Assembly (NCBI GenBank): GCA_003599255.1
Contig: QZJF01000017.1
Coordinates: forward strand, 179,278-240,707
Length of the DNA: 61,430 nucleotides
Direction: 5' to 3'
Origin: a candidate division WWE3 bacterium
Lineage (GTDB): Bacteria; Patescibacteriota; WWE3; UBA101185; UBA10185
In this document: positions 1 through 61,430 of the stretch, in pieces
How the letters are laid out: each line of letters begins with the position of its first letter
Numbering within the stretch: the first letter of the stretch is position 1
The notes under the pieces: model-generated
Told to the model about the DNA's origin: nothing
Seen by the model: the letters and a program-made list of their open reading frames with translations, nothing else
The model's database searches: none
Program-made: the position numbers and the translations under genes

Positions 1-2
1 AC

Positions 3-257
3 AACCCAGAATTAAAGCTTTGGATACCCGGAGGAAATCTATGGTCGGAAATTCCAGCCGTTTGTTCCGAATCATTAATTAGAATAAGGGGCATGAATGC
101 GCTTCCTAATTTCATAAGTTTTTATATAAGGTCGGAAAATACCGGAAAGGTAATTAAAACCAACACTATAGAAGTGTGGAATGTGTCGCACAGCACGGGA
201 TATCTTGAGCGTCTCAACCTAAATATTTTGCGCGATAATGTTAAAATACATAAGTGA
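3..257 (+). CDS. 3' end of a gene that starts upstream of the window (product unknown)
   Basis: Frame 3 is open from the window edge to TGA 255-257 (...LRDNVKIHK*). No motif recognised. Absent from the ORF track because it has no start in the window. Confidence 0.3.
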   Translation, partial: NPELKLWIPGGNLWSEIPAVCSESLIRIRGMNALPNFISFYIRSENTGKVIKTNTIEVWNVSHSTGYLERLNLNILRDNVKIHK

Positions 258-622
258 AAAACAGCAGATGGTTACCATCGATATTAGTTATGTTGATAAT
301 ATTTCTGGCTTCCAGCATCCCGGGAAAATTGGTCAACTCCGTTGGTTTGGGAAAGGAATCCTATCACATAAACGGGCATTTTTTTCTCTTTTTTGTGTTA
401 TGCATCGCTTATTACAAAGCCACAAAAAGCATCATCAAGTCGATAATTTTTACTTTTTTATATGGAATATTGGATGAAATCCATCAAATTTTTATCCCTT
501 TGAGATCCGCAAGTTTTTTTGATATTTTTGTTGACACCGCCGGAGGTTTGCTGGCAGGAGGACTATTATGGAAGTTACAACATCTTCTACCGAAGAAACT
601 AAAAAACTGGCTTATAAACTAG
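254..622 (+). CDS. VanZ-like family membrane protein
   Basis: 122 aa with about 4 hydrophobic segments and a DEIHQxFIPxRxxSxxDxxxDxxG motif typical of VanZ-like proteins. GTG start overlaps the upstream stop. Confidence 0.7.
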   Translation: MKNSRWLPSILVMLIIFLASSIPGKLVNSVGLGKESYHINGHFFLFFVLCIAYYKATKSIIKSIIFTFLYGILDEIHQIFIPLRSASFFDIFVDTAGGLLAGGLLWKLQHLLPKKLKNWLIN

Positions 623-1011
623 CAAGATCGGTTAGACCGGGGACGGTAATTGCCCTGTATGGAGATCTTGGCTCAGGTAAAACTACCTTTACCAGATATC
701 TTGTAGAGGCATTAGGTATTGACGCAAAAGTACAAAGTCCGACTTTTGTCATCGTACGTAATTATAAGCGCAGTAACAATAGTGATAATAATGGAATTTC
801 GGAAGTTATACATATGGATTTTTACAGGATTCAGTCAGTGGACGGTCTTAAGGAGTTTGATCTAGAATACTTTTTCGGATATGGGGAATTCGTAACGATA
901 GTGGAATGGCCGGAGATAGTAGAAAACTATTTGCCCCCTGACACTATGAAAATATCATTTGAATATGCGGGTGAAAATGAAAGGAAAATAAATGTACAAA
1001 ATACTCATTGA
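568..1011 (+). CDS. tsaE: tRNA t6A37 biosynthesis ATPase TsaE (YjeE)
   Basis: 147 aa with Walker A GDLGSGKTTFTR followed by SPTF. Size and adjacency to a TsaB-like gene are typical of TsaE. Confidence 0.8.
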   Translation: MEVTTSSTEETKKLAYKLARSVRPGTVIALYGDLGSGKTTFTRYLVEALGIDAKVQSPTFVIVRNYKRSNNSDNNGISEVIHMDFYRIQSVDGLKEFDLEYFFGYGEFVTIVEWPEIVENYLPPDTMKISFEYAGENERKINVQNTH

Positions 1012-1327
1012 TTCCAGGGAAAGAAAGACAAAGATAGTTGCCCTTTTGAGAGTATCAGATGATAGGGAAGTAACAATGGACTCATTAACGGGGGATATAG
1101 ATATTGTCGCAAGTATAGGTAAATTGCTTGAGAAAAACAAACTAAAACCCGAGAATGTTTCCGAAGTTTACTCAAACCCGGGTCCGGGGTCGTTCACAGG
1201 CCTTAAACTTGGGGCAACTATCGCTAATGTATTTAATTGGGCAGTAAAAGATATACCTATATCGGAACTTAAATATCCGGAGTACGGAGGTGAGCCTAAT
1301 ATCCAGATCCCACCCAAAAAAGGTTGA
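992..1327 (+). CDS. tsaB: TsaB (YeaZ)-like protein, N-terminal domain only
   Basis: 111 aa with the GPGSFTGLKLG motif, as in E. coli TsaB GPGSFTGVRIG. About half the length of canonical TsaB. Confidence 0.55.
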   Translation: MYKILIDSRERKTKIVALLRVSDDREVTMDSLTGDIDIVASIGKLLEKNKLKPENVSEVYSNPGPGSFTGLKLGATIANVFNWAVKDIPISELKYPEYGGEPNIQIPPKKG

Positions 1328-1348
1328 GTATAGTGATAAAATGAAGGT

Positions 1349-2302
1349 ATGAAAATATTAATTACAGGTGCCGCGGGATTTATAGGGTCTCATTTGGCGG
1401 AAAAATTGGTAGATCTCGGCCATTCAGTTACAGGACTGGATTCGTTTACGGATTACTATTCACCGCAGTTAAAACGATTAAACGCTGCTGACCTTGTATC
1501 TAAGGGAGTTAGTATCATAGAAAAAGATCTGACTGCACCGGATTTGAACAATGAAATTTCGGGATTTGATGTTATATATCATCTTGCCGCCCAGCCCGGC
1601 ATCTCCGCAACAACGCCTTTTGAATCTTATTTAAGAAACAATATTATCGCCACACAGAATCTGATTTCTTCCGTCCCAAATGATCTTAAGTTGTTTGTAA
1701 ATATTGCAACCTCCTCCGTGTATGGCGCGCACGCTACTGACAATGAAGATGCTGCCCCTAAACCCACGTCTCATTATGGTGTGACAAAACTTGCTGCCGA
1801 ACAGCTTGTTATGGCCCTCAACAGAGATAAAGGGTTTCCTGCAGTATCCATGAGATTGTTTTCGGTGTATGGAGAAAGAGAACGCCCGGAAAAGCTTTAT
1901 CCGAAATTGATTAATTCCATATTGAACGATAAGGAGTTTCCCCTGTATGAGGGGTCGGAACACCATCTTAGAAGCTATTCGTATGTAGGGGATATTGTGG
2001 ATGGGTTGTCAGCCGTTTTGGAAGACAGTGCGCAGTTTACGGGACAGATATTTAATATCGGTACAGATAAGGCCATTACCACGGGAGAGGGGATAAAGAT
2101 AGTAGAAGATATACTTGGAAAAAAGGCCAAAATTGTGGTAAAACCTAAGAGACCGGGAGATCAAAAAGAAACGCACGCGAATATAGACAAGGCACGAAGA
2201 ATGTTTTCCTATGATCCCGTCACACTACCCGAAGAGGGGTTGAGAAGAGAAGTAGAATGGTTTAAGGACAAAATATGGAAAAAAATAAACTTGTATCAAT
2301 AG
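1349..2302 (+). CDS. NAD-dependent nucleotide-sugar epimerase/dehydratase (extended SDR)
   Basis: N-terminal ILITGAAGFIGSHL Rossmann motif, an S...YxxxK catalytic pattern (SHYGVTK), 317 aa. Confidence 0.85.
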   Translation: MKILITGAAGFIGSHLAEKLVDLGHSVTGLDSFTDYYSPQLKRLNAADLVSKGVSIIEKDLTAPDLNNEISGFDVIYHLAAQPGISATTPFESYLRNNIIATQNLISSVPNDLKLFVNIATSSVYGAHATDNEDAAPKPTSHYGVTKLAAEQLVMALNRDKGFPAVSMRLFSVYGERERPEKLYPKLINSILNDKEFPLYEGSEHHLRSYSYVGDIVDGLSAVLEDSAQFTGQIFNIGTDKAITTGEGIKIVEDILGKKAKIVVKPKRPGDQKETHANIDKARRMFSYDPVTLPEEGLRREVEWFKDKIWKKINLYQ

Positions 2303-3243
2303 TTATTCCCTGCCTGAACGAAGAAAAAAACATAAACCGGACGTTCGACGAGCTTTTGAGTATATTCGGTAATCATCCGTACGATTTTGAAATTATTGCC
2401 GTTGACGACGGGAGCAAGGATGGTACATGGAAGATTATCAAGGAATATTCTGAGAGATACCCGGAGATTAAAGGGGTTAATTTAATGGCCAATTTTGGTC
2501 AAAGCGCTGCATACATGGCCGGATTCGACGTTTCCGAAGGCGACTACGTGATTACTGTCTCAGCTGATCTGGAAGTACCTCTGTCGAATATTAATCGAGT
2601 TATCGAGCTTTTGGAACAGGGTTACGATTTTGTAAATACTCATAGAGTAGGTAGGTGGGGTAATGAAAAAGCCGAAAGAGCCGCCAAAAGCAATATGGCT
2701 AATAAATTAATTAGTAAAATCTCCGGTGTTTCTATGCAGGATAGAGGTTCAGGGATGAAGGGATTTAGAAGAGTATTGATAGACAATTTGTCTTTATATG
2801 GCGAAATGCACAGATTTATTCCTGACTATCTGACTGTTTACGGGGCAAAAATGACAGAGTTTGATGTTGATTTCAAGGATAGGGATTACGGTGTATCCGC
2901 ATATTCAGGGAGTAAGAGAACCATAAAAGTTATCCTGGATTTAATGACCCTGTTTTTTATGCTCTACTTTGCCAGAAAACCTTTTAAAGCGCTTCCCGGT
3001 AGAATATTCGGCTTTACTGGAGCTGTAATGTCAGGAGCTGGTTTCTTGTCCGGCTTGTATCTTGTTTTAGTAAAGCTGGGTGGCCAGAGCATAGGCAACA
3101 GACCTTTGTTGACGCTATCTGTACTTCTAATAATTGTAGGTGTTCAGCTTATGATGATGGGTATGCTAGGGGAGTTAATGCTTCGGGTTTACTTTGAATC
3201 GTCAGGAAGAAAGACATACACTATTAGGGATATAGTAAGATAA
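2275..3243 (+). CDS. Family 2 glycosyltransferase, Dpm1/ArnC-like, with C-terminal TM helices
   Basis: VSIVIPCLNEE start, VDDGSKDGT, an SADLE (DxD-like) motif, and two C-terminal hydrophobic helices as in polyprenyl-phosphate glycosyltransferases. Confidence 0.85.
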   Translation: MEKNKLVSIVIPCLNEEKNINRTFDELLSIFGNHPYDFEIIAVDDGSKDGTWKIIKEYSERYPEIKGVNLMANFGQSAAYMAGFDVSEGDYVITVSADLEVPLSNINRVIELLEQGYDFVNTHRVGRWGNEKAERAAKSNMANKLISKISGVSMQDRGSGMKGFRRVLIDNLSLYGEMHRFIPDYLTVYGAKMTEFDVDFKDRDYGVSAYSGSKRTIKVILDLMTLFFMLYFARKPFKALPGRIFGFTGAVMSGAGFLSGLYLVLVKLGGQSIGNRPLLTLSVLLIIVGVQLMMMGMLGELMLRVYFESSGRKTYTIRDIVR

Positions 3244-3973
3244 ATACCACAGACCTTCATAAAAGAGATAAAAGAACTAATGAACACCAGATATACCCAA
3301 GGGTTTAAGGATTGTAAGTCATTTTAAATAAGGGAAAGTGGTACAACGCCGAATATACTTTTGCTTTACATACGAATCATATCCAAATTAGTTGATTGTT
3401 TCTTTTGTACTATAGAGATCGGTTACTATTGCGGGTTATTAATAACTTACGCACACAAAAATTACTCGTACATAATGTATATTATTGAAATCGATTAATT
3501 ATTTATATAAAATACTACATACAAGTAGTTGTTAAGTACACGAAACCTTAAAATTTTCCGACGGGACCACTTTTTAAATCCCGAAGTTATGTAGTCTATA
3601 GGTTATTTAATGTCTCATAATTTATAAAGCCGGGATTTCTAATACTTGAGGGATTTTGCCTTTCAAGGCAGCGTATTTTACTAGAAAATGTTACTTATTT
3701 GCACTACTTGTCTTATTTTACTTTTCAAGCTTAAAAATATAAATAGTCGTTACCATTATTCATTACACTTGTAAGAAAATTTGTATTTTTGTTGAGTATA
3801 TGATTTATACAATTCTTGATTCATATCTTTGATTTTTTAAATTAACCTTACAAGTTTGATGATACTTTATATTATTGAGTTTTATAACCTAATTTACCTT
3901 AAATGTGTATTGTAGATATTTTAATACTTGCATAGATCTTGCAATGATAATGCTTACAAGTTAGCATATATGT
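3244..3973. other. 730-bp AT-rich gene-free tract containing three copies of CTTACAAGT/ACTTGTAAG
   Basis: No ORF of 60 aa or more in any frame. The 9-mer occurs at 3767-3775 (inverted), 3847-3855 and 3953-3961. The core ACAAGT/ACTTGT also occurs near 3521 and 3706. Confidence 0.5.
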
Positions 3974-5338
3974 ATGCCTGCCCGCGACCAAGTTGATTTC
4001 GTCGATAACTGTTTCTACCATGTCTATAACAAAGGTTATTCCAACAATAAAATCTTTTTAGACATATCTGATTTTGAAACTTTTATCACTTACCTAAACG
4101 AGTATTTATCACTGCCTGCTGATAAAGATTCCGTTAAAACCGTTTTCACAATAAATGGTAGGCAATACAAAGGCACTCCCCACCTTCCCAAGAATTATCA
4201 TGGTCAGATTGAAATCGTTGCATACAACCTAGAATATGATCATTTTCACCTAATTATAAAAACTACCTCAAAAACCTCACTGGAGCGCTTTGTAAGGTCT
4301 TTGTTTACCAGATATTCTATTTATTTCAATAAAAAACACAATCGATCAGGCTCTTTATTTGATGGGTCCTATAAATCAGCGGAGATCGCAGATTCGATCA
4401 AGTTGGCCCTTTTAACAAAATATATTCACGAAGAGCCCCACAGTTCAATGAAGAAGGGATCTGAGCGGTGCTCTTCCTATCCTGAATACATGGGAAAAAG
4501 AGACACGGCATGGATAAATACCCGCCCAGTAGAGATATTTCTTCAAGACACCGGCGGAAATCCTTTTAAAAATATAAGTAATCTCAAGGATTTTTTAAAC
4601 AACTATAAGATTAAAGAAACCGAACTAAAATCCATCGAAGAGCTGACATTTGAAACCCACCGAGAACCTGAAAAAGAACTTAGTACGATTGTGCCGGAGG
4701 AACCTGTAAGTGAAAGTGCGGTAACTGATGCAACCGATCCCCAGGAGGTGGAAAACAATCGTCTAAAACGTGCTCCGGAATTAGCGATAATTGCTATCGT
4801 ATTAATTCTATTATTAACTTTAGGAGTTCGGAGTATTCAAGGTTCTCTGGCAAGGGATTTATTATGCAAAGCACTTCCCGCTCCCCTACCTACTGAGACA
4901 TCCCAAATTTCTGAAATGCCTACTACAGACTTTCTAACAGACGAAACCCAGGAGGAAGCCAGTCAAAGCACTTCATCCTTGGATACACCTAACATTGCCA
5001 CGGAATCAACTGTCAGTGATACATTGCCCGTTGTGGCGGGAGCTGCCCAGGAAAATAAACAAAATGCGTATTCGGGTGAATTTTCAGAAAACAATAGAAA
5101 TACCGATTTTCCAGAAACTATAAAAAAAGTTCTTTTGGTTAAGATCAATGCGGAGTATGACGCTGTAAACATCCGTAGAGAGTCAAATATTGACTCGGAG
5201 TTGGTGGGGACGGTGTCGGGAGGGGCTGAATTCCAATTTGTTGCCCTCCGCAATGGTTGGGTGGAAGTGCGACTTGACGATAACTCAATAGGATATATAT
5301 CTGCCCAGTTTGTGGAACTGATGGGAGGAACTAACTAA
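3974..5338 (+). CDS. HUH/Y1 (IS200-like, RayT-like) nuclease domain fused to a TM helix, an acidic S/T-rich linker and a C-terminal SH3b-like domain
   Basis: N-terminus has FYHVYNKG, an HUH motif (DHFHLIIKT) and YIHEEP, compare YIHxNP of REP-associated Y1 transposases. TM helix is LAIIAIVLILLLTLGV. The C-terminus VNIRRESNxxSxxVGTVxxGxxFxxxxxxNGWVEVRLDDNSIGYI is SH3b-like. Confidence 0.55.
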   Translation: MPARDQVDFVDNCFYHVYNKGYSNNKIFLDISDFETFITYLNEYLSLPADKDSVKTVFTINGRQYKGTPHLPKNYHGQIEIVAYNLEYDHFHLIIKTTSKTSLERFVRSLFTRYSIYFNKKHNRSGSLFDGSYKSAEIADSIKLALLTKYIHEEPHSSMKKGSERCSSYPEYMGKRDTAWINTRPVEIFLQDTGGNPFKNISNLKDFLNNYKIKETELKSIEELTFETHREPEKELSTIVPEEPVSESAVTDATDPQEVENNRLKRAPELAIIAIVLILLLTLGVRSIQGSLARDLLCKALPAPLPTETSQISEMPTTDFLTDETQEEASQSTSSLDTPNIATESTVSDTLPVVAGAAQENKQNAYSGEFSENNRNTDFPETIKKVLLVKINAEYDAVNIRRESNIDSELVGTVSGGAEFQFVALRNGWVEVRLDDNSIGYISAQFVELMGGTN

Positions 5339-5970
5339 TGTTGCGCAAAGTACTAACTTACACATTTTTAATATTAGGACTGCTTTTAGATATAGCAGTT
5401 TTCGCAACAGCTAATAGTTACGCCCAGCTGGGGATTGCAACTGTCGGATATTTGGTCCTGGCGTTTTCATTCCTGTTAATATATCCCCGCAAGCACAGAA
5501 AAGCTGCTCAACTCAAACAGGATGATCAGAAAGTGCCGACTTTAAGCCTATCTCCTACGACCGAGGAAGAACCGGTCGAGGATGCAGATAAAAGGTCCTT
5601 CTTACATCTTATATGGAGTGCCGGCATCGCGTTCTTCATTTACTCAATAGTTAATAAGAGATCGGAACTATCCTTCTTTACCAGAGCTGGCGCCGGCTCA
5701 GGAATTACATCTATAGCAGACGCTGATGGAAATAAGATTAATCCGGCGCAAGAACACGCGATGCAAGGATATGTAATTTCCGATATCGACGAGCATGATT
5801 CAGATTCCGTGTATTACGGCTATACAAGGGAGGATGGCAAATGGTACATATCCCGACAAGTACTTGAGGACAATACATTCCGTTATTCAAGTGGCGCTGT
5901 TGATTATCCGTCAGCCTGGAACAGTAGAAAGAACCTAAATTACGACTACTTCTTTAACATCAAACTTTAA
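5338..5970 (+). CDS. Membrane protein, unknown function
   Basis: 210 aa with three hydrophobic helices and an aromatic-rich C-terminal domain. The start overlaps the upstream stop (TAATG), which suggests translational coupling. Confidence 0.5.
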   Translation: MLRKVLTYTFLILGLLLDIAVFATANSYAQLGIATVGYLVLAFSFLLIYPRKHRKAAQLKQDDQKVPTLSLSPTTEEEPVEDADKRSFLHLIWSAGIAFFIYSIVNKRSELSFFTRAGAGSGITSIADADGNKINPAQEHAMQGYVISDIDEHDSDSVYYGYTREDGKWYISRQVLEDNTFRYSSGAVDYPSAWNSRKNLNYDYFFNIKL

Positions 5971-6075
5971 CCTATATGTAGTTGACCTTTTTGTCACGAT
6001 TGTGTAAAACTGAAATTACGATAGTCGCATTATAAATAAGGAATCGGTTCCCATATACTGCCAAAATAAAAAACT

Positions 6076-6999
6076 ATGCCGGATTTATCAGTAATCATTC
6101 CGACCAGAAATGAAATCTATTTACAACCGACGATTGAGGACATAATCAAAAAAGCCAAATCTTCTGTTGAAATAATAGTTGTTTTAGACGGATACTGGCC
6201 CAATCCACAACTTCCCAGCTATAAAAACGTCATTATAATCCATCAAGGTACCATTTATGAAAATGCAGGTATGCGACAGTGTATAAATGCAGGTATGGCA
6301 GTAGCAAGTGGCACTTTTGTAATGAAATCTGATGGTCATTGTCTGTTTGACGAGGGATTTGACGTCAAGCTTATGGAAGACTGCGAGGATAACTGGGTTG
6401 TAATCCCCCGCAGATACAGGCTTGATGTAGAAAATTGGAAGGTTGCGCCGGATAGAAGACCGCCTATTGATTACCAATTTTTAACATATCCATACATTAA
6501 AACACATGACCCTGCCTGCGGATTGCACGGAGATGACTGGCGCGAAAGATATTTTGAAAGATTGGACATATTAATTGACGATAATATGTCAACACAGGGT
6601 TCGCTCTACTTTATGCCTAGGAGCTGGTGGTTCAAAATGATAGCACCCATGAATGTAGAACTTTACGGTCCGTTTATACAGGAAGCTCAGGAAATATGTA
6701 ATAACACATGGTTAGGGGGCGGACGCGTAGTTGTAAACAAAAAAACCTGGTATGCCCACTGGCATAAAGGAAAGGCGGGTAAGAATTATGGATTTTCAAA
6801 TGATAGGTATGCTTTCCATCAAGCTGAAAGGGACAGGGGCAGAAGGAACTGTATAGACTACTGGGTTAACAATAAATTTCCAAAAAAGGTATATGATTTT
6901 GAATGGCTGATAGAACGGTTTTGGCCCGTGCCGACATGGCCAAAAAACTGGAAGGAACAGTTAATTATTGATAAAGCAAAGGAAGACGCAACCGAATGA
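6076..6999 (+). CDS. GT-A fold glycosyltransferase (GT2-like) with ppGalNAc-T-like DxH...H metal-site pattern
   Basis: LSVIIPTRNE start, DGHC (DxH), and EICNNTWLGGGRVVVNKKTWYAHWHK. The last aligns without gaps to my recollection of the GalNAc-T motif [27 protein letters not shown]. No TM segment. Confidence 0.75.
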   Translation: MPDLSVIIPTRNEIYLQPTIEDIIKKAKSSVEIIVVLDGYWPNPQLPSYKNVIIIHQGTIYENAGMRQCINAGMAVASGTFVMKSDGHCLFDEGFDVKLMEDCEDNWVVIPRRYRLDVENWKVAPDRRPPIDYQFLTYPYIKTHDPACGLHGDDWRERYFERLDILIDDNMSTQGSLYFMPRSWWFKMIAPMNVELYGPFIQEAQEICNNTWLGGGRVVVNKKTWYAHWHKGKAGKNYGFSNDRYAFHQAERDRGRRNCIDYWVNNKFPKKVYDFEWLIERFWPVPTWPKNWKEQLIIDKAKEDATE

Positions 7000-7574
7000 A
7001 AATATTTCTAGATGTGGGTGCCCATACCGGTGAAACCCTAAAAATTGCATTAGAAGATAAATACAAGTTTGAAAAGATTTACTGTTTTGAACCGGTACGC
7101 GAGTGTTGCAATGAGATTCGAAAATTTTCCGACAACAGGGTAACTGTTTGTGAGTTCGGCTTGTGGGATAAGGACGGTTCTAAGCACCTATACAATCCGG
7201 GAAGCAAGGGGGCTTCGGTATTCAAAGATAAATTTAAAGATGAGGTTGCATCCCAAAGCCTTGACTTTGTAAGAGCGAGCAAATGGTTTTCCGAAAACAT
7301 TACTAGCGATGATACTGTGTATCTCAAACTAAACTGTGAGGGTGCAGAGTGCGCGATTTTAGATGACTTAATAGATTCGGGTGAATACAAAAAAATTAAT
7401 GTTGTGATGGTGGATTTCGACGTCAGGAAGATTCCCTCGCAAAAACATCGTATGGAGGAAATGAAGGAGAAACTCAACAAACTCAATATCCCGAAAGTAT
7501 TTTACATTGATGAATATCGCCTTGGGCGTGGTACGCATAATTTTTTTACGCACTACTGGCTGGATAACTCATGA
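6996..7574 (+). CDS. FkbM-family SAM-dependent methyltransferase
   Basis: FLDVGAHTGET...CFEP pattern typical of FkbM methyltransferases. ATGA start/stop overlap with the upstream gene. Confidence 0.7.
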   Translation: MKIFLDVGAHTGETLKIALEDKYKFEKIYCFEPVRECCNEIRKFSDNRVTVCEFGLWDKDGSKHLYNPGSKGASVFKDKFKDEVASQSLDFVRASKWFSENITSDDTVYLKLNCEGAECAILDDLIDSGEYKKINVVMVDFDVRKIPSQKHRMEEMKEKLNKLNIPKVFYIDEYRLGRGTHNFFTHYWLDNS

Positions 7575-8110
7575 AAATTATTACGTTAGAGAAAACAAGA
7601 AATGATCTTGCCCAAGAGTTCAGCGGAATAGGTGCGGAAATAGGTGTGGAACAGGGAGTGTTTTCAGAAATTATTTGTCTTAATAATAATGTGAAGAAGT
7701 TATATTCAATAGATGCGTGGAAGTCGTATAGGGGTTATAGAGATCATGTGCGACAACAGAAACTGGACAGTTTCTATGAGTTAAGTAAAATGCGTTTAGC
7801 AAAATATAATTGCGAAATCGTGCGCAAGTTTAGCAAGGAGGCAGCTTCGGATTTTATTGATGGTGCACTGGATTTTGTTTACATAGATGCGAACCACGAA
7901 TATGCCCACGTTCAAGATGACATTATGTTATGGGTCAAAAAGGTCAGGGTCGGCGGAATTGTAAGCGGCCATGATTATGTGAGAAGAAAAGGACAGGACA
8001 GCTTTTATGGTGTCGTGCGTGCCGTAAACGAATATGTTATTGAAAATAAAATTGAGGAGCTGGTTATTTATCGCGGGGATACCTCTCCGAGTTGGAAGTT
8101 TATAAAATGA
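7571..8110 (+). CDS. Class I SAM-dependent methyltransferase (Methyltransf_24 / CmcI-like)
   Basis: GAEIGVEQG glycine-rich motif, YIDANHEY, GGIVSGHDY. ATGA overlap with the upstream gene. Confidence 0.7.
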   Translation: MKIITLEKTRNDLAQEFSGIGAEIGVEQGVFSEIICLNNNVKKLYSIDAWKSYRGYRDHVRQQKLDSFYELSKMRLAKYNCEIVRKFSKEAASDFIDGALDFVYIDANHEYAHVQDDIMLWVKKVRVGGIVSGHDYVRRKGQDSFYGVVRAVNEYVIENKIEELVIYRGDTSPSWKFIK

Positions 8111-8781
8111 CGACTAATACAACACTAGAATTTATACTCAATAAATTTGGAATCAATTACGATGACAAGACGTCGATGCCGATAGAACTCCCCGGCTTTG
8201 GAAGATATGATCTTGCGTATATGTTTAAGGAGTTGGGATTTAATATCGGTGCGGAAATAGGTGTATATCAGGGTGAATACTCGGAAGTTTTATGTAAAGC
8301 TAATCCGCAAGCGAAACTATTTAGCATAGATCCATGGGAACCTCATGATGAATACACGGCATTTATAAAATCAAAAACATTTGAAAAAGCTTACGAAATG
8401 GCTAAAGCACGTCTCTCGGGTAGAAATTGTGAAATGATAAAGAAAAAGAGTCTTGATGCGGTAAAGGATTTTGCAGATGAATCACTGGACTTTGTGTATA
8501 TAGACGGGGATCATTCATTTCAGGCGTGTACAAACGATATAGTAGAGTGGTCCAAAAAGGTCCGTATGGGAGGCATAGTTGCCGGACACGATTATATAAA
8601 ACATTTGCCGCGATCAATAATCCATGTTTACGAGGTGGTAAACGGATACACTCAGGCTTACAGAATCAGACCCTGGTTTATTACCGCGTCAAAGGTGGTT
8701 ATAAATGGAGTAATTACTCCGGAAGAAAGAACATTCTTTTGGGTTAAAACTCCGTTTCCTGAGCCCAGGAGGTACGACTGA
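8107..8781 (+). CDS. Class I SAM-dependent methyltransferase (paralog of 7571-8110)
   Basis: GAEIGVYQG, YIDGDHSF, GGIVAGHDY. I prefer ATG 8107 (ATGA overlap with the upstream stop) over the track's upstream TTG at 8092. Confidence 0.7.
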   Translation: MTTNTTLEFILNKFGINYDDKTSMPIELPGFGRYDLAYMFKELGFNIGAEIGVYQGEYSEVLCKANPQAKLFSIDPWEPHDEYTAFIKSKTFEKAYEMAKARLSGRNCEMIKKKSLDAVKDFADESLDFVYIDGDHSFQACTNDIVEWSKKVRMGGIVAGHDYIKHLPRSIIHVYEVVNGYTQAYRIRPWFITASKVVINGVITPEERTFFWVKTPFPEPRRYD

Positions 8782-10223
8782 TGAGAATAGCCGTAATAAC
8801 CGCAAATTTAGGAAACTTTGATCCGGTTATCAAGCATGTGGATCAGTCTTTGCCGTGTGACTTTTACAGATTTACTGATGAAAACTTTCCGCCCAGGAGT
8901 AAAGCGATGACTCCAAGACTGCAGGCACGCATCGTAAAAATGTTCGGCTGGCAAATGGTTCCGGGTTACGACTATTATATTTGGGTCGATTCCTCTTTGA
9001 TTTTGTCCGACAAGGATTCTGTAAGTTGGTTTTTAAAACAATGTGAGAGTGTCGACATGGCGGTTTTTAAGCATCCCGAAAGAAACACTATTCAGGAAGA
9101 AGCGGACTTTTTAAAAGAACGCATTAACAGAAAAGACTCTTACATACTTTCAAGATATGAAAATGAATTAGTTGACGAACAACTGGCGGCAATTAAAGCC
9201 GATAAAAGTTTTGCAGATCAAAATTTGTTTGCTTCCAGCGCACTTATTTATAAAAATAATTCAAAAGTACACAATGTTATGTTTCAGTGGTGGCATCACA
9301 CCTCCAGATATCATACGATAGATCAGCTCTCACTCCCCTACGTATTGTTCAAACAAAATTGTTCCGTGAGAATAATACCCGATAATTATTTGAAGACTAC
9401 TTATCTACAACATGTAAGAAAATTTAAAGATCAAGAAGACTGGGATAACCAAAATAAAGAGCAGTATAAAAAAACAGAAGCTGAACTACAAGTGGAAAAG
9501 ATAATGGAAAATCTGGCAAAAGTGGAAAGTCCCCAATTGCAGTTAGACAAACCAAAGGAGGAACCTGAGGGGGTTTCCTCCAACACTACAAACCAGTACC
9601 AACATGTACTGGATTTTTGGCGCGAGTGGCTAGAAGGTAACGGCAAAGCATTTGAAAGATCAGGACGCTTAATTAACAGATTTGACTTTATGCTCAAGGG
9701 AAGAAAAAGGGCAACCATTGCCAACTTAGGAGCCGGCCCGGTGTGTTTAATAGGCAATTGGCGGCGCGATATAAAGGTAAATATAGTATCATCCGATATT
9801 CTGGCCGATGAATACGCGAAAATCCGCAAGGAACTGGACTTAAACCCGCAATATATTGTTGAAAAAGAAGACATGGAGAATCTAAGTTATGGAGATAACT
9901 CATTTGATATTGTTTATTGTGCGAATGCACTTGATCGTACAAAGAATCCTCGCAAAGCTTTGATGGAAATGTTTAGGCTTTGTAAGCCTGACGGATATGT
10001 TTATCTGAGGCACATTGTTGATAATGACTATAGACATTTAGATAAAAGTCCATATAAATGGAAAATAGAATTAATTGAAAGCGTGGATTGCAGATTTTCT
10101 AATTACACTTCAGAACAAAATGGTGAAGGATTTTTACTTTCCGAAGTTTACCAGGGATTTAAATCAAAGGTAGAATTAACTGCAAAGGGGGTGTTGATAA
10201 CTTCCTACGTACAAAAAAAGTAG
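8781..10223 (+). CDS. Fusion protein: DUF616 (TOD1/MUCI70-like) putative glycosyltransferase domain plus C-terminal SAM methyltransferase (Methyltransf_11-like)
   Basis: N-terminus has IAVITANLGNFD...YYIWVDSSL...FKHPERN, which is DUF616-like. The C-terminus has NLGAGP...FDIVYCANALD...LCKPDGYVYL, a class I MTase pattern. The two are joined by a charged linker. Confidence 0.65.
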   Translation: MRIAVITANLGNFDPVIKHVDQSLPCDFYRFTDENFPPRSKAMTPRLQARIVKMFGWQMVPGYDYYIWVDSSLILSDKDSVSWFLKQCESVDMAVFKHPERNTIQEEADFLKERINRKDSYILSRYENELVDEQLAAIKADKSFADQNLFASSALIYKNNSKVHNVMFQWWHHTSRYHTIDQLSLPYVLFKQNCSVRIIPDNYLKTTYLQHVRKFKDQEDWDNQNKEQYKKTEAELQVEKIMENLAKVESPQLQLDKPKEEPEGVSSNTTNQYQHVLDFWREWLEGNGKAFERSGRLINRFDFMLKGRKRATIANLGAGPVCLIGNWRRDIKVNIVSSDILADEYAKIRKELDLNPQYIVEKEDMENLSYGDNSFDIVYCANALDRTKNPRKALMEMFRLCKPDGYVYLRHIVDNDYRHLDKSPYKWKIELIESVDCRFSNYTSEQNGEGFLLSEVYQGFKSKVELTAKGVLITSYVQKK

Positions 10224-10244
10224 ACTTGATGCCCACACACAACT

Positions 10245-10949
10245 ATGGACGATTTAACAATTATCTATTACACAGCAAATAAAAACAGCGACGTTTTTAT
10301 GAGAAGCACTCAGAAAATTTTACTTCATGCAATTGGGGACACACCTATAATAAGTGTTTCGTTCAAACCGACTGTTATCGGAAGTAACTGTAAGAACATT
10401 TGCATTGGTGAACAGAAGCGTTCCAATTATATGATTTACAAACAAGTGTTGCTGGGTGTGCGCGAGGCCAAAACAAAATACGTTGCAATGGCTGAAGATG
10501 ATATGCTCTACTCCCCCGAACACTTTACCTATCGACCGCCTGATGACGAAACATTTTCTTACAATATAAATAAGTGGTCAATATTCTCATGGGTTAAGCC
10601 CCCCTATCTGTCCTATCGTGTAAGAAAATTGATGAATAGTTTGATAACTACAAATTCGGCACTGCAAAAAACGTTGGAGGAAAGATATGAGAAATATCCC
10701 GTGCTGGAAGAAATTCCGAAAGAATTTTTTAAGAAGTATTGGGGCGAGCCCGGGCGATTTGAGAATCATCTCGGCATTTCACCGGTAAAAACCGAGGAGT
10801 TTAGTTCATCCGTCCCTAATATAATGTTTTCTACATCCGAAGCACTGGGTTTTTTAGATTTAGGAGAGAGAAAAGCCCACAGCAATATTAAAGCGGATAA
10901 AGTTGAACCATGGGGTACTGCGGAGGAAATATTAAAGTTGTATGGATAA
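10245..10949 (+). CDS. Uncharacterised protein, putative GT-A-like module (paralog of the C-terminal half of 11485-13215)
   Basis: IIYYTANK...PIISVSFKP...EDDMLYSPEHF matches IIYYTDNK...PIISVSLKP...CEHDVLYHPSHF in the downstream protein. EDD/EHD could be a DxD-type motif. Confidence 0.5.
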   Translation: MDDLTIIYYTANKNSDVFMRSTQKILLHAIGDTPIISVSFKPTVIGSNCKNICIGEQKRSNYMIYKQVLLGVREAKTKYVAMAEDDMLYSPEHFTYRPPDDETFSYNINKWSIFSWVKPPYLSYRVRKLMNSLITTNSALQKTLEERYEKYPVLEEIPKEFFKKYWGEPGRFENHLGISPVKTEEFSSSVPNIMFSTSEALGFLDLGERKAHSNIKADKVEPWGTAEEILKLYG

Positions 10950-10958
10950 TAAATTAAT

Positions 10959-11492
10959 ATGCACCCTGCCTCGTTAGAGATAATGAAAAACTTTATAAAA
11001 TTGTATCTGCCAGATAAGAAATTAAATATCTTGGATTTGGGATGCCGCGTTGTACCCGGACAGGAACACCTCGGATCCTATAGACAACTTATAACAAACA
11101 AAAAATGGAAATACACCGGCGCGGATGTTGAGACCGGAACAAATGTGGACACGGTTATTGAGGACTATGAATTTCCATACAATGATGCTGCATTCGATAT
11201 TGTTATATCAGGACAAACAATAGAACACATTGAATTTCCATGGGTGTGGTTCAAAGAAATGGCACGTGTGCTAAAACCGGGCGGGTATTGTTGCATTATC
11301 GCGCCGGCGGTAATACACGAACACAAATACCCTATAGATACTTTTAGATACTATCCGGACGGTATGCGAGCTCTAGCTAAGTGGAGTAATCTTGAAGTCA
11401 TTGACGTAAGAAGACTTAGGGTTCATAACAAACGAATGGAAGACACGTACCTGATTGCAAAAAAACTGGAGGTAAAGAAGAAAAATGGCTGA
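10959..11492 (+). CDS. Class I SAM-dependent methyltransferase (Methyltransf_11-like)
   Basis: ILDLGCR motif I, FDIVISGQTIEH, LKPGGYCCI, 177 aa. Confidence 0.75.
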   Translation: MHPASLEIMKNFIKLYLPDKKLNILDLGCRVVPGQEHLGSYRQLITNKKWKYTGADVETGTNVDTVIEDYEFPYNDAAFDIVISGQTIEHIEFPWVWFKEMARVLKPGGYCCIIAPAVIHEHKYPIDTFRYYPDGMRALAKWSNLEVIDVRRLRVHNKRMEDTYLIAKKLEVKKKNG

Positions 11493-13215
11493 CTTATCTA
11501 TATTAATACCTTCCCGTAACGAGATGTTCCTGAGAAGAACAGTTGAAAATATCCTTCAAAATATTGAGGGAGACACCGAGATAATTGCGGTTCTGGACGG
11601 AGAGTGGTCCGATCCCGGAATTCCTGATAACAAAAGGGTTAAACTCATATACAACCCGGTCAGTATTGGACAAAGAGCCGCTACAAATCAAGCAGCCCGT
11701 ATGTCCAATTCGAAATATTTAATGAAATGTGATGCACACTGCTCTTTTGATAAAGGTTTTGATATTAAAATGATAAGAGAGATGCGTGATGATTGGACAA
11801 TGGTTCCCTTAATGAGAAACCTCCATGCATTCGATTGGGTCTGCCCTGACGGACATAGGAGATACCAAGGTCCCAGTGGGCCATGTGAAATATGCGGAAA
11901 AGAAACCGTAAGAGATGTTGTGTGGATAGCCAAAGAAAGTCCGAAGAGTACCTCATACTGCTTTGATTCTACTCCACACTTTCAATACTTCGGAGAATTT
12001 ACCAAAAGACCTGAGGGCAAAGGGGATATTACTGAGACGATGTCACTGCAGGGCTCATGCTTTATGCTTACACAGGATAAGTATTGGGAGCTTAATATTT
12101 GCGATGAGAATTTCGGGAGTTGGGGCTCTCAGGGAATAGAGGTAGCGGTTAAAACCTGGCTCTCAGGTGGTCGTGTGATGGTGAATCATAAAACGTGGTA
12201 CGCCCACCTGTTTAGAACACAGGGAGGAGACTTCAGCTTCCCCTACCCCATATCCGGGAAAGATCAGGAAAAAGCCAAGCAGTATGCAAAAGATTTGTTT
12301 TTCAATAATAAGTGGGAAAAGCAGATTCATCCGCTTTTCTGGCTGGTCGAAAAATTTTGGCCGGTAAAGGGTTGGACGGAGGAAGACCTGCGCAAGTTAA
12401 AAAACAACACTTTTTCATTTTCGGAAAGCGCAGCATTAACGGTAAAACCTGTTGAAAGCGAACCTACGGAAGATACTATTTCTCCCGTAAAAACTGAAAT
12501 TGCCGTCACGGTAAACGCCCCGTCTGAAGAGCCTTCGAAGGGAATTATTTATTACACTGATAACAAATTAAAGCTAAAAATTGCTCGGGAAGTACAAAAT
12601 CAGTTAAGAGTAATAAGTAAGAATTTGAACATACCTATTATAAGTGTTTCTCTGAAACCGATGTCACACTTCGGTAATAAAAACATATGGTTAAAGCACT
12701 TAAAAAGGAGTCACTTGGCTATGTTTAAACAGATACTAGCAGCATTAGAAAACAGTACTGCAGATATAATATTTTTCTGTGAACACGATGTTTTATATCA
12801 TCCGTCTCATTTTGATTTCATACCTCCGACAAAAGATAAATTCTATTATAATCAGAACTTTTGGAAATTGCGCGTAGAGGACGGGCACGCGGTACACTTT
12901 GATGCCAACCAGGTAAACGGGATGTGTGTGTACAGAGAATTGGCTCTCAAAGAATACAGAGAAAGAGTCGCTATCGTTGAAAAAAACGGATACGATCGGA
13001 ATATGGGATTTGAACCCGGGACTCACGACGGCAGATTCGGTGTATGGAAATCTCCCCTCCCTATAATAGATATCCGCCACACAAGCAATATGACAAAAAA
13101 TCGTTGGAGTCAGGACGAATTCAGAAACAAAGACAGTTGCCGGGGATGGGTTGAAACGGACGATGAAATTCCGGGTTGGGGAAAAACAAAAGATTTAATT
13201 AAGAAATTGGGTTAG
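11485..13215 (+). CDS. Two-module glycosyltransferase: ppGalNAc-T-like GT-A domain (paralog of 6076-6999) plus a second module (paralog of 10245-10949)
   Basis: LSILIPSRNE, DAHC (DxH), WLSGGRVMVNHKTWYAHLFR, then a P/E/T linker and the IIYYTDNK...CEHDVLY module. It also has a Cys/His insert, CPDGH...CEIC (11842-11895), that is absent from the paralog. Confidence 0.75.
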   Translation: MADLSILIPSRNEMFLRRTVENILQNIEGDTEIIAVLDGEWSDPGIPDNKRVKLIYNPVSIGQRAATNQAARMSNSKYLMKCDAHCSFDKGFDIKMIREMRDDWTMVPLMRNLHAFDWVCPDGHRRYQGPSGPCEICGKETVRDVVWIAKESPKSTSYCFDSTPHFQYFGEFTKRPEGKGDITETMSLQGSCFMLTQDKYWELNICDENFGSWGSQGIEVAVKTWLSGGRVMVNHKTWYAHLFRTQGGDFSFPYPISGKDQEKAKQYAKDLFFNNKWEKQIHPLFWLVEKFWPVKGWTEEDLRKLKNNTFSFSESAALTVKPVESEPTEDTISPVKTEIAVTVNAPSEEPSKGIIYYTDNKLKLKIAREVQNQLRVISKNLNIPIISVSLKPMSHFGNKNIWLKHLKRSHLAMFKQILAALENSTADIIFFCEHDVLYHPSHFDFIPPTKDKFYYNQNFWKLRVEDGHAVHFDANQVNGMCVYRELALKEYRERVAIVEKNGYDRNMGFEPGTHDGRFGVWKSPLPIIDIRHTSNMTKNRWSQDEFRNKDSCRGWVETDDEIPGWGKTKDLIKKLG

Positions 13216-13338
13216 TGTCCCACTACCTTTATCATTATAATAAGTACAGAAATGTATTTGTACTCCCACAAATATTATGAGTAGCACGGCAGAAATTACA
13301 AAATATAAGGCACCTATAGGATTATTTTGGAGTATCCG

Positions 13339-13599
13339 ATGAGCCGCTGGAATAGCTGGAACATGAAATACGGAAAATATTGGATGATTCAGTGGCAGAT
13401 AAATAACTGGGTTTCCTTTGGTATTCACGTAGACTGGAGCAGAAAGTACACCGGAAGAGATCACATTCCTTATGGACCCTATGTAGATATACATTTTCTT
13501 TTTTTTATCTTCAGTTTTGGATACAATCCAAAGTATTCAAATGAGGCGGAATTACTCGCCATTGGGAGAGGGGGTATAGATGCCGACAACGATAACTAA
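13339..13599 (+). CDS. Small Trp-rich hypothetical protein
   Basis: GGAG lies 6 nt upstream of ATG 13339. 86 aa ([24 protein letters not shown]...). Its 3' end overlaps the giant gene start by 20 nt. No family recognised. Confidence 0.35.
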
Positions 13600-16500
13600 A
13601 TACTTCAGTTTTAACTCTACTATAGAAGGATTCACTGGAACTCCGGGCAACGCGTCAACTACAATGACCCGGGATACAACTGAAGACTCAACAAACGATT
13701 CCAACGCTGGTACAGGAACTCTTCAATGTATCACATCAGGTAAGAATAAAAATTCTACATCCACTTGGAATTGGACCGGTACATACGAGAGCATGGGAGT
13801 ACCTGCGGGTGCAGTGGTCACTGATGTAAACATAAACTATGACTACAAATGTTACTCCTATGCTGTTGGTAATACGTGCCATTCAGGACCGCTAACCTTT
13901 GGCGGCACCCAAATATCGGGAGAAAACTCAATAACCGGAACAACTTCTTGGATTACCGTAACAGGAACCGCAATTACGGGATTAACTGATCCTTCCAGCA
14001 CATCAAAAACTATTTCTATTACTCTTGATACTGCTACCGGAAACTCAAATTCAGCTGTTGTAGGGGTTAGAAATGACTGGATAGCCGTATCTATAACTTA
14101 TACGGGAGTATCTCCCAGTGCTTCTATTTCGCCATCGGCTTCAGCTTCGGCGTCGGTGTCTCCTAGCGCATCCGTTAGTCCGAGCGCTTCGATTTCCCCT
14201 TCAGCTAGTGCAAGTGCTTCGATATCTCCTTCAGCTAGCTTATCACCAAGCTCTTCAGCTTCTGCCTCCATCAGTCCCTCTGCCAGTATTTCTCCTAGTT
14301 CTTCACTCTCACCAAGTGTGTCGGTATCCGCTTCAATTTCTCCAAGCCCTTCTCCAGGATCTACCGGGATTGTAGATATGTATGACGAAAAAGAGATGAA
14401 TGATTTTGAATGGCTGGGAGAGGCCGAGGACGGAATGGGGACAGGTCAATCATTCACAGGCGATGGGGGAGTGCTAAAGAGCGCGTATTTCTATCTGGCT
14501 CTTAGCTACGGTACCCCTAGCGGAAACATGTACGCGAAGATATTTGCCCACACTGGGACCTATGGAACTAGTTCCTTACCAACAGGATCGCCTTTAGCAG
14601 TATCTGACCCGGTAGACTCGTCAACTGTAGTCAGTACAGAATATAACTATTTCAATTTTACTTTTTCCGGTGCTAATAAAATTACTTTAGAAAACGGTAC
14701 ATATTACGTATTAACCTTGGAATGGGACGGCATTGGCTCTTCGGCGGCTATTTATTGCGCTACTAACTCTAGTACTGGAAGCCACGGCGGAAATATTTGC
14801 GTCGCTAGTGAAGTTGCTTATCCAACAACAATCTGGGGCGTTAATATTAACGGTGACTTAATCTTTCGCATATTTTCTGATCTTGTGTCACCGTCAGCAA
14901 GTGTGAGTGCGTCTGTATCTCCCAGTGCCTCTACATCTCCAAGCGCATCCATTAGCCCATCGGCCAGCGCAAGCACCTCTGTTTCACCTTCGGCTTCTAT
15001 AAGTCCCTCGGCAAGTGCAAGTGCTTCTGTATCACCCAGCGCGAGTATTTCACCAAGCGCTTCTGTTTCTGTATCTATAAGCCCGTCGGCAAGTGTTTCT
15101 CCAAGTGTCTCTGTATCAGCATCGGTATCACCAAGCGCTTCAATTAGTCCGTCAGCTTCTATATCTCCAAGCACTTCCGCGTCGGCCTCCGTTAGTCCAT
15201 CTGCCTCTATTAGTCCATCTGCGAGTGTAAGTGCTTCTATTTCTCCATCAGCTTCGATTAGTCCCTCAGCCAGTATGTCTCCGTCATCGAGTGCGAGTGA
15301 GTCAATATCTCCAAGCGCATCAATATCTCCGTCAGCATCGGTATCGGCAAGCATCTCGCCGTCCGCTTCAATCAGTCCTTCTGCAAGCGTATCTCCCAGC
15401 GCTTCGGCATCTGCGTCAATCAGTCCTTCGGCAAGCATCTCGCCGTCCGCTTCTTCATCCGCATCCGTGTCACCTTCGGCTTCGTTATCACCAAGTGCCT
15501 CAATATCTCCTTCAGCTTCCGCTTCTGCATCCATAAGCCCGTCGGCATCTGTAAGTCCTTCTGCAAGTATTAGCGCGTCTGTCAGCCCATCAGCCAGCGT
15601 AAGTCCAAGCGCCTCTATTTCACCAAGTTCCTCAGCTTCGGCCTCCGTCTCACCAAGTGCTTCGATAAGTCCTAGCGCCTCAGCTTCAGCATCGGTTTCC
15701 CCATCTGCGAGTGTTTCGCCGTCAACAAGCATTAGTGCTTCTATCAGTCCCTCTGCTTCCGTAAGTCCATCCGCCTCGGCATCGGCTTCAATCAGCCCAA
15801 GCGCATCAATTTCGCCTTCTGCTTCAATTTCTCCCAGTGCTTCCGCGTCGGCATCAGTATCTCCAAGCGCGTCCGTTTCACCAAGTGCGTCCTTATCCGC
15901 GTCAATAAGTCCCTCGGCCAGTGTGAGTCCGAGTGCATCTGTATCTCCGAGCGCTTCAGCTTCGGCGTCTGTTTCACCCAGCGCATCCGTCAGTCCAAGC
16001 GCTTCAATATCTGCGTCCGTTTCGCCCAGTGCGTCAATATCTCCATCAGCTAGCACAAGCGCATCCGTATCCCCCTCGGCCAGTGTTTCTCCGTCAACTA
16101 GTGCGAGTGCTTCTGTTAGTCCATCGGCTTCCGTAAGCCCGTCGGCTAGTATAAGCGCCTCCATTAGTCCTTCTGCTTCAATTAGTCCCTCGGCAAGTGC
16201 AAGTGCTTCTATTTCTCCATCAGCTTCAGTTAGTCCTTCGGCCAGTACTTCCCCATCAGCGAGCGCTAGTGCTTCAATATCCCCCAGCGCTTCAATCAGT
16301 CCGTCCGCAAGCGCCAGTGCTTCTATTTCACCTTCAGCTTCAATCAGTCAATCTGCAAGTATATCTCCGAGCGCGTCAGCTTCGGCCTCCGTATCCCCAT
16401 CGGCAAGTATTTCACCAAGCGCTTCGGTGTCTGCATCAGTTTCGCCAAGTGCGTCCGTAAGTCCGTCAGCAAGCATAAGCGCATCTGTATCTCCCTCGGC

Positions 16501-19500
16501 TTCAGTAAGTCCTAGCGCATCTACGTCTGCTTCAACATCGCCTTCAGCCTCAATAAGCCCTTCCGCAAGTAGTAGCGCTTCTGTTAGCCCCTCAGCTTCA
16601 GTTTCTCCTTCCGCTTCTGTGTCTGCCTCAATCAGTCCCTCTGCCAGTATTTCACCATCAGCGAGCGAGAGTGCGTCCTTATCGCCTAGTGCATCAATAT
16701 CTCCATCAGCCTCGACATCGGCAAGTATCTCACCTTCAGCTTCAATCAGCCCGTCGTCTAGTATTAGCGCATCTGTATCTCCCTCGGCTTCAATTTCTCC
16801 CAGTGCTTCTATTAGTCCGAGTACTTCGGTTTCAGCTTCCGTATCGCCGAGCGCCTCGATAAGTCCTAGTGCATCAGCATCTGCGTCGATAAGTCCTTCA
16901 GCATCAATATCACCGAGCGCGTCGGTTAGTCCTTCAGCTAGTGCGAGTGCTTCTGTTAGTCCTTCGGCTTCTGTCAGCCCATCGGCTAGCGCAAGCGCTT
17001 CCATTAGTCCCTCTGCCTCGATCAGTCCCTCTGCAAGTATTAGTGCATCGATATCTCCATCGGCGTCGGTATCCGCCAGTATTTCACCGTCAGCTAGTGC
17101 AAGCGGGTCAGTATCACCAAGTGCATCAGTAAGCCCGTCGGCAAGCATTAGCGCGTCAATTAGTCCTTCAGCTTCAATCAGTCCGTCGGCAAGTATCAGT
17201 GCCTCTGTTTCGCCATCCGCATCGATTAGCCCCTCGTCTAGCATCAGTGCTTCAATCAGTCCCAGCGCATCAATATCACCTAGTGCATCGGCATCTGCCT
17301 CCGTCAGCCCGTCTGCGAGTGTATCTCCCTCAGCTAGTGCGAGTGCATCGGTATCACCCAGTGCATCCGTAAGTCCATCCGCTTCAGTATCGGGATCAAT
17401 TAGTCCATCAGCTTCGGTTAGTCCCTCGGTGAGCATTAGTGCTTCTGTAAGTCCAAGCGCATCTGTTAGCCCATCAGCTTCGATCTCTGCTTCTATCAGC
17501 CCTTCAGCCAGTGTTAGTCCTAGCGCTTCGGCTTCGGCTTCGGTATCCCCGAGTGCTTCGGTTTCTGCATCAGTATCTCCCAGTTCTTCTATCAGCCCGT
17601 CAGCGAGTATTAGTGCGTCAATATCGCCAAGCGCTTCAGTTAGTCCCAGCGCATCCGGATCTGCATCTATAAGTCCATCTTCTAGCGCTAGTCCTAGTCT
17701 TTCTGTATCAGCTTCAATATCGCCAAGTGCCTCAGTAAGTCCTTCAGCAAGTATCAGTGCCTCAATCAGTCCCAGTTCATCTATCTCGCCAAGTGCCTCG
17801 GTGTCTGCATCGGTATCACCAAGTGCTTCTATATCGCCAAGCGCATCAATTAGTCCATCGGCCAGTGTCTCTGCGAGTGTTTCGCCATCTGCAAGTGTTT
17901 CACCGTCTGCTTCGGTGTCTGCATCCGTAAGCCCAAGTGCATCAGTTTCTCCGTCTGCATCAGTGTCCCCCAGCGCTTCAGCATCCGCATCAGTTTCGCC
18001 ATCTGCCTCGATTAGTCCTTCAGCAAGTACAAGCGCATCAGTTTCTACATCTTCGTCGATTTCGCCCAGCGCTTCGGCATCTGCGTCGGTAAGTCCATCT
18101 GCGAGTGTATCTCCTTCGGCCAGTGCGAGTGGGTCTATATCACCAAGTGCTTCTATTAGCCCCAGCGCATCAGCTTCAGCGTCAATTTCGCCATCTGCCT
18201 CGATTAGTCCTTCTGCCTCGCTATCCTCTTCGGTTAGTCCGTCGGCTAGTGTGTCCCCAAGTGCGTCAATTTCTGCATCAATAAGTCCAAGCGCATCGAT
18301 TTCTCCATCAGCATCAATTAGTCCCTCGGCCAGTGCAAGTGCTTCTATATCGCCAAGTGCTTCAACTAGTCCATCGGCAAGTATCAGTGCTTCTCTAAGT
18401 CCTTCAGCAAGTGTTTCGCCCAGCGCGTCCGCGTCGGGATCTGTCTCTGCATCTGTATCTCCCTCGGCCAGCGCAAGTGCTTCTGTTAGTCCATCAGCGT
18501 CGGTTAGTCCATCGGCTAGCATAAGTGCATCCGTGTCTCCATCGACCAGCATTTCCCCGTCAGCTAGTGCAAGTGCTTCTATATCGCCCAGCGCATCAGT
18601 TAGTCCAAGTTCGTCCGGTTCAGCTTCAACATCTCCGAGTGCTTCCTTATCGGCATCAATTTCGCCTTCCGCATCAATAAGTCCATCCGCAAGTATCAGT
18701 GCCTCCCTAAGTCCTTCCGCGAGTGTTTCTCCGAGCCCGTCGGTATCTGCGTCAGTATCTCCCAGTGCTTCTATATCGCCCAGCGCATCAGTTAGTCCAT
18801 CAGCTAGTACAAGTGCTTCTGTTAGTCCATCAGCGTCGGTTAGTCCGTCGGCAAGCATAAGCGCTTCCATTAGCCCTTCAGCGTCATTAAGTCCGTCTGC
18901 TAGCGTTAGCTCTTCAGTAAGTCCTTCAGCTTCAATCAGCCCAAGCGCTTCAGCATCCGCATCCGTATCGCCAAGTTCATCTATATCTCCATCCGCACCT
19001 ATCAGTAGTCCCAGTGCATCCGTTAGCCCTTCTGCAAGTATCAGCGCGTCGGTTTCTCCTTCAGCTTCAGTAAGTCCTTCAGCCAGCGTCAGTGCTTCTG
19101 TGTCACCGAGCGCATCAATAAGCCCGAGTGCCTCTATCTCTGTATCAGTAAGTCCATCAGCTTCAATATCAGCCTCTATATCTCCTTCCGCATCAATAAG
19201 CCCATCGGCGAGTGCAAGTGCGTCAGTATCGCCCTCAGCAAGTGTTTCTCCATCGGCAAGCATTAGCACATCGATTAGTCCTTCAGCCTCAATAAGTCCT
19301 AGTGCCTCGCTATCCACATCAGTATCTCCAAGCGCAAGTATCTCGGCCTCTGCCAGTGTGAGCGCGTCAGTAAGTCCGTCAGCTAGCATTTCCCCGAGCG
19401 CGTCACTTTCAGCTTCGCTGAGTCCTAGTGCGTCAATATCCCCAAGTACAAGCGCCAGCGCATCTGAAAGTCCTTCAGCAAGTATCAGTGCCTCTGTCAG

Positions 19501-20551
19501 CCCAAGCACATCCGTTTCAGCGTCAATATCTCCTAGTGCCAGTTTGTCACCTAGCGCATCGATCTCTCCCAGTGCGTCTGTTTCTGCATCAATAAGTCCG
19601 TCGGCATCGATATCGCCATCGGCAAGTATCAGTGCATCGGTTAGCCCATCTGCCAGTGTCAGTGCCTCCCTATCTCCTTCAGCCTCACTTTCAACGTCGG
19701 TATCACCTAGTGCCTCGTTATCTGCATCAATGTCGCCATCGGCAAGTGTCAGCGCATCAATTTCGCCGTCTGCATCCAGATCTCCAAGCGCATCCGCTTC
19801 TGCGTCAGTATCACCCAGCGCCAGTTTGTCTCCATCTGCATCGGTTTCACCAAGCGCGTCCATTTCTGCATCGATATCGCCGTCAGCAAGTGTTAGTGCT
19901 TCTGTTAGTCCATCGGCCAGTGAAAGTTTATCCGTCAGTCCCAGCGCATCTGTGTCACCAAGCGCGTCGGTCTCGCCTTCGGCAAGTGCCAGCGGTTCAA
20001 TGTCTCCATCGGCAAGCATCTCGCCCAGCGCATCAATATCTCCAAGTGCAAGTTTGTCCCCATCTGCGTCAGAAAGCGCATCAACCTCGCCGTCGTTATC
20101 TGTATCGCCGAGCGCGTCTCTCAGTCCCTCATCATCGGAATCGGCAAGTGTCAGCCCGTCAGCTCCATCGCCATCATCAGCCTCTCCTACTCCTTCAGAG
20201 GAGTCCGAGTCAGAATCACCTTCGCCGTCTAAAAAGACTGCTTCGGCAAGTGTTAGTCCCTCTGCATCCGTGTCACCTTCGCCAAGCCCTGTACTTCCTC
20301 CGGTTGTTCCTTTACTTACGCAAACCGAGCCGGTAATAAATAGAAATGCCCATATTGTGGTAAGTAGAACCAAAGGGGTACCTTATCACGCACATCGGAC
20401 TGCCCAATACGTAATCTCATCATGGAACACACTCGGCAGACCGAAGAATGCAAAAATCGGAACAATCGGCTTTAATTTTGAAACCAGTAGTTTAGAAATC
20501 TGGATCGGGAAACAATGGTTAAGTTTGCCAATGAAAAAAATTGTGGTATAG
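13580..20551 (+). CDS. Giant (2323 aa) Ser/Pro/Ala-rich repeat protein, putative heavily O-glycosylated surface fibre
   Basis: A strong purine-rich RBS (GGGAGAGGGGG) precedes ATG 13580. Layout is a ~177-aa N-terminal domain, an 82-aa SPSAS repeat, a ~177-aa globular domain, a ~1800-aa SPSAS[IVLA] repeat, then a ~90-aa C-terminal domain. No N-terminal signal peptide or twin-arginine motif is visible. Confidence 0.85.
14111..14356 (+). repeat. Short SPSAS[IVL] coding repeat block 1
   Basis: 18-nt hexapeptide units with occasional 12-nt S[AV]S[IV] inserts. All six Ser codons are used within 14111-14242. Confidence 0.9.
14888..20290 (+). repeat. 5.4-kb degenerate coding repeat block 2 (SPSAS[IVLAT] hexapeptides punctuated by S[AV]S[IV])
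   Basis: Read directly from the translation. Super-units of 16 or 22 aa (2-3 hexapeptides plus one tetrapeptide). The DNA copies differ by synonymous codon choice. Confidence 0.9.
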
Positions 20552-20593
20552 GCTATTTCACAAAAATCTGTATGCTAAAATTATTTTGATACT

Positions 20594-20788
20594 ATGCACA
20601 TACCCCAACCAATTTATATTGAAATAGGAAAAGGCTTATACAAATTAGTTGGGATGCCCTCCATTGGTTCCTGGGATACATCACTTAGGCCCAAAAATCC
20701 TAAGCCCGGCACCCTTGGATTTAACACTCAAACAAATAGTCTCGAATATTGGGACGGTTCAGATTGGCTGGCAGCTCAGATGTCCTAG
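20594..20788 (+). CDS. Small protein paralogous to the C-terminal module of the giant protein
   Basis: GSWDTSLRPKNPKPGTLGFNTQTNSLEYWDGSDWLAAQM aligns with [39 protein letters not shown], the last 44 aa of the giant protein. Confidence 0.55.
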   Translation: MHIPQPIYIEIGKGLYKLVGMPSIGSWDTSLRPKNPKPGTLGFNTQTNSLEYWDGSDWLAAQMS

Positions 20789-20832
20789 TACAAACTATTG
20801 CCTTTACTCACCCCAGGATATATATTTTATAC

Positions 20833-21051
20833 ATGGGTATAATCAACTTCTTTAAAAACTTAAGTCCGACTGAATGGGTAGTCATCCTTGTTATTTTATT
20901 TGTTTTATTCGGCAGCAAAGTGCTCATGAAAATTGGAAAAACCGGAGGAGAAACTTTTAAAGAAATGAAAAAGGTTAAGAAAAGCTTCATGGATGCAGTT
21001 AATGATGATACTGACGTGAAGCCGGAAGGGGGTACAAAGGAAAATGTTTAG
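20833..21051 (+). CDS. tatA: Sec-independent translocase subunit TatA/E
   Basis: Internal ATG of track ORF 20749-21051. MGIINFFKNLSPTEWVVILVILFVLFGSKVL...KEMKK is the typical TatA TM helix, LFGSK hinge and amphipathic helix. Confidence 0.8.
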   Translation: MGIINFFKNLSPTEWVVILVILFVLFGSKVLMKIGKTGGETFKEMKKVKKSFMDAVNDDTDVKPEGGTKENV

Positions 21052-21208
21052 ATCACTAGGAACAACCGAGTGGATAGTAATTACCGTTATCGTGGTAGTT
21101 CTCTTGGGAAGTAAGAAGCTTCCGGAATTTTTCAAGGGAGTTTCTGATGCTGTGAAGGAATTCAAAAAAGCAGCAAAAGACGAGGGTGAACAAGAGAAAA
21201 AAGTCTGA
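21044..21208 (+). CDS. tatA: Second TatA/E-family subunit (54 aa, below the ORF-track cutoff)
   Basis: My own translation is MFRSLGTTEWIVITVIVVVLLGSKKLPEFFKGVSDAVKEFKKAAKDEGEQEKKV*. The start overlaps the first tatA stop by 8 nt. Confidence 0.75.
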   Translation: MFRSLGTTEWIVITVIVVVLLGSKKLPEFFKGVSDAVKEFKKAAKDEGEQEKKV

Positions 21209-21220
21209 TAAGCTTTTGCT

Positions 21221-21979
21221 GTGGACAATATTATTTCTCCCGAACTTGCCGAAGTAGTAAAAAAATATTCCCGCTTTTTTGAAGAGGTACGCAGACGTAT
21301 CCTCTTTACTTTCATTTTCTTTATTGTTGCAGCTTTTCTAGGTTTCATCTTTTACGAACAGATTGTTCGGTTTCTCATTGTTTCACTGAGTTTGGAAAAG
21401 ATCAATATAGTCTTCACCTCTCCGTTCCAGTTTATAAATCTTGCAATCGGTTGCGGAGTAGTGACAGGATTGGTTGCTGTTGTCCCGCTAATTATTTTTC
21501 AAATCCTGGCTTTTCTCAGACCCGCCTTAAAGGCCAAAGAGTTTAGAGCGACTTTAAGATTTCTGCCGTTTTCTATTTTTTTATTTATATTTGGATTTGT
21601 TTTCGGGATCCTAGTAATGAAATGGCAAATTGGGTTATTTCTGGAAAAAGCTGCTGCATTAAATATCGGAAATATTTTGGACATTAGCGGTATCTTGAAT
21701 ACCACACTTCTAATAGGAGCGATTATGGGAATTGCGTTTCAATTGCCAGTAATATTGTTACTGCTTCTGAACGTAGGAGTGTTAAGCCGTAAACAATTAA
21801 CTTCAAAAAGACCTTGGGTATATTTGGGATCATTTATTTTTACAATGTTTCTGCCAATAGATTCTGTCCTGGCAGATCTTTTTTTAGCACTGCCCATGAT
21901 CATACTGTTTGAAATAACACTGTTTCTCAATCTGATTAGCAAAAATAATTTAAAGAGTATTCTTAAATTGGGACATTAA
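21221..21979 (+). CDS. tatC: Sec-independent translocase subunit TatC
   Basis: 252 aa with six hydrophobic helices and an N-terminal FEEVRRRIL pattern. It follows two tatA genes. GTG start. Confidence 0.85.
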   Translation: MDNIISPELAEVVKKYSRFFEEVRRRILFTFIFFIVAAFLGFIFYEQIVRFLIVSLSLEKINIVFTSPFQFINLAIGCGVVTGLVAVVPLIIFQILAFLRPALKAKEFRATLRFLPFSIFLFIFGFVFGILVMKWQIGLFLEKAAALNIGNILDISGILNTTLLIGAIMGIAFQLPVILLLLLNVGVLSRKQLTSKRPWVYLGSFIFTMFLPIDSVLADLFLALPMIILFEITLFLNLISKNNLKSILKLGH

Positions 21980-21984
21980 TTTTT

Positions 21985-22893
21985 CTAAAACAGATCTTTC
22001 TTTGCGAAAAAATAAAATAACGATATACAAATCCCGGTGGTAATTATTGCAAGAACACCAAAGGCAGTCGGATTATTTTGAAAGGGCAGAGGAATATTCA
22101 TCCCGTAAAAACTGGAAATTATTGTGGGTATTGTAAGAATAACCGTCAACGATGTTAGTATTTTCATTATCTTGTTTAAGTTATTTGAGAGAATTGTCGA
22201 ATAAGCCTCTCTGATGTTAACAATGTTTTTTAGATACGACCTGCTCGTTTCAATCAACTGCGTAGTGCTGATGGATAGGTCCTCAAATAGGTCTTCATCT
22301 TCTTCATAAAGGGACATGTATTTTCCGGAAAGTAGCATTTCCAGCGTCGACTTAATAGGCAAGAGAGCAGAAAGGTAGTCATTTAGATTCCTCTCGTAGC
22401 CTACAAATTTTATTATGTCTGAATTTTGAATTTTTTCGATCTTTGCGGCCAGCTGGTAGATGCTTTTGTTAATGTCATACATTCTTTTTTGAAAGGAATG
22501 ATTAATTTCCATAAAAATCTGAATAACAAGCTTTGTTTTTTGGGTCGTACAAAAATCGATTTTGTTCTCAAGAAACTTTTGAAGTGCTGGAAATTCCTCT
22601 TTTGAAAACAATAAAACATGTTCGTTTTCAATTACAATAAGGAGGGTTGACGTTGTGGTTTCGTAGGGATACTTAGTAAATATGTATGTCTTTCCTTCTT
22701 CAACTTCTACTCTCGGTACTTCATAAGGATCCATTGCATCTTTTACAATCGAGTTATCGAGATTTAGCATACTGCAGACTTTTCGCAATTCCGATTCATC
22801 AGGGTTTACAACATTAACCCAACAGCCCTTTTTTATTTCGGGTATTAGGTCAACGTTATTTGAATTTTTGCTTTTATATATGACTTTTATCAT
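21985..22893 (-). CDS. corA: CorA-family magnesium/cobalt transporter
   Basis: C-terminal YGMNIPLPF (GMN signature) between two TM helices, 302 aa. Confidence 0.85.
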   Translation of the reverse strand: MIKVIYKSKNSNNVDLIPEIKKGCWVNVVNPDESELRKVCSMLNLDNSIVKDAMDPYEVPRVEVEEGKTYIFTKYPYETTTSTLLIVIENEHVLLFSKEEFPALQKFLENKIDFCTTQKTKLVIQIFMEINHSFQKRMYDINKSIYQLAAKIEKIQNSDIIKFVGYERNLNDYLSALLPIKSTLEMLLSGKYMSLYEEDEDLFEDLSISTTQLIETSRSYLKNIVNIREAYSTILSNNLNKIMKILTSLTVILTIPTIISSFYGMNIPLPFQNNPTAFGVLAIITTGICISLFYFFAKKDLF

Positions 22894-22937
22894 GGGTGTC
22901 CCCTCAGGAAGTGCCTAATATAACTCAAAAGCAGGTG

Positions 22938-23360
22938 TTAAACAAGTTTAGTGTCGGATTTATCTTTGATTGCGGTTACTTCAATTTCTACGTTGCACCC
23001 TTCCTTAACTATACCACTTACTTCTACAAGAGTGCTGACCGGCTTCACATCCCATAAATATTTGTTTCTGATCTTTGCCACATCGTCAAATCTATTTATA
23101 TCAGTGATGTAAATAACAACCCGTATAATGTCGTAGATCGTTGCGTCTGCCTCAGCCAGCAGATCTTCAATACGTGAAAATATGTATTCCGTTTGTTTTG
23201 AGTAATTTCCGGGGAAAACCGGATTGCCCCATTCATCAAGCGCGGCAAGTCCTGTGAGAAATATCATTTCCTGGTTACCCAAGTCTACAGATATTCCGTA
23301 AGAATAAGCGCCTCTTTTCTTGTGAGCAAAAAATTCAGGACATAGTTGTTTTTTATTCAT
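22938..23360 (-). CDS. RidA/YjgF/UK114-family protein
   Basis: 140 aa. The size and C-terminal pattern ...STLVEVSGIVKEGCNVEIEVTA are typical of the endoribonuclease L-PSP/RidA fold. Confidence 0.7.
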   Translation of the reverse strand: MNKKQLCPEFFAHKKRGAYSYGISVDLGNQEMIFLTGLAALDEWGNPVFPGNYSKQTEYIFSRIEDLLAEADATIYDIIRVVIYITDINRFDDVAKIRNKYLWDVKPVSTLVEVSGIVKEGCNVEIEVTAIKDKSDTKLV

Positions 23361-23700
23361 TTTTCACCGATTCTTTCTTGCTTTTTCTCCCTAAAAGTTC
23401 ACTGAAATTTTCAAGAATTTCCTGAGCAAAGAAAGCCAGAAACATATAGGCCAACAAAGCAAATAGGGAAGATATTTCTACAACGAATCCGTCGGTTGTT
23501 TTTTCCGTAGGAAACATATTCTGGAAAGGGCGCAGGAGTGGCTCCGATGTTGTATACACCCAAGCAACAAAAGGAGCGGTTTCATTCGCTCCAAAAAACA
23601 CGAACCCGATTCTTAGCATAAGAACAAGTCCTATAAAATTAAAGATAAGGTTTGTTATAAGCCCCAGGCTCCGATATATAAACATAACCGAATTATACAA
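23353..23700 (-). CDS. YggT-family membrane protein
   Basis: 115 aa with two or three TM helices and an SEPLLRPFQNMFP motif as in YggT. Confidence 0.6.
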   Translation of the reverse strand: MYNSVMFIYRSLGLITNLIFNFIGLVLMLRIGFVFFGANETAPFVAWVYTTSEPLLRPFQNMFPTEKTTDGFVVEISSLFALLAYMFLAFFAQEILENFSELLGRKSKKESVKNE

Positions 23701-23801
23701 TTTTTCTGAGAGTTTTTCTTGATAAAGTGCTGTTCTTACTTTACAATTGCAAGGTGAATATCTATAGTCATAAATATTTTAAAATTTAACGGAGGAAAAA
23801 A

Positions 23802-24581
23802 ATGAAAGACAAACAGTATAGAAATTTTTGGAGCAGAGGAGAACAGAACGTAACTCAACTCATTCTCGTTGCTCTTCTTATTGGCGCTGCATTTTACATT
23901 GGAATGCTTTGGACCAAGGTGCAAAATTTAGAGAAAGGTGGAACTAATACAGGTTCCGTAGGAGCCTTAGGAGGAAACCCCAATCCTACACCTACAGCCC
24001 CTCCGACTACCACTGCAAAAGATCTTGCTCCGGTTGCAAACGACGACTTTGTAAAGGGAAACAGAAATGCAAGATTTGCTTTGGTTGAATATTCTGATTT
24101 GGAGTGTCCTTTTTGCAAGAGATTTCACCCGACCGCTCAGCAAATGCTGGATGAATATGGAGATAAGGTTATGTGGGTGTATAGACACTTTCCACTCGAT
24201 CAGCTTCACTCTAAGGCAAGAAAAGAGGCCGAGGCTGCGGAATGTGCAGCAAAACAGGGCGGCAATGATAAGTTTTGGGCTTACATTGATAAATTATATG
24301 AAATCACTCCCGCTAACAATGGCTTAGATGCCGCAAAGCTTCCTGAAGTTGCACAAGAAATCGGACTTAATGTTAATTCATTTAACACATGTCTCAGCTC
24401 AGGTGAAATGGCGGATGCCGTTGAGGCCGATTATCAGTCAGGATTAAAGGCCGGAGTCACAGGTACTCCGGGTAATATTCTTCTGGATACCAAGACAGGA
24501 AAAACACTGGTTCTTCAGGGTGCGGTTCCTTACGCAAATCTGAAGCAATCGCTTGACGCATTTATGAGCAGCGCCGAGTAA
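23802..24581 (+). CDS. DsbA-family thiol:disulfide oxidoreductase, membrane-anchored
   Basis: N-terminal TM anchor, a low-complexity P/T linker, a CPFC active site, and a C-terminal GTPG (cis-Pro loop) region. Confidence 0.8.
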   Translation: MKDKQYRNFWSRGEQNVTQLILVALLIGAAFYIGMLWTKVQNLEKGGTNTGSVGALGGNPNPTPTAPPTTTAKDLAPVANDDFVKGNRNARFALVEYSDLECPFCKRFHPTAQQMLDEYGDKVMWVYRHFPLDQLHSKARKEAEAAECAAKQGGNDKFWAYIDKLYEITPANNGLDAAKLPEVAQEIGLNVNSFNTCLSSGEMADAVEADYQSGLKAGVTGTPGNILLDTKTGKTLVLQGAVPYANLKQSLDAFMSSAE

Positions 24582-24607
24582 GAGTTAGGGTAAATTAAAC
24601 CAATTTT

Positions 24608-24641
24608 AGAAGGAGGCTATCAAGGCCTCCTTCTTTGATTT
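24608..24641 (+). terminator. Rho-independent terminator after the dsbA-like gene
   Basis: A 10-bp perfect stem, AGAAGGAGGC (24608-24617) with GCCTCCTTCT (24625-24634), a 7-nt loop, then a T-rich tail. Confidence 0.7.
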
Positions 24642-24671
24642 ATGGGTTCGCGGATGTAGTAGAATATATCT

Positions 24672-25652
24672 GTGAGCACAAATATTCATCATAGATCAAT
24701 TTCAAAGTTGATAAAGACAGGTTTTCCTCGAGTGGCTCCTAATGAGACCATTGGACATATTGAGACCTATTTGTATAAAGATATAAATAATTTCGATTCG
24801 GTAAACTATATTTACGTGCTGGATGCCGGTGGTACTTTTGTAGGAGTGTTGTCAATAAAAGAATTGTTCAGGAAAGACAAGTCAACAATAGTTGAAAAAG
24901 TGATGGTCCGTGATCTGATTAAGATTGCACCTGAAACATCACCTGCCATGGCCGCATATTTAGCGTTGAAGCACTCCATCAAAGAACTGCCGGTCGTTGA
25001 TCAGTCGGGAAAATTACTTGGAGTAGTGTTAAGCGATGACATCAACAAAATAGTTTATAGAGAATCTCGTGAGGTACTTATGCGTCACGCAGGAGTAGGT
25101 CATGTGGACATGAATATTGAAGACGTATTCAAGCTGCCGTTTCACACTTCTGTCTTGCATAGAGTTCCCTGGTTAATTTTTGGATTAGTAGGTGGTTTGG
25201 GATCAGCCAAAATAATTGACTTTTTCTCGTTTACTTTGGAAAGGAATTTGATATTAGCCTCTTTTATTCCATTAATAGTATATATGAGCGGAGCGGTAGC
25301 AGTTCAGATAGAATCATTTGTAATTCGAGATCTTGCTATTAATCCCAGAATGAAGTTCAGAAAATACTTTTTTAAACAACTGGCAATAATTTCTTCAATG
25401 GCAGTGATCTGTAGCGCGTTACTGTATGTGGCGGGTCTGGTCATGAATTTGGAAAAATCCGTAGCGACAACTTTAAGTGTGGCGTTGTTTAGTGCAATTC
25501 TTTCATCAGTATTTACCGGACTCTTTATTCCTTATATCTTCAACAAGCTAAAAACTGATCCGGCAAATGCCAGCGGCCCGGTGGCTACAATTATCCAAGA
25601 TACTATCAGCGTGGTAATTTATTTCACGGTTGCTACTTTGCTTATTCCATAA
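24672..25652 (+). CDS. mgtE: MgtE-family magnesium transporter (CBS pair plus TM domain, no N-domain)
   Basis: A CBS-like region (VLDAGGTFVGVLSIKEL, VVDQSGKLLGVV) and the MgtE TM signature DPANASGPVATIIQD. GTG start. Confidence 0.8.
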   Translation: MSTNIHHRSISKLIKTGFPRVAPNETIGHIETYLYKDINNFDSVNYIYVLDAGGTFVGVLSIKELFRKDKSTIVEKVMVRDLIKIAPETSPAMAAYLALKHSIKELPVVDQSGKLLGVVLSDDINKIVYRESREVLMRHAGVGHVDMNIEDVFKLPFHTSVLHRVPWLIFGLVGGLGSAKIIDFFSFTLERNLILASFIPLIVYMSGAVAVQIESFVIRDLAINPRMKFRKYFFKQLAIISSMAVICSALLYVAGLVMNLEKSVATTLSVALFSAILSSVFTGLFIPYIFNKLKTDPANASGPVATIIQDTISVVIYFTVATLLIP

Positions 25653-26931
25653 CAGTCACTTCTTTGGTAGAAAGTTCAAGAAGAGCGGGTTTTCTGAGAA
25701 TCGCTCCATCTGTACCGATTTCAACTGTTTCTATCACAGCGGTGTTTTCATTGACCCATAATAGGGGGCGCCCCCTTGTAATCTGTACCGGGTTCGAATC
25801 TTCTTCCCTAAGAGCGTCCGAAATAGTCGCATCCTGTTCCGCTGTAAGTTCATCTTGTTCCGAAAATGTTTTTTCGATTGAAGGGACGCTACCCTGACTA
25901 GAGTTGTACAACCAGACATATACATCCGGAATTCCGCTTGAAATGTCAGAATCGTACCTTTGATATAAAACTTTTGTACCATCAGGTGATATTACGGGCC
26001 ATTGAACATGCGCCCAACTGTGTGAATCTATAATAGTTCCGGTTTTATTTGGAAATTCCGCCAGTATAATGTTTGCGTCTTCGGTTGGATTAAATGAATG
26101 GGTGAATGCCCACTTCTTTCCATCCATTGAAAAGTTGAATTGAGATACACCGAAGCCAAATTCGTCTTTGACTTTGGTGTAATCACCGATAAATTTTTCT
26201 ACGTTGAATGTTACAAATCTCGTGTCCGCAACTCTGGATAACACCGTATCCTCATTTACAAAAGCGATGATATTTGAAAGAGGGCTCAATGCGGTAAGTT
26301 TGCCGTTTGAGATATCAAACATATAAAAACCGTTCATTTCCTCTTCTTTGAAGTTTTCTATCGTTCCCCACGGAATTGGACCGTCTTTTCTCTCTGATAA
26401 ACTATCTCTGTTTACAAAAAAGATTACCTTTGTACTGTCCGGTGACCATGCGCTGATGTAAGTAACATTTCCGGTTTTCGTGATTGCCTGTTTTTCAAGC
26501 GTGTCGTTTGAAAGCAACCACAGATCCTTTGAAGATTGATCTATGTATACGGTAAATAAGAGATTAGGTGACGGTGATGGTTCAATGTCTCCGACTTCGA
26601 GTTCTCCCCCGCAACAGGCGGCCAGTATACCTGTTTCTTTTACAAGCTTGTTTTCTAAGTCAAATACCTTCAATTTTTTTTCAGCGGCATCTATTAAGGG
26701 GTATCCCTTTTTCTTTGAAATCAGAGGTTTCCACTTTTCTCCCACAGGTGCGTTGATTACGTTTGAGACAGAATTGTTGTTGATATCCATTAAGAATTGG
26801 ATCATTCCGGACTTATATAGGTAAAATCCCGAGGTAATCGCTATTATTACTCCTAGAACGAATGCGGAAATAACGGAAATTATTCCCGAACCTGTTTCGT
26901 CAAATCCGTATATTTTATTTGTTTTTAGCAT
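25642..26931 (-). CDS. Membrane-anchored WD40-like (TolB/PD40-type) beta-propeller protein
   Basis: An N-terminal TM helix and repeated WSPDSTKVIF / ISPDGTKVLY PD40-like motifs. Confidence 0.5.
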   Translation of the reverse strand: MLKTNKIYGFDETGSGIISVISAFVLGVIIAITSGFYLYKSGMIQFLMDINNNSVSNVINAPVGEKWKPLISKKKGYPLIDAAEKKLKVFDLENKLVKETGILAACCGGELEVGDIEPSPSPNLLFTVYIDQSSKDLWLLSNDTLEKQAITKTGNVTYISAWSPDSTKVIFFVNRDSLSERKDGPIPWGTIENFKEEEMNGFYMFDISNGKLTALSPLSNIIAFVNEDTVLSRVADTRFVTFNVEKFIGDYTKVKDEFGFGVSQFNFSMDGKKWAFTHSFNPTEDANIILAEFPNKTGTIIDSHSWAHVQWPVISPDGTKVLYQRYDSDISSGIPDVYVWLYNSSQGSVPSIEKTFSEQDELTAEQDATISDALREEDSNPVQITRGRPLLWVNENTAVIETVEIGTDGAILRKPALLELSTKEVTVME

Positions 26932-26966
26932 AGTTTCATTTTACACGTATGGGGTTTAACGTGAAA

Positions 26967-27002
26967 GAAAAAATCTCGTAATCTTTGAAGGGATTACGAG
27001 AT
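26967..27002 (-). terminator. Rho-independent terminator of 27020-27478
   Basis: An 11-bp perfect stem (26973-26983 with 26992-27002) and an 8-nt loop, followed on the minus strand by TTTTTTC. Confidence 0.7.
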
Positions 27003-27019
27003 TGGATAAACGCATACAG

Positions 27020-27478
27020 CTAATTTAAACTGTAGAAATTGCCTTCGTCCCAGGAGGAAGGGTTATAGAATTGAGGATCGGTTTCTTCGAGATCCAAAAG
27101 TGATTCCAGCCATCCTTCCATGTAGTGTTCGGCTGCACGTGCGGCCACAAGGACATGTGCGGGTGCAAGTATTTTATGTGCAGCCTCATCATTCAATGTT
27201 TGCATTTCGTAAGTTGCGGCAATGTATGGGAGCATTATTCCGTCGCATATCGCGCACATAGTCGAAAAAAACATTGTAATAAAAGTCGAATTTTCCCAGA
27301 CATAGTCACGTACATCAACTAATTTCCGGGTAAATTCGGCGATTAGTAGTTTGAGAATGTCTTCCGGATCCATATCTGCCTGAAGTCTGATATTCCAGCC
27401 AATTGTTATCAACTGAGTATCAGTACCGTTTCCCCATATGAAAACTACACGTGCTATCGGTTGTGGATTGTCGCACAC
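27020..27478 (-). CDS. Hypothetical protein (orphan)
   Basis: I prefer the in-frame GTG at 27478, which is preceded by AAGGAGG with a 6-nt spacer. The track's upstream TTG at 27511 would place this RBS inside the CDS. No family recognised. Confidence 0.5.
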   Translation of the reverse strand: MCDNPQPIARVVFIWGNGTDTQLITIGWNIRLQADMDPEDILKLLIAEFTRKLVDVRDYVWENSTFITMFFSTMCAICDGIMLPYIAATYEMQTLNDEAAHKILAPAHVLVAARAAEHYMEGWLESLLDLEETDPQFYNPSSWDEGNFYSLN

Positions 27479-27567
27479 AAGATACCTCCTTTTATTTTTT
27501 GGTAGTACCAACGATAGAAACTATTATAAAAAAAAGACGCGGGTCGGTCAATACTATGGGACCTTAT

Positions 27568-27620
27568 AAAAAAAGGCGGGTACCGCGCGATAGTATAAAA
27601 GCTAATCTACGCGGTACCCG
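27568..27620 (-). terminator. Rho-independent terminator of 27647-28093
   Basis: An 11-bp perfect stem, CGGGTACCGCG (27577-27587) with CGCGGTACCCG (27610-27620), followed on the minus strand by CC and TTTTTTT (27568-27574). Confidence 0.7.
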
Positions 27621-27646
27621 TTGATGGGTTGAATTGGCTGAACGTG

Positions 27647-28093
27647 TTATTTCTTGATGGTTAACGTCCAGCGGGACGGATCGTATCGGATACGAATTCC
27701 GTCGAGGTCAGAGGTCATCTCGCAGTATAAGCCGGGCATCAGTTGCTCAAGGCTGCTGAAGCATGGGTAAACTGCCAATAGGCCCTCTTTTGTCGTGCCG
27801 GTTTCTCCGAGAAACAGCAGGGAATTGATACTCCCGTCGAACTCGGTGCCGAGACGGATTTTTGTGACGTTTGCTACCGCAGGCGCGGTGCCTTTGGTGT
27901 CAACGTAACTGCCGGGTTCCAAGGTTACTTCTTTGTATCCTTCGAACTGCGCGGCTTCCTGTTCCAGGCGGGACTGAGCTGCGGCGATTTCTTCGGCTTT
28001 CTTTTGCTGACCCAACTGGTAGTCTTTATACCAGAGAAAGCTGGCAGCTCCCGCCACCACAACAAACAACGCGATCCACAACCACTTTTTCAT
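27647..28093 (-). CDS. Hypothetical membrane-anchored protein in a locally GC-rich gene
   Basis: ATG 28093 is preceded by GGAGG with an 8-nt spacer (the track start TTG 28108 overlaps that RBS). There is an N-terminal TM helix, WLWIALFVVVAGAASFLW. Two hand-counted 60-nt lines gave 31-32 G+C. Confidence 0.55.
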   Translation of the reverse strand: MKKWLWIALFVVVAGAASFLWYKDYQLGQQKKAEEIAAAQSRLEQEAAQFEGYKEVTLEPGSYVDTKGTAPAVANVTKIRLGTEFDGSINSLLFLGETGTTKEGLLAVYPCFSSLEQLMPGLYCEMTSDLDGIRIRYDPSRWTLTIKK

Positions 28094-28169
28094 TGTACAT
28101 TCCTCCAATCTGAGTTTGGTTTTCCCGACATTGTCGGATGGTTAAAAGCTTGCGCAATTATAAACCAAA

Positions 28170-28802
28170 ATGACCTATAAAACAAATACTATAAGACGGA
28201 TTTATCGGTGTGTTACTATATATTTAATGTCCTTTTTGAACGGTATTATCCATCAGAGTTTTAGAAGAAAAATAGTTCTTCTTGTCATACCTCTTATTAC
28301 AGCCATTGTGCTTGTGTTTGTTAGTTTAGACTCCTCTGCCTCCGATACCACTGTATTATCCAATAACTCTACGCGTAGCGATTGGGGGTACAAAGTTACA
28401 AGAGTGGTGGATGGTGACACTTTGGAAGTGGAAATTGACGGTTCCATGCAGAAGGTTCGACTGATAGGTGTCGACACACCGGAAACCAGCGATCCCAGGA
28501 AAGAGGTTGAGTGTTTTGGCAAAGAATCCTCAAGCAAAACAAGAGAATTAGTTGAGGGAAAATTTGTCAGACTAGAGCAAGATGAAACCCAAAACGACAA
28601 AGACAGGTACGGTAGACTCTTGAGGTATGTTTATATGGAAGAATCAGTGAACCTAAACCTTTATTTACTGCAAAACGGTTACGCGTACGAGTATACGTAT
28701 GAGAAGCCTTATAAATTCCAGGAAGAATTTAAACATGCTGAAACCAATGCCAGGGAAAAAGAGTTGGGCTTATGGGATCCTTTAACTTGTCCGGTTCAAT
28801 AA
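28170..28802 (+). CDS. Thermonuclease (staphylococcal nuclease, SNase-like), membrane-anchored or secreted
   Basis: VVDGDTLEV...VRLIGVDTPE...RYGRLLRYVY...LLQNGYAYEY are classic SNase motifs. There is an N-terminal TM helix. The true start may be an internal Met. Confidence 0.8.
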   Translation: MTYKTNTIRRIYRCVTIYLMSFLNGIIHQSFRRKIVLLVIPLITAIVLVFVSLDSSASDTTVLSNNSTRSDWGYKVTRVVDGDTLEVEIDGSMQKVRLIGVDTPETSDPRKEVECFGKESSSKTRELVEGKFVRLEQDETQNDKDRYGRLLRYVYMEESVNLNLYLLQNGYAYEYTYEKPYKFQEEFKHAETNAREKELGLWDPLTCPVQ

Positions 28803-28803
28803 T

Positions 28804-29277
28804 TTACAGTGCACTTTCTAAGATTTTATCAATTTTTGTTCTGAGCTCCTTAAAGATTGCATCCGTTCGTTTCATAATCTCAATATCCGCTTCATACTTT
28901 TCCTTATACATTGCGTGTATTTCGGAAGGAAATACATCGTCTATGTCCAGTATTAAATAATTTTCGGGCTGAATATTAAACTCTTTTTTGCAGTACTGAA
29001 GATGCATGTCTTTCATAAAAACTACTAGATCAGATTTTTCAACGTCGTTCCTTGTTGTTTTTTTCCAGTTAGGGGACATGAAGCTTATAAGTCTGTTGTC
29101 ATGAAGAATACGTAACGTGTACCAGGCAGCCGGTCCATACGAATTATGTTGAGCGTCAGTTCCGCTGGAACTTACTTCAACATTACTAATATTTTTTTCT
29201 TTGAGTCTGGATCTTAAATAGGCCTCAGCTAGCCTACTCCTAAATGTATTGCCGGAACAGACAAAATGAATCTTCAT
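28804..29277 (-). CDS. Low-molecular-weight phosphotyrosine phosphatase / ArsC-like
   Basis: N-terminal IHFVCSGNTFRS (CX5R-S P-loop), 157 aa. Confidence 0.75.
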   Translation of the reverse strand: MKIHFVCSGNTFRSRLAEAYLRSRLKEKNISNVEVSSSGTDAQHNSYGPAAWYTLRILHDNRLISFMSPNWKKTTRNDVEKSDLVVFMKDMHLQYCKKEFNIQPENYLILDIDDVFPSEIHAMYKEKYEADIEIMKRTDAIFKELRTKIDKILESAL

Positions 29278-29292
29278 AGTGGTACATTACTT

Positions 29293-30270
29293 TTACCACG
29301 ATTTTCGTCCGGTTGCGAACATAGCGGTTTTTAAACCTTTTTCCCATTCTTTTATTGTATTAATTACGGTTTCAGGTGAATCCAAGGCGGGTTCCAAAAA
29401 TGGCAGCGCGGCAGAATAATAGTCAGCCCCCAGAACCCTAGCCTTAAGTCCATGCACCGGGCTGCGTATTCCTCCGCTGGCCACTATTTTAATTTTGTCT
29501 TTATATTCACAGGCATATGCCAGGGATTCCTCTGTTGATATTCCGAAAGATTTAAACCATTCAGAAAGATTAGGGCTGTTTCTTCTCTGTGCTTCTATCC
29601 AAGCCCAAGATGTTCCGTTGGCACCGGCGACGTCGATGGCAAAGATGCCAATTTCGACTAATTTGCTGATAGATTCTTTATCAATTCCGTGTCCTACTTC
29701 TTTAACAAATACAGGGACTCCAATTTCTTTAACAAGATTTTCTATTTTATCCAGAAGTCCTTGAAAGTTTGTATCTCCCTCCGGCTGAATTGCTTCCTGC
29801 AGTGGGTTCAAGTGCAGGTAAAGTGCATTGGCCTCTACCATTTCCACTACAGCTTTGTAGTCATCTATAGACTTCCCATAATTAAGCTGTATCGCACCCA
29901 TATTGGCGAAAATCACTGCATTGGGCGCATGTTTCCGCACCAGTTTAAAAGAATTTCGCGCATCCTCAAGTTCCAATGCTATTCTTTGAGAACCTACGCC
30001 CATGGCAATGCCTGTTTCTTCAACTCCAATTGCCAGATTTGTATTTATTTTACCTGCGTGTGAGGTGCCTCCCGTCATGGACGCAATTATCAGAGGTTGT
30101 GTGATTTTTTGGGTAAGGAGGTTAGTAGATGTATCTACGGAGCTAAGGTCTAACTCAGGGAGAGCCTTGTAGTCAAGCTTTACATTTTCAAAAGGTTCCT
30201 TACCGATTTGTGATTGCGGATCTTTGGCCAGATTAATATGTTGAATCTTTCTGTTTTCGATTTCAGACAC
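29293..30270 (-). CDS. fni: Type 2 (FMN-dependent) isopentenyl-diphosphate delta-isomerase
   Basis: ASMTGGT, GVGSQR and ASGGIR motifs, ~325 aa TIM-barrel size. Confidence 0.8.
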   Translation of the reverse strand: MSEIENRKIQHINLAKDPQSQIGKEPFENVKLDYKALPELDLSSVDTSTNLLTQKITQPLIIASMTGGTSHAGKINTNLAIGVEETGIAMGVGSQRIALELEDARNSFKLVRKHAPNAVIFANMGAIQLNYGKSIDDYKAVVEMVEANALYLHLNPLQEAIQPEGDTNFQGLLDKIENLVKEIGVPVFVKEVGHGIDKESISKLVEIGIFAIDVAGANGTSWAWIEAQRRNSPNLSEWFKSFGISTEESLAYACEYKDKIKIVASGGIRSPVHGLKARVLGADYYSAALPFLEPALDSPETVINTIKEWEKGLKTAMFATGRKSW

Positions 30271-30276
30271 AAAGGA

Positions 30277-30930
30277 TTAGAAAGTTACGTAGTAATTAAT
30301 TTTTGCGTTTTCTCTAAGAGTCGTCAAAAGATCCTGCACCGACTGTGTAAGCTTCTGTTGTCTTAGACTTGTTCTAACCTGTTCCTTAAGGGTTTCTTCA
30401 TCTGAGTTCGGAGGTAGAGTTTCTTTGTTTTGTTCCAAGTAGGCTGTTACTTCTTCATCAGATACGTTAACACTGCCCTCAACCATTTTTTCCAATTTCT
30501 TATTCAAAACTATTTCTTCAATAAGTTGTGTTTTTGAAACATTTTGTTGCGCAAGAGCATCCTCCAACGTCATTCCGACTGCAAGTGTACTTTGTTCAAT
30601 GGTGGAAAGCTCATTGTCAATCTCTTCCTGCGAAACGGTAACATTTTTGTTCACTGCTTCCTGTTCGATTAGTTTTTTAGTTACGAGGTTGTCCAAAACG
30701 CTTTTCCCGCCCTGTTTCTCGAGTTCCTTAATAACGGCAATTCTTGTAATAGGCGAGCCGTTAACTGTAGCTGCTACAAAATAACCCCTCAAATAATAAG
30801 CACCTGCGCCGAGTAATGCTGCTAAAACGACAGCTACTAAAACTTTTAAATTGTTCTTTGAAATTTTTGGCAGCGAGATTTTTTTATTCTCTATTTTCTT
30901 GTCCTCTTGTTGTGTCATATCGTCTGACAT
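30277..30930 (-). CDS. SurA N-terminal-domain-like chaperone (no PPIase domain), membrane-anchored
   Basis: TM anchor followed by VATVNGSPITR...LIEQEA... helical repeats, as in PrsA/SurA N-domains. Confidence 0.45.
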   Translation of the reverse strand: MSDDMTQQEDKKIENKKISLPKISKNNLKVLVAVVLAALLGAGAYYLRGYFVAATVNGSPITRIAVIKELEKQGGKSVLDNLVTKKLIEQEAVNKNVTVSQEEIDNELSTIEQSTLAVGMTLEDALAQQNVSKTQLIEEIVLNKKLEKMVEGSVNVSDEEVTAYLEQNKETLPPNSDEETLKEQVRTSLRQQKLTQSVQDLLTTLRENAKINYYVTF

Positions 30931-31003
30931 TATGTCAGTATAACATTAGTTTTTCTTAGATCAAGATCTTGCCCTGAACGACAAACTCGGATAAATTTGT
31001 AAG

Positions 31004-31702
31004 ATGCAAAGTGACGAGAAGTATAAATCCCTGGTCTCGTTCAACAGATTAATATTAGCGGTTCCTCACCCGGACGATGAAACATATTATTCTGCGGGGC
31101 TGATTCAGAGACTTAATAGTCTTGGAAAATTTCTGAAAGTTATAGTTATGACAAAAGGGGAGAATAGTACCCTTCGTTATGGCGTTTTGGAAAACGAGAA
31201 TTTGCCCGATGTACGTGAAAAAGAATTTATGAAAATCATCAGGATTCTAGGGGTTACTCATTATGCTTTGAATAAATTCAAAGACGGTGGCATTGAAAGT
31301 GAGAGTGATAAGGTGTCCAAGTATTTATCTTCGGAAATTGAGGGAATAAAACCAGATGCTGTAGTGACTTACGAACCTTCTGGTGTTTATGGTCATCCTG
31401 ATCATGTGGCTTTAACAAAAATAATTGAGGAATTAAGTAAAATTTATCCCTTTGAAATTATATATTTAACAGTCGGTAGTTCTTATAACACTTTTGAAGA
31501 TGCTGTACACATGGCGAAAGATCCCGATAGTATAAAACCCATTGAACCGGATCTTGTTCTTAAATTGACCTCATTAGAAACGATTAATAAACTGCGCGCC
31601 ATTTTAGCGTACAAATCACAGTTTAAGTTCGATTTAGAATTTGTATGGAAATTGCTCAGAAGAAGACTTCTAACCCGCGAGTTTTTGAAATTAAATGTCT
31701 AA
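31004..31702 (+). CDS. PIG-L/LmbE-family N-acetylglucosaminyl deacetylase
   Basis: VPHPDDE and GHPDH metal-binding motifs. Confidence 0.75.
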   Translation: MQSDEKYKSLVSFNRLILAVPHPDDETYYSAGLIQRLNSLGKFLKVIVMTKGENSTLRYGVLENENLPDVREKEFMKIIRILGVTHYALNKFKDGGIESESDKVSKYLSSEIEGIKPDAVVTYEPSGVYGHPDHVALTKIIEELSKIYPFEIIYLTVGSSYNTFEDAVHMAKDPDSIKPIEPDLVLKLTSLETINKLRAILAYKSQFKFDLEFVWKLLRRRLLTREFLKLNV

Positions 31703-32449
31703 AGAAACGACCAGCATCTTGTGATCCGAACCGTTTCTAAATCGGGAAATAAAACTTTCACTTACACTTACTCCTTTAGGTACCAGTATATGGTCAAGCT
31801 GTTTCATCGGGTACCTGAGCATGTGTGTACTCTGGCCCTTGAATACATTGACAAAGCCATATTCTTCACATAACTTATCAAAAGTTTTGCGCTCGTTAGT
31901 TAAATAATCCGGCTTTCTAAAACCCCTTCCCCAACCGGTTAATATATTGAAAAGTCGACTATCCATAATATTGAAATCACCGCAGAGTATGTTGATCTTA
32001 GTTTTGTCTAATGTTTTGAGAATATTTTCAAATTGTTCGAGTCTGTCGCAAGTCCCGATCGCGCAAGAAAGTCTTGCGTTGATTACTACAATATTACTTT
32101 CCTGAAATTCTGTTAAAACAGCTTTATGAAGTTCGGTAGTTTTTCTGAGTTTTTTGTAAATTAATGTATCCATAAGAGTTGAATAACCCTTTTCGAAATA
32201 TGAGATTTCCGTGCTTCTAACCGGAGATTTTTTACTTAAAGTACATATTGTAGCTCCCGCATGTGGGGACTCAGTAACAAAGTCATAAGTGTACTCAACA
32301 TGATATTCTCCCTCGTCGCGTATTTGTTCCGCGAAACTTTCCGGAAGTTCCTGCAGGCATACCACGTCGGGATCCTGTTTATAGATAAAATCAAGCAATC
32401 TCCGCAGTTTTTTATTTACATTCAAAACATTCCAACTTATAAATTTCAT
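31691..32449 (-). CDS. Endonuclease/exonuclease/phosphatase (EEP) family protein
   Basis: ISWNV...VCLQE at the N-terminus, GDFN, and C-terminal SDHKML, the typical EEP catalytic pattern. Confidence 0.7.
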   Translation of the reverse strand: MKFISWNVLNVNKKLRRLLDFIYKQDPDVVCLQELPESFAEQIRDEGEYHVEYTYDFVTESPHAGATICTLSKKSPVRSTEISYFEKGYSTLMDTLIYKKLRKTTELHKAVLTEFQESNIVVINARLSCAIGTCDRLEQFENILKTLDKTKINILCGDFNIMDSRLFNILTGWGRGFRKPDYLTNERKTFDKLCEEYGFVNVFKGQSTHMLRYPMKQLDHILVPKGVSVSESFISRFRNGSDHKMLVVSLDI

Positions 32450-32455
32450 AAGATT

Positions 32456-33001
32456 TTAAATGGGGGTTTCATTAAGCCTAAAGATATAGCCCAGGAATTT
32501 ACTGAGTATATGCAAAAGTAACCCACAAATTAGCGAAACAACAACTATAGTAATCGAAAATCGGAAAAAAGGAAATGTTAATGCTATCGTTCCCACAATC
32601 CAATCGGTTTGATCGAAAGGGAACCACATTTTTCCGGGGAGTATGTTTACCTGACGCTTTGCAAAACTTTTTGCCGCGTCCCCCAGCAAAGCTCCTGCAC
32701 CTGCCATTAAACCCAAAAGTATCCCCGCTTCAGAATAATCTGTAAGGGATATGCTTCGAATATACTCTGAGTTAATGTAAAGATACCTTTGCAGATATAC
32801 AGTTGCAATGGAGGCTAATACGCCTGTTACAAATCCTCGCATGGTTTTATGTTCGCCGAAGACGCGCTTATTTTTGAAAGTCAAATAAAAGTCCATCGGA
32901 AAGTTCAAACCAGGAAATAACTTGGCCGCCCCAACCGGGGTCATGTTTGCCACACCTGCCGGGAGTAAGAACCATAAAGCCTGAATTAATATAGTAAACA
33001 T
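32456..33001 (-). CDS. carS: CDP-archaeol synthase (CarS, DUF46)-like CTP-transferase
   Basis: 181 aa with five TM helices. LLPAGVANMTPV, KTMRGFVTGV, LGDAAKSFAKRQ and FDQTD match my recollection of A. fulgidus CarS (LLPCYTPN, KTWRGFVGGV, FGDLCGSFIKRR, VDQLM). Confidence 0.6.
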   Translation of the reverse strand: MFTILIQALWFLLPAGVANMTPVGAAKLFPGLNFPMDFYLTFKNKRVFGEHKTMRGFVTGVLASIATVYLQRYLYINSEYIRSISLTDYSEAGILLGLMAGAGALLGDAAKSFAKRQVNILPGKMWFPFDQTDWIVGTIALTFPFFRFSITIVVVSLICGLLLHILSKFLGYIFRLNETPI

Positions 33002-33004
33002 AGA

Positions 33005-33574
33005 TCAGGTCTTAATTTTGAAAACTGATACTGTCTCTAAGTTTACATTACCACGTGTTTTAATAAATATTGCTATCTGTTCCAATGCCATAGCTGTTCC
33101 GGAAATTGCTGAAAGAAACAGTAATGTTTTTATTTCATATCCGACGGATGCCAGCAAAAGATAAGAAGTAAAGCACAGCCCAAAAAACTTATTTGTATAA
33201 AGATGTAGTATGATGAGCCGTTTACTGATTACATAGCTTACAAACCATGATAAAAACAACATCCCAAAGGGGATTACCCATAGCCAAACATTATCCGTAA
33301 ACAACTCCGGCTTTATCAAAAAGAATCCTGAAAATCCCACAACATCAATAATTATATCGGCATACGAGTCAAGTTTGGATCCCAGTTCCGATACCCAGTT
33401 GTACTTACGTGCCAGATATCCGTCTACGCTATCAAGAAGACGGGCGGCAAGATAAAAAAAGGCAAAGTGAAAGCTATTCCCGTTTGCAATCAAGAAGATC
33501 ATTGGGAAGATAAGGAGGAGGCGGAAGATTGTAATTGCGTTTGGAATATGCTTTAAATATTTTTCGTTTGACAT
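33005..33574 (-). CDS. CDP-alcohol phosphatidyltransferase
   Basis: DSVDGYLARKYNWVSELGSKLDSYADIIID matches the DGx2ARx8Gx3Dx3D signature. Multi-pass membrane protein. Confidence 0.8.
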   Translation of the reverse strand: MSNEKYLKHIPNAITIFRLLLIFPMIFLIANGNSFHFAFFYLAARLLDSVDGYLARKYNWVSELGSKLDSYADIIIDVVGFSGFFLIKPELFTDNVWLWVIPFGMLFLSWFVSYVISKRLIILHLYTNKFFGLCFTSYLLLASVGYEIKTLLFLSAISGTAMALEQIAIFIKTRGNVNLETVSVFKIKT

Positions 33575-33583
33575 TTTAATATG

Positions 33584-34603
33584 TCAATTATACCTTGCAT
33601 CCACACACTTGTTATTTTCACACGTTATCTCGTTTTCATACGGCCATCTGTCGCAGTCATATATCGGCAACACCTTATCTTTTTGGTAAAGTTTGATGCT
33701 GGTTTCAATTTGAGTGAGATTTTCGTTTTTGTTTACAAGATTAAAACATTCAAAGGGAAAGCCGTAACTTACAGCTTTGCAGTCTGTGGCCTGTTGGCAA
33801 TAATTAGCTTTTTCAAGTGCGTATTTCAGGTTTTCTACAGTTTTGTCGGTTGCGATTTCCGAGGCCGTTTCTTTTTTCCTGAAGGTGTATTCGCTGTAGG
33901 GGATGACCTCAAAATAATCCTGAGAAGCATCCTGACTCTTTTCGGTGTTTACTACCATGGTGTCTGTTGAAATAACCAGAGAAATGTAGGATTTTCCGAC
34001 ATTGGGAAGTTTAAAATTCTTTTTGTATGTATCCGTAATTTTAAAATAATCTTGCGAACGGGCAATCCTGGTGACATTTTGTTCATACTTCTCATACAAA
34101 CCGGGAATGTTGTAAAAAATAACGTACTGCTCATCATAAGAATCCGGATAGCCGTTAAGCACAGTTAAAATGTCTTCATAAGTGAACTCAATATCCATAA
34201 CCGAGGATGTCCCATATACATAAAGAGTGGTTACTTTATCAAGATTTACTGAATAAATCCTTACCGCAGAGTCAACACCGCCCATGATATCCGTAAATGC
34301 CAAATATTTATTTGAGAACGAAAGACTAATGGAAGGTTCAACATTGCATAGACCTTCATCGTTGCCCAAATCCATAATTCTGGCAATTTTCTTTTTATTA
34401 TCATTTTCATCGAAAATATAAATGTCGCAATTGTCGACTTCGTAATCGGTAATCATTTTATTATTATTGTTAAGCTGGAAGTTTAAAAACCGCAGAGATG
34501 AATTACTGATTCTGGCCGACTCCATCTGATTAAATGCGATGAATGCTGTCAGTAATACTATGAATATAAATAAAAATATCAAAAAAAGTCTTATAGCCTT
34601 CAC
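33584..34603 (-). CDS. Hypothetical secreted or membrane-anchored protein
   Basis: 339 aa with an N-terminal TM helix and a Cys-containing C-terminal region. No family recognised. Confidence 0.5.
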   Translation of the reverse strand: MKAIRLFLIFLFIFIVLLTAFIAFNQMESARISNSSLRFLNFQLNNNNKMITDYEVDNCDIYIFDENDNKKKIARIMDLGNDEGLCNVEPSISLSFSNKYLAFTDIMGGVDSAVRIYSVNLDKVTTLYVYGTSSVMDIEFTYEDILTVLNGYPDSYDEQYVIFYNIPGLYEKYEQNVTRIARSQDYFKITDTYKKNFKLPNVGKSYISLVISTDTMVVNTEKSQDASQDYFEVIPYSEYTFRKKETASEIATDKTVENLKYALEKANYCQQATDCKAVSYGFPFECFNLVNKNENLTQIETSIKLYQKDKVLPIYDCDRWPYENEITCENNKCVDARYN

Positions 34604-34703
34604 GGGTTCATTATAGTAGAAAAACCGACCGGTTCACAGAGGTATGAGTTTTTGTGCTATTATTTTGCCAAATAAGGCGCACGTCAAAAATTGAGAGGAG
34701 AAT

Positions 34704-35204
34704 ATGGAAGTCAAAATTCTAAGACCAAGTTTTGGCCGTTTCCAACTGATTGAGTGGTTCAAGAAACAGAGCGGACAATCAGTTTTAGCTTTTGTCTATA
34801 CCGCTGATAAAGATAGGATCGCAGAAGCTTGTGTACTTCTGGATTTTTACTCCGGTAACGAAGTCTCAATAGTGATTGCTGAGTTTCTTCATGTAATTCA
34901 GCATGATCCTACCCGTCATCGATACCATGTATGGAAAGGACCCGTTGAAGAGCTTTATAACTTTGTACTTTCGGACAAAGAGGAGACGTACGGTCATCTT
35001 TCAGTAAGAAACTTTGTTCGAAAGAATAAGCCGAGGAGTTTCTTTTTACTTAAAGACGCTCTTGTCGAGCTGGATTTTAGGTTTTCAGATGAGATTATGA
35101 CATCGTGGAAAGTGTCGAAGAGACCTTCTCGAAAATTACGATACAATCCCAATGATGACCCTAATCAGCTGAGATTAAACCTAACCTTTACCGGAGCGAA
35201 TTAA
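34704..35204 (+). CDS. Hypothetical protein
   Basis: 166 aa, preceded by GAGAGGAG and followed by its own terminator. Confidence 0.5.
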   Translation: MEVKILRPSFGRFQLIEWFKKQSGQSVLAFVYTADKDRIAEACVLLDFYSGNEVSIVIAEFLHVIQHDPTRHRYHVWKGPVEELYNFVLSDKEETYGHLSVRNFVRKNKPRSFFLLKDALVELDFRFSDEIMTSWKVSKRPSRKLRYNPNDDPNQLRLNLTFTGAN

Positions 35205-35229
35205 TGCCCCTCGCTCCGGGATTTTTTTA
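35191..35229 (+). terminator. Rho-independent terminator
   Basis: A 9-bp stem, CCGGAGCGA (35191-35199) with TCGCTCCGG (35211-35219), then a T7 run (35222-35228). The stem overlaps the stop codon. Confidence 0.7.
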
Positions 35230-35266
35230 TATAGACATAATACTTTTAAAGGTCTAAGATTTTATT

Positions 35267-36418
35267 GTGGCCCAAGATGTAGATCCAAACGCAGACAAGA
35301 TATTACCTGAAATTCCTCCTCTTTCACCTCAGCCAAAACCTATTGATAATGGGGACAGAAATACCACTATAGCTCCTCCGGGGGTTGCCGTGCCGACTCA
35401 GGAAAAAATTCCAATTAAAGTAAAAATGCCCCCCGTAGTTTGGAATGATACGCAGGAAGTTTTAAAAAGTATAAACACAAAGTTAGGTGGGGCCGTGGTC
35501 ACATATTTTACACGAGGCAGCATAGTAAGCGACGATGTCAAATATTTTTATTCCCATTTGAAAACAATCGGTCACCAGGAAAAATTATTTTTTATCATAA
35601 CTTCAAGAGGAGGTGACGGAATGAGTGCCTACAGAATTGCCTCTTTGTTAAAAAAGTTTTGCGACGAGTTGATCATCGTAGTACCTGAAGTTGCCGCCAG
35701 TGCAGCCACCATGCTTAGTCTGGCCGGTGACAAAATCATCATGAGCTCGTTTTCTTATCTTACTGCAGTTGATACCAGTATTGTGCATCCGTTAAATCCG
35801 CTTGATGTCGATAAGAAGCCGGTTCGTATTGAGCTTGAGGAAATCAAGAGATCCGTTTCTGCTTTATCAAGTACATTTAAGGCCGATGAGTCTCAAAGCA
35901 AAGTTTATGAAACGATTTTTTCATATTTGCATCCCGCTGCTTTCGGTGCCCTGGAAAGAGCCTCCAATCTTTCAGAAATGTTGTGCAAGGACATTCTGAG
36001 TTTGAGAAAGAATCCTCCTTCAGAAGAAGAAGCAAGTGTTCTGATTAATAAGCTGAACAAGGAGTACCCATCTCATGGATACCCCATTGTTCCCGATAAA
36101 GCCCAAAGTCTGGGGTTGCCCGTGGAACTGGCTGACGAAGAAACAAACAACTTGTTGTGGTCTTTGATCAATTTCTACAGATATATAACAGAGCCTGTAA
36201 GGACCGATTTCAATGATTCCTCATTCCATAGCGAGCAGTATATGAATGTAATAGAATCGGTTGGCAGACGATTGGGCGTTAAAAATGTCCTGGAAAGACG
36301 CCTTGATCCTATAATTAAAAACTGGACGACCTTGAGGAATGATTTTGTTTGGGAAGCACTTTTTGAGAAAGAAGAAAACGGTGAGAAAAAGCTTATTAAG
36401 AGTAATTTAAATTTTTGA
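35267..36418 (+). CDS. SDH-family (serine dehydrogenase proteinase, ClpP/SppA-fold) serine protease
   Basis: FFIITSRGGDG...IIVVPEVAASAATMLSLAGDKIIM parallels the hTPGG...VPhyAMSGGTLIALAADeIvM pattern of Pfam SDH_sah as I recall it. GTG start. Confidence 0.5.
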   Translation: MAQDVDPNADKILPEIPPLSPQPKPIDNGDRNTTIAPPGVAVPTQEKIPIKVKMPPVVWNDTQEVLKSINTKLGGAVVTYFTRGSIVSDDVKYFYSHLKTIGHQEKLFFIITSRGGDGMSAYRIASLLKKFCDELIIVVPEVAASAATMLSLAGDKIIMSSFSYLTAVDTSIVHPLNPLDVDKKPVRIELEEIKRSVSALSSTFKADESQSKVYETIFSYLHPAAFGALERASNLSEMLCKDILSLRKNPPSEEEASVLINKLNKEYPSHGYPIVPDKAQSLGLPVELADEETNNLLWSLINFYRYITEPVRTDFNDSSFHSEQYMNVIESVGRRLGVKNVLERRLDPIIKNWTTLRNDFVWEALFEKEENGEKKLIKSNLNF

Positions 36419-36471
36419 TTATTCCATTCACCCGATTGATATTAATCTCGGTTAAACTATAATAGAAAGTA

Positions 36472-36738
36472 ATGCCCGATAAATCCTTACTATATACAAA
36501 AATAAATCCAAAGAATAAAGCGGAAGAGAAGATGGCGGAAAAGATGGAGGAGCTGTTCTCAAAGTACCTGTTAATTGAAATGACCAAGGAGTTGACCGAA
36601 GAAGATCTTACTAAAGCAGAGAACACCAAGTTTCGTTATCCTTATCAAGTCGCAGAATTTTTAAAAACTCATATTCCTGACTTCAAAAACAAATACGCAA
36701 AATTAGTTGATAAATTTATAGAGGAATATGTCCAATAA
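36472..36738 (+). CDS. Small helical hypothetical protein
   Basis: 88 aa, charged. Its 3' end overlaps the next gene by 11 nt. Confidence 0.4.
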   Translation: MPDKSLLYTKINPKNKAEEKMAEKMEELFSKYLLIEMTKELTEEDLTKAENTKFRYPYQVAEFLKTHIPDFKNKYAKLVDKFIEEYVQ

Positions 36739-37876
36739 ACAAGGAAAAAATAAGCTGGAAGCAGCTAATTCACAAGAGTCGGAATTTATTAAAGGTATTG
36801 AATCAAGGCTCGACGAATTGCAGGAAGAGCTTGGTGAGAAGTCCGCCAAAGTTGTTAAGACTCTTCTCACGGCCGCTGCTGCAGGGTCAATTTTTCTCGG
36901 TGCATGTCAGTCAGAAAGTCCCCGTGTTATTGAATTACCTAACATGCCGCAGGAAGTTGCTTCCGAGTCACTTCCAAATACCTATGATGAGGTAACCTCC
37001 CCATGGGAAGGCTCTTCCATGTACAGGACTTACGAAGATAGTTTGGGTGGCAATGAGTACCAGAAGTTTATTGGTAATTCCGAGAAGATGGTCGAAGCAT
37101 GGACCGTTGAGGGCAGTATATACGCCCCTTGGTACCGCTTACAAAATTTAAAATCGATCGAGAGTGCACCTTCTAGTTTAAAACCCAGATGGGATGAAGG
37201 AGAAACATTACTAACCTTAAGGCTGAAAGTTGAGACCATAAAGGAAGAGATTGGTTTTGAAAACACCGCGATAATTATTGATGCGTTTGGTCCTCACAGC
37301 GCCGCAGCCGCGTTGAAGCTGGTTACCGAAGGCGGATGGCAGCCGGTTCCCATGAATCAGGAAGTTCCTTGCGTGGGCTGTCAAAATCCAATCGGTGGCG
37401 AGACACTCGGTGTTTATTTGTACGGAGCTGCGGAGGTGGGAAAGCACACTAAAGAGTTAGCACCCGACGCGCCGCCCGCCTTTATCTGGAGTGCCTCGAG
37501 GAAAGGTTTGTATTCCCAAATGGATCAAGAGGGTAAGAATGCGTACAGTTTTTCACCGGAGGACCTGCCATCTCCGGATTTTCTTAAAGAGCATGGTATA
37601 GACTCGATACTTTATCTCACCGAGACACCGGAATATGATAACGAAGATACAATGATGATACTGGATTTTTATGAAAAAGCCGGTATTAAAATTGAAGAAA
37701 TGGAGTTAGACCCGGTCCCATTCGACCCCTATTTTACTGAGAAAATAGAAAGTCTCGGACAGCAGTATATGGAAAAGAAAAAGGATACTCGCGAGTGGAA
37801 TATCAGGCAGTCCGAACGCCGTGATGCACAGAGGCAGCAGTCCGAACTTCTGGAACAGCAAAAGCCCGGCGAGTAG
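36728..37876 (+). CDS. Hypothetical protein with one internal hydrophobic, lipobox-like segment (LGAC)
   Basis: 382 aa. Residues ~45-60 read LLTAAAAGSIFLGACQ. The C-terminus is charged and coiled. Confidence 0.5.
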   Translation: MSNKQGKNKLEAANSQESEFIKGIESRLDELQEELGEKSAKVVKTLLTAAAAGSIFLGACQSESPRVIELPNMPQEVASESLPNTYDEVTSPWEGSSMYRTYEDSLGGNEYQKFIGNSEKMVEAWTVEGSIYAPWYRLQNLKSIESAPSSLKPRWDEGETLLTLRLKVETIKEEIGFENTAIIIDAFGPHSAAAALKLVTEGGWQPVPMNQEVPCVGCQNPIGGETLGVYLYGAAEVGKHTKELAPDAPPAFIWSASRKGLYSQMDQEGKNAYSFSPEDLPSPDFLKEHGIDSILYLTETPEYDNEDTMMILDFYEKAGIKIEEMELDPVPFDPYFTEKIESLGQQYMEKKKDTREWNIRQSERRDAQRQQSELLEQQKPGE

Positions 37877-37887
37877 TTGATAAACCC

Positions 37888-38769
37888 ATGATGAAAATCA
37901 AAGAAATAGAGATAAACCTATCAGAGGGAAAGCCGGTTGATAAGTTACTTCCACTTATTAGCAATCAATTACCCCAAGTAGCAGAACATCAAATATTTGT
38001 CGATGCTTTCTCGGATATGTTTTTCAGCCAGAGACCATTGGACATGCTGTACAAGTTTTGGATACAAAGCGGGTACTTTGAGGAATTGCTAAGTTGTCTG
38101 GATATCTTAGTAAAAGTTGAGGTTGAAGAGGTATCTGAATTTACCCAAATACAGAAATATGTGATTGAAAGGGGACAGGAACTGACCGATATTTACAATC
38201 GGATTATCGGTTACATTGATAAAAACGGAAAGTCATATCTTGAAATAGCACCAATATATTTCTCTATAGAAGAATTCTACGCACGACTGAAATTTGATTT
38301 TCAGATGGCGGCCCTAGCGGAAGTTATAAAGGAACCTATTCTGTCAAAGGTTCTTACTATTCATACAATAAGACAAAGAATTGCTCAACATGCCCTTGAT
38401 GAAATACTTAGCTTACTTGAATTGGATTACCTTTCCTACGATGAGTCTCAAGAGAAAAGGAAACTTATCAAAACTACAATTGATAACTACTCTTCCGAAA
38501 AGGCGGAGCTGTTTAAAGCAATTGAGAAAGACGAAACTTTATGGAATACAAATTCAGATGGAAAGGGAGATAAACAGGCAAGAATTACCAAACTCACAAA
38601 TCTATTAGATTTTTACAAACTGTCAGAGGCATCTCATAATTTGTCTGCTATTTTTAATGAAGCATCCGGGGACGAAAAACGGGTGCTTAGTTCTGTAGAG
38701 ATATTGGTAAGGCAAGAGCAGGTGCGAAGTACTTTTGATTTTAAACGTTTTATGAGTGCTGTAAATTAG
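37888..38769 (+). CDS. Hypothetical all-helical protein
   Basis: 293 aa, the last gene of the 35267-38769 co-directional cluster. Confidence 0.5.
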   Translation: MMKIKEIEINLSEGKPVDKLLPLISNQLPQVAEHQIFVDAFSDMFFSQRPLDMLYKFWIQSGYFEELLSCLDILVKVEVEEVSEFTQIQKYVIERGQELTDIYNRIIGYIDKNGKSYLEIAPIYFSIEEFYARLKFDFQMAALAEVIKEPILSKVLTIHTIRQRIAQHALDEILSLLELDYLSYDESQEKRKLIKTTIDNYSSEKAELFKAIEKDETLWNTNSDGKGDKQARITKLTNLLDFYKLSEASHNLSAIFNEASGDEKRVLSSVEILVRQEQVRSTFDFKRFMSAVN

Positions 38770-38784
38770 CAGAACAATTCATAT

Positions 38785-38812
38785 TTGACATTAGAACCCC
38801 TTGGAGTATTAT
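38785..38812 (+). promoter_or_regulatory. Sigma70-like promoter candidate for the DUF5320/DUF134 pair
   Basis: TTGACA (38785-38790), a 16-nt spacer, then TATTAT (38807-38812). Confidence 0.45.
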
Positions 38813-38829
38813 GAATATGTATTCATAAT
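38808..38829. promoter_or_regulatory. Perfect 9-bp inverted repeat overlapping the -10 (candidate operator)
   Basis: ATTATGAAT (38808-38816), ATGT, ATTCATAAT (38821-38829). Confidence 0.45.
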
Positions 38830-38859
38830 TATTTACACATAAATTGGAGGTGACATATA

Positions 38860-39021
38860 ATGCCTTATAGAGATGGTACGGGTCCGGATGGAAAAGGTCC
38901 CAAAACAGGAAGAGGGTTAGGACCCTGTGGAGGAGGTAGTGGGCAGGGACAAGGACAAAACCGAGGGAGAGGCCTCAGAAGAAGATCGCGAATTCAGCCG
39001 GATTCGGATAATAAAAATTAA
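38860..39021 (+). CDS. DUF5320-family Gly-rich small protein (53 aa, below the ORF-track cutoff)
   Basis: My translation is MPYRDGTGPDGKGPKTGRGLGPCGGGSGQGQGQNRGRGLRRRSRIQPDSDNKN*. GGAGG lies 9 nt upstream. The N-terminal MPxxDGTGPxGxGPxTGRG pattern is typical of DUF5320. Confidence 0.65.
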   Translation: MPYRDGTGPDGKGPKTGRGLGPCGGGSGQGQGQNRGRGLRRRSRIQPDSDNKN

Positions 39022-39035
39022 GCAATATTTATAAG

Positions 39036-39335
39036 ATGCCTAGACCAAAATTAAGAAGACATCTGAGATTCAATCCGGAAGTGATTTTTTTCAAGCCGCG
39101 CGGTGTGCCTTTAAGAAACCTTGAGGTTGTGGAATTGTTTCCAGATGAAATTGAAGCAATAAAATTGTATTTTGTGGACGATTTGGACCAAACAAAATCT
39201 GCTGAGATGATGAAGATATCCCAGCCTACATTTGCCAGAATTGTCAATTCTGCGATGAAGAAGTTATCAATGGCAATAGTTGAGGGCAAAGCAATACAAA
39301 TATCACATAAAGACGATGCATTTAAGGGGCAATAA
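39036..39335 (+). CDS. DUF134 (UPF0251) predicted DNA-binding protein
   Basis: MPRPKLRR...FKPRGVPLRNLE...DEIEAIKL...SQPTFARIVNSAMKKLSMAIVEGKAIQI matches the DUF134 consensus along its whole length. Confidence 0.8.
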   Translation: MPRPKLRRHLRFNPEVIFFKPRGVPLRNLEVVELFPDEIEAIKLYFVDDLDQTKSAEMMKISQPTFARIVNSAMKKLSMAIVEGKAIQISHKDDAFKGQ

Positions 39336-40566
39336 ATGTTAAAGCAACGCCTGCCTTGTTGGCCCGACCGGTTCTTCCAATTCTATGAATATAATCGTCG
39401 TAAGTTTTTGGTAGATCGTAGTTGATGACATGGGTTACACCGTTTATATCTAACCCCCTGGCCGCAACATCTGTCGCAAGTAAGATGTTCACTTCGTCTT
39501 TTTTGAACTTTTCTAAAATAGTATGTCTTTGGCTCTGCTTTTTATTCCCATGGATAGCATCAGCTTTAAAACCGCGTTTCACAAGCTCGTTGGAAAGTTT
39601 TTGAACGCCCCATTTAGTGTTTCCAAATACTATGACTTTTGAAAACTCTTTGCGAACTAAAAGAGAGTGCAGTTGGTCTATTTTCAACTGCTTGCCTGTA
39701 ATCTTAATGTAGTCTTGGTAAATATTCTCTACAGTATCCCGTTTTTTAACACTTACGGTTACTGCGTTTTGAACAAATGAATTTATAATCTCGGTAACTT
39801 TTTCTGATACTGTGGCTGAAAAGAATAATGATTGTCTCTCTTTCGGTAATAAAGAAATAAAGTATTTTATCTCTTTTATAAATCCTATATCGACCATTCT
39901 ATCTGTTTCATCTAAAACCACGTTGTTAATATCATCAAAAGTTAATATATGCTTTTCCATCATATCTTTTATTCTGCCTGGGGTACCTATAACAAAGTTT
40001 GGTTGTCTTTTTAACTCTCTGATTTGACGTGAGTAACCCTGGCCGCCGATAAGTATCGCTGAATAAATGCTCAGATTTTTTGATAAATCTTTAAATTCGT
40101 TATTAATTTGTTCCGCTAACTCCCTTGTAGGTGCAACGATTAATACCTTTTGTTTTCTATCTTTTGACACCTTTTCAATAAGCGGTACCAAAAAAGCGGC
40201 TGTTTTACCTGTACCAGTATTAGCTATGCCGATAATATCTCTTCCTGCCAGTATGCTAGGAATGGCCTGATCTTGAATAGGAGTTGGTGTTGTATAGCCC
40301 TTGTTTGATATATTTTTCTTTAGTTGATAATTGATTTGAAAATCTTCAAATGAGTGAATAGCTTCGTACTCTACAGCCTGTACTTGTCTTATTTTACTTT
40401 GCTTTGAATACTCTATAGATCTGATCAAGTCAGATTCTGAAATAGTGCTTTGCGCATTCTTCTTTTTTGTTTTAGGGAATCTTGATCTGTCGTGGACGGA
40501 CCCCCTATTTCTATATTTAGTTCTCATATGTTTAAACAAAGGTCTCATGGCACAAAATATTTGCAC
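39322..40566 (-). CDS. DEAD-box ATP-dependent RNA helicase (motif II reads DETD)
   Basis: Q-motif TPTPIQ, motif I ANTGTGKTAAF, PTRELA, motif II VLDETD, SAT, and HRIGRTGRA. The start is uncertain, with in-frame Mets at codons 7 and 14. Confidence 0.85.
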   Translation of the reverse strand: MQIFCAMRPLFKHMRTKYRNRGSVHDRSRFPKTKKKNAQSTISESDLIRSIEYSKQSKIRQVQAVEYEAIHSFEDFQINYQLKKNISNKGYTTPTPIQDQAIPSILAGRDIIGIANTGTGKTAAFLVPLIEKVSKDRKQKVLIVAPTRELAEQINNEFKDLSKNLSIYSAILIGGQGYSRQIRELKRQPNFVIGTPGRIKDMMEKHILTFDDINNVVLDETDRMVDIGFIKEIKYFISLLPKERQSLFFSATVSEKVTEIINSFVQNAVTVSVKKRDTVENIYQDYIKITGKQLKIDQLHSLLVRKEFSKVIVFGNTKWGVQKLSNELVKRGFKADAIHGNKKQSQRHTILEKFKKDEVNILLATDVAARGLDINGVTHVINYDLPKTYDDYIHRIGRTGRANKAGVALTFIAP

Positions 40567-40800
40567 CTAATGTGTGAAGCCAATATTTAAAGTATGAGTA
40601 GGGAAAAAGATCCGTAATGTATGTTTCGGTTATCTTAATCTATGCTAAACGTACAAAAAAGTAGCTTCAAGTTTTGAATTTACGTACAATGATACATTGC
40701 CGAAATTCATATTTCCTTTGACGAAGAAGTATAGCAGGTGTCGCTATAAAATACAACATGCTATGGGGCTGTCGGGTTAGGAAATAATCAAATATCCCTG

Positions 40801-40806
40801 TATAAT
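40801..40806 (+). promoter_or_regulatory. Consensus -10 hexamer only 10 nt upstream of the typA ATG
   Basis: TATAAT at 40801-40806. No Shine-Dalgarno is visible before ATG 40817, so the leader may be very short or absent. The -35 is weak. Confidence 0.3.
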
Positions 40807-40816
40807 CACATTTTGT

Positions 40817-42658
40817 ATGAATATTCGAAATGTAGCTATAATCGCACACGTTGACCACGGTAAGACCACTTTAGTTGATGGTCTGCTGAAACAGTCCAAA
40901 ACATTCAGAGAAAATGAAGCTATGATGTCACAGGATCTTATAATGGACTCTAACGACCAGGAGCGGGAAAGAGGCATAACTATTTTGGCTAAAAACACTG
41001 CTGTTACCTATAAAGATACGAAAATCAATATTATAGATACACCCGGGCACGCCGACTTCGGAGGTGAGGTCGAACGAACTTTAAATATGGCGGATGGCGC
41101 TTTACTTTTGGTCGATGCACAGGAGGGGCCAATGCCTCAAACAAAATTTGTGCTCAAAAAAGCATTACAACTCGGTTTAAAAATTATTGTAGTTATAAAT
41201 AAAATAGATAAGAAGGATGCGCGAATCAAAGACACTCTACACAGAATCTATGACTTATTTTTAGAACTAGCCACCGACGACTCTCAATTAGATATTGCTG
41301 TTTTGTACGCAGTTGGCCGCCAGGGTAGCTCGTGGAGTGAGTTAGCAGATTATATCTCCCATGCTGCGAACTCAAATTCCAATAAACCAACGCCTGATTT
41401 AACCGCAATTTTTGAAGCAATCTTGAAATATATTCCCGAACCAAAAACAAATACAGAGGGTCCGTTTCAAATGCTTGTTTCTTCTTTAGATTGGGATAGC
41501 TACAGAGGTAAATATGCAATTGGCAGAATAACTCAAGGGCAGGTAAAACCCGGAGATACGGTCGTAATTTTGAAAACCGATAACAGTAGCACAAATGCAA
41601 TAGTGGAAAAGGTTTTTGTAAATGAAGGATTAAAAAAAGTTGAAAGTGATAATGTTACTGCCGGTGATATTGTCGCCTTAACCGGTTTAAAAGACGCAGG
41701 AATCGGAGATACTATAGCAGATCCGAAAAATCCGGAAGCACTGTCAACTATAGTGATTGATGAACCGACCTTAAGTATATCTATTGGGCCAAATACATCA
41801 CCCTTTATGGGAAAAGAGGGAAAGTTTTTTACATCCCGTCAAATATTGGAAAGAATCGAGCGTGAACTCCAAACTAACATAGCCATGAGATTCAAGATTA
41901 CGGAAGATGGCCAATATATTTTGTCGGGTAGAGGCGAGCTTCATTTATCCGTGTTTCTGGAAACTTTGCGAAGAGAAGGTTTTGAATTAAGTGTAAGTAA
42001 ACCTGAAGTTATTACGAAAACAATTGACGGAATCGTGATGGAACCATTTGAGGAACTTACAATTGATACCGAAAATGATTACATCGGAAATATTAAAAGT
42101 GAACTTGGCAGACGCAGAGGAATATTAATTTCCCAAGAAGAATTAACCATAAATTCCTCGCGTTTAGTATTCGAAATTAGTACACGGGGTATTATTGGAC
42201 TGCGCGGGGTGTTGATGAGCATTTCCAAAGGCACGGCTACCATTAACTCAAACTTTTTACGTTATGAAAAGTATAGCGGAGCACTGCAAAAATTACGTAA
42301 AGGTGTTTTAGTGGCTTCAGAAACAGGCAAAACCGCGCCGCTTGGATTAACTACAGCGCAATCAAAAGGAGATGTATTTGTCGGTCCGCAAACCCCTGTT
42401 TATGCAGGGCAGATTGTAGGAACAAACGGTAGGGATGCCGATATGGAGATAAATGTCTGCAAAGAAAAACAACTTTCTAATGTTAGATCTGTTGGTGAAG
42501 AGGCTTATACGCTCACTCCTCCCGTGGTAATGAGTTTAGAGCAGTGTCTGGGCTTTTTAGAAGAAGACGAGTTACTGGAAGTTACTCCGCTAAATCTGAG
42601 ATTACGCAAAAAGATTTTGGATCATAATAAAAGATACCGCGAGCAAAAGAATTCGTAA
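40817..42658 (+). CDS. typA: Translational GTPase TypA/BipA
   Basis: [37 protein letters not shown], 613 aa with the EF-G-like domain order. Confidence 0.95.
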
Positions 42659-42706
42659 TGGTCGAGCAGTACGGTCATGGAATATTATACTCTCCAGGCT
42701 ATAAAT

Positions 42707-42724
42707 GAAGCAGCGCTTCTTTTC
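42707..42724 (+). terminator. Weak hairpin terminator candidate after typA
   Basis: GAAGC-AGC-GCTTC followed by TTTT. The stem is only 5 bp. Confidence 0.3.
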
Positions 42725-42878
42725 TCACTTCGCTCGAAAATGAGACAAATGAGACAGTATAAAAAGGAATTTTCTGCTTAGCGTTAATACTTATCTTATA
42801 GTTTCCTGAATTGCGTAATTGCAGCAAATTGGCTATTATCTGGCTAACAGTTTTATCGAAATAATCACATGAAAGGAG

Positions 42879-44276
42879 ATGAAAATGTCTTACCGGCTTA
42901 AGGACGGTGTGTATTTGGTGGAGGGGGCAACAAGAGGTGCAATTCTTGATACAAATTCCGGTCTTGTCTATTCCGTTAACGGAACGGCATGTCAGATTGT
43001 CAATTATCGTATCGGAAACGATGCATATTGGGAACAGTTGGTAAAAATGGATATCGCTGAAATATCTGATTCTACCTACAGTCCTACAATTCAACCCTTG
43101 AAAGACACCGAAAGATTGAAATTCGTTTGGTTTGAAGTCGTAACAGATGACTGCAACGAGCGTTGCGCACACTGTTATGCTGGGTCTATGCCAAGAACCT
43201 ATCGCAGAGAGATGGGTATTGTAGAGGCAGCTGTACCAGTAATCAACACAGTACCCGGTCTCAGGAAGATGACACATTCAGACTGGCTCCGACTCATGAG
43301 ACAATCATATGATTTGGGTTGTCGAGCAGGTCAGCTTATTGGAGGTGAACCTTTTTTATATAAAGGTGAAAACGGCGAGTCACTTCTGGATTTGGCGCAA
43401 TACCTGGTTGAGTTGGGATACACACGTGTTGAGATCTTCACCAACGGTACCTTGCTAACACAGGAAAAAATCACTCGGATAAAAGAGTTGGGGTTGCACG
43501 TTGCAATTTCACTGTATTCAAGCGATCCCCTTGTCCACGATTTGGTAACGAGAACACCGGGAAGTCATGCTAAAACCATGCGAGCTATACAGTGGCTCAA
43601 GGAAGCAAATGTGCCGTTGCGAGTGGAGACGGTGTTGATGAAGGTGAATCAAGCAACAATAACGCAGACAATTGAGCTTAAAGACACGCTTGATGTTGCT
43701 GGTCGACATCCAGATCCCCTGCGTCCCAAAGGTCGTGGAGATAATCCACTTCTACAACCCGACTTCGAACACTTGGTTCGTTATGGCTTAATGCTGAGAC
43801 CAAATTTTACTGCGGAGACTGAGACGGTTCCTCATTACTATACAGGACACTCTTGCCTTTTAGGCAAGATTACTGTAACCGAGTTTGGGGACGTTCTACC
43901 CTGCATATTCTCGCGAGATAATATTGTGGGAAACGTACTCGTGGCCCCAAGTTTAGAAGCCGTTCTAAGAGGGCCGGTTCTTAAGAGGATTTGGTATGCA
44001 ACCAAAGATGGGGTTATGGTTTGTCGTGATTGCGAATATAGATACGTATGTTTCGATTGCAGACCACTATCGGAAGGTGCTTCCGCGGGTAAGGCAGGAT
44101 ACTTAGATGCTCCCTACCCAAGATGTACCTACAATCCTTACACAGGCGAATGGGGGCAAGGTTTATGGAAAGTGGATGAGCTGGGAAACCCATTCTATGA
44201 TCGGACTTTAGCAGCCGAAATTCAAGAAGTTGCATCTAGTATGTCCGAGTCGGCAAATGCTCCAGTTGCTCATTAA
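42879..44276 (+). CDS. Radical SAM / SPASM-domain peptide-modifying enzyme
   Basis: CNERCAHC (CX3CX2C) at residues ~92-99, then a C-terminal SPASM pattern: C-x10-G-x4-C (CLLGKITVTEFGDVLPC), then CRDCEYRYVCFDC and a later Cys. A ~90-aa N-terminal extension precedes the cluster. The second ATG (42885) has better spacing to GGAG. Confidence 0.85.
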   Translation: MKMSYRLKDGVYLVEGATRGAILDTNSGLVYSVNGTACQIVNYRIGNDAYWEQLVKMDIAEISDSTYSPTIQPLKDTERLKFVWFEVVTDDCNERCAHCYAGSMPRTYRREMGIVEAAVPVINTVPGLRKMTHSDWLRLMRQSYDLGCRAGQLIGGEPFLYKGENGESLLDLAQYLVELGYTRVEIFTNGTLLTQEKITRIKELGLHVAISLYSSDPLVHDLVTRTPGSHAKTMRAIQWLKEANVPLRVETVLMKVNQATITQTIELKDTLDVAGRHPDPLRPKGRGDNPLLQPDFEHLVRYGLMLRPNFTAETETVPHYYTGHSCLLGKITVTEFGDVLPCIFSRDNIVGNVLVAPSLEAVLRGPVLKRIWYATKDGVMVCRDCEYRYVCFDCRPLSEGASAGKAGYLDAPYPRCTYNPYTGEWGQGLWKVDELGNPFYDRTLAAEIQEVASSMSESANAPVAH

Positions 44277-44313
44277 CAAACTACTACGCTAGAAAAGAAA
44301 GGAGGTGAGACAC

Positions 44314-44466
44314 ATGAATACGCAGCAAAACGTAGTTGTAGAAGAACCAACAATCGAATTGGTTACAGTTGTTGTGGGCGATGACTCGACACATTCGTGT
44401 AAACCAACGTGCCGTCCGATTTGTTCGCCAAGTGACCCTTGCGCACCTTGTAAACCTGACAAGTAA
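44314..44466 (+). CDS. Candidate RiPP precursor peptide (50 aa, 5 Cys; below the ORF-track cutoff)
   Basis: My translation is MNTQQNVVVEEPTIELVTVVVGDDSTHSCKPTCRPICSPSDPCAPCKPDK*. AAAGGAGGTGA lies 5 nt upstream of the ATG. The gene starts 37 nt after the rSAM stop and ends at a strong terminator. Confidence 0.6.
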   Translation: MNTQQNVVVEEPTIELVTVVVGDDSTHSCKPTCRPICSPSDPCAPCKPDK

Positions 44467-44481
44467 GTAAGTGCCTACAAA

Positions 44482-44525
44482 CTAGTGTGTTTGCATTGTT
44501 TCAAGATTTTATGCAAACACACTAG
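44482..44525. terminator. Bidirectional hairpin terminator between convergent genes
   Basis: A 15-bp perfect stem, CTAGTGTGTTTGCAT (44482-44496) with ATGCAAACACACTAG (44511-44525), a 14-nt loop, and T-rich sequence after the stem. The right arm includes the stop of the minus-strand gene. Confidence 0.75.
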
Positions 44526-45313
44526 GCCTTTTTATCAAGAATAAAGTCTACCCATTTGTCTCCTAGTTTTTCCATTAGTATCTTTCCGATTACGTAAGCG
44601 CCCACATGGGATTCATCTAAAACAGATTCCTCGTTTTTTAGTTTGTCGCTGGTTTCCTGATTCAAGTACCTATCAATAGTTTCCAGGCCTGTAGAATCCA
44701 GTTGCTTTTTATACTCTGGCCAAAAATATTTTGCGGCCGAGTATTCAGTGCAAAAAGCAAATGTTTCTGATTCAATTAAATGCCGGGGTAACCTGATTTC
44801 AAAATTTTCTAAATTTGTCTCCTTTCCATTATATAAATCTTTTGCAATGTTCATTAACTTTACGTTGTAATCGTAGTTTGAGAACCAGCTATTTTTTATA
44901 TTCTCATAATAGACATGACCAAATTCGTGGATAATCGTAGCCCCATAACTTTCGGTAGTTGTGTATATGCTCTTGTTTTCCCGTTGTTGATGTGATTTTA
45001 TGAAAATGGATTGTACAGGTCCAGAAATATAATTTATGTCATTAGATAATTCCCGTCTAATTTCGGGAATAGAAATGGATGCACGCCAACCAAGTTTATC
45101 TGTCCTTGATAATTGCACACCGTGCGCAAATTTTTTAAATGTGCCATTTTGTTGTATAACGTAAGCAAACTTGGAATCGTATGTCACTAGTTCAGTGTTG
45201 TCTAATAACCTGCGATTCTTAAAAATAAAGTCTAGCTCACTTCTTTTTAAAAAAGTTAAAACTTGTTTAATAACCTCAACATCTTGTTCTGTTGCTATGT
45301 AACTTTCGTTCAT
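44522..45313 (-). CDS. Putative zinc metalloprotease (HExxH)
   Basis: 263 aa with a single IIHEFGHVYYE motif. No signal peptide and no further family assignment. Confidence 0.45.
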   Translation of the reverse strand: MNESYIATEQDVEVIKQVLTFLKRSELDFIFKNRRLLDNTELVTYDSKFAYVIQQNGTFKKFAHGVQLSRTDKLGWRASISIPEIRRELSNDINYISGPVQSIFIKSHQQRENKSIYTTTESYGATIIHEFGHVYYENIKNSWFSNYDYNVKLMNIAKDLYNGKETNLENFEIRLPRHLIESETFAFCTEYSAAKYFWPEYKKQLDSTGLETIDRYLNQETSDKLKNEESVLDESHVGAYVIGKILMEKLGDKWVDFILDKKA

Positions 45314-45452
45314 AACACACGTATATTAACACTGCTGCAGTAATACTGCTAGCCTATGTACCGCCCTGATAAAATATGAATGTTTTCTCGTTTATTGATC
45401 GTAATAGCAAGTAAAAACACATTTATCCTGTAAAAGCTTTCACCAGGGTATA

Positions 45453-45529
45453 TGGTCGGGGTGACAGGACTCGAACCTGCGACCTCTCGCACCCCATGCG
45501 AACGCGCTAGCCAACTGCGCTACACCCCG
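45453..45529 (-). tRNA. tRNA-Pro (anticodon GGG), CCA encoded
   Basis: Hand-folded cloverleaf of 77 nt. Acceptor CGGGGTG/CACCCCG, D arm GCGC-AGTTGGCTA-GCGC, anticodon arm TTCGC-ATGGGGT-GCGAG, T arm GCAGG-TTCGAGT-CCTGT, discriminator A, then CCA. Confidence 0.9.
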
Positions 45530-45610
45530 ACGATAGGAGGGGTGAAGATTCATCTCACACCCCGCGTTAAACCAATACATTCTACCACTTTTTTTGAATT
45601 AGACGGATAA

Positions 45611-46624
45611 CTAGGCGATTCCACCAGGGCTATAAGGGTTTTGATTGTTAAAGGGTATTCCCGGGCTATTAGGCGAATTCTCCGTACTCGGAGCAGGTCC
45701 ATATGTAGTTTTTCCACCAGTCTCCTCAGGGTTTCCCTTAATTCGTTTTAAGTCAAAATATATCACGATTGAAAAGAGCATAAATATAAGTTGATATACA
45801 TACAAAAATACCGTCGCCAACCCTGAGTAAATTCCAATAACTAGAAAAGGCATTAAAGGAATCATCACCAGGAACGAAATTAAAACAAAACCCACCATTT
45901 TCAAATAAACACTAAGCGTGTAACCTTTAATAAGGTTCCAGCTCGTTTTGAGCGAGTCCAATGCACCTTTATTCTCATCAAACAGTATAAATGGGGCAAA
46001 GCTAAATCTTACTGCAAAGTATATCCCAGGTAGTATAAACAGAATGAAACCAATAGTAACTGTCACGAAATAGATAAAGAGCAAAATCAACATACTAAAA
46101 ATTTTGCCAAGGGATTTACCCAATAGGTCTTTAAAACTTGTTAGCTGATTTTTAAACACATTTAGAGGAGCTAACATGGATATGTTGTACTGAATCATAC
46201 CGGCGACTATGCCGAATACAAAGCCAAAAATTCCCATTAAGGCTAGTAGGCCGGGCGACATTGAAGCTTCTTCCGGTTCTTCCATATCAGTGATTGAAAG
46301 TGGGCGGCCCCTTTGTAAATATGAATCGTCCATTGTATCAAAATCAAAATCCGGATCCGACATTCTTTGAATTCTATCCATCTCTGCCTTTTGTTGTATT
46401 TGATATTGATCAGATATTGTTTGGAATCTATTTACTCTATCAATTGAGTTTTTCGCACTCATGAAAAAGAGTGGCACTGCGATTATTCCGATTAGTACGG
46501 AATACAAAATACTTGTGAATAATAATACTTTCACATAGTAACCAAGATTTTCGTTTTGCAGGGATAGCTCAAATGATTTCTTTAATGCTTCTCTAAATCC
46601 AATTAGTGGTTCTTTGTTCATCAA
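45611..46624 (-). CDS. Multi-pass membrane protein, unknown function
   Basis: 337 aa with about 6 hydrophobic helices and a Pro/Gly/Asn-rich C-terminal tail. Confidence 0.5.
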   Translation of the reverse strand: MMNKEPLIGFREALKKSFELSLQNENLGYYVKVLLFTSILYSVLIGIIAVPLFFMSAKNSIDRVNRFQTISDQYQIQQKAEMDRIQRMSDPDFDFDTMDDSYLQRGRPLSITDMEEPEEASMSPGLLALMGIFGFVFGIVAGMIQYNISMLAPLNVFKNQLTSFKDLLGKSLGKIFSMLILLFIYFVTVTIGFILFILPGIYFAVRFSFAPFILFDENKGALDSLKTSWNLIKGYTLSVYLKMVGFVLISFLVMIPLMPFLVIGIYSGLATVFLYVYQLIFMLFSIVIYFDLKRIKGNPEETGGKTTYGPAPSTENSPNSPGIPFNNQNPYSPGGIA

Positions 46625-46661
46625 AATTAAAAATTAAACTACATACATATGGTAGTCCTGT

Positions 46662-48053
46662 TTATAAAAACCTGTCAATGATAACGAATAAACTAAAACC
46701 ACCATAGAACAGGAATGCTAGCACCATAGTGATTATCCTGAATACACTTGGACGGACCTGTTTATCCAGAAGTGTGAGATTTGTCCATAATGTAAGACCT
46801 ACATGTATAAACATGGCAAATGCGTTTAACACCGCTGCAGTTGTAAGTAACTGAAGAGGTTCTGTTAGTCCCAGTAAGAAGATGAAAATCCCGGACAGAA
46901 TTTGCAGCCAAAGAACCGAATAATAAACAACCGGTATCTTCTGTTCACTCAGTTTTCCGTTTGATGCAAGTAACAGGTTCTCGGAGAGTATTCTGCTGGT
47001 TGCGTCAAAGACCGTGAGCTGTGTCCCAAAAAGAGTTAAGCCGGAGACGATAATAAAAAATGCGCCTGCTGCAGGAAAGAGCCTGAATCCTATTACCTTC
47101 CCTTCCGCAAGAACAAAATTCAAGCCTTCTGAAATCCCGGGAGTACCGTGTGTAGTGGAATAGGCGAGTAATGCCAAAAGGAGAATCGTAATAGTGCCCG
47201 TGAACCAGAATAGAATGAAATGTTCGATGTTTATGTTTTTCCACCAGATTTTGAATTTACTAAGGTTTTCTTCATTCGGTTCAAATTTAGAACCGGTCAG
47301 CGATATGTCCTCCCTTTTTCCAGTGAGTAAACTGGTTATACGTCCTGTGTATTTCCCCATACCATAACCTTTTTCTCTTATATAAATCGATTGAGCGAGA
47401 TTTAAATTTCCACCCGCACCCGCATACGCTAATGCGGCCAGAAACGAAGCGACAGGTATGCCCGCTGGAAGAAAGTTAAAGCCTTCACCAATACCTGCTG
47501 CTCCCTTTGCCAGCGCAGTCCAGTCGGCCTTATCAGCCAAAATTATTGCAAGCAGAAAAACAGATGGAACTCCGACAGAGATCAAAGTCTTTTGAAGTGT
47601 TTCCACTGTTTTATACAGTACCGGTCCCAAAGTCAGGATAATACCTATAAGTACAAGAAGGCCAATTGCTATATATTTTGTATCTGTAATACCAATTAAG
47701 GATCCCAGCAATTTAGCCGAAGACGCTATTATTCCAGGCCATATCCACGGTATAAAAGTAGAGATCAAAAACCAAACCGACAAAAGTCTGAACTTTCGGG
47801 CAAATCCGACAAATATGCTTTCTCCATGAACCAATGCGTACCTTTCTATTTCCATATTCATGAAAAACTGGAAGGTAATACCTAATACAGCACCCCAAAT
47901 GATGCCCAAGCCATAGTTTGCGGACAAATATGGCCACAAAATTAATTCTCCGCTTCCCAATCCCAATCCCAAAATAATAAAACTGGGTCCTATTAACTTT
48001 TTAATTGTAAGAGGATCAGGTAATACATTGAATTTAAGAGGATTAATTGCCAT
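46662..48053 (-). CDS. Nramp-family divalent metal transporter-like protein
   Basis: 463 aa with about 11 TM helices. The N-terminal GPSFIILGLGLGSGELILWPYL...YG resembles the Nramp GPGxLxxxxxxDxG region. Confidence 0.65.
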   Translation of the reverse strand: MAINPLKFNVLPDPLTIKKLIGPSFIILGLGLGSGELILWPYLSANYGLGIIWGAVLGITFQFFMNMEIERYALVHGESIFVGFARKFRLLSVWFLISTFIPWIWPGIIASSAKLLGSLIGITDTKYIAIGLLVLIGIILTLGPVLYKTVETLQKTLISVGVPSVFLLAIILADKADWTALAKGAAGIGEGFNFLPAGIPVASFLAALAYAGAGGNLNLAQSIYIREKGYGMGKYTGRITSLLTGKREDISLTGSKFEPNEENLSKFKIWWKNINIEHFILFWFTGTITILLLALLAYSTTHGTPGISEGLNFVLAEGKVIGFRLFPAAGAFFIIVSGLTLFGTQLTVFDATSRILSENLLLASNGKLSEQKIPVVYYSVLWLQILSGIFIFLLGLTEPLQLLTTAAVLNAFAMFIHVGLTLWTNLTLLDKQVRPSVFRIITMVLAFLFYGGFSLFVIIDRFL

Positions 48054-48137
48054 TTAATAAATAATATCATAAGAATAAAAGCAGGGCTTTGATCAATGTA
48101 CTTGGGGGTACACTAAACAAAGCCCATTTTAACTAAC

Positions 48138-48365
48138 TTATAACATCCAGCGTTGCGGGTTATCTTTTTCCCAACGCTTAAAATAACCGAGTAAATGGAG
48201 GTCAATTACTTTACCCACTCCTTCATTATCGGTCACAAATGTAACACTTGCTCCTTGTCGTGCGACACTTCCAAAAGGAAGTAGTGTCGTAATAATTTCC
48301 CCAATATTGTGTTCTCCTGCCGGGGAAAGTTCTATGTGGACCTGTACAGCTGAACTTGATGTCAC
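48138..48365 (-). CDS. Small hypothetical protein
   Basis: 75 aa, starting 23 nt downstream of the stop of the methyltransferase gene on the same strand. No family recognised. Confidence 0.35.
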   Translation of the reverse strand: MTSSSAVQVHIELSPAGEHNIGEIITTLLPFGSVARQGASVTFVTDNEGVGKVIDLHLLGYFKRWEKDNPQRWML

Positions 48366-48388
48366 ACTAGTTTTGCCTCCTTATCTGT

Positions 48389-49027
48389 TTACTCTCGGGT
48401 GAATTGCATGATAAACAATGGTCTTTCCTGCGTCAACCCGATCTTTTTCCCCCAGGTGGATTCCAGCTTTCTCAGATATGCCGGTTCCGTGGGATTCAGC
48501 GACATAAGCGTTAGGCCCGACCCTCTATATGCCGGTATCGTTTCGTTGCGTAGATAGGATATATTAATTTCCGGTAAATCCAATCTTTTGGATTCAGACG
48601 GTTCGAGATTTGGAGAATATCCAAGCACTGTTTCGAGAGTCCCCCCTTTTTTAAGAATCGCTGCAACATCGGAAAGTGCTAGTTTATCGGGTTTTACAAG
48701 TTTCTGAAGCAAAGTTCCCCAAGGGAGAATTATATACACTTTATCGGCTTTTCCTCGTAATTCCGGAGGTAATTGCTCAACCGAACTCACCACAAATAAG
48801 ACATTGATTAATTTTTTTCTTACGGCCTTTTTTGAATAGATTTGGAGCTGCTTTTCGCTTGGGTCAATTCCGATAAAAAAAATCTCATGCTTTTTAAGCG
48901 CGTTCTTGTATACAAATCTTCCGTCTCCCGTGCCTAGATCTATCACAACTGTGGGAAAATTTTCAATAATTTTATTTAATTCCGGTTCATTAATTTCTAC
49001 AGTTTTGTTCCCTTTTACTATACGCAT
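48389..49027 (-). CDS. 16S rRNA (adenine1408-N1)-methyltransferase family (NpmA/KamB-like)
   Basis: IVKGNKTVEI...ELNKII...VIDLGTGDGRFVYKNA...FFIGIDP...ILPWGTLL...STWGKK is co-linear with my recollection of NpmA (ILKGTKTVDL...IDLGTGDGRNIYKLA...FYIGIDP...LFPWGTLL...SLWAKR). Similar length. Confidence 0.55.
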   Translation of the reverse strand: MRIVKGNKTVEINEPELNKIIENFPTVVIDLGTGDGRFVYKNALKKHEIFFIGIDPSEKQLQIYSKKAVRKKLINVLFVVSSVEQLPPELRGKADKVYIILPWGTLLQKLVKPDKLALSDVAAILKKGGTLETVLGYSPNLEPSESKRLDLPEINISYLRNETIPAYRGSGLTLMSLNPTEPAYLRKLESTWGKKIGLTQERPLFIMQFTRE

Positions 49028-49049
49028 GCTCCAATGATAAAATAACCGC

Positions 49050-49880
49050 GTGATTAAGGCAAAAAATCATTTCGGTAATATTCTTCCGGTTTGGCAGCCT
49101 ATTGGATATTCAACATATCAGATTACCAATGCGATAAGTAAATTATTCGGGGTGAAGGCCACACACACCGGTGTCTTGGACCCCTTGGCAGAGGGTGTCA
49201 TTATAGTGTTGTTGGGGCCGGAAAGACTTAACAAATCCTTATTCTCGGATTTGAAAAAGGGATATGAATTCGACATTGTATTTGGAATTTCCACCGATTC
49301 TTATGATGGGATGGGACTTGTTTCAGAGTTTTCTGATAATCCGGATTTACGTGAAGATCTGCTAAAAGAAATCGTTGAAACCTTTCCAAGGTATTATACT
49401 CAACGTGTCCCGTTATATTCCGCTAGGAAAGTGAATTCAAAGAAATTGTTTTTGTACCCAAAAGAAAATTTAGAAATACCTGAATTGCCCGAGAAATCCG
49501 GAGAAATTTATAAACTCGAATATAAGGGTTCAGACTATCCTGAGTTATACGCTCTGATTGAAGAAACAATATCCAAGATTAACTTAGTTAAGAAAGGGGA
49601 ATACAGACAGAAGACAATCATTTCAAAATGGCAAGAGTTCAAATCAAGTCATCAAAACGAACCATTACAAAGAGCAAAATTTTATGCAGAGATTTCCCGC
49701 GGGTTATATGTAAGATCGCTCTCACAGGATATAGCAAAAAAAGCAGGGACAATCGGATTTGTTTCCAGGCTTGTTCGGACTAGAAACGGTGACTATACAA
49801 AAGAAAAGGCTCTACACTTGGAAGATATCTTCGGTAAAGAATTCAGCCACGAAGTATTATGGTCAAAATTTTCAATGTGA
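49050..49880 (+). CDS. truB: tRNA pseudouridine(55) synthase TruB
   Basis: The HTGVLDPLAEGVIIVLLG catalytic Asp motif, a YSA(R)K motif, 276 aa. GTG start. Confidence 0.8.
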   Translation: MIKAKNHFGNILPVWQPIGYSTYQITNAISKLFGVKATHTGVLDPLAEGVIIVLLGPERLNKSLFSDLKKGYEFDIVFGISTDSYDGMGLVSEFSDNPDLREDLLKEIVETFPRYYTQRVPLYSARKVNSKKLFLYPKENLEIPELPEKSGEIYKLEYKGSDYPELYALIEETISKINLVKKGEYRQKTIISKWQEFKSSHQNEPLQRAKFYAEISRGLYVRSLSQDIAKKAGTIGFVSRLVRTRNGDYTKEKALHLEDIFGKEFSHEVLWSKFSM

Positions 49881-49895
49881 TACACTAGTTAGGTT

Positions 49896-50258
49896 ATGAG
49901 TATAGATACTATAAATAAAAGATTAAAAATATTATCCGATCTTCAGGAAGAAATGAACAAAGCACGTAATGTTTTTGACGATACTCTGGAAAACGACCCC
50001 GCTTACCAGGAATTTCAAGAAGAGATAAAAAAGGTTAAGGAGGAAAGCAGCGTTAAAAAGGACAAGATATTAACATCTCCTACGGTGAGGGATTTGCAAG
50101 AACAGATGAAAAAAATCCGTGAGGACATAAAAGAGAACAAGGAAATTTTGGCACAGGAACTTGCCGATTACTATAAAGAGAGCGGTTCATTGCAAATCAC
50201 GGACGAAGAAGGAAATACTAAGCGCATTATCTTTTCGGTAAAATTGGTCAACAGCTAG
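49896..50258 (+). CDS. Hypothetical coiled-coil protein
   Basis: 120 aa, highly charged and helical. Confidence 0.4.
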   Translation: MSIDTINKRLKILSDLQEEMNKARNVFDDTLENDPAYQEFQEEIKKVKEESSVKKDKILTSPTVRDLQEQMKKIREDIKENKEILAQELADYYKESGSLQITDEEGNTKRIIFSVKLVNS

Positions 50259-50387
50259 AAAAGCTTGATATTTAGTTATTATTCTGGCACAATACGCCTG
50301 TTATGAGTATAAGAAAAAAGAAGAAAGACGCACAAAAGAATAAAATGAAACGAAAAATAAAGAAAAAGTTTAAGAGAATCAGTTAAT

Positions 50388-51110
50388 TTACTTTTTGCCC
50401 GTATCCCCACCAAATCTTCTGTCTCTACTCATAAAATCCCAAACAGCTTCTTTTAGTTTTTCCGGTCCGAAATCGGGGAAATATGTCTTTGGAAAATAGA
50501 ACTCAGAATAAGCTGATTGCCAGGACATAAAACCGCTTAGTCTCTGTTCCCCGCTGGTTCTAATGATGAGATCGGGAGCAGGAACACCTCTGGTATCGAG
50601 ATTCTTCTCAATATTTTCCTCAGTAAACTCGATTCCTTGAGAGGCCATTTTGTTGATTGTTCGTAAGAGTTCATCGTGTCCCCCGTAATCCATGCCCAGA
50701 CAGACTGTAAAGCCGGTATCAAAATCCTTGGTCTCTTCTTCCATTTCAACCAGTGTTTTAACCACATCTGCCGGTAAACGGTCTCTTCTTCCCAAATGAA
50801 GGAATCTCACCTTTTCCTTAATAAATTTTTGTTTGTAATTTTTTGTGAAATTTCTGGCCAGTTCGAAAAGATATTCATTTTCCTCTTTCGATCTTTTCCA
50901 ATTTTCGGTAGAAAAAGCCCAAGAGGAAAAGTATTGTATTCCCATTTCTCTTGCAGCGTTCAAAAGGAGCTCAAAATTTTCGGCTCCCTTGCGATGCCCT
51001 TCAAGAGTCGGAAGTCCTTTTTCCTTGGCCCAGCGCCTGTTTCCGTCAGGTATTATCGCCACATGAGCAACCATATTGGCCTTTTCTTTATGTTCATCAG
51101 TCATAGACAC
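50388..51110 (-). CDS. uppS: Isoprenyl transferase (undecaprenyl-diphosphate synthase family)
   Basis: HVAIIPDGNRRWA, FSSWAFSTENWKR, and a RTSGEQRLSGF motif. Confidence 0.9.
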   Translation of the reverse strand: MSMTDEHKEKANMVAHVAIIPDGNRRWAKEKGLPTLEGHRKGAENFELLLNAAREMGIQYFSSWAFSTENWKRSKEENEYLFELARNFTKNYKQKFIKEKVRFLHLGRRDRLPADVVKTLVEMEEETKDFDTGFTVCLGMDYGGHDELLRTINKMASQGIEFTEENIEKNLDTRGVPAPDLIIRTSGEQRLSGFMSWQSAYSEFYFPKTYFPDFGPEKLKEAVWDFMSRDRRFGGDTGKK

Positions 51111-51229
51111 CCACAGATTATAGCAGATTTAATATAGATAATTGTACAACAGCACAGGCTCTACATAAATACCGGAATTGATGTTTAAATGTTGCGTATT
51201 ACTTATTTATCAGATAAATTAAAGCGGAA

Positions 51230-52306
51230 ATGGATGGCAAATTAGGCAAAGATAAACTAAAAGACTATATCGATCGGGCCGGTAAAATCATGCTCCCTAT
51301 CCTGGATGAAGAAATAGCGAAAGCGGAGGAGTTTGGAGAAGTTCAAGTACATATGGTCGAGTCTTATAAGAAAATGATCGCGGCTGGAAAAGGTATACGG
51401 GGATTCTTAACCGAACTCACATATAAAGCTTGTGGGGGGGAGGAAACCGATAAAATTCTTTGGGCAAGCACATATATAGAATTCTTTCATTCTGCCATTC
51501 TTATCCAGGACGATTTTATGGATAGAGACGATTTCAGAAGAGGGCTTCCTTCTGCTCATAAGGAATTTGAAAATATCGGAAAGGAATTAGGTATCAGGAT
51601 TCCGGCACAGCACTTTGGAAATTCACTCTCGGAGTGTTTGTTTGACTTCGGAGCGTATCTTTCTTGGAGAGTGCTTATAACTTCGGGTTTTAACCAAGAT
51701 CTTATCTTAAAGGTGGGTGAATTATATAGCCATCATATTATGAGGCTTGCTCTTGGGCAGAGTCTTGATATGTCCATTTCCGGTGTCCGGGAAGTCAGTT
51801 CTGAGGACATATTAAAAGTATTATGGAATAAATCCGGCGAGTATACCGCATATTTACCCATGATGTCCGGTGCTGTACTTGCCGGCCAGAATGATCCAAA
51901 GGTATTGGAATCAATAGAGAATTATGCGAAATGTTTCGGGTGGGCCTTTCAAATTCAGGACGATTTATTGGGAGCCTTTGGGAATCAGGAGGAGTTGGGA
52001 AAACCTATTGGATCTGACTTTTCTGAAGGGAAAAATACCCTTTTGGTACTTCATCTGAGAAAAACAGGTTCGAAGGAGCAGCTAAAGTTTTATGAAAGTT
52101 TATTAAATCGAAGCGATATTTCGAAAGACGAGGAAGCAAAGATGAAGCAAATTCTGATTGATACAGGTGCCCGAGAGTCTGTAACAGGACAAGGTTGGCA
52201 TTATGTTGAAGAAGGTAGAAAGTATGTTAAAGAAATTACGAAAAACAAAGAACTCCAGGATATTCTGGAGTCTTTGCTGAATTTCGTAATGGAACGCACC
52301 AGATAA
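51230..52306 (+). CDS. trans-Polyprenyl diphosphate synthase (GGPP/FPP synthase family)
   Basis: First Asp-rich motif [15 protein letters not shown] and second Asp-rich motif FQIQDDLLG. Confidence 0.85.
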
Positions 52307-52312
52307 AGTGTC

Positions 52313-52708
52313 TTACTGGGCTACCTCATCAAGAGGACGTACATCGTAAGCGCCTTCTACATCTGTTGATTCGATTTCGTCTATTTCTTCAAGAAGCTCG
52401 TCTGTGACCGTTTCCGGGTCCTTGTTCTCATCATTCATCATAGAATCTTCCTCTTTCACTGAATCATTTCTCATTGTGGGATCATCCAAGTATTTCACGT
52501 TATTTTCGTTGGTAGTTTTATCAAGAGGTTCATTGAAAATGAACTTTTTTGTGAGACCAAGATAAGTTAATAAGACGCCAAAAGCGAAGAACAAGGCCAT
52601 CGCCAGTAAAGCTATAGCCCAGTACAGATTGGATTTGTCAGCAGGTGTCTTTGGCATCTGCATATTTATACCATTCTGTTTTTCCTGAGGTTGAGTTTCT
52701 TCGTTCAT
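52313..52708 (-). CDS. Hypothetical single-pass membrane protein with acidic tail
   Basis: 131 aa, one TM helix (LYWAIALLAMALFFAFGVLLTYL). Confidence 0.45.
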   Translation of the reverse strand: MNEETQPQEKQNGINMQMPKTPADKSNLYWAIALLAMALFFAFGVLLTYLGLTKKFIFNEPLDKTTNENNVKYLDDPTMRNDSVKEEDSMMNDENKDPETVTDELLEEIDEIESTDVEGAYDVRPLDEVAQ

Positions 52709-52737
52709 TTTAGTTAATTCCCCAAATAATTACTGGA

Positions 52738-53457
52738 TCAAAGTCCGTTAGTGTTTGAAGAGGGCTTTAGCATTCTGGAGTCCTCTTTTGAAACTTCCCG
52801 GATTTGATCTCTAAGTGCTACGATGTCCTGCTTGACAGTGTTTACATAGTAATTTTTGACGTCAAGGGCTGACTGTCTCACTAAAGAGAGCGCGTTGCGG
52901 GATTCCTGCATTGCTGTGAGAAAGTCTCCGTTTGAGTCCCCGCACTCGAAATTAGTTGTTTCCTCAAGTTGTACTACGAATTCTTCAAATCTCTGAGTTA
53001 AAACGGCAATTTTATCTTCCAGAACTAGTAGGTCTTCCTGAAGTTTGGTTACATCATAACCCTGCTCTTCTAATCTGGTGATTAAGTTAGCTAATTTTTC
53101 TTTGAGCGCAGTATATCTTGCAAGGTGATTTTCCTGGGCCGCTCTGTATTGATCGATCCTAGCATCCATCTGTCCTTCCACGATATCGCATCTTTCCGCT
53201 CTGGTTTCCTGCAACTGTGTCTTGACCTCCTCACGCTCCTGTTTTATCTCCTTTTGTCTGGTTTTATATTCCTCTAAAAAGGTCTGCTTGTAGCGACGAA
53301 GACATTCTTTATATTCCGCAATGCTTTCAGAATTCTTTTCTCTTGGGGGAACACAACCGCTGTCTTCCACGCTTTGAGCGTATACGTTATGTGTGGCAAA
53401 GGCTGAAATTAATAAAACAAACGATGCAACTATAAGGGTTAGATTTTTCTTAATCAT
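52738..53457 (-). CDS. Hypothetical secreted coiled-coil protein
   Basis: 239 aa with a signal-peptide-like N-terminus (LTLIVASFVLLISAFATHNVYA) and heptad-rich charged sequence. Confidence 0.45.
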   Translation of the reverse strand: MIKKNLTLIVASFVLLISAFATHNVYAQSVEDSGCVPPREKNSESIAEYKECLRRYKQTFLEEYKTRQKEIKQEREEVKTQLQETRAERCDIVEGQMDARIDQYRAAQENHLARYTALKEKLANLITRLEEQGYDVTKLQEDLLVLEDKIAVLTQRFEEFVVQLEETTNFECGDSNGDFLTAMQESRNALSLVRQSALDVKNYYVNTVKQDIVALRDQIREVSKEDSRMLKPSSNTNGL

Positions 53458-53521
53458 ATAGGTATATTATAGATGCAAATTTTTTGTATATGCAAATTTT
53501 CTGTATACTTTCGATAGAAAT

Positions 53522-54355
53522 ATGTTTATATCTATAGACCTTGGCGGTACCAATACCAGAATTGCCTCCTCAGATAATTGCACTGACATCGCGAAGATTG
53601 AAGTATTTAAAAGCATACATAATGTACCTGAACAGAGGGAAAAAATAGTTAAGACTACAGAAGCTTTATTGCAAGGAGAAGTTCTGGAAGGGCTTTGTAT
53701 AGGTATTCCCGGAATGATCAACAGAAGCTCAAAAACTATTGTCAAAGCCTCAAATTACCCTGAGCTAAACAACGTATCAGTATATGACTTGATTGGTATT
53801 CAAGTAGGAGAGAATTTTTTTCTGGAGAACGATGCCGCGTTAGGTGGTTTAGGTGAAACTCTTCGAGGGGCGGGTCGGGGAAATCAGGCGGTAGCCTACA
53901 TAACCTTGGGTACCGGAGTGGGTGGTTCTCTGATCGAAAATGGGAAAATCAGTGATGCCAGGAGTTTATCCGAACCGGGGCATATGATCATTAATTTTGA
54001 TGCCGAGGTTAAAGATACCCTATCTTATAAAGGAAGTCTTGAAGCATACGTATCCGGTAAGAGTTTTATGTCGCAATACAATATTAAGCCGGAAGATTGT
54101 GACGACTTGGAGATTTGGGAAAAATATTCCGGGCACCTTGTGTTCGGGGTACTTAATGTTATTGCAATGTGGGGGCCGGACAAAATAGTTATAGGTGGTG
54201 GGTTGTCAAATAAGTTCAATTACTTCATTTCAGGTCTCCAGGATAAATTAAAAAAATATGGTTCATTTGAGTTTCCGGAAATAGTAAAATCTGAACTGGG
54301 AGATTCATCGGGTATAGTTGGCGGCTTCGAATTTCTTGCCCAACATTTAGTTTAA
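53522..54355 (+). CDS. ROK-family sugar kinase (glucokinase-like)
   Basis: ISIDLGGTNTRIA ATP-binding start, NDAALGGLGE, GTGVGGS. Confidence 0.75.
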   Translation: MFISIDLGGTNTRIASSDNCTDIAKIEVFKSIHNVPEQREKIVKTTEALLQGEVLEGLCIGIPGMINRSSKTIVKASNYPELNNVSVYDLIGIQVGENFFLENDAALGGLGETLRGAGRGNQAVAYITLGTGVGGSLIENGKISDARSLSEPGHMIINFDAEVKDTLSYKGSLEAYVSGKSFMSQYNIKPEDCDDLEIWEKYSGHLVFGVLNVIAMWGPDKIVIGGGLSNKFNYFISGLQDKLKKYGSFEFPEIVKSELGDSSGIVGGFEFLAQHLV

Positions 54356-54360
54356 AATAT

Positions 54361-55278
54361 ATGATCGAAGTTAATAACATAAGCAAATTTTTTGGTGACG
54401 TTACTGCAGTTGAAGATCTTTCTTTTAAGATCGATAAGGGTGAGATAGTTGGTATGCTCGGTCCTAATGGGGCGGGAAAAACAACAACAATGAGAGTATT
54501 AACCGGCTATTTGCAGCCTGACAAAGGAGATGTAATAGTCAATGGAATTTCGATAAAAAAGAATCCAATAGAGGCTTTGAAACTAATTGGGTATCTGCCG
54601 GAAAATAACCCTTTGTACAAAGACATGCTTGTTTCGGAATTTCTTGTATTTTCCGCGGAGTTAAAAGGTTTAGCAGGGGACAATTTAATAAAAGCGCTCG
54701 ATTATGTTTCAGAGGCGACCAAAATAAAAAACGTCTTTTACAGACCGATTAAGGAACTTTCCAAAGGGTATAAGCAGAGAGTAGGAATTGCTGCAGCCTT
54801 AATACACAAACCGGAAATTCTTATTCTGGACGAACCAACTGAGGGGTTGGATCCCACACAAAGAATTGAGATAAGAGATCTGATAAAAGATTTATCCGGC
54901 AATCATACAGTTTTAATAAGCACTCATGTGTTGCAAGAGGCGGAGTCAATGTGTACGAGGATTATAGTTATAAGTAATGGTCATAAAGTAGCCGACGATG
55001 CGATTAGTAATTTAAAAAAGGAAAACAAGGGAAAAAGAATCATTTGGTTTGAGACCGAAGGTTCTAAAGTAAAAGAAACTCTAAAAGATCTAAAAGGTGT
55101 CGAAGAAGTAGTTTTTGAGGAAATTGGTAACAGAATACGCGCAAAATTATTGATAGCTAATGACACAGACATTCAGCCCGTACTATTTGATCTTGCAAAG
55201 AAAAATGATTGGAAAGTATGGGAGCTTGCCGAAAAAGGGCACAGTCTTGAAGAAATATTTGAACAGTTAACAAAATAA
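54361..55278 (+). CDS. ABC transporter ATP-binding protein (ABC-2 / GldA-like)
   Basis: Walker A GPNGAGKTT, signature LSKGYKQR, Walker B ILILDEP. Confidence 0.9.
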   Translation: MIEVNNISKFFGDVTAVEDLSFKIDKGEIVGMLGPNGAGKTTTMRVLTGYLQPDKGDVIVNGISIKKNPIEALKLIGYLPENNPLYKDMLVSEFLVFSAELKGLAGDNLIKALDYVSEATKIKNVFYRPIKELSKGYKQRVGIAAALIHKPEILILDEPTEGLDPTQRIEIRDLIKDLSGNHTVLISTHVLQEAESMCTRIIVISNGHKVADDAISNLKKENKGKRIIWFETEGSKVKETLKDLKGVEEVVFEEIGNRIRAKLLIANDTDIQPVLFDLAKKNDWKVWELAEKGHSLEEIFEQLTK

Positions 55279-55281
55279 ATT

Positions 55282-57510
55282 ATGAAAAATTATCTACGAA
55301 ATATTAAAAATCTTACTAAAAAAGAATTAAGATCAATCATAGACAACCCGGCAACATATGTTATTACAATCGTTTTTCTATTGATATGGGAATATATATT
55401 CTTTAGGAATGTTTTTGTAATCGGAGAGTCGTCCCTTACTTTGCTTTTTGATTTTTTTCCTTGGATAAGTTTGCTTTTAATACCTGCGATAACGATGGGT
55501 TCAATATCCAAGGAAAAGGACGATGGTACTCTTGAATTGGTGCTCACTCACCCAATAAGGTCAATAGAGTTGGTAGTGAGTAAATTTCTAGGTACATTAA
55601 TATACGCGTTTACGGTAATCCTGTTTACCCTGCCTGTCGCTTTTTACTTTAACAAGTACGGACCTCTTGATTGGGGTATATACACAGGGCAGCTCCTTGG
55701 GGCATTCTTTATTTCCGCCGCTCTGATTTCTTTAGGTATTTTTATTTCGTCTCTCTTCTCGTCACAAATAGCATCACTCTTGGTGACAGTATTTTCCGGG
55801 TTTGCGTTTGTAGTACTCGGTACAGAACTCGTAACCATTAGTTTGCCCCCCATAGTAGGAAATTATGTGGAGAAACTTTCCTTGGCTAACCATTATCAGT
55901 CTATGATCAGGGGTGTTATTAGTATTCCCGATCTGGTTTTCTTTTTGATTTTTACACTACTTTTCTTATTCCTAGCCAATTTGCAGGTACTGAAACAAAG
56001 TTCAAATGAATTAAATAAAAAATATTTAATTATGCAGTGGGGGGCATCTCTCGTTGCGGTTTCACTGATTCTAACTGAAGCAGTTTCCATATTTCCGATG
56101 CGTATAGATATTACTCAAAATAAAATTTACACATTATCATCGACCACTCATGAAATATTATCTAAAGCCACGAGTCCGATAACACTTACTTTATATGCTT
56201 CCGAGAATCTGCCGACTCAATACGCCCCCGTTATCCGAGAGACGAAGTATATTCTTCAGGATTACAAAAATGCTGCAAAGGATAAAATCCTCCTGGAATA
56301 TAAGGACCCGACAAAATCCGCCGAAAGTGAACAGGAAGTCCTACAATTTGGAATTCAACGGGCACAATTTAATATAATCGGTCAGGATGAACTGCAGGCA
56401 AAAACAGGATATCTAGGAGTCCTTATATCATACGGTGGAAAAAACGAAGTCATTTCTTTTGTGCAGGGTACCGCCGATCTGGAGTATGAACTTACATCAT
56501 TAATAAATAAACTTGTAAATTCCGATAAAAAGACCGTGGGATTTCTGTCCGGTCACGGGGAAAAGAGTGTTTATACGGATTACGGCTATCTCAATTCCGA
56601 ACTGTCAAAGCTCTTTAATGTAAAACCGTTTTATCTTAGTGAAGAAAGTAATGTGATTGATGAGACCATCGACGTTCTTGTATTGGCTGGTCCAACGGAG
56701 AGAATCGATGAGGGTACTCGAAACGCACTCCGAGACTTTTTCAACAGGGGGAAAAGTATAGTTATGTTTGTAGACAACATTTTAGTTAATAGCAGTTTTA
56801 CCTCAGGTTCTATTGATCACGGATTGCAGAATTTTCTGGAAGAATACGGAATTAATCTCAAGGGTGACGTAGTTTACGATCTTAAATTTCATGAGTTATT
56901 AAATATTCAGAGCGAAACAAATTCATTTGCACTTCCGTATGAGTTTTGGATTAGGTCATCTGTGTCTCCGCTTTCCCAAATTGACAATATTAAGACAAGC
57001 ACCATCTCACTTCCCTGGCCAAGTTCCATTACGTTTGACGGGGATAAAGCAAAAAGCTTGGGTTATTCAATAAAGCCTTTGTTAATAACTTCTGATTTTG
57101 CAGGGGTGAAGAGTGATGACTTTGTGGTTACTCCCGAACAGGATCTTCCTGCTGAAAATCTCGGTAAAATTACTGTTGCCATATCGATGGAGCCAACAGA
57201 TCCGACGGCTTCCGACAAGGGCAAATTGGTTTTGATTTCCGACTCGGAATTTCTTGTTAATATGTTTCTGGAGAGAGTTCCCACAAATTTGGCATTTGGA
57301 CTTGACTTATTTTCGTGGATATCCTCTGAGAAATCTCTTGCTGATATACAGGTTAAGGTGAATTCCGCAAGCAGATTTGCTTTTATAGACGCCGATCAAT
57401 CGGCTACTATTAAGTATTTTATATATGGATTGTCAGCACTGATTCCCGTATTGGTGGGATTTTTTAGGTATATGCGAAGGCGTATTTTGCGTACGAAAAC
57501 TTACAACTAA
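55282..57510 (+). CDS. Fusion of an ABC-2 permease (GldF-like) and a GldG-like auxiliary domain
   Basis: The first ~240 aa have six hydrophobic helices. A ~470-aa soluble region follows (…TLYASENLP…GFLSGHGE…LVLAGP…), then a C-terminal TM helix, as in GldG-type ABC auxiliary proteins. Confidence 0.6.
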   Translation: MKNYLRNIKNLTKKELRSIIDNPATYVITIVFLLIWEYIFFRNVFVIGESSLTLLFDFFPWISLLLIPAITMGSISKEKDDGTLELVLTHPIRSIELVVSKFLGTLIYAFTVILFTLPVAFYFNKYGPLDWGIYTGQLLGAFFISAALISLGIFISSLFSSQIASLLVTVFSGFAFVVLGTELVTISLPPIVGNYVEKLSLANHYQSMIRGVISIPDLVFFLIFTLLFLFLANLQVLKQSSNELNKKYLIMQWGASLVAVSLILTEAVSIFPMRIDITQNKIYTLSSTTHEILSKATSPITLTLYASENLPTQYAPVIRETKYILQDYKNAAKDKILLEYKDPTKSAESEQEVLQFGIQRAQFNIIGQDELQAKTGYLGVLISYGGKNEVISFVQGTADLEYELTSLINKLVNSDKKTVGFLSGHGEKSVYTDYGYLNSELSKLFNVKPFYLSEESNVIDETIDVLVLAGPTERIDEGTRNALRDFFNRGKSIVMFVDNILVNSSFTSGSIDHGLQNFLEEYGINLKGDVVYDLKFHELLNIQSETNSFALPYEFWIRSSVSPLSQIDNIKTSTISLPWPSSITFDGDKAKSLGYSIKPLLITSDFAGVKSDDFVVTPEQDLPAENLGKITVAISMEPTDPTASDKGKLVLISDSEFLVNMFLERVPTNLAFGLDLFSWISSEKSLADIQVKVNSASRFAFIDADQSATIKYFIYGLSALIPVLVGFFRYMRRRILRTKTYN

Positions 57511-58073
57511 ATGAGTTTTTCAAATTGTTCAGGAGTTATCCATTCGGGTTCCGGTAAATCCTTGTAGTTTTCATTCGGTACGGCTCTAATGCCGGTATCA
57601 GCATCTTTCACGAGATAATAACTCATTCCTTTGAGCCTTTTTATTATTTCATAATCCGAATCTGTGTGTCCGCTGCGCCAGTCATCAAATGTTATTAACG
57701 GTTCATTACCCACATTTGACCAGGAATGTCCCCATTCGAACGGTATTTGTATTTGTTCTCCGGACTTTTCAAATTGAATCATAAAGACCCTTTCAACTTT
57801 TTCAACCGGCCCGTTAATTAATTTCTTTTGGAGCTGCAAGATTCCTTTTCCGGAAACCAGCATATATGTTTCAATAACGTTTGTACCGTGATAATGGCCA
57901 TACGTTTTGGGAAACTCCGAATCATAGAAGCCATTTGTTGTAACAGTCATGTTTTCCCATTTACCTTGTGATATTTCGGAGAAAACCCAATATGCAACAT
58001 CAGGACCGTTACTTTTAGAATTCATTAAAACTTCGGCCAATTCTCCTTTTGTTCTCGTGCTCTTAATTTGCAT
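57507..58073 (-). CDS. pgiA: Cupin-type (archaeal-type) glucose-6-phosphate isomerase
   Basis: TYGHYHGTNVIETYMLVSGKGILQLQ and IPFEWGHSWSNVGNEPL parallel TKGHFH...AEVYVALKGKGGMLLQ and VPPYWAHRTVNIGDEPF of Pyrococcus cupin PGI as I recall it. 188 aa versus ~189 aa. Confidence 0.55.
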   Translation of the reverse strand: MQIKSTRTKGELAEVLMNSKSNGPDVAYWVFSEISQGKWENMTVTTNGFYDSEFPKTYGHYHGTNVIETYMLVSGKGILQLQKKLINGPVEKVERVFMIQFEKSGEQIQIPFEWGHSWSNVGNEPLITFDDWRSGHTDSDYEIIKRLKGMSYYLVKDADTGIRAVPNENYKDLPEPEWITPEQFEKLI

Positions 58074-58148
58074 TGTAGCTTTATTATCATTTAATAAAAA
58101 AGCTTTAGCAAATTTTTACAGACTTGACTCAAGGTGTAACATATATTC

Positions 58149-59291
58149 ATGTTAATAAATCTGTCCAAACAAAAAAATAAAAATATTGTACTTTTTTCCG
58201 TTCACTTGCCTCTACTTTTAATTCTTTTTTTCCTCCTCGCATTAGGGGGATTTTTTTCGCTCAATAAAAAAAATACGGACCAGGATGACTCTTCTAGGAT
58301 AGGTTTGGTGCTTGGAGAGGATGAGGACGACGACGACAAGGATGATGACGAGGATGAGGACGACGACGACAAGGATGATGACGAGGATGAGGATGACGAC
58401 GACAGAGATGATGACGAGGACGAAGATGAGGACGACGACGACAGGGATGATGACGAAGATGAGGATGACGACGACAGGGATGACGAATTTGAAGACGAAG
58501 ATGAATTCGAAGACGAGGATGATGATGAGAATGAATTTGAAGATGAGGATGAAGATGAAAACGAATTAGTGACTCGTCAAGTAATAAGAAATGCCGACGG
58601 AACAAGAACCGAAATAACCCGAAAAGTTAAAGGCAATGAAATTAAAGTTGAAGTAATTACTTATGGGGTTTTCGGGAATAAAATTAAGGAGGAAAAGTTT
58701 GAACAGGATGAGGATGGGCAGCAAGAAGCTAAAATAAAAGTGTATACCCTGAACGGTGAGCAGGCTTCCGAACTCAAATTAAAAACCGAAAGCGGAAAGC
58801 TGGAACTGAAAGTAAAAGAAGGGTCGCCGGAATTCTCTAAAGTCGAGTACGACCCGAAGAATGAGGAGCTAAGAATATTATCCGGAGATGCCGATGAAAG
58901 CACTCAATCACGAAGCAAGTTAAGCATTAGGGCGTCCAAAGATACGTTTATGATAACCAGGTCCGGAGTTGGAGTTGAAAGCAACTTTCCGATGACGGTT
59001 GATCCGGATACCGGACAAATATTTGTGAACACACCTGTAGGAGATATTGAATTGAAAGCCATGCCGGACACAATTATTGAGAAAGCAAAACTTACTTCCG
59101 TAGATTCGCTTGATCTAACAGATGTGGAAGGGTCGGCGAAGTATGTTATAACCGGTTCCAGAAACGAGAGATTGTTCGGAGTATTTAAATTGAATTTGCC
59201 GCTCCAATTAACATTCGACCCGAATACAGGCGAACTTACGGATACAGAACAAAGCTTCTTTAACAGGGTGTTGTCTATCTTTAGCTTTTAA
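58149..59291 (+). CDS. Membrane-anchored protein with a ~85-aa poly-Asp/Glu tract
   Basis: N-terminal TM helix, a DDDKDDDEDEDDDD-type tract, then a beta-rich C-terminal domain. Confidence 0.55.
   Translation: MLINLSKQKNKNIVLFSVHLPLLLILFFLLALGGFFSLNKKNTDQDDSSRIGLVLGEDEDDDDKDDDEDEDDDDKDDDEDEDDDDRDDDEDEDEDDDDRDDDEDEDDDDRDDEFEDEDEFEDEDDDENEFEDEDEDENELVTRQVIRNADGTRTEITRKVKGNEIKVEVITYGVFGNKIKEEKFEQDEDGQQEAKIKVYTLNGEQASELKLKTESGKLELKVKEGSPEFSKVEYDPKNEELRILSGDADESTQSRSKLSIRASKDTFMITRSGVGVESNFPMTVDPDTGQIFVNTPVGDIELKAMPDTIIEKAKLTSVDSLDLTDVEGSAKYVITGSRNERLFGVFKLNLPLQLTFDPNTGELTDTEQSFFNRVLSIFSF
58317..58484 (+). repeat. Tandem 33-nt (11-codon) repeat encoding EDEDDDDKDDD-like units, about 5 copies
   Basis: Units at 58317-58349 and 58350-58382 are identical. 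58383-58415, 58416-58454 (39 nt) and 58455-58484 are diverged copies. Confidence 0.85.
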
Positions 59292-59386
59292 TATTACAGT
59301 CGACCCGGATAAGGTAATAGGTTTCTTAATCTATTCTTAATCCGGGTTTCTGTATATTTTCCCCATAAAGTTAATTAGGAGGATTT

Positions 59387-60340
59387 ATGTTTAAAATTAC
59401 CGCATTATTTGGGAATCAAATTTTCTCAAGTGTTTTACTCGGTTTGCTCACAAGTGCCACAATCGTCACAGGAGTTGGAAGTGTAGCAAAAATGTCGAAA
59501 AATATCGACGAATTTAAAATGCAAGTACCCGAAGTAAAAGCTTTGAGTGACCTAAGACCGGAAAAGTCAGAAGTAGATACAAGGGAAAAATCTGAGGATA
59601 ATGTACAAGCCAGGACCCTCACAAATAATGAGATTCCCACTGATTCAAGCGGTTCAAACACACTGCTTGCTTCAAATGGAAATATGCAAGTAGACAGCAC
59701 TACCCTTAGTAACGATTCCAGATGCATAATAACCCTTTGGGGTAAAAGATACGACGTAACGAAACTTCAAAGTACTCACTCAGGTGGAAATGTGTTTGAT
59801 TGCGGCACCGACATGACTTCTGTGTATCAAAGTCAACATGGGACAAATCTCTCAAGAATGGTTCCATATTTAATTTCTGAGAGTTCTTCCCAGCAGCCGT
59901 CAAATAATCCGGTATCGTCCGGAGCTGTCCAGTCGGCTCAGGATACCAGATGTATTGTTACCTTGTGGGGAAATCAATATGATGTAACGACACTGAGAAG
60001 CTCGCACCCGGGTGGAAACATATTTGTCTGTGGAACCGACATGACATCGGAATACCAGAGTCAGCACGGAACAAATCTTTCAATGATGCAAAAATATCTT
60101 TTAAACGGCAGTAACTCTCCAACAGGGTCGGGTACCATATCAGATTTTGATGACGACGAGAATGAATATGAGTACGAAGACGAGAACGAGGAAGAACACG
60201 AAGATGATGAGGATGAGAGTAAAGAGTTGGAAGAGGCCTGGGAGGCCGCAAAGAAACAGGCCGAGTATGAAAGAGAATTGGCAAAGAAACAAGCGGAATT
60301 AGAGCATGAGGATGAAGACGAAGACGAAGATGAAGACTAA
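59387..60340 (+). CDS. Membrane-anchored protein with two cytochrome b5-like heme-binding domains and an acidic tail
   Basis: The internal duplication is CIITLWGKRYDVTKLQSTHSGGNVFDCGTDMTSVYQSQHG and CIVTLWGNQYDVTTLRSSHPGGNIFVCGTDMTSEYQSQHG. The YDVT...HPGG...G.D.T...H pattern matches cytochrome b5-like domains. Confidence 0.55.
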   Translation: MFKITALFGNQIFSSVLLGLLTSATIVTGVGSVAKMSKNIDEFKMQVPEVKALSDLRPEKSEVDTREKSEDNVQARTLTNNEIPTDSSGSNTLLASNGNMQVDSTTLSNDSRCIITLWGKRYDVTKLQSTHSGGNVFDCGTDMTSVYQSQHGTNLSRMVPYLISESSSQQPSNNPVSSGAVQSAQDTRCIVTLWGNQYDVTTLRSSHPGGNIFVCGTDMTSEYQSQHGTNLSMMQKYLLNGSNSPTGSGTISDFDDDENEYEYEDENEEEHEDDEDESKELEEAWEAAKKQAEYERELAKKQAELEHEDEDEDEDED

Positions 60341-60363
60341 ATCCCTGTGATTTGATATTAGCG

Positions 60364-60398
60364 CGCTCCGTGATAGAGTATTCACGGAGCGTATTTTT
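60364..60398 (+). terminator. Rho-independent terminator
   Basis: A 10-bp stem, CGCTCCGTGA (60364-60373) with TCACGGAGCG (60382-60391), then TATTTTT. Confidence 0.7.
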
Positions 60399-61430
60399 AT
60401 GAGCAAAATCAGGGGATACATCGCGATAATACTGCTTAGTTTCATTACCATTAATCTTTGGTTACTTTCCAAGGATAACGTTAGTTTAATCATCAATCTT
60501 CCGATGACATCGCTATCTCAAATATTTGCATTAATTGGTATTGTTCTTATGGCTGTATCTTTATTGTTATCAACCAGAATTAGGATTGTGGAGGATATTT
60601 TCGGTGGTTTGGACAAGGTGTACAGGGTACATCACCTTATAGGTGTTGTGGCTTTTATTATGCTTGTAAATCATCCGCTTTTACTGGTTGTTCAGTCGCT
60701 TCCCGATTATAAATTGGCTTTGAATTACATGATACCCGGCCCTGATACCTCATATAATTTTGGGGTGTTCGCTCAATATTTTATGATTTTGCCTTTTATT
60801 TTTATTTTGTTAATTAAGATCCCGTACAATCTATGGAGATATACGCACAAACTTTTGGGTATTAGTTTCTTGTTTGCTTCCCTTCATGCCATAAATATTT
60901 CCAGTGACGTTTCAGTGTACATGCCCCTTAGATACTGGATCTTGTTTTTTATAGGTATCGGATTGTTTTCCGGAATCTACACTCTGATTTTTTATAAAAA
61001 CTTTGGTCCCAGAAAAATATATGTTGTAAAAAAAACAGAGCAGTTGCTGGATATCATAAATATTTATCTGAAACCGGTAGGGAAGAAAATGAATTTTATC
61101 TCGGGTCAATTTGCATATTTCAGATTCACCAAGTCAAAGGTGAGCAAGGAACCGCATCCTTTTTCATTTTCAGGTGCTCCTTCGGAAGAGGACGCCAGGA
61201 TATCAGTAAAGATACTGGGTGATTACACGATGAGTGCTAGAGAGATTTCTGAGGGAGATGTTGTTGCTGTGTACGGACCATATGGCAGGTTTGGGGAAAT
61301 TTATAATGATCCTGTTAAGAAGAAACTAATCTGGATAGCCGGGGGTATTGGAGTAACTCCTTTTCTGAGTATGCTTAGGCAGGAGTCCGTTAATTCTTTG
61401 GGGCATGAGATAAACTTTTTTTATAGTTTC
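60399..61430 (+). CDS. Ferric-reductase-like (FRD/NOX-family) transmembrane heme domain plus FAD/NAD-binding domain, 3' end truncated by the window
   Basis: My translation from ATG 60399 is open to the window end (344 codons). It has TM helices with conserved His (VHHLIGV, THKLLG), then HPFSFS, GPYG and AGGIGVTPF motifs typical of FNR-like modules. Absent from the ORF track because there is no stop in the window. Confidence 0.65.
   Translation, partial: MSKIRGYIAIILLSFITINLWLLSKDNVSLIINLPMTSLSQIFALIGIVLMAVSLLLSTRIRIVEDIFGGLDKVYRVHHLIGVVAFIMLVNHPLLLVVQSLPDYKLALNYMIPGPDTSYNFGVFAQYFMILPFIFILLIKIPYNLWRYTHKLLGISFLFASLHAINISSDVSVYMPLRYWILFFIGIGLFSGIYTLIFYKNFGPRKIYVVKKTEQLLDIINIYLKPVGKKMNFISGQFAYFRFTKSKVSKEPHPFSFSGAPSEEDARISVKILGDYTMSAREISEGDVVAVYGPYGRFGEIYNDPVKKKLIWIAGGIGVTPFLSMLRQESVNSLGHEINFFYSF

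Follow-up and report, generated by a model that had tools for sequence, protein, structure and literature searches.

Why should a candidate division WWE3 bacterium keep a row of genes for soluble glycosyltransferases (GTs) and methyltransferases ahead of a gene for a giant Ser/Pro/Ala-repeat protein? A preliminary description of this DNA, a stretch of 61,430 nucleotides referred to here as the window, proposed a dedicated cytoplasmic tailoring line for the repeat protein. Follow-up analysis supports this as the best reading, in which we infer glycosylation of the repeats from gene linkage and enzyme likeness. In its extended form, to which we give a probability of about 0.6, the locus is a self-contained 'glyco-fibre' cassette that would O-glycosylate and methylate SPSAS-repeat fibres in the cytoplasm, with a proposed Tat-linked export in CPR.

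The enzyme block

Eight genes, all on the + strand, constitute the block:

6076-6999 (+): soluble GT-A glycosyltransferase with the DxH motif DGHC (Glycos_transf_2, E 1.4e-10), related as a divergent paralogue to the GT27-like domain in 11485-13215
6996-7574 (+): FkbM-family SAM methyltransferase (TIGR01444, 51.7 bits, cut-off 37.7)
7571-8110 (+): Methyltransf_24 SAM methyltransferase (PF13578, E 5.7e-16)
8092-8781 (+): Methyltransf_24 SAM methyltransferase, paralogue of 7571-8110 (PF13578, E 3e-18)
8781-10223 (+): TOD1/MUCI70 (DUF616)-like GT fused to Methyltransf_11 (PF04765 and PF08241)
10245-10949 (+): unannotated module with a predicted GT-A glycosyltransferase fold and an invariant E-x-D motif (model, Foldseek and alignment)
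10959-11492 (+): Methyltransf_11 SAM methyltransferase (PF08241, E 3.6e-12)
11485-13215 (+): two-domain glycosyltransferase, N-terminal GT-A domain GalNAc-transferase-like, C-terminal domain a second copy of the GT-A module

The co-directional, overlapping or closely spaced arrangement described earlier is confirmed, with successive junctions of -4, -4, -19, -1, +21, +9 and -8 nt, and so is the soluble nature of every product: the maximum 19-residue Kyte–Doolittle mean stays below 1.3 in all eight enzymes and in the giant protein, and hydrophobic segments, TM segments and signal peptides are absent from all of them. The block does not run 'straight into' the giant gene, as had been worded, because 364 nt lie between 11485-13215 and that gene. 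It is correct that sugar-nucleotide biosynthesis genes are missing inside 6076-13215, but 4 kb upstream lie 1349-2302, for an NDP-sugar epimerase/dehydratase, and 2275-3243, for a membrane GT2 of the GtrB/DPM1-like type, and related loci frequently have an epimerase within the block.

Domain calls bear out the DUF616 GT–methyltransferase fusion, with PF04765 at aa 45-195 (32.6 bits, cut-off 21.4) and PF08241 at aa 316-408 (E 1e-12), as well as four further SAM methyltransferases (FkbM, two Methyltransf_24 and one Methyltransf_11). Homologues of 7571-8110 are present in 37 of 47 cellular and 58 of 80 viral loci. Weak Methyltransf_21 and RfbT matches were also recorded for 6996-7574. The module 10245-10949, which has no family match in Pfam, NCBIfam or PHROGs, does occur twice, its second copy being the C-terminal half of 11485-13215 (38% identity, E 5e-18). 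Its AlphaFold2 model (pLDDT 85, pTM 0.84) shows a GT-A fold that matches SpsA, B4GALNT1, WrtF, EXTL2, GlcAT-P and TarP in the PDB by Foldseek (E 1e-6 to 1e-4), and E84 and D86 are invariant in its alignment.

A fusion enzyme resembling polypeptide GalNAc-transferases

The most conserved gene of the cassette is 11485-13215, usually the last before the repeat gene; it has over 5,600 homologues, with identities of 55-82% for the best of them. Its N-terminal GT-A domain carries DAHC, WGSQGIE...H241 and a Cys4 insert; D83, H85, W213, G214, E219 and H241 are invariant in the homologue alignment. Pfam calls this protein and 6076-6999 Glycos_transf_2. In a HMMER search against PDB sequences, the region singled out by the preliminary description (aa 179-268) was matched by polypeptide GalNAc-transferases only (GalNAc-T7, 9, 1, 10 and 2; E 1e-4 to 8e-3). 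The profile alignment with GalNAc-T1 is colinear at DAHC (the DxH motif), at the Gal/GalNAc-T motif and its His, and at a third point, 'PLSWLVEKFWP' versus 'PFSWYLENIYP'. GalNAc-T2, T4, T1, T10 and the Toxoplasma T3 enzyme are the best single-domain Foldseek matches (E 5e-9 to 2e-7), a distant likeness (15-18% identity, TM-score about 0.25-0.3) obtained with a model of low pLDDT over aa 110-350. Sequence and model both depict an N-terminal domain that resembles GT27. The paralogue 6076-6999 aligns over its full length with this half (32% identity, E 6e-49) and, searched alone against PDB sequences, returns generic GT2 matches and no GalNAc-Ts. The Gal/GalNAc-T motif likeness once ascribed to both paralogues is firm for 11485-13215 and weaker for 6076-6999.

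Across loci, the two domains of the fusion enzyme are fused, split, swapped or module-duplicated, yet remain together: they are separate genes in swapped order in L038, L043 and L034, and 833-aa forms contain two copies of the module. On whether the fusion enzyme groups with GTs of lipid-linked polysaccharides, sequence and single-domain fold favour the GalNAc-Ts. The comparison leans toward a protein-modifying enzyme but is not clean, because the overall top Foldseek matches are two-GT-A glycosaminoglycan polymerases: K4CP chondroitin polymerase and PmHS2 heparosan synthase, together with CHSY3-CHPF, in alignments spanning both GT-A domains (TM-score ~0.22, 10-12% identity).

The repeat protein and its linkage to the enzymes

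Two genes that share a C-terminal motif follow the block:

13580-20551 (+): giant Ser/Pro/Ala-repeat protein, proposed glycosylation substrate and fibre (sequence and composition)
20594-20788 (+): 64-aa ORF, a separate paralogue of the motif that ends the giant protein (51% identity to that C-terminus)

The giant protein has 2,323 aa, of which 1,002 are Ser (43%), with 203 SPSAS units and a hexamer periodicity of 0.71 identity at lag 6. Since its gene uses all six Ser codons and contains no exact DNA repeat of at least 40 nt, the repeat is maintained at the protein rather than the DNA level. The (S-x)n hexamer repeats occupy aa 169-264 and 431-2244 and alternate with two variable globular domains (aa 1-185 and ~265-470); at the C-terminus is a conserved ~70-aa domain, a phage tail-fibre-type repeat. 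This motif is kept in L009, L016, L028, L034, L038, L039, L043, L045, L069, L070 and L072, whereas the giants of L029 and L047 have another C-terminus and no Tat genes nearby. The 64-aa ORF, whose end explains the limit of 20788 given to the locus in the preliminary description, had been left undescribed; it matches phrog_1325 (E 4e-8) and, weakly and under the cut-off, Pfam DUF7360 (E 0.0035).

Counted over evaluable loci, the gene of the GT27-like fusion enzyme has a same-strand Ser-repeat gene downstream in 22 of 28 cellular and 51 of 61 viral loci, with a start within 500 bp in 33 of the viral cases; the available DNA contains no repeat gene in the remaining six and ten. Contigs often end within the repeat gene. 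The upstream flanks of the cellular loci, 330 kb in all, contain none. The pairing is not due to chance, and neither this count nor the comparison of the GTs refutes the idea of the preliminary description. Neither is it CPR-specific. The preliminary description, which knew of no described equivalent in CPR-like bacteria, has to be widened, as the system recurs across CPR lineages and is common to phages: 155 relatives were found on IMG/VR viral contigs, and in many uncultivated phages the enzymes and Ser-repeat proteins sit within structural modules. Within a few kb of the viral enzyme genes lie a tail-spike gene and major head genes that match phrog_10 (E 1e-65) and phrog_267 (E 9e-23), and small virion-type proteins adjoining a phage head gene bear C-terminal SPSAS tails.

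These observations bear on an unlikely alternative, namely that the enzymes build a methylated polysaccharide or glycolipid unattached to the repeat protein, whose gene would be a mere neighbour in a cell-envelope island. Such a product might be a polymer of alternating sugars, synthesised by the fusion enzyme with its two GT-A domains much as glycosaminoglycan polymerases do, or a cytoplasmic polymethylated polysaccharide. The polymerase matches just mentioned fit such a role, as do the TarP, SpsA and WrtF matches of the module, the upstream epimerase and membrane GT2, and 6g7d ('Methyltransferase domain protein'), the solved structure nearest by sequence to 8092-8781 (E 1.6e-4), which we take to be a mycobacterial methylmannose-polysaccharide O-methyltransferase. 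However, TM-scores and identities to the polymerases are low, and the conserved cassette lacks a priming transferase, flippase, ABC exporter, polymerase and chain-length regulator. The directional, often immediate, placement of the repeat gene in cells and phages, the nearby phage structural genes and the SPSAS tails on several virion-type proteins argue against it as well.

The larger cassette and its Tat genes

The cassette extends past the block first described, and the following genes, besides the 64-aa ORF, belong to it:

3974-5338 (+): Y1-transposase-like/SH3 membrane protein, cassette head (Pfam Y1_Tnp, E 3.7e-11; SH3_3, E 1.7e-9)
5338-5970 (+): 'Memb210', 210-aa membrane protein (three hydrophobic segments; motif alignment)
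20833-21051 (+): TatA-family protein, copy 1 (PF02416, E 1.5e-9; TM segment)
21044-21208 (+): TatA-family protein, copy 2 (sequence MFRSLGTTEWIVITVIVVVLLGSKKLPEFFKG; TM segment)
21221-21979 (+): TatC, translocase receptor subunit (PF00902, E 1e-37), linked to the giant gene by gene order

The cassette order recurs across CPR lineages in loci whose housekeeping flanks are not conserved. The head protein spans the membrane once (aa 263-293). Its Y1 (IS200/REP-type HUH) transposase-like domain is cytoplasmic, and its C-terminal bacterial SH3 domain is preceded by an acidic S/T linker. Homologues come first in the cassette at 13 related loci, and L034 and L043 have a further cassette that also starts with one. 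Memb210, without a family match in Pfam, NCBIfam or PHROGs, has two TM segments in its N-terminal part. A twin-arginine-type motif (DKRSFLHL) lies in the interior, ahead of a hydrophobic stretch, and the last ~110 aa or so form a conserved domain. Across 17 aligned homologues, [KR]R-x-F-[LI]-K-[LMF]-[IV]-G is conserved together with an h-region, with KR rather than RR in most. Among ORFs of at least 100 aa in the window, Memb210 alone has such a motif. It is a candidate for transport by Tat and for a role as membrane anchor; the giant protein itself carries no Tat signal.

In seven GT-centred loci and in all four TatC-centred ones, the giant gene is followed by the small motif ORF, then tatA and tatC. 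TatC follows the giant gene in L006, L009, L028, L038, L039, L043 and L045; a counterpart of the 64-aa ORF lies between giant gene and tatA in L009, L038, L039, L043, L045, L069, L070, L071 and L072; and TatA-type genes were found in related loci by tblastn, with pairs upstream of tatC in L070, L071 and L072. For TatA copy 1, the ORF is listed from 20749, and translation probably begins with the ATG at 20833.

Could the chromosomal cassette be a phage-derived element still serving a virus or virus-like particle (a prophage remnant, satellite or tailocin-like structure), with a fibre that never reaches the cell surface and Tat genes that serve the small membrane protein only? Several features point this way: in the GT27-like domain tree, the cellular sequences form a small number of clades within a viral set of greater diversity, the second globular domain of the giant has homologues within phage Ser-repeat proteins, where its N-terminal domain types are also found, its C-terminal motif is of tail-fibre type, and it has no signal peptide. 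Nevertheless, the structural families of the viral loci (head, portal-like, post-fibre) have no match in the window or in 51 cellular loci, and PHROG scans of ten other window ORFs gave only a ClpP/SDH-type protease 15 kb away. Moreover, the cellular cassette resides on chromosomes (0.3-0.95 Mb), consistently with Tat, Memb210 and the Y1/SH3 protein, all of which are altogether absent from the viral loci. We consider this account improbable, somewhat more so than a free polysaccharide. Very improbable is a repeat protein that stays unmodified, as an intrinsically disordered spacer or adhesin, beside transferases that target Memb210, the cell wall, small molecules or nucleic acid: the PHROG name 'DNA methyltransferase' for the Methyltransf_24 proteins, which would suit this view, is a family name only, the folds of Methyltransf_24, FkbM and Methyltransf_11 are those of small-molecule/sugar O-methyltransferases in general, and the company that the enzyme set keeps with SPSAS-tailed proteins across phages and cells would go unexplained.

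A proposed route from cytoplasm to surface

Starting from the observed gene content, folds, motif similarity, lack of membrane and signal features, and gene order conserved in cells and phages, we infer the acceptor, the sugar and the O-methylation in the glyco-fibre reading as follows. Lacking a signal peptide, the giant protein would be synthesised in the cytoplasm, and 11485-13215, possibly with 6076-6999, would start the glycan by direct sugar transfer to Ser hydroxyls in the (S-x)n SPSAS repeats, much as polypeptide GalNAc-transferases act on mucin repeats. The remaining soluble GT-A modules, 10245-10949 and the TOD1/MUCI70-like domain, may then extend the glycan, and five methyltransferase domains may O-methylate its sugars; as the enzyme set differs between strains, the glycan probably differs too. 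Cytoplasmic glycosylation of a Ser-repeat protein would liken this line to the SRRP/accessory-Sec system. A precedent for glycosylation of virions comes from mycobacteriophages, whose capsid and tail-tube proteins are modified by tandem GTs together with an O-methyltransferase (PMC11600133, citing Freeman 2023).

In phages, the glycosylated product would be built into virions while still in the cytoplasm, so that export would not be needed. In CPR cells, the cassette appears to have gained two TatA, TatC and the three-TM membrane protein with its internal KR/RR twin-arginine-type signal. A largely unstructured glycoprotein of 2,300 residues would be an unusual cargo for Tat. The Tat system may insert Memb210 into the membrane, and the finished fibre may be exported or anchored via the conserved C-terminal tail-fibre-type motif, which also exists as the 64-aa protein. 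The outcome would be a surface fibre bearing a hypervariable N-terminal tip.

Soluble glycosyltransferases and methyltransferases

The eight ORFs at 6076-13215, all on the + strand, follow one another at junctions of -4, -4, -19, -1, +21, +9, and -8 nt, so the co-directional, tightly joined block (-19 to +21 nt) of the preliminary description stands, and its domain calls for the block enzymes were upheld by family searches.

Family assignments in the enzyme block
6076-6999, + strand: Glycos_transf_2
6996-7574, + strand: FkbM methyltransferase (TIGR01444, 51.7 bits, cut-off 37.7)
7571-8110, + strand: Methyltransf_24
8092-8781, + strand: Methyltransf_24
8781-10223, + strand: TOD1/MUCI70 (32.6 bits, cut-off 21.4) plus Methyltransf_11
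10245-10949, + strand: no family match in the family searches
10959-11492, + strand: Methyltransf_11
11485-13215, + strand: Glycos_transf_2 at the N-terminus

None of the eight enzymes contains a hydrophobic segment, in agreement with the earlier statement that the block encodes soluble enzymes only. The GT-As of 6076-6999 and 11485-13215 are full-length paralogues (32% identity, E 6e-49), and the product of 10245-10949 is paralogous to the C-terminal half of the latter (38% identity, E 5e-18). The model of this stand-alone module (pLDDT 85, pTM 0.84) has a GT-A fold, with structural matches to SpsA, B4GALNT1, WrtF, EXTL2, GlcAT-P, TarP, and PBCV-1 A64R, and its E-x-D motif is invariant. Taking family and model matches together, the block encodes five domains of GT-A type and as many methyltransferase domains, none of them membrane-bound.

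Upstream, a gene for an NAD-dependent NDP-sugar epimerase/dehydratase (1349-2302) overlaps a GT2 gene (2275-3243), whose product has two C-terminal TM segments and resembles polyprenyl-phosphate glycosyltransferases of the GtrB/DPM1 type. Homologues of the epimerase/dehydratase are present in 18 related cassettes, and none of the GT2 was found in related cassettes; the pair could be a separate lipid-linked glycosylation route.

Relation to polypeptide GalNAc-transferases

More than 5,600 proteins are homologous to the enzyme encoded by 11485-13215, referred to as the fusion enzyme for its two GT-A domains; among those listed, the top 120 lie on CPR contigs and are 55-82% identical to it. Relatives span several CPR lineages, including WWE3, Woesebacteria, Levybacteria, and Saccharibacteria, and the closest relatives of the locus are candidate division WWE3 genomes. 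Among the cellular loci (L007-L047), many cassette-bearing records bear the title 'uncultured Gammaproteobacteria'. The fusion enzymes of these records have 59-69% identity to that of the window and group in the tree with records titled Woesebacteria, WWE3, or Levybacteria, and the titles look like mislabels.

Pfam covers only the N-terminal ~105 residues of the fusion enzyme with Glycos_transf_2. When it was compared with all PDB sequences by HMMER, essentially only polypeptide GalNAc-transferases matched, GalNAc-T7, 9, 1, 10, and 2 aligning with aa 179-268 (E 1e-4 to ~1e-2), precisely the region in which a Gal/GalNAc-T motif had been noted in the preliminary description. That motif had been claimed for 6076-6999 as well, where it holds only indirectly: this enzyme, in which the DxH motif reads DGHC, by itself matches generic GT2 structures only, so its likeness to GT27 stands on its paralogy with the fusion enzyme. 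A 52-sequence profile of the latter gave a three-part colinear match to GalNAc-T1, placing DAHC (the DxH motif) on DAHC, WGSQGIEVAVKTWLSGG...H..FR on the Gal/GalNAc-T motif, and PLSWLVEKFWP on PFSWYLENIYP; D83, H85, W213, G214, E219, and H241 are invariant across the 52 sequences.

The AlphaFold2 model of the fusion enzyme has a mean pLDDT of 76, with values above 90 in the C-terminal module and a poor stretch at aa 110-350. Foldseek against the PDB ranked highest the glycosaminoglycan polymerases with two GT-A domains, K4CP (E 1e-10), PmHS2, and CHSY3-CHPF, in alignments spanning both domains, followed by dozens of GalNAc-T2, T4, T1, T10, and Toxoplasma T3 chains (E 5e-9 to 2e-7 over 250-360 columns); the top 50 matches include no other GT2 family. 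The structural comparison proposed earlier tends to favour the likeness to GalNAc-transferases, although not cleanly, with K4CP and PmHS2 ranking above them. These bifunctional polymerases, which make alternating polysaccharides, share with the fusion enzyme two GT-A domains per chain; the matches have a TM-score of ~0.22 and 10-12% identity, and the Kps-type or ABC export genes of a K4CP/PmHS2-type capsule export locus are absent from the cassette.

The GT27 enzymes of animals and apicomplexans, which start mucin-type O-glycosylation, have in common with the fusion enzyme a GT-A fold with the DxH metal motif and, colinearly, the Gal/GalNAc-T motif with its downstream His and a 'F/L-S-W-[YL]-[LV]-E-[NK]' motif closing the catalytic domain, and in both cases the acceptor, putative here, is a Ser/Pro-rich tandem repeat. 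Sequence identity between the two is only 15-18%, and the fusion enzyme has a Cys4 insert, unlike GT27. The ricin-type lectin domain of GT27 is replaced by a second GT-A domain, and GT27 enzymes are membrane-anchored (type II) and luminal, whereas the fusion enzyme has no TM segment and is predicted to be cytoplasmic. Because the lectin domain and the membrane anchor are missing, it is not assigned to GT27 despite the likeness in catalytic motifs. Among its homologues, P0032 contains an intein (Pfam Hint and intein-splicing domains), and in proteins of ~830 aa (P0003) the GT-A module is duplicated in tandem behind the GT27-like domain.

Serine-repeat proteins as putative acceptors

A gap of 364 nt, on which a promoter and terminator scan of 3200-22200 was uninformative (counts equal to those in shuffled sequence), separates the enzyme block from ORF 13580-20551. 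The giant protein encoded there, the proposed substrate, has 2,323 aa, of which 1,002 (43%) are Ser, with 203 SPSAS units and Ser at alternate positions; the self-identity of the repeat is 0.71 at lag 6, against 0.54 at lag 2. Hydrophobic segments are absent throughout (maximum KD19 1.06), as are an N-terminal signal peptide and an LPXTG cell-wall anchor. The repetition is preserved in the amino-acid sequence but not in the DNA, where all six Ser codons are used; recent tandem duplication at the DNA level was rejected, there being no exact repeat of at least 40 nt, and Tandem Repeats Finder returned two weak arrays only.

The giants have a common layout of hypervariable N-terminal domains, then the repeat, and then a conserved C-terminus. 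For the two N-terminal globular domains of the window's giant, Pfam and PHROG gave nothing usable, nor did PDB sequences for aa 1-478. The C-terminal motif, 'IPSWN..GRPK..K.GT.GFN..T..LE.W.G..W..LPMKKI', matches phrog_1325 (E 4e-8) and, weakly and below the cut-off, Pfam DUF7360 (E 0.0035). It has 421 relatives in a representative library of 1.84 billion proteins, some with up to 15 tandem copies, a T7-tail-fibre N-domain, or a tail-spike domain; by its matches, it is a tail-fibre-type repeat.

The co-occurrence of the enzymes with a Ser-repeat gene, a check set out in the preliminary description, holds in cells and viruses alike. Twenty-eight of the 44 cellular loci centred on the fusion gene have at least 3 kb of downstream DNA and are evaluable, and 22 of them have a same-strand Ser-repeat ORF downstream; the start of such an ORF is visible in three further loci with shorter downstream DNA. 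From IMG/VR, 80 viral loci were fetched, of which 61 are evaluable, and the same-strand ORF follows in 51, starting within 500 bp in 33 of those. The upstream flanks of the cellular loci contain no Ser-repeat ORF on either strand in 330 kb. Many contigs end within the repeat gene, and on one of 925 kb a giant gene is split between the two ends, its N-terminal part at one and its C-terminal part at the other; such repeated breaks would help account for the poor recovery of these genes from metagenome assemblies. Gene callers also often mis-call antisense ORFs inside giant genes.

The exceptions are of several kinds. In L018 (6278-9734) and L035 (12597-16020), there is no giant, and the fusion gene is followed by three tandem S/T/G/A-rich paralogues of ~375 aa, which carry 'NFAYSTVATAPSPATTGTSLVV...FP.VPFNATIWP', have no signal peptide, and may be alternative substrates. 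The enzyme block of L020 just goes on, with no repeat gene in its place, and L007, L010, and L046 have none in 3.5-5.5 kb of downstream DNA. The giants, for their part, vary at the C-terminus: two of them, L029:12378-20948 and L047:11105-20973, end in 'IKT[VI]NGL' repeats instead of the GRPK/GFN motif and are followed by several signal-peptide proteins with cohesin-like/dockerin-like sequences and no Tat genes, an arrangement that suggests an alternative anchoring route.

Viral forms of the module

IMG/VR viral contigs hold 155 full-length relatives of the fusion enzyme (48-61% identity), many of them on contigs of 41-50 kb. Methyltransf_24 genes occur in 58 of the 80 viral loci, and a spread in G+C content from 0.32 to 0.64 makes diverse hosts probable. 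Head or tail-spike genes lie within a few kb of the enzymes: L081 and L102 encode major head proteins (phrog_10, E 1e-65, and phrog_267, E 9e-23, respectively), and L074 has a tail-spike homologue immediately 3' of the repeat gene; an HNH endonuclease is also found on these contigs. N-terminal domain types are common to phage repeat proteins and CPR giants, and a homologue of the second globular domain of the window's giant is present in ten phage repeat proteins (32-51% identity). In addition, there are small virion-type phage proteins consisting of a globular N-domain of ~130-170 aa and an SPSAS/SESP tail of 100-200 aa, which look like decoration proteins with the same acceptor tag; the L102 gene lies directly 3' of the major head gene.

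Small SPSAS-tailed phage proteins
L102:4425-5423
L137:4613-5380
L095:5192-5959
L112:5101-6198

When viral ORFs were clustered, the enzyme families alone were common to viral and cellular loci, with no shared structural family. A neighbour-joining tree of the GT27-like domain, which is rough, midpoint-rooted, and without support values, puts the cellular sequences into a small number of clades that are nested within a more diverse set of viral sequences. A prophage in the window was rejected, since no viral structural cluster matches the window or the cellular loci and a PHROG scan of ten other window ORFs returned only a ClpP/SDH-type serine protease. The window is bacterial chromosome, with TsaE, TatC, CorA, BipA, a DEAD-box helicase, and one tRNA. 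The protease (35267-36418) matches phrog_11747, an uncharacterised phage family (E 6e-35), and weakly head-maturation proteases; the ORFs beside it (36728-37876 and 37888-38769) have no family match, and no other phage gene was found nearby. Adjoining BipA (40817-42658), a radical SAM/SPASM-domain protein (42879-44276) is possibly a peptide-maturation enzyme.

In mycobacteriophages Che8 and Corndog/cluster O, according to PMC11600133 (citing Freeman et al. 2023), tandem GTs and an O-methyltransferase modify capsid and tail-tube proteins, virion proteins being modified in the host cytoplasm. The viral relatives here are alike in having soluble GTs and methyltransferases by structural genes; in L074, L081, and L102, the GT/methyltransferase genes lie beside both structural genes and the putative acceptor. 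They differ in that the putative main acceptor is a separate fibre protein of 1,000-2,300 aa and in the existence of a second, chromosomal version of the module, linked to Tat, in CPR bacteria. The enzyme family differs from the mycobacteriophage systems as well, because no match to the fusion enzyme was found in 50,697 GenBank phage genomes. Phage virion glycosylation is itself a known phenomenon, to which the viral form adds a new enzyme family.

Multi-domain soluble GT-As fused or clustered with methyltransferases are also known from giant viruses, namely the GT-GT-methyltransferase A064R of chloroviruses and the multi-GT proteins by which members of the mimivirus family decorate their fibrils; Foldseek against viral models returned mimivirus-family multi-GT proteins, and a PBCV-1 A64R domain is among the PDB matches. 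In these systems, methylated glycans are placed on structural proteins without the host secretory pathway, as is proposed here. The resemblance is at the fold level only, with different hosts and linkage chemistry; chlorovirus glycans are N-linked.

Tat genes and membrane proteins of the cellular cassette

A tblastn comparison of every window protein with the related loci showed that the cassette is larger than the limits first given to it (6076-20788), on both sides. The housekeeping flanks TsaE, CorA, YGGT, DsbA, and MgtE are conserved in no related locus by the same search.

Additional genes of the cassette
3974-5338: Y1-transposase-like/TM/SH3 protein; cassette head in 13 loci
5338-5970: Memb210, a 210-aa membrane protein; cassette head in 15 loci
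20594-20788: 64-aa ORF; 51% identity to the giant C-terminus
~20833-21051: TatA copy 1 (PF02416, E 1.5e-9)
21044-21208: TatA copy 2
21221-21979: TatC (PF00902, E 1e-37)

Downstream of the giant gene, tblastn found TatC in seven loci, TatA in five, and, between the giant gene and tatA, a small ORF like the giant C-terminus in five. All four look-ups started from TatC gave the same order, from the enzymes through the giant gene or a contig break to the small ORF, one or two tatA, and tatC. With TatC as the seed, a metagenome scan was uninformative: its matches were all distant TatCs of unrelated organisms (24-44% identity), and no cassette genes accompanied them. TatA and TatC have been recorded in Microgenomatia, Paceibacteria, and Saccharimonadia (PMC9166423). 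None of the 80 viral loci contains TatA, TatC, Memb210, or the Y1/SH3 protein.

The Y1/SH3 protein and Memb210 also head a second, tandem cassette in L034. The former joins a Y1 (IS200/REP-type) transposase-like domain to a TM segment and a predicted extracellular SH3 domain; the Y1 domain retains an HUH-like sequence, 'DHFHLII', and a C-terminal stretch that contains a Tyr. An alignment of 17 Memb210 sequences shows two N-terminal TM segments, a variable linker, the conserved motif [KR]R-x-F-[LI]-K-[LMF]-[IV]-G followed by a hydrophobic stretch, and a conserved C-terminal domain of ~110 aa. The motif, in which KR is commoner than RR, reads as an internally placed twin-arginine consensus, and no further one was found in the other ORFs of at least 100 aa in the 61-kb window.

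Rieske proteins of Streptomyces and plants have an internal twin-arginine signal and are inserted via both Sec and Tat. They resemble Memb210 in their N-terminal TMs, internal motif with a third hydrophobic segment, and C-terminal domain. Together with Tat hitch-hiker co-export, they are the nearest parallels to Memb210, whose gene lies in one cassette with the TatA and TatC genes. Memb210 differs from Rieske proteins in having no evident cofactor-binding domain.

Comparison with serine-rich repeat adhesins

The preliminary description had drawn an analogy with the serine-rich repeat proteins (SRRPs) of Gram-positive bacteria (GspB/Fap1 with GtfA/B), which holds for a (S-x)n repeat beside soluble GTs and fails at the level of parts, none of which is homologous. 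As with GspB, Fap1, and SraP and their accessory Sec systems, a very long (S-x)n repeat protein lies beside soluble cytoplasmic GTs, duplicated export machinery adjoins (dedicated in SRRPs, proposed to be so here), a variable domain for binding, putatively so here, is joined to a long stalk (glycosylated in SRRPs, proposed to be so here), and cytoplasmic modification would precede export. SRRP glycosylation is started by the GT-B pair GtfA/GtfB, whereas the putative initiators here are GT-A DxH enzymes, and SRRPs leave through SecA2/SecY2/Asp1-3, whereas the adjoining exporter genes here are TatA/TatC; genes for GtfA/GtfB or SecA2/SecY2/Asp are absent, all block GTs being GT-A/GT2-type or TOD1-like. 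The giant lacks the KxYKxGKxW signal peptide and the LPXTG anchor of SRRPs, its variable domain is N-terminal and its conserved domain C-terminal, the methyltransferase set is large, and the module belongs to a CPR host and is shared with phages.

A model for cytoplasmic glycosylation and its implications

The most economical scheme would have four cytoplasmic steps: the SPSAS repeats would act as an acceptor tag for direct O-glycosylation, the conserved GT27-like enzyme would initiate the glycan, the variable GT-A modules would elongate it, and the methyltransferases would methylate it. In phages, the glycosylated product would go directly into virions, for which mycobacteriophages offer a precedent (PMC11600133). 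In CPR cells, the same module would be coupled to Tat, which every phage copy lacks.

Tat is the pathway that moves folded or bulky cargo. It would insert Memb210, and we infer that the fibre may be exported along with Memb210 or docked to it by the C-terminal motif. Against Tat export of the fibre, the giant has no Tat signal of its own and most Memb210 copies have KR, not RR; we know of no precedent for Tat hitch-hiking of a giant glycoprotein. It is tentatively proposed, with roughly one chance in four of being right, that CPR bacteria have domesticated a phage glyco-fibre module (an SPSAS-repeat fibre with a GT27-like initiator and a variable set of methyltransferases and elongating GTs) as a surface adhesin with hypervariable tips, the 2,000-residue fibre, glycosylated in the cytoplasm, being exported via a dedicated Tat system by hitch-hiking on or docking to the KR/RR membrane protein through its tail-fibre-type C-terminal motif. 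The literature covered, which takes in few subscription journals, describes neither the cassette nor SPSAS-repeat proteins nor any Tat link in CPR.

If this domestication reading is true, the cassette would match the accessory Sec system with Tat as the exporter, and its GT27-like enzyme would be a relative, found in bacteria and phages, that lies close to the root of the mucin-type O-glycosylation enzymes. Soluble bacterial and phage relatives of GalNAc-transferases bear on the origin of GT27 and are possible tools for making mucin-like glycoproteins in bacteria. A module common to cells and phages suggests that many environmental phages glycosylate their virion proteins and that SPSAS-type tails are portable acceptor tags. 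If Tat were dedicated to a glycosylated fibre, that pathway would have been put to a new use. CPR/Patescibacteria are mostly uncultivated episymbionts whose attachment to hosts is poorly understood, and the cassette, with its hypervariable fibre tips, would rank among their most conserved and most strain-variable surface systems.

Follow-up and report, generated by a model that had tools for sequence, protein, structure and literature searches.

The giant serine-rich repeat gene described here, from an ultra-small bacterium, belongs to an undescribed protein family of the Microgenomates (CPR), the members of which share an SPSxS stalk and a conserved C-terminal module of ~75 residues (herein referred to as the CTD) but differ in their heads. 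We favor, with moderate confidence, the interpretation that its product is a surface fiber carrying phage-fiber-type modules, O-glycosylated in the cytoplasm and exported by a nonclassical and possibly Tat-linked route. Within the window (the whole 61-kb stretch of DNA that was analyzed), the gene is confirmed as real: a single 2323-residue reading frame that stays open and uninterrupted for 6969 nt and is dominated by Ser (43%), Ala (16%), and Pro (11%) (table 1). Its start is fixed by a ribosome-binding site read in the sequence (GGGAGAGGGGG) together with an in-frame TAG at 13577–13579 that immediately precedes the ATG, thus excluding an upstream in-frame start and the missed signal peptide that the original prediction had named as a way in which it could fail. 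The nonrepeat domains of that prediction exist where they were placed, to within a few codons, but its "~90-aa C-terminus" resolves into a linker and the conserved module. The upstream cluster of GT and methyltransferase (MT) genes, the free-standing 64-residue CTD paralog and the phage tail-fiber ancestry of the domains had gone unnoticed.

Table 1. Features of the giant gene and its neighborhood (positions within the window).
Feature	Position	Strand	Remarks
Y1_Tnp-like + TM + SH3 membrane protein	3974–5338	+	Pfam, TM segments
3-TM membrane protein	5338–5970	+	210 aa; TM segments
Eight-gene cluster, proposed glycosylation machinery	6076–13215	+	No TM segments; 7/8 with GT2 or MT domains (Pfam)
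GT2	6076–6999	+	Pfam
MT	6996–7574	+	Pfam
MT	7571–8110	+	Pfam
MT	8092–8781	+	Pfam
GT-like + MT	8781–10223	+	Pfam
Eighth cluster gene	10245–10949	+	234 aa; clusters with GT2 family
MT	10959–11492	+	Pfam
GT2	11485–13215	+	Pfam
Ribosome-binding site	13565–13574	+	5' of giant gene
Giant Ser-rich repeat gene	13580–20551	+	2323 aa, 214 kDa, pI 4.7
N-terminal head domain	13580–14110	+	aa 1–177, near-orphan
Short SPSAS repeat block	14111–14356	+	aa 178–259
Central M domain	14357–14884	+	aa 260–435, all-beta sandwich (predicted)
Main SPSAS[x]/SAS[x] tract	14885–20155	+	aa 436–2192, proposed O-glycosylated stalk
Pro/Ser/Glu-rich linker	20156–20314	+	Between main tract and CTD
CTD	20315–20548	+	aa 2246–2323, family signature
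Free-standing CTD paralog	20594–20788	+	64 aa; full-length alignment with CTDs
tatA copy 1	20833–21051	+	Pfam TatA_B_E, E 1.5e-9
tatA copy 2	21044–21208	+	One TM segment; overlaps end of copy 1 by 8 nt
tatC	21221–21979	+	Pfam TatC, E 1e-37

A search with the CTD found 13 loci and the TatC loci yielded ~33 more giants, all of them from Woese-, Levy-, Collier-, Davies-, Roizmanbacteria or unclassified Patescibacteria. The CTD is conserved across the family and the N-terminal heads vary from member to member; several genomes carry tandem paralogous giants, and dozens keep an intact ~7-kb reading frame. We hypothesize that the N-terminal end of the fiber would present two globular heads, one near-orphan and one a lectin-like beta-sandwich of the phage receptor-binding kind, with a stalk of ~1750 residues of SPSASx/SASx behind them, and that the CTD would end the fiber and probably oligomerize or dock it, perhaps together with the 64-residue paralog. 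The Ser-rich stalk would be O-glycosylated in the cytoplasm by the soluble upstream GT2 and MT enzymes, probably with methylated sugars, and the finished glycoprotein would reach the cell surface by a nonclassical route, serving there as a long adhesive or protective fiber with distal heads that are exchanged from one lineage to the next.

The protein contains 195 SPSAS units with Pro-to-Pro spacings of 6 (110 times) or 10 residues (101 times), giving a dominant period of 16 residues, (SPSASx)2 + SASx; the main tract holds 916 Ser and Thr residues and only seven charged ones, and would measure ~550–600 nm if extended. That the peptide repeat is conserved and its DNA is not, as originally proposed, is borne out: all six Ser codons do occur within 14111–14242 of the short block, Ser-codon entropy reaches 2.51 of 2.58 bits (with Ala, Pro, and Ile entropies near their maxima), and the longest exact DNA repeat of the reading frame is 37 nt (copies at 18474 and 18810). 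The accompanying suggestion that DNA identity is actively avoided is unsupported. Against a null model in which the peptide is kept and synonymous codons are shuffled, the longest repeat exceeds expectation (22 ± 2 nt), as do repeated 15-mer positions (720 observed vs. 188 ± 35), and neighboring units share codons no more and no less often than the null predicts (|z| < 2 at offsets of 6, 10, 16, 22, and 32 residues). Across 25 family members, codon identity is just slightly depleted out of register and slightly enriched in register (mean z −0.9 to +0.65), as expected from residual position-specific codon memory. Because codon choice resembles a random shuffle and shared k-mers lie above it, we attribute the pattern to old duplications together with synonymous saturation and purifying selection acting on the peptide, rather than to avoidance, and the near-random synonymous codons reflect long-term peptide selection without sequence homogenization; selection against recombination in the tract is possible.

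A tract of this kind could also be an assembly artifact, collapsed or chimeric: the assembly is of metagenome type and gene callers mishandle such tracts (at locus L006 a gene was called on the antisense frame). We regard this as extremely improbable. Long exact DNA repeats, raised beforehand as an outcome that would count against the original prediction, do not dominate the tract; the 37-nt maximum is below short-read length and TRF returns just patchy arrays of two to three copies at 64–86% identity, so that short reads place the tract uniquely. Furthermore, the open frame links domains that each have independent homologs, and similar-sized giants occur in many independent assemblies, including a chromosome-level one (OZ246401.1, locus L049) with an intact homolog of 2372 residues.

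The globular modules point toward phage fibers. The N-terminal head has no Pfam match, no match among 5.8 billion proteins and none in GTDB genomes, and is weakly similar to the head of family member L030 (33% over 64 residues, E 1e-5). It is unrelated to the M domain. The M domain has 69 stand-alone relatives of ~180 residues each, which lie in phage tail modules or tail-fiber positions in all five contigs sampled. Its AF2 model (pLDDT 92) matches phi812 baseplate proteins, the lectin-like domain of Cwp84 and CBM6/4 in a Foldseek search of the PDB, and 44 entries of BFVD, the majority of them phage minor tail proteins; judged from this model, the domain is a receptor-binding or carbohydrate-binding (lectin-like) beta-sandwich of phage type. 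The CTD, with the alignment-derived signature ...SWNxxGRPKNxxxGTIGFNFxTxSLEIWxGxxWLxLPMKKI, matches phrog_1325 (E 8e-7), the minor tail proteins of 142 Streptomyces phages and a T7-type tail fiber, along with a below-threshold match to DUF7360. Modules of this type are ~45-residue repeats present in 3–14 tandem copies in other fibrous proteins, and the CTD represents a single copy of this phage tail-fiber repeat. Its AF2 model is confident for the last ~40 residues alone, a three-stranded beta meander that gave no significant match in a structure search. The 64-residue paralog, encoded immediately 3' of the giant at almost every locus, also matches phrog_1325 (E 4e-8) and has a more hydrophobic N-terminal half.

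With every recognizable module of phage-fiber type, including the Gly_rich_2 phage-fiber domain that forms the head of the L006 giant, the gene might instead encode a phage-derived tail fiber, belonging to a degraded prophage or a tailocin-like element or supplied to a phage particle. Cytoplasmic assembly and release by lysis would then require no export signal, and the 64-residue paralog would resemble a tail-fiber assembly or cap protein; a small gene directly 3' of a fiber gene occupies the classic fiber-chaperone position. The M domain indeed shares both sequence relatives with distal fiber proteins (of SU10-like podophages) and the receptor-binding fold, the CTD is the same repeat as in actinophage minor tail proteins, phage fibers likewise lack signal peptides, phages with M-domain proteins encode GTs and MTs adjacent to those genes, and phage-like genes (Phage_phiTE_241_C, M23 peptidase, and a Gly-rich protein) lie just 5' of the L006 giant. 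However, genes for capsid, portal, terminase, tail, lysis or integrase functions are missing from the entire 61-kb window, its GT/MT genes are not closely related to those in the M-domain phages, and searches of IMG/VR viral contigs with the CTD and of GenBank phages with the M domain gave no match. In >30 genomes the gene keeps its chromosomal position beside tat, LysM-M23, Rho, and sortase, polarity is reversed relative to phage fibers (conserved C-terminus, variable N-terminus) and a Ser/Pro/Ala stalk of 1750 residues is not a usual phage-fiber shaft. We therefore consider a phage function distinctly unlikely; the housekeeping genes on both flanks and the missing IMG/VR matches indicate that the gene is cellular rather than part of a prophage.

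Our preferred interpretation, a glycosylated fiber of the cell itself, draws on the cluster directly upstream. Its seven GT2/MT genes, TM-less and on the same strand as the giant, the recurrence of homologs (families F2, F6, and F10) immediately 5' of giants at other loci, and the nearly uncharged, Ser/Thr-rich stalk lead us to propose that the cluster glycosylates the stalk. Homologs of the two membrane proteins preceding the cluster adjoin giants at further loci (L009, L018/L063, L019, L074, L034, and L052). Epimerase and membrane GT2 genes sit just 5' of the GT/MT genes, which could instead act in cell-wall polysaccharide synthesis.

The closest parallel in overall design is with the serine-rich repeat proteins (SRRPs; Fap1, GspB, PsrP, SraP, and the Lactobacillus reuteri SRRP), in which GT genes adjoin the structural gene, glycosylation by cytoplasmic GTs precedes export and a translocase locus lies next to them (PMC7948813, PMC6973325, PMC5578698). 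The giant appears analogous to these Gram-positive adhesins: a short Ser-rich block, resembling their short SRR1, leads into a globular domain of binding type, behind which come a very long Ser-rich stretch and, at the C-terminus, a proposed attachment element, and GT genes and a translocase locus neighbor the gene. It differs in having an extra head ahead of the short block, an SPSASx rather than a dipeptide-type SASx/SESx repeat, GT2-type enzymes and several methyltransferases in place of GtfA/GtfB, globular and C-terminal modules of phage-fiber type, and a CPR bacterium as host. It also has neither the ~90-residue aSec signal peptide nor LPXTG, no secA2, secY2 or asp genes were seen with it, and the adjacent translocase is Tat instead of accessory Sec.

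The original observation that the protein has no recognizable export signal despite the tatA–tatA–tatC genes that follow holds, and extends to the family. Outside the repeat tract, the giant shows neither a twin-arginine (RR) motif nor a TM segment, and its N-terminus is not hydrophobic; likewise, ~20 full-length members have no signal peptide, RR motif, TM segment, lipobox, LPXTG or known C-terminal sorting signal. Since no member carries an N-terminal signal, we propose that the surface is reached by a nonclassical route. A specific version of this export step is that the giant is a dedicated, noncanonical cargo of the adjacent TatA–TatA–TatC, which would be folded, oligomerized through its CTD and glycosylated in the cytoplasm and then exported, with the CTD and/or the 64-residue paralog as a targeting or hitchhiking device that replaces the N-terminal twin-arginine signal. 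The order giant, paralog, tatA, tatA, tatC is kept in 30/36 loci of one TatC clade and in 12/13 of the CTD-found loci (same strand, tight spacing), persisting despite rearranged flanking genes, with no convincing terminator between the genes of the block. In Microgenomates without a giant, the slot 5' of tat is filled by other large signal-less proteins, one with a beta-helix. The TM-less GT/MT enzymes would modify such a cargo before export, and Tat is the known route for folded proteins (PMC6708511). Bacilli offer a parallel in two known Tat substrates, phoD and efeB, whose genes lie within or next to tatC loci; as a candidate cargo gene directly 5' of, and on the same strand as, a TatA/TatC-only translocase, the giant resembles the substrate-linked arrangements phoD–tatAd–tatCd and efeB near tatAy–tatCy of B. 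subtilis (PMC3827258).

PhoD and EfeB, however, have canonical RR signal peptides, and Tat transport is considered to require an RR signal at the N-terminus (PMC6708511); the motif is absent from the giant, the 64-residue ORF and all neighbors. TatC itself retains the signal-binding residues (E22, F98, and E107, aligned with E. coli TatC E15, F94, and E103; invariant among 12 linked TatCs) and thus probably handles ordinary RR substrates encoded at other sites in the genome. To our knowledge, there is no precedent for Tat transport of a 214-kDa glycosylated fiber ~0.5 micron long. The linkage is also clade-restricted (the giant lies beside tat in just 3/31 of the more distant Microgenomates TatC loci) and could be gene order inherited within one clade. 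We thus treat the dedicated-cargo version as unlikely.

That no full-length member has an export or anchoring signal of a known type also allows a cytoplasmic or lysis-dependent fate. The giant might remain inside the cell, acting for example as a scaffold in the cytoplasm or close to the membrane, or be a rarely expressed low-complexity relic, with the GT/MT genes belonging to cell-wall glycan synthesis and the canonical TatC marking tat as a bystander. This is very unlikely given the intact 7-kb frames of dozens of genomes, a repeat peptide under purifying selection despite saturated synonymous sites, heads of lectin or receptor-binding type, and GT/MT and tat neighbors that recur. Head turnover and tandem paralogs, both observed here, are typical of surface proteins. 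We infer a surface location and adhesive character, for which the modeled receptor-binding/CBM/lectin fold of the M domain, its tail-fiber relatives, the Gly_rich_2 head of L006 and the tandem paralogs all argue.

Very large bacterial surface proteins generally have folded repeat domains with recognized export signals and anchors, whereas the giant is low-complexity, presumably glycosylated and signal-less. Giant1–5 of Apilactobacillus kunkeei and the trimeric autotransporter adhesins, the latter with a known C-terminal outer-membrane anchor, resemble it in being fibrous proteins of several thousand residues that bear binding heads at the distal end and turn over in a lineage-specific manner (PMC12863079, PMC13082670).

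The serine-rich repeat protein encoded in the window (hereafter the giant) has a mass of 214 kDa and a pI of 4.7, with serine, alanine and proline making up 43%, 16% and 11% of its residues. Its repeats separate three non-repeat parts, an N-terminal head (N domain), a central domain (M domain) and a terminal module (CTD), none of which has a Pfam match; the idea that the N and M domains are mutual duplicates was rejected on comparison. The tract holds 195 SPSAS units, its prolines are spaced by either 6 residues (110 times) or 10 residues (101 times), and the dominant period is 16 residues, corresponding to (SPSASx)2 + SASx. It contains 916 serines and threonines and only 7 charged residues, and would measure ~550–600 nm by computation if fully extended. 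The antisense of the tract is stop-free over long stretches, giving minus-strand ORFs of 1341 aa (16348-20373) and 448 aa (14818-16164).

Coordinates of the giant gene, the segments of its protein and neighbouring features
Feature	Position	Strand	Description
Giant gene	13580..20551	+	Single uninterrupted ORF, 2323 codons
N domain	aa 1-177		Part of giant
Short repeat block	aa 178-259		Part of giant
Central M domain	aa 260-435		Part of giant
Main repeat tract	aa 436-2192		Part of giant
P/S/E-rich linker	between main tract and terminal module		Part of giant
Terminal module (CTD)	C-terminal end of giant		~75 aa
Small paralogue	20594..20788		64 aa; full-length paralogue of the giant's own CTD
Eight-gene cluster	6076-13215	same as giant	Upstream; without TM segments
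Y1_Tnp-like, TM and SH3 protein	3974-5338		IS200-type Y1 transposase-like N-domain, one TM, C-terminal SH3
3-TM protein	5338-5970		210 aa; next after the Y1-SH3 gene

The original prediction held that selection keeps the peptide repeat while DNA identity between copies is actively avoided. Long exact repeats do not dominate the tract: the longest across the whole giant ORF is 37 nt, and Tandem Repeats Finder detects only scattered arrays of 2–3 copies at 64–86% identity. The entropy of serine codon use is 2.51 bits (maximum 2.58), and alanine, proline and isoleucine codons are likewise near their maxima, in agreement with a selected peptide repeat encoded by varied DNA. Active avoidance of DNA identity, on the other hand, is not supported by comparison with a null in which the peptide was kept and synonymous codons were permuted. 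The longest exact repeat is 37 nt versus 22 ± 2 nt in the shuffles and 720 positions lie within repeated 15-mers versus 188 ± 35, such that scrambling in the real tract falls short of chance rather than exceeding it; the same-codon fraction between units equals the null at offsets of 6–32 aa (|z| < 2), with a slight deficit at +2 aa (z = -2.6). The peptide is thus under purifying selection, with saturated synonymous sites and a few younger segmental duplications, and selection against recombination in the tract would be compatible with the data. Since the repeats are so short, collapse in a short-read assembly is not expected, and both recent expansion and assembly collapse were rejected on the repeat lengths, the shuffle test and the Tandem Repeats Finder output; that the tract is an assembly artefact seems to us extremely improbable.

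Serine codon entropy is near-maximal in all members of the family to which the giant belongs (2.24–2.53 bits), and their exact repeats are mostly short. Averaged over 25 family members, the z of codon identity is -0.45, -0.56 and -0.89 at out-of-register offsets (2, 4 and 8) and +0.17 to +0.65 at in-register ones (6, 10, 12 and 16), and the first serine of the repeat unit favours AGT, a pattern that fits a weak position-specific codon preference or memory. The tract offers a clean natural case in which a peptide repeat of 5 kb has been kept while its synonymous sites became fully randomised, useful as a yardstick for repeat evolution and as a guide to designing recombination-proof repeat genes.

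Searching with the CTD as a single query matched three fragments, and an alignment of the CTD retrieved 13 genomic loci, all from Patescibacteria of the Microgenomates group (Woese-, Levy- and Collierbacteria); a scan anchored on TatC added ~33 further family members. Full-length members span 983–2372 aa and share a layout in which one of several unrelated head types is followed by an SPSxS stalk and a conserved terminal module with the signature SWNxxGRPKNxxxGTIGFNFQTxSLEIWNGSxWLKLPMKKI. No relative of the N domain turned up among 5.8 billion proteins or in a scan of GTDB genomes, its sole match being a weak one to another family member's head. Literature searches by motif and topic gave no account of the family, which is probably widely mis-annotated. 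At one comparison locus (L006), the antisense frame (5452-8673, -) is publicly called as a 1073-aa gene and the true 2105-aa gene is cut to an 84-aa fragment, so automated gene callers can fail on SPSAS tracts. Tandem giants also occur, with two or more preceding the small paralogue and the tat genes in some genomes (L007, at 3974-10252 and 10413-14700; L018; L019; L074), and the giants of L008/L023 and L074 look broken into pieces of 430–560 aa, perhaps owing to frameshifts, assembly breaks or pseudogenisation. Among the TPA metagenome-assembled genomes with such Microgenomates-type loci, many (L010-L012, L015, L017, L018 and many of L021-L092) have records titled 'uncultured Gammaproteobacteria', 'Oligoflexia' or 'Pseudomonadales', which are probably taxonomic mislabels.

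None of the ~20 full-length family members carries a signal peptide, an RR motif or a TM segment, nor does RR occur within the first 40 aa of any of them or of any small paralogue, and this absence is therefore a family property and not an annotation slip. The first 60 residues of the giant itself contain no hydrophobic segment (maximum KD15 0.12). An in-frame TAG is read at 13577-13579, just before the giant ATG, and the start is preceded by a ribosome-binding site rated strong (GGGAGAGGGGG), so no same-frame upstream extension can bring a signal peptide; a missed upstream start was discarded on these grounds and on the lack of a signal in all of the ~20 homologues.

The architecture of the giant is, by analogy, parallel to that of the serine-rich repeat glycoproteins of Gram-positive bacteria (SRRPs), in which a short and a long serine-rich region (SRR1 and SRR2) surround a non-repeat binding region, as the short block and main tract surround the M domain here. 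The giant differs in having an extra N-terminal domain ahead of the short block, in lacking the extended signal peptide that targets SRRPs to the accessory Sec system, and in a C-terminus without the LPXTG sortase anchor, hydrophobic tail or charged tail. SRRPs receive their glycans in the cytoplasm before a dedicated, co-encoded translocase exports them (PMC7948813, PMC6973325, PMC5578698), and whereas their loci include adjacent secA2/secY2/asp genes, the giant locus has tat genes instead; no secA2, secY2 or asp gene was found by Pfam among ~40 window ORFs, which take in every neighbour up to 13 kb upstream or 8 kb downstream. In place of the adjacent cytoplasmic GtfA/GtfB-type glycosyltransferases of SRRP loci are soluble GT2-type glycosyltransferases (GTs) and methyltransferases (MTs) that are not GtfA/B homologues, with recognised GT2 or MT domains in 7 genes of the upstream eight-gene cluster. 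These predicted modifiers of the repeats recur in other genomes, where homologous GT2 and MT families lie directly upstream of giants. The giant is probably a serine-rich glycoprotein fibre or adhesin of SRRP-like logic, with a possibly new export route.

The connection to the Tat system is one of conserved gene order. The small paralogue, which differs from the CTD in its more hydrophobic N-terminal half, directly follows the giant in nearly every locus and is followed in turn by tatA, tatA and tatC, a block that is kept where the outer flanks differ. Counting only those of 77 Microgenomates TatC loci that extend 1.3 kb or more upstream, we find a giant and paralogue upstream in 30 of 36 loci whose TatC has at least 50% identity to the window TatC versus 3 of 31 below 50%; tat linkage holds for 12 of the 13 loci found through the CTD. 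The window TatC keeps residues equivalent to E15, F94 and E103 of E. coli, which we take to form the twin-arginine binding site, and the translocase accordingly looks canonical. Tat substrates carry an N-terminal S/T-R-R-x-F-L-K signal peptide, unlike the giants and small paralogues, and linkage of a substrate gene to tatA/tatC, which the giant genes do have, is supportive rather than defining. Could Tat nonetheless be the dedicated exporter of the giant? The synteny, a cargo that would be modified in the cytoplasm and the precedent of Bacilli, where Tat substrate genes adjoin tatC (PMC3827258), speak for it; however, the giants lack the RR signal that Tat transport is held to require (PMC6708511) and TatC looks canonical, and we consider such a role doubtful.

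Two parts of the giant are related to phage fibres. All 69 relatives of the M domain are stand-alone proteins of ~180 aa, and the five contexts examined are all phage tail modules, among whose genes are those for SU10-type portal, capsid and adaptor proteins and large LamG tail proteins, with endolysins encoded just downstream. Its AlphaFold model is a beta-sandwich (pLDDT 92) that Foldseek matches in the PDB to phi812 baseplate proteins, the lectin-like domain of Cwp84 and CBM6/4 modules, and in BFVD to 44 entries at E <= 1e-3, mostly phage minor tail proteins. Among these viral fold matches is a phage 'glycine-rich domain-containing protein', and the head of the L006 giant is a Gly_rich_2 domain. 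The CTD is one copy of a ~45-aa repeat that elsewhere forms arrays of 3–14 copies in fibrous proteins, one of them with a T7 tail-fibre N-domain. Both the CTD (E 8e-7) and the small paralogue (E 4e-8) match phrog_1325, and tblastn places the CTD in minor tail proteins of 142 Streptomyces phages, where it sits inside a typical fibre. DUF7360 (PF24059) is matched by 15 of 27 CTD and small-ORF sequences (best member E-value 1.6e-5), with the window small ORF scoring 17.6 bits, under the 27.6-bit Pfam gathering threshold. The CTD model is confident for its last ~40 residues only, a three-stranded meander, and a fold search with it gave nothing significant; the small trimerisation domains among its top matches (E >= 0.3) are only a hint. 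A Kelch propeller, for which the sole support was a weak profile match to a designed Kelch protein, was set aside in favour of the phage-fibre repeat.

The giant thus resembles phage tail fibres and receptor-binding proteins in its fibre repeat module and receptor-binding-type M domain, but it is not part of a phage or prophage genome and its chromosomal synteny is stable. Across the 61-kb window, Pfam annotation turned up no gene for phage structure, lysis or integration; the remainder is ordinary in content, with housekeeping genes for TsaE, an epimerase, CorA, DsbA, BipA, a DEAD-box helicase, a radical SAM enzyme and an ABC transporter, and a prophage context was rejected for the window on this basis. 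Polarity is also reversed: phage fibres conserve their N-terminal virion-attachment part and vary at the C-terminus, whereas in the giants the heads vary and the C-terminus is conserved. A phage-derived fibre released by lysis would account for phage-type modules without an export signal, yet given the cellular context of the locus, this polarity and the lack of any match to the CTD alignment among IMG/VR viral contigs, we think it unlikely. In SU10-like podophage contigs (L001, L004, L096-L098), GTs and MTs lie inside structural modules beside M-domain fibre proteins, and some relatives (P0007) have Ser/Thr-rich tails; this suggests virion glycosylation in those uncultured phages. Close kinship between the window GT and MT genes and those of phages was rejected, the only match being a weak one to an epimerase.

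The giant combines heads of lectin or receptor-binding type, a long Ser/Pro/Ala stalk and a conserved terminal phage-fibre module that also exists as a free paralogue, and it lies next to soluble GT and MT genes and, in a conserved position, ahead of tat. We somewhat favour the interpretation that it is a surface fibre with distal heads, a glycosylated stalk and a terminal docking module. The stalk would be O-glycosylated in the cytoplasm by the upstream GT and MT enzymes, the terminal module, perhaps with the 64-aa paralogue, would oligomerise or dock the fibre, and the fibre would be displayed outside the cell; a role inside the cell instead appears very unlikely. A bolder and, in our estimate, improbable extension is that a CPR clade exports a pre-folded, cytoplasmically glycosylated fibre of ~0.5 micron through TatA-TatA-TatC without an RR signal peptide, the phage-fibre-derived CTD and 64-aa paralogue serving as a targeting or hitchhiking device and the heads being receptor-binding domains traded with phages, such that epibiont and phages would share an adhesion toolkit.

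To our knowledge, CPR bacteria (Patescibacteria) are ultra-small, the ones examined to date live attached to host cells, and long surface appendages have been seen on them by cryo-EM. The locus defines a widespread, unannotated family, often mis-called by gene callers, whose members are probably glycosylated giant fibres made from phage tail-fibre modules, combining exchangeable heads with a conserved tail module. If on the surface, these fibres are prime candidates for host attachment or phage interaction in Microgenomates, and the missing export signal together with the conserved Tat linkage makes a concrete, testable case for non-canonical export of folded or glycosylated cargo.

Several further features of these loci deserve mention. 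Where a Microgenomates tat locus has no SPS giant, the position directly upstream of tatA-tatC on the same strand is taken by a different conserved gene set, of which there are two, encoding proteins of either ~523, 141 and 170 aa or ~964–981, 135, 106 and 432–440 aa (L028, 3325-8516; L061, 3072-8011; L029, L044, L046, L047, L055-L057, L059, L060, L065, L066 and L068). None of these proteins has a signal peptide, and Pfam and PHROGs searches of both sets, the N domain and the neighbour-gene families F13-F15 returned a single match, a right-handed Beta_helix in the ~435-aa protein. A staphylococcal-nuclease homologue at 28227-28802, the only RR-type N-terminus in the window besides TatC itself, begins ...HQSFRRKIVLLVIPLITAIVLVFV, where an RR pair precedes a strongly hydrophobic segment; this may represent a Tat signal, a Sec signal or a membrane anchor. 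The 364-bp gap before the giant (13216-13579), on the + strand of which no sigma-70-like promoter was found, holds two small ORFs that overlap each other, 13327-13599 (+, 90 aa), without a homologue in L006-L019, and 13195-13494 (-, 99 aa), which contains a single hydrophobic segment. A 730-bp AT-rich stretch (3244-3973, GC about 0.32) separates a membrane GT2 gene from the Y1-SH3 gene; it has no ORF of at least 100 aa in any frame, stops in the one frame translated and no Rfam match. The Y1-SH3 and 3-TM pair recurs beside giants in L009, L018/L063, L019 and L074.

What the first reader, a model, noticed from the sequence alone, without database searches (positions are those of the whole stretch)
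32456..33574. CarS-like (CDP-archaeol synthase family) gene paired with a CDP-alcohol phosphatidyltransferase in a bacterium
The 181-aa five-TM protein matches the conserved blocks of archaeal CarS/DUF46 as I recall them: LLP...N..P, KT.RGF..GV, GD...SF.KR, DQ. It sits 3 nt downstream of a CDP-alcohol phosphatidyltransferase with a perfect DGx2ARx8Gx3Dx3D motif. This is the activation and head-group-transfer pair of phospholipid synthesis, but with the archaeal-type activating enzyme.

The window also holds a type-2 IDI (29293-30270), a trans-polyprenyl synthase (51230-52306) and UppS (50388-51110). No CdsA, GGGP synthase or DGGGP synthase is visible here. The substrate could therefore be diacylglycerol-phosphate or an isoprenoid ether lipid.
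Basis: partly seen in the sequence, partly recalled or inferred. Interest (0 to 1): 0.55.

Follow-up and report, generated by a model that had tools for sequence, protein, structure and literature searches.

The report
CarS-type lipid activator paired with head-group transferase
A tiny-genome (CPR/Patescibacteria) bacterium that lacks the normal bacterial CdsA enzyme carries two operon pairs that join an archaeal-type CarS lipid-activating enzyme to a head-group transferase. It most likely uses them to rebuild scavenged lipids, and the family is real and widespread in this phylum but has no tested function.

Summary
Window 32456-33001(-) encodes a 181-aa CarS-family protein: PF01864 scores 91.9 bits against 19.6 for CdsA, and the predicted fold matches A. 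pernix CarS. It lies 3 nt behind a 189-aa CDP-alcohol phosphotransferase (CAPT) with a complete catalytic motif.

The 1.1-Mb genome (90% complete) has no CdsA, GGGPS, G1PDH or PlsY. It does have PlsC, DgkA and a second, divergent CarS-like/CAPT pair on another contig.

The pairing is not chance:
- A CAPT lies within 3 kb in 63 of 82 homologous loci.
- Natural CAPT::CarS-like fusion proteins exist.
- All 19 strong CarS-like genomes in a 150-genome phylum sample also have a CAPT.
- In that sample CarS-like (24) far outnumbers true CdsA (3). The two never co-occur, and GGGPS was found in none.

Best reading: this is a Patescibacterial stand-in for CdsA that activates salvaged phosphatidic acid. 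The head group is unresolved.

Particular to this genome:
- The pair sits in a four-gene block (PIG-L, EEP, CarS-like, CAPT) that is missing at the syntenic site of the same-genus genome.
- The block is flanked by a type-2 IDI that is also rare in relatives, and an archaeal-like UbiA lies elsewhere in the genome. A minority isoprenoid-lipid reading therefore stays open.

This scan has already flagged CarS-like genes in at least 50 other genomes.

The parts
33005..33574 (-). CDP-alcohol phosphotransferase (CAPT1), 189 aa. It is divergent and the head group is unresolved; the weak best matches are PgsA.
   Evidence: PF01066 scores 69.3 bits and the D-x2-DG-x2-AR-x8-G-x3-D-x3-D motif is complete. 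NCBIfam pgsA scores 48 bits and AIPS 43 bits, both far below their cut-offs. The best PDB sequence hit is S. aureus PgsA 7DRJ. The protein is nearly an orphan: one relative at 80%, one at 45%, then motif-only hits.
32456..33001 (-). CarS-family CTP:lipid-phosphate cytidylyltransferase (CarS-like 1), 181 aa, five TM helices.
   Evidence: PF01864 scores 91.9 bits. NF003114 scores 109 bits, below its cut-off of 148. 5GUF matches at E=3.6e-11 by sequence and TM 0.73/0.83 by fold. Catalytic-block residues are invariant in 32 homologues.
31691..32449 (-). Endonuclease/exonuclease/phosphatase (EEP) family protein, 252 aa, 6 nt behind CarS-like. It is a candidate lipid-phosphate phosphatase or an ExoIII-like nuclease.
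   Evidence: PF03372 scores 67.5 bits. The nearest PDB entry is B. subtilis ExoA 5CFE at 33.6 bits. It is the only EEP gene in the genome and the family is sporadic in relatives (12 of 40). A homologue lies next to CarS-like in Levyibacteriota locus L025. The gene is part of the four-gene indel.
31004..31702 (+). PIG-L/LmbE-family de-N-acetylase, 232 aa, convergent with the EEP gene and overlapping its 3' end by 12 nt.
   Evidence: PF02585 scores 90.2 bits. BshB and MshB matches fall below their cut-offs. PDB relatives are diacetylchitobiose deacetylase and MshB. The same convergent neighbour occurs in L043, L052, L053 and L094. The gene is part of the indel.
33584..34603 (-). 339-aa protein with one N-terminal TM segment and no known family, 9 nt upstream of CAPT1. 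It probably leads the operon and is native, because the same-genus genome also has it.
   Evidence: No Pfam hit. Its homologue in G001 (L119 527-1288) lies 72 nt from the SurA-like gene.
29293..30270 (-). Type-2 isopentenyl-diphosphate isomerase. It lies on the other side of the native SurA-like gene and is a second accessory insertion.
   Evidence: TIGR02151 scores 366 bits. It was found in only G000 and, as a partial match, G011 among 41 relatives. It is absent at the syntenic site of G001.

Best explanation
The two genes form a working two-step phospholipid head-group module.

Step 1 (inferred). The 181-aa CarS-family membrane enzyme transfers CMP from CTP onto the phosphate of a membrane lipid phosphate and makes a CDP-activated lipid.

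Step 2 (inferred). The CAPT encoded 3 nt upstream moves the lipid-phosphate from CMP onto an alcohol acceptor.

The genome has no CdsA, GGGPS, G1PDH or PlsY, but it does have PlsC and DgkA. The lipid is therefore most likely phosphatidic acid derived from scavenged host lipid, so the CarS-like enzyme would do the job of bacterial CdsA.

The acceptor is unresolved. CAPT1 is weakly PgsA-like. The CAPT of the second pair, on contig C3, is weakly like archaetidylinositol-phosphate synthase. The EEP protein just downstream may remove the terminal phosphate of the product, a role that a PHP phosphoesterase appears to fill in most related loci.

Shown: gene identity, fold, conserved residues, operon packing, conservation of the pairing, fusions, and the genome inventory.

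Inferred: catalytic activity, the lipid substrate, the head group and the role of EEP.
For: Family and fold.

The pairing is conserved:
- A CAPT lies within 3 kb of CarS-like in 63 of 82 loci and within 1 kb in 51.
- In a 150-genome phylum sample all 19 strong CarS-like genomes have a CAPT, against 30 of 126 genomes without CarS-like. In 12 of those 19 the two matches lie 1.3 kb or less apart.

Rosetta-stone fusions exist:
- P0064, P0121 and P0203 carry CAPT and CarS-like in one chain.
- The 150-aa CAPT of the C3 pair aligns end to end with the N-terminal half of P0064 (E=6e-16).
- P0165 fuses a PAP2-type phosphatase to CarS-like.

CdsA replacement:
- The genome has no CdsA over the cut-off.
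- In the phylum sample 24 genomes have CarS-like, 3 have true CdsA and none has both.

Against an archaeal pathway:
- PcrB/GGGPS was found in 0 of 151 genomes.
- No G1PDH was found in this genome.

Salvage enzymes are present: PlsC and DgkA beside a PAP2 gene.

A phosphoesterase slot sits next to the pair and varies by family: PHP in 46 loci, Metallophos in L064, EEP here and in L025.

CAPT partners in related loci span several head-group classes: AIPS/PIPS-like, PssA-like, PgsA-like and phosphatidylcholine-synthase-like. That fits a general CDP-lipid donor.

Starr et al. 2018 (PMC6031116) already inferred conversion of scavenged phosphatidate to CDP-DAG and then PI or PG in a Saccharibacterium.
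Against: - No biochemical data exist for any bacterial CarS-like enzyme.
- Purified archaeal CarS prefers DGGGP over phosphatidate and did not complement an E. coli cdsA mutant (review PMC9385802).
- DgkA and PAP2 may serve undecaprenol recycling rather than DAG salvage.
- This genome unusually carries a type-2 IDI and an archaeal-like UbiA that its relatives lack.
- The EEP protein is closest to ExoIII nucleases.
- The genome is only 90% complete.
- No source of glycerol-3-phosphate was checked, and myo-inositol-phosphate synthase was not found.
Confidence: 0.6

Rival explanations
1. Isoprenoid reading. The CarS-like enzymes activate an isoprenoid (archaeal-type or mixed) glycerol-phosphate lipid. 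The cell would make this lipid from its own IDI-2, short-chain prenyl-diphosphate synthase and the archaeal-like UbiA prenyltransferase. The two CAPTs would then add the head groups.
For: - The enzyme belongs to the CarS family, not the CdsA family, and archaeal CarS prefers DGGGP.
- Among 41 relatives, type-2 IDI and the 254-aa UbiA were found only in G000 and G011, so they vary together with the rare CarS-like/CAPT genes.
- The UbiA's best NCBIfam hits are DGGGPS-type families and its Atlas neighbours are mostly archaeal.
- The CAPT of the C3 pair is closest to archaetidylinositol-phosphate synthase.
- IDI-2 also lies near CarS-like in L017 and L020, the nearest named relatives.
Against: - No GGGPS/PcrB and no G1PDH were found in the genome.
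- GGGPS was found in 0 of 151 phylum genomes, including the 24 other genomes (besides G000) with CarS-like.
- The UbiA scores 46-54 bits against cut-offs of 269-296 and sits between dnaB and efp, with no lipid context.
- IDI, the prenyl synthase and UppS are fully explained by undecaprenyl-phosphate synthesis for the cell wall.
- G011 shares IDI-2 and the UbiA but has no CarS-like gene.
Confidence: 0.15
2. Polyprenyl-phosphate reading. The CarS-like protein acts on a polyprenol or polyprenyl phosphate, either as a CTP-dependent kinase like dolichol and phytol kinases of the same superfamily or by forming a CDP-polyprenol. The CAPT would build a lipid-linked envelope polymer precursor rather than a membrane phospholipid.
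For: - The CTP-transferase superfamily includes CTP-dependent polyprenol kinases (established knowledge, not tested here).
- UppS, a prenyl synthase and a decaprenyl-phosphate phosphoribosyltransferase-like UbiA are present.
- A sugar de-N-acetylase (PIG-L) lies in the same block.
Against: - The residue blocks shared with A. pernix CarS are intact.
- CAPTs need a CDP-alcohol donor, and the CAPT::CarS-like fusions argue for a cytidylyl transfer whose product is handed on directly.
- Only about 16% of phylum genomes have the gene, although undecaprenyl-phosphate recycling should be universal.
- Many partner CAPTs are recognisably PIPS/AIPS-, PssA- or Pcs-like phospholipid enzymes.
Confidence: 0.1
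3. The adjacency is incidental, or the genes are decaying remnants with no joint function.
For: - CAPT1 is very divergent and has almost no close relatives.
- Most close relatives do without both genes.
Against: - Both reading frames are intact and all catalytic motifs are kept.
- The gaps are 3 nt and 6 nt, which is operon packing.
- The pairing recurs across the phylum and as fusions.
- A metagenomic relative keeps both proteins at 85% and 80% identity, on contigs of the same recorded length, 4370 nt.
Confidence: 0.03

Closest known systems
Archaeal CDP-archaeol synthase CarS (A. pernix ApCarS, PDB 5GUF; A. fulgidus AfCarS) together with archaeal CAPTs (archaetidylinositol-phosphate and archaetidylserine synthases)
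   Same: Same Pfam family (PF01864), the same five-helix fold (TM 0.73/0.83), and the same conserved K-T-x-x-G, G-D-x3-S-F-x-K-R and D-Q-x-D blocks. The logic is also the same: CTP activation followed by CAPT head-group transfer.
   Different: The host is bacterial (CPR). The score falls below the NCBIfam CarS equivalog cut-off (109 against 148 bits). GGGPS and G1PDH, which would supply DGGGP, were not found. The nearest relatives are other Patescibacteria and DPANN archaea, both lipid scavengers. No canonical archaeal CarS could be included in the tree.
Bacterial CdsA with PgsA/PssA (CDP-diacylglycerol pathway). The E. coli ynbA-ynbB operon, a CAPT plus a CdsA paralogue, is the nearest operon analogue (recalled from the literature, not tested here).
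   Same: The proposed reaction and role are the same: phosphatidate plus CTP gives a CDP-lipid, followed by CAPT transfer. The two families share a superfamily core (PF01148 weak hit at profile positions 170-230; TmCdsA TM about 0.54). CdsA and CarS-like were mutually exclusive in the phylum sample.
   Different: The protein has 181 aa and five helices, against about 260-290 aa and nine helices with a dimerisation domain in CdsA. It scores below the PF01148 cut-off. Substrate preference is unknown.
The CAPT - PHP phosphoesterase - CarS-like cassette of Saccharibacteria and other Patescibacteria. This scan has noted it repeatedly. A scavenged-phosphatidate to CDP-DAG to PI/PG route was inferred for a Saccharibacterium by Starr et al. 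2018 (PMC6031116).
   Same: Same CarS-like family and same tight linkage to a CAPT and a phosphoesterase-type gene. The genomic background is also the same, with CdsA absent and a lipid-auxotroph lifestyle.
   Different: There is no PHP gene anywhere in this genome; an EEP protein sits in that place. CAPT1 is not of the AIPS/PIPS-like type that dominates the cassette. The window copy falls outside the large Saccharibacteria/Levyibacteriota clade. There are two pairs in one genome. The gene was not found in close relatives.

Membership tests
CarS / CDP-archaeol synthase (Pfam PF01864) | Score above the Pfam gathering threshold over the full-length profile | tested here: met
   91.9 bits against a cut-off of 22, covering profile positions 1-173 of 175. 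The C3 paralogue scores 84.6 bits.
CarS equivalog (NCBIfam NF003114, CDP-2,3-bis-(O-geranylgeranyl)-sn-glycerol synthase) | Score above the curated equivalog cut-off of 148 bits | tested here: not met
   109.2 bits for the window copy and 111.6 bits for the C3 copy.
CarS / CDP-archaeol synthase | Five-transmembrane-helix fold of ApCarS with a cytoplasmic polar cavity | tested here: met
   The AF2 model has pLDDT 94.6. Foldseek places 5GUF first at E=1.9e-6, TM 0.73/0.83 and rmsd 2.6 A.
CarS / CDP-archaeol synthase | Conserved sequence blocks shared with ApCarS (K-T-x-x-G; G-D-x3-S-F-x-K-R; D-Q-x-D) | tested here: met
   The blocks align identically to 5GUF. K52, G56, G107, D108, S112, K115, R116, D130 and D133 are invariant in 32 homologues.
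CarS / CDP-archaeol synthase | Genomic company of the archaeal pathway (G1PDH, GGGPS, DGGGPS) | tested here: not met
   No PF13685 match, no PF01884 match, and only a weak DGGGPS-like UbiA. The genome is 90% complete.
CarS / CDP-archaeol synthase | CTP:DGGGP cytidylyltransferase activity | not testable with these tools
   This needs an enzyme assay.
CdsA (Pfam PF01148, CDP-diacylglycerol synthase) | Score above the gathering threshold; nine-helix architecture of about 260-290 aa | tested here: not met
   19.6 bits against a cut-off of 24, and only profile positions 170-230 match. The protein has 181 aa and five helices.
CDP-alcohol phosphotransferase (Pfam PF01066) | Family score plus the complete D-x2-D-G-x2-A-R-x8-G-x3-D-x3-D motif | tested here: met
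   69.3 bits. D48, D51, G52, A55, R56, G65, D69 and D73 are all present.
PgsA (TIGR00560) or AIPS/PIPS (NF040950, NF045883) equivalogs | Score above the curated cut-off, which would fix the head-group acceptor | tested here: not met
   pgsA scores 48 against 109.1, AIPS 43.3 against 180 and PIPS 37.6 against 170. The fold search ranks PgsA first, but at TM 0.38-0.44 for all CAPTs it does not discriminate.
Patescibacterial CAPT-PHP-CarS-like cassette | CAPT adjacent to CarS-like | tested here: met
   The gap is 3 nt here. The same linkage occurs within 3 kb in 63 of 82 related loci.
Patescibacterial CAPT-PHP-CarS-like cassette | PHP-domain phosphoesterase between or beside the two genes | tested here: not met
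   tblastn with two PHP cassette proteins found nothing in the genome. An EEP protein lies downstream instead.

The most novel reading that the evidence does not exclude
This genome, unlike its relatives, has assembled a non-canonical route to isoprenoid-based phospholipids. The parts would be the type-2 IDI, a GGPP/FPP-type synthase, an archaeal-like UbiA prenyltransferase, two CarS-type activators and two CAPTs. The route would work without a recognisable GGGPS or G1PDH. That would make it a natural bacterial producer of archaeal-like or hybrid membrane lipids by a new first step.
Probability: 0.1. Interest if true: 0.85.

Novelty: new variant of a known kind. Interest (0 to 1): 0.45.

Why it matters
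CarS and CdsA are the enzymes at which the archaeal and bacterial phospholipid pathways are thought to tell their substrates apart. This is a whole bacterial phylum, plus the intermixed DPANN archaea, that uses the CarS type while lacking both CdsA and the archaeal core-lipid enzymes. It is a natural experiment on what really sets substrate choice at the 'lipid divide'.

It also bears on how lipid-auxotrophic ultra-small symbionts rebuild membranes from host lipid.

This genome is a convenient test case for two reasons. It holds two divergent pairs, so two head groups can be compared. A same-genus relative lacks the block, so the gain can be studied against a close background.

The finding is not unique. 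Public annotation already names these genes 'CDP-archaeol synthase', and this scan has met them in at least 50 other genomes.

Tried and rejected
The contexts of the metagenomic relatives P0002 and P0305 could therefore not be read.
- A metagenome scan with CAPT1 returned one motif-level locus (L122) with no CarS-like gene. It was uninformative.
- The promoter and terminator scan of 28000-35300 gave counts equal to shuffled sequence.
- GC and GC3 of the four-gene block (0.36-0.41) do not differ from the flanks or from the genome (0.407). There is no compositional sign of recent transfer.
- The fold search with the CAPT1 model ranked PgsA first but with TM 0.38-0.44 for every CAPT, so it cannot assign a head group.
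- Canonical archaeal CarS sequences could not be obtained for rooting. The archaeal handle I reached led only to small DPANN-sized genomes. I therefore make no claim about donor or direction.
- The listing of cluster members gave no organism names. The class-level label 'Microgenomates' comes only from an earlier agent note.
- Residue-level roles from the ApCarS structure paper could not be read. Only reviews were held.
- Literature searches for CarS in CPR or Saccharibacteria found no dedicated paper.
- A search for the same EEP and PIG-L neighbours elsewhere gave only a few loci. That is too few to prove linkage.
Full report
OBSERVATION

The CDP-alcohol phosphotransferase (CAPT1) is at 33005-33574(-), 189 aa. 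A 181-aa protein is at 32456-33001(-), and 3 nt separate them.

The 181-aa protein matches Pfam CarS-like PF01864 over its whole length (E=6.3e-26, 91.9 bits). It touches the CdsA family PF01148 only at 19.6 bits, below that family's cut-off. The NCBIfam CarS equivalog gives 109 bits, under its curated 148.

By sequence, its only solved relative is A. pernix CarS 5GUF (E=3.6e-11). In an alignment of 32 homologues D37, G49, K52, G56, G107, D108, S112, K115, R116, F129, D130 and D133 never vary.

An AlphaFold model (pLDDT 94.6) has five long helices. It matches 5GUF at TM 0.73/0.83, and T. maritima CdsA follows at about 0.54.

CAPT1 scores 69.3 bits to PF01066 and carries the complete D-x2-DG-x2-AR-x8-G-x3-D-x3-D motif.

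THE GENOME

The window lies on the largest contig (240.7 kb) of a 1.10-Mb, 25-contig assembly rated 90% complete.

Whole-genome family searches found:
- no CdsA above the cut-off;
- no PcrB/GGGPS;
- no PlsY;
- no G1PDH-type Fe-ADH_2;
- no DAGK_cat;
- no myo-inositol-phosphate synthase.

The genome does have:
- one PlsC-type acyltransferase;
- a DgkA convergent with a PAP2 phosphatase;
- two UbiA-family genes. One is a decaprenyl-phosphate phosphoribosyltransferase type above its cut-off. The other is a 254-aa protein with weak DGGGPS-like hits.

The genome holds exactly two CAPT genes, and each sits directly in front of a CarS-like gene. The second pair is on contig C3. Its order is a YdjM-family membrane hydrolase, then a 150-aa CAPT, then a 181-aa CarS-like gene after a 4-nt gap.

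The two CarS-like proteins are only 33% identical, and the two CAPTs share little beyond the motif. The pairs are therefore old and distinct, not a recent duplication.

IS THE PAIRING MEANINGFUL?

A scan of species-representative genomes found at least 521 loci that encode relatives. The 80 best are almost all Patescibacteria: many Saccharibacteria, plus Levyi-, Roizman-, Dojka-, Komeili-, Peri-, Colwell- and Parcubacteria. A few are DPANN archaea.

I clustered all ORFs of these loci together with the two from this genome.
- A CAPT lies within 3 kb of CarS-like in 63 of 82 loci and within 1 kb in 51. Several of the exceptions are truncated contigs.
- A roughly 217-aa PHP-domain phosphoesterase lies immediately upstream of CarS-like in 46 loci. 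The typical order is CAPT, PHP, CarS-like.
- In other loci the slot holds a calcineurin-like phosphoesterase (L064) or an EEP protein (the window and L025).

The all-against-all representative search found single chains that carry both CAPT and CarS-like (P0064, P0121, P0203). It also found one chain that fuses a divergent PAP2 phosphatase to CarS-like (P0165). The short CAPT of the C3 pair aligns end to end with the N-terminal half of P0064 (32% over 146 aa, E=6e-16). That pair is therefore the split form of a natural fusion.

PHYLUM SAMPLE

I searched an even sample of 150 genomes from the window's phylum.
- 24 have a CarS-like gene, and only the window's genome has two.
- True full-length CdsA occurs in 3 genomes, none of which has CarS-like. 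Every other PF01148 hit is a cross-hit on a CarS-like gene.
- All 19 genomes with a strong CarS-like match also have a CAPT, against 30 of 126 genomes without CarS-like. In 12 of the 19 the two matches lie 1.3 kb or less apart.
- GGGPS was found in none of the 151 genomes.

Related genomes are not independent, so these figures are descriptive counts and not tests.

They do argue for three things. The CarS type is the usual CTP-transferase of this phylum. It works with CAPTs. It does so without the archaeal core-lipid pathway.

The CAPT partners in related loci match several head-group classes. Of 51 scanned, 49 match AIPS and 48 match PIPS. Some are PssA-, PgsA- or phosphatidylcholine-synthase-like. 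This fits a general CDP-lipid donor.

WHAT IS PARTICULAR HERE

Among 40 relatives of the same genus, family, order and class, CarS-like was found only in one same-order genome, and that copy is very divergent. None of the 40 has CdsA. CAPTs occur in just three.

DNA comparison with the same-genus genome G001 (68-74% identity) shows a clear difference at this site. In G001 the native 339-aa gene and the SurA-like gene are neighbours, 72 nt apart. In the window they are separated by 2.65 kb that holds CAPT1, CarS-like, EEP and PIG-L. The four genes are thus one insertion/deletion unit.

The type-2 IDI on the other side of the SurA-like gene is also missing at that site in G001. Among the 41 genomes it was found only in G000 and, as a partial match, G011. 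The archaeal-like UbiA shows the same G000-plus-G011 pattern.

The block is not compositionally distinct from its surroundings.

In a quick maximum-likelihood tree of 105 sequences the window copy pairs with an 85%-identical metagenomic protein. It sits in a small group of MAG sequences (SH-aLRT 93) outside the well-supported clade (97) that holds Saccharibacteria, Levyibacteriota, Roizmanbacteria and a Microgenomates genome. The C3 copy is a long, unresolved branch near a mixed DPANN/Parcubacteria group.

The tree has no canonical archaeal outgroup and many open forks, so I claim no donor. The indel, the scarcity in relatives and the tree together fit lateral gain. Loss in relatives is not excluded.

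HEAD GROUP AND ACCESSORY GENES

CAPT1 is nearly an orphan: one relative at 80%, one at 45%, then motif-only hits. Its weak best matches are PgsA, by NCBIfam at 48 bits, by PDB 7DRJ and by bacterial PgsA-like Atlas clusters. The fold search does not discriminate. The C3 CAPT leans towards AIPS/PIPS.

The EEP protein is the only member of its family in the genome and is sporadic in relatives. Its nearest solved relatives are ExoIII-type nucleases. I rate its role as the pathway phosphatase at no better than even odds.

A PIG-L de-N-acetylase convergent with the cassette recurs in four Saccharibacteria loci. This hints at a sugar-modified lipid or wall precursor, but there are too few independent cases to say more.

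MECHANISM AND RIVALS

The best-supported mechanism has three steps.
- The CarS-like enzyme transfers CMP from CTP to a lipid phosphate.
- The CAPT passes the lipid-phosphate to an alcohol.
- A neighbouring phosphoesterase may finish the head group.

I put about 0.85 on this two-enzyme coupling. I put about 0.6 on the fuller claim that the lipid is scavenged or re-acylated phosphatidic acid, that is, a CdsA-like role.

Published work on archaeal CarS counts against that claim. Purified archaeal CarS prefers DGGGP and did not complement an E. coli cdsA mutant (PMC9385802).

The isoprenoid rival (0.15) draws on the unusual IDI-2 and UbiA of this genome. It lacks GGGPS and G1PDH. G011 also shares IDI-2 and the UbiA without having CarS-like.

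The polyprenyl-phosphate rival (0.10) fits poorly with the fusions, with the phospholipid-type CAPT partners and with the gene's presence in only about 16% of the phylum.

COMPARISON AND NOVELTY

The protein is a member of the Pfam CarS family by score, fold and motifs. It fails the curated CarS equivalog cut-off and lacks the archaeal pathway around it, so I do not file it as a CDP-archaeol synthase proper.

Functionally it most resembles CdsA with PgsA or PssA. Organisationally it most resembles the CAPT-PHP-CarS-like cassette of Saccharibacteria.

Public annotation already calls such genes 'CDP-archaeol synthase'. A genome paper inferred a scavenged-phosphatidate to CDP-DAG to PI/PG route in a Saccharibacterium (PMC6031116). 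This scan has flagged CarS-like genes in at least 50 other genomes, and a later check there noted that 1,137 of 1,146 CarS-like genomes lack GGGPS. My own 0 of 25 agrees with that.

No paper in the searched library treats the bacterial CarS clade as such.

I rate it a new variant of a known kind, with interest 0.45. It is solid and testable, and it is relevant to the lipid divide and to symbiont lipid salvage. It is also recurrent and partly anticipated.

Noticed in passing
window 48389-49027 (-): A 212-aa protein matches the NpmA family of 16S rRNA (adenine1408-N1) methyltransferases at 177 bits against a cut-off of 60. That family includes aminoglycoside-resistance enzymes. Its role in a CPR genome is unknown.
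   Followed up: no
window 29293-30270 (-): The type-2 IDI was found in only G000 and, as a partial match, G011 among 41 relatives. It is missing at the syntenic site of the same-genus genome. It is a second accessory insertion, on the other side of the native SurA-like gene from the CarS-like block.
   Followed up: partly
G000 contig C11, L007:1459-2223 (+): A 254-aa UbiA-family prenyltransferase has weak DGGGPS-type hits and mostly archaeal Atlas neighbours. Among 41 relatives only G011 shares it, at 27% identity. It lies between dnaB and efp.
   Followed up: partly
G000 contig C3, L004:1498-2952 (-): This is the second CarS-like/CAPT pair. A YdjM-family membrane hydrolase overlaps the CAPT start by 31 nt, and an alpha/beta hydrolase lies convergent downstream. 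The 150-aa CAPT is the split form of the natural CAPT::CarS-like fusions.
   Followed up: partly
P0064, P0121, P0203, P0165 (representative library): Natural fusion proteins exist: CAPT plus CarS-like (330-353 aa), and DUF212/PAP2 plus CarS-like (330 aa). In the phylum sample, G135's CarS-like match also lies in a 338-aa open frame.
   Followed up: partly
L017:5535-6467, L027:4076-5008 and seven other loci: A roughly 310-aa protein with no Pfam family lies next to CarS-like in 9 of 82 loci (Dojkabacteria, some Saccharibacteria, L017 and L020). It has no homologue in this genome.
   Followed up: no
G000 contig C1:145201-145593, L008:1375-2328 (+): A decaprenyl-phosphate phosphoribosyltransferase-type UbiA scores 236 bits, above its cut-off of 207. 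This suggests a polyprenyl-phospho-pentose wall precursor in this CPR bacterium.
   Followed up: no
Tree; loci L055, L061, L080, L085, L100-L115: CarS-like proteins of DPANN archaea and of Parcubacteria, Peregrinibacteria and Komeilibacteria are intermixed at 40-47% identity to the window protein. This suggests exchange between the two groups of ultra-small symbionts. The tree is not rooted and the point was not tested.
   Followed up: partly
L016, L017, L037, L047, L049, L069, L018: Several records that carry close CarS-like relatives are titled Gamma- or Deltaproteobacteria or Chloroflexia. Where a size is visible it is very small: an 886-kb chromosome and a 1.57-Mb contig. The submitters' labels may be unreliable.
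   Followed up: no
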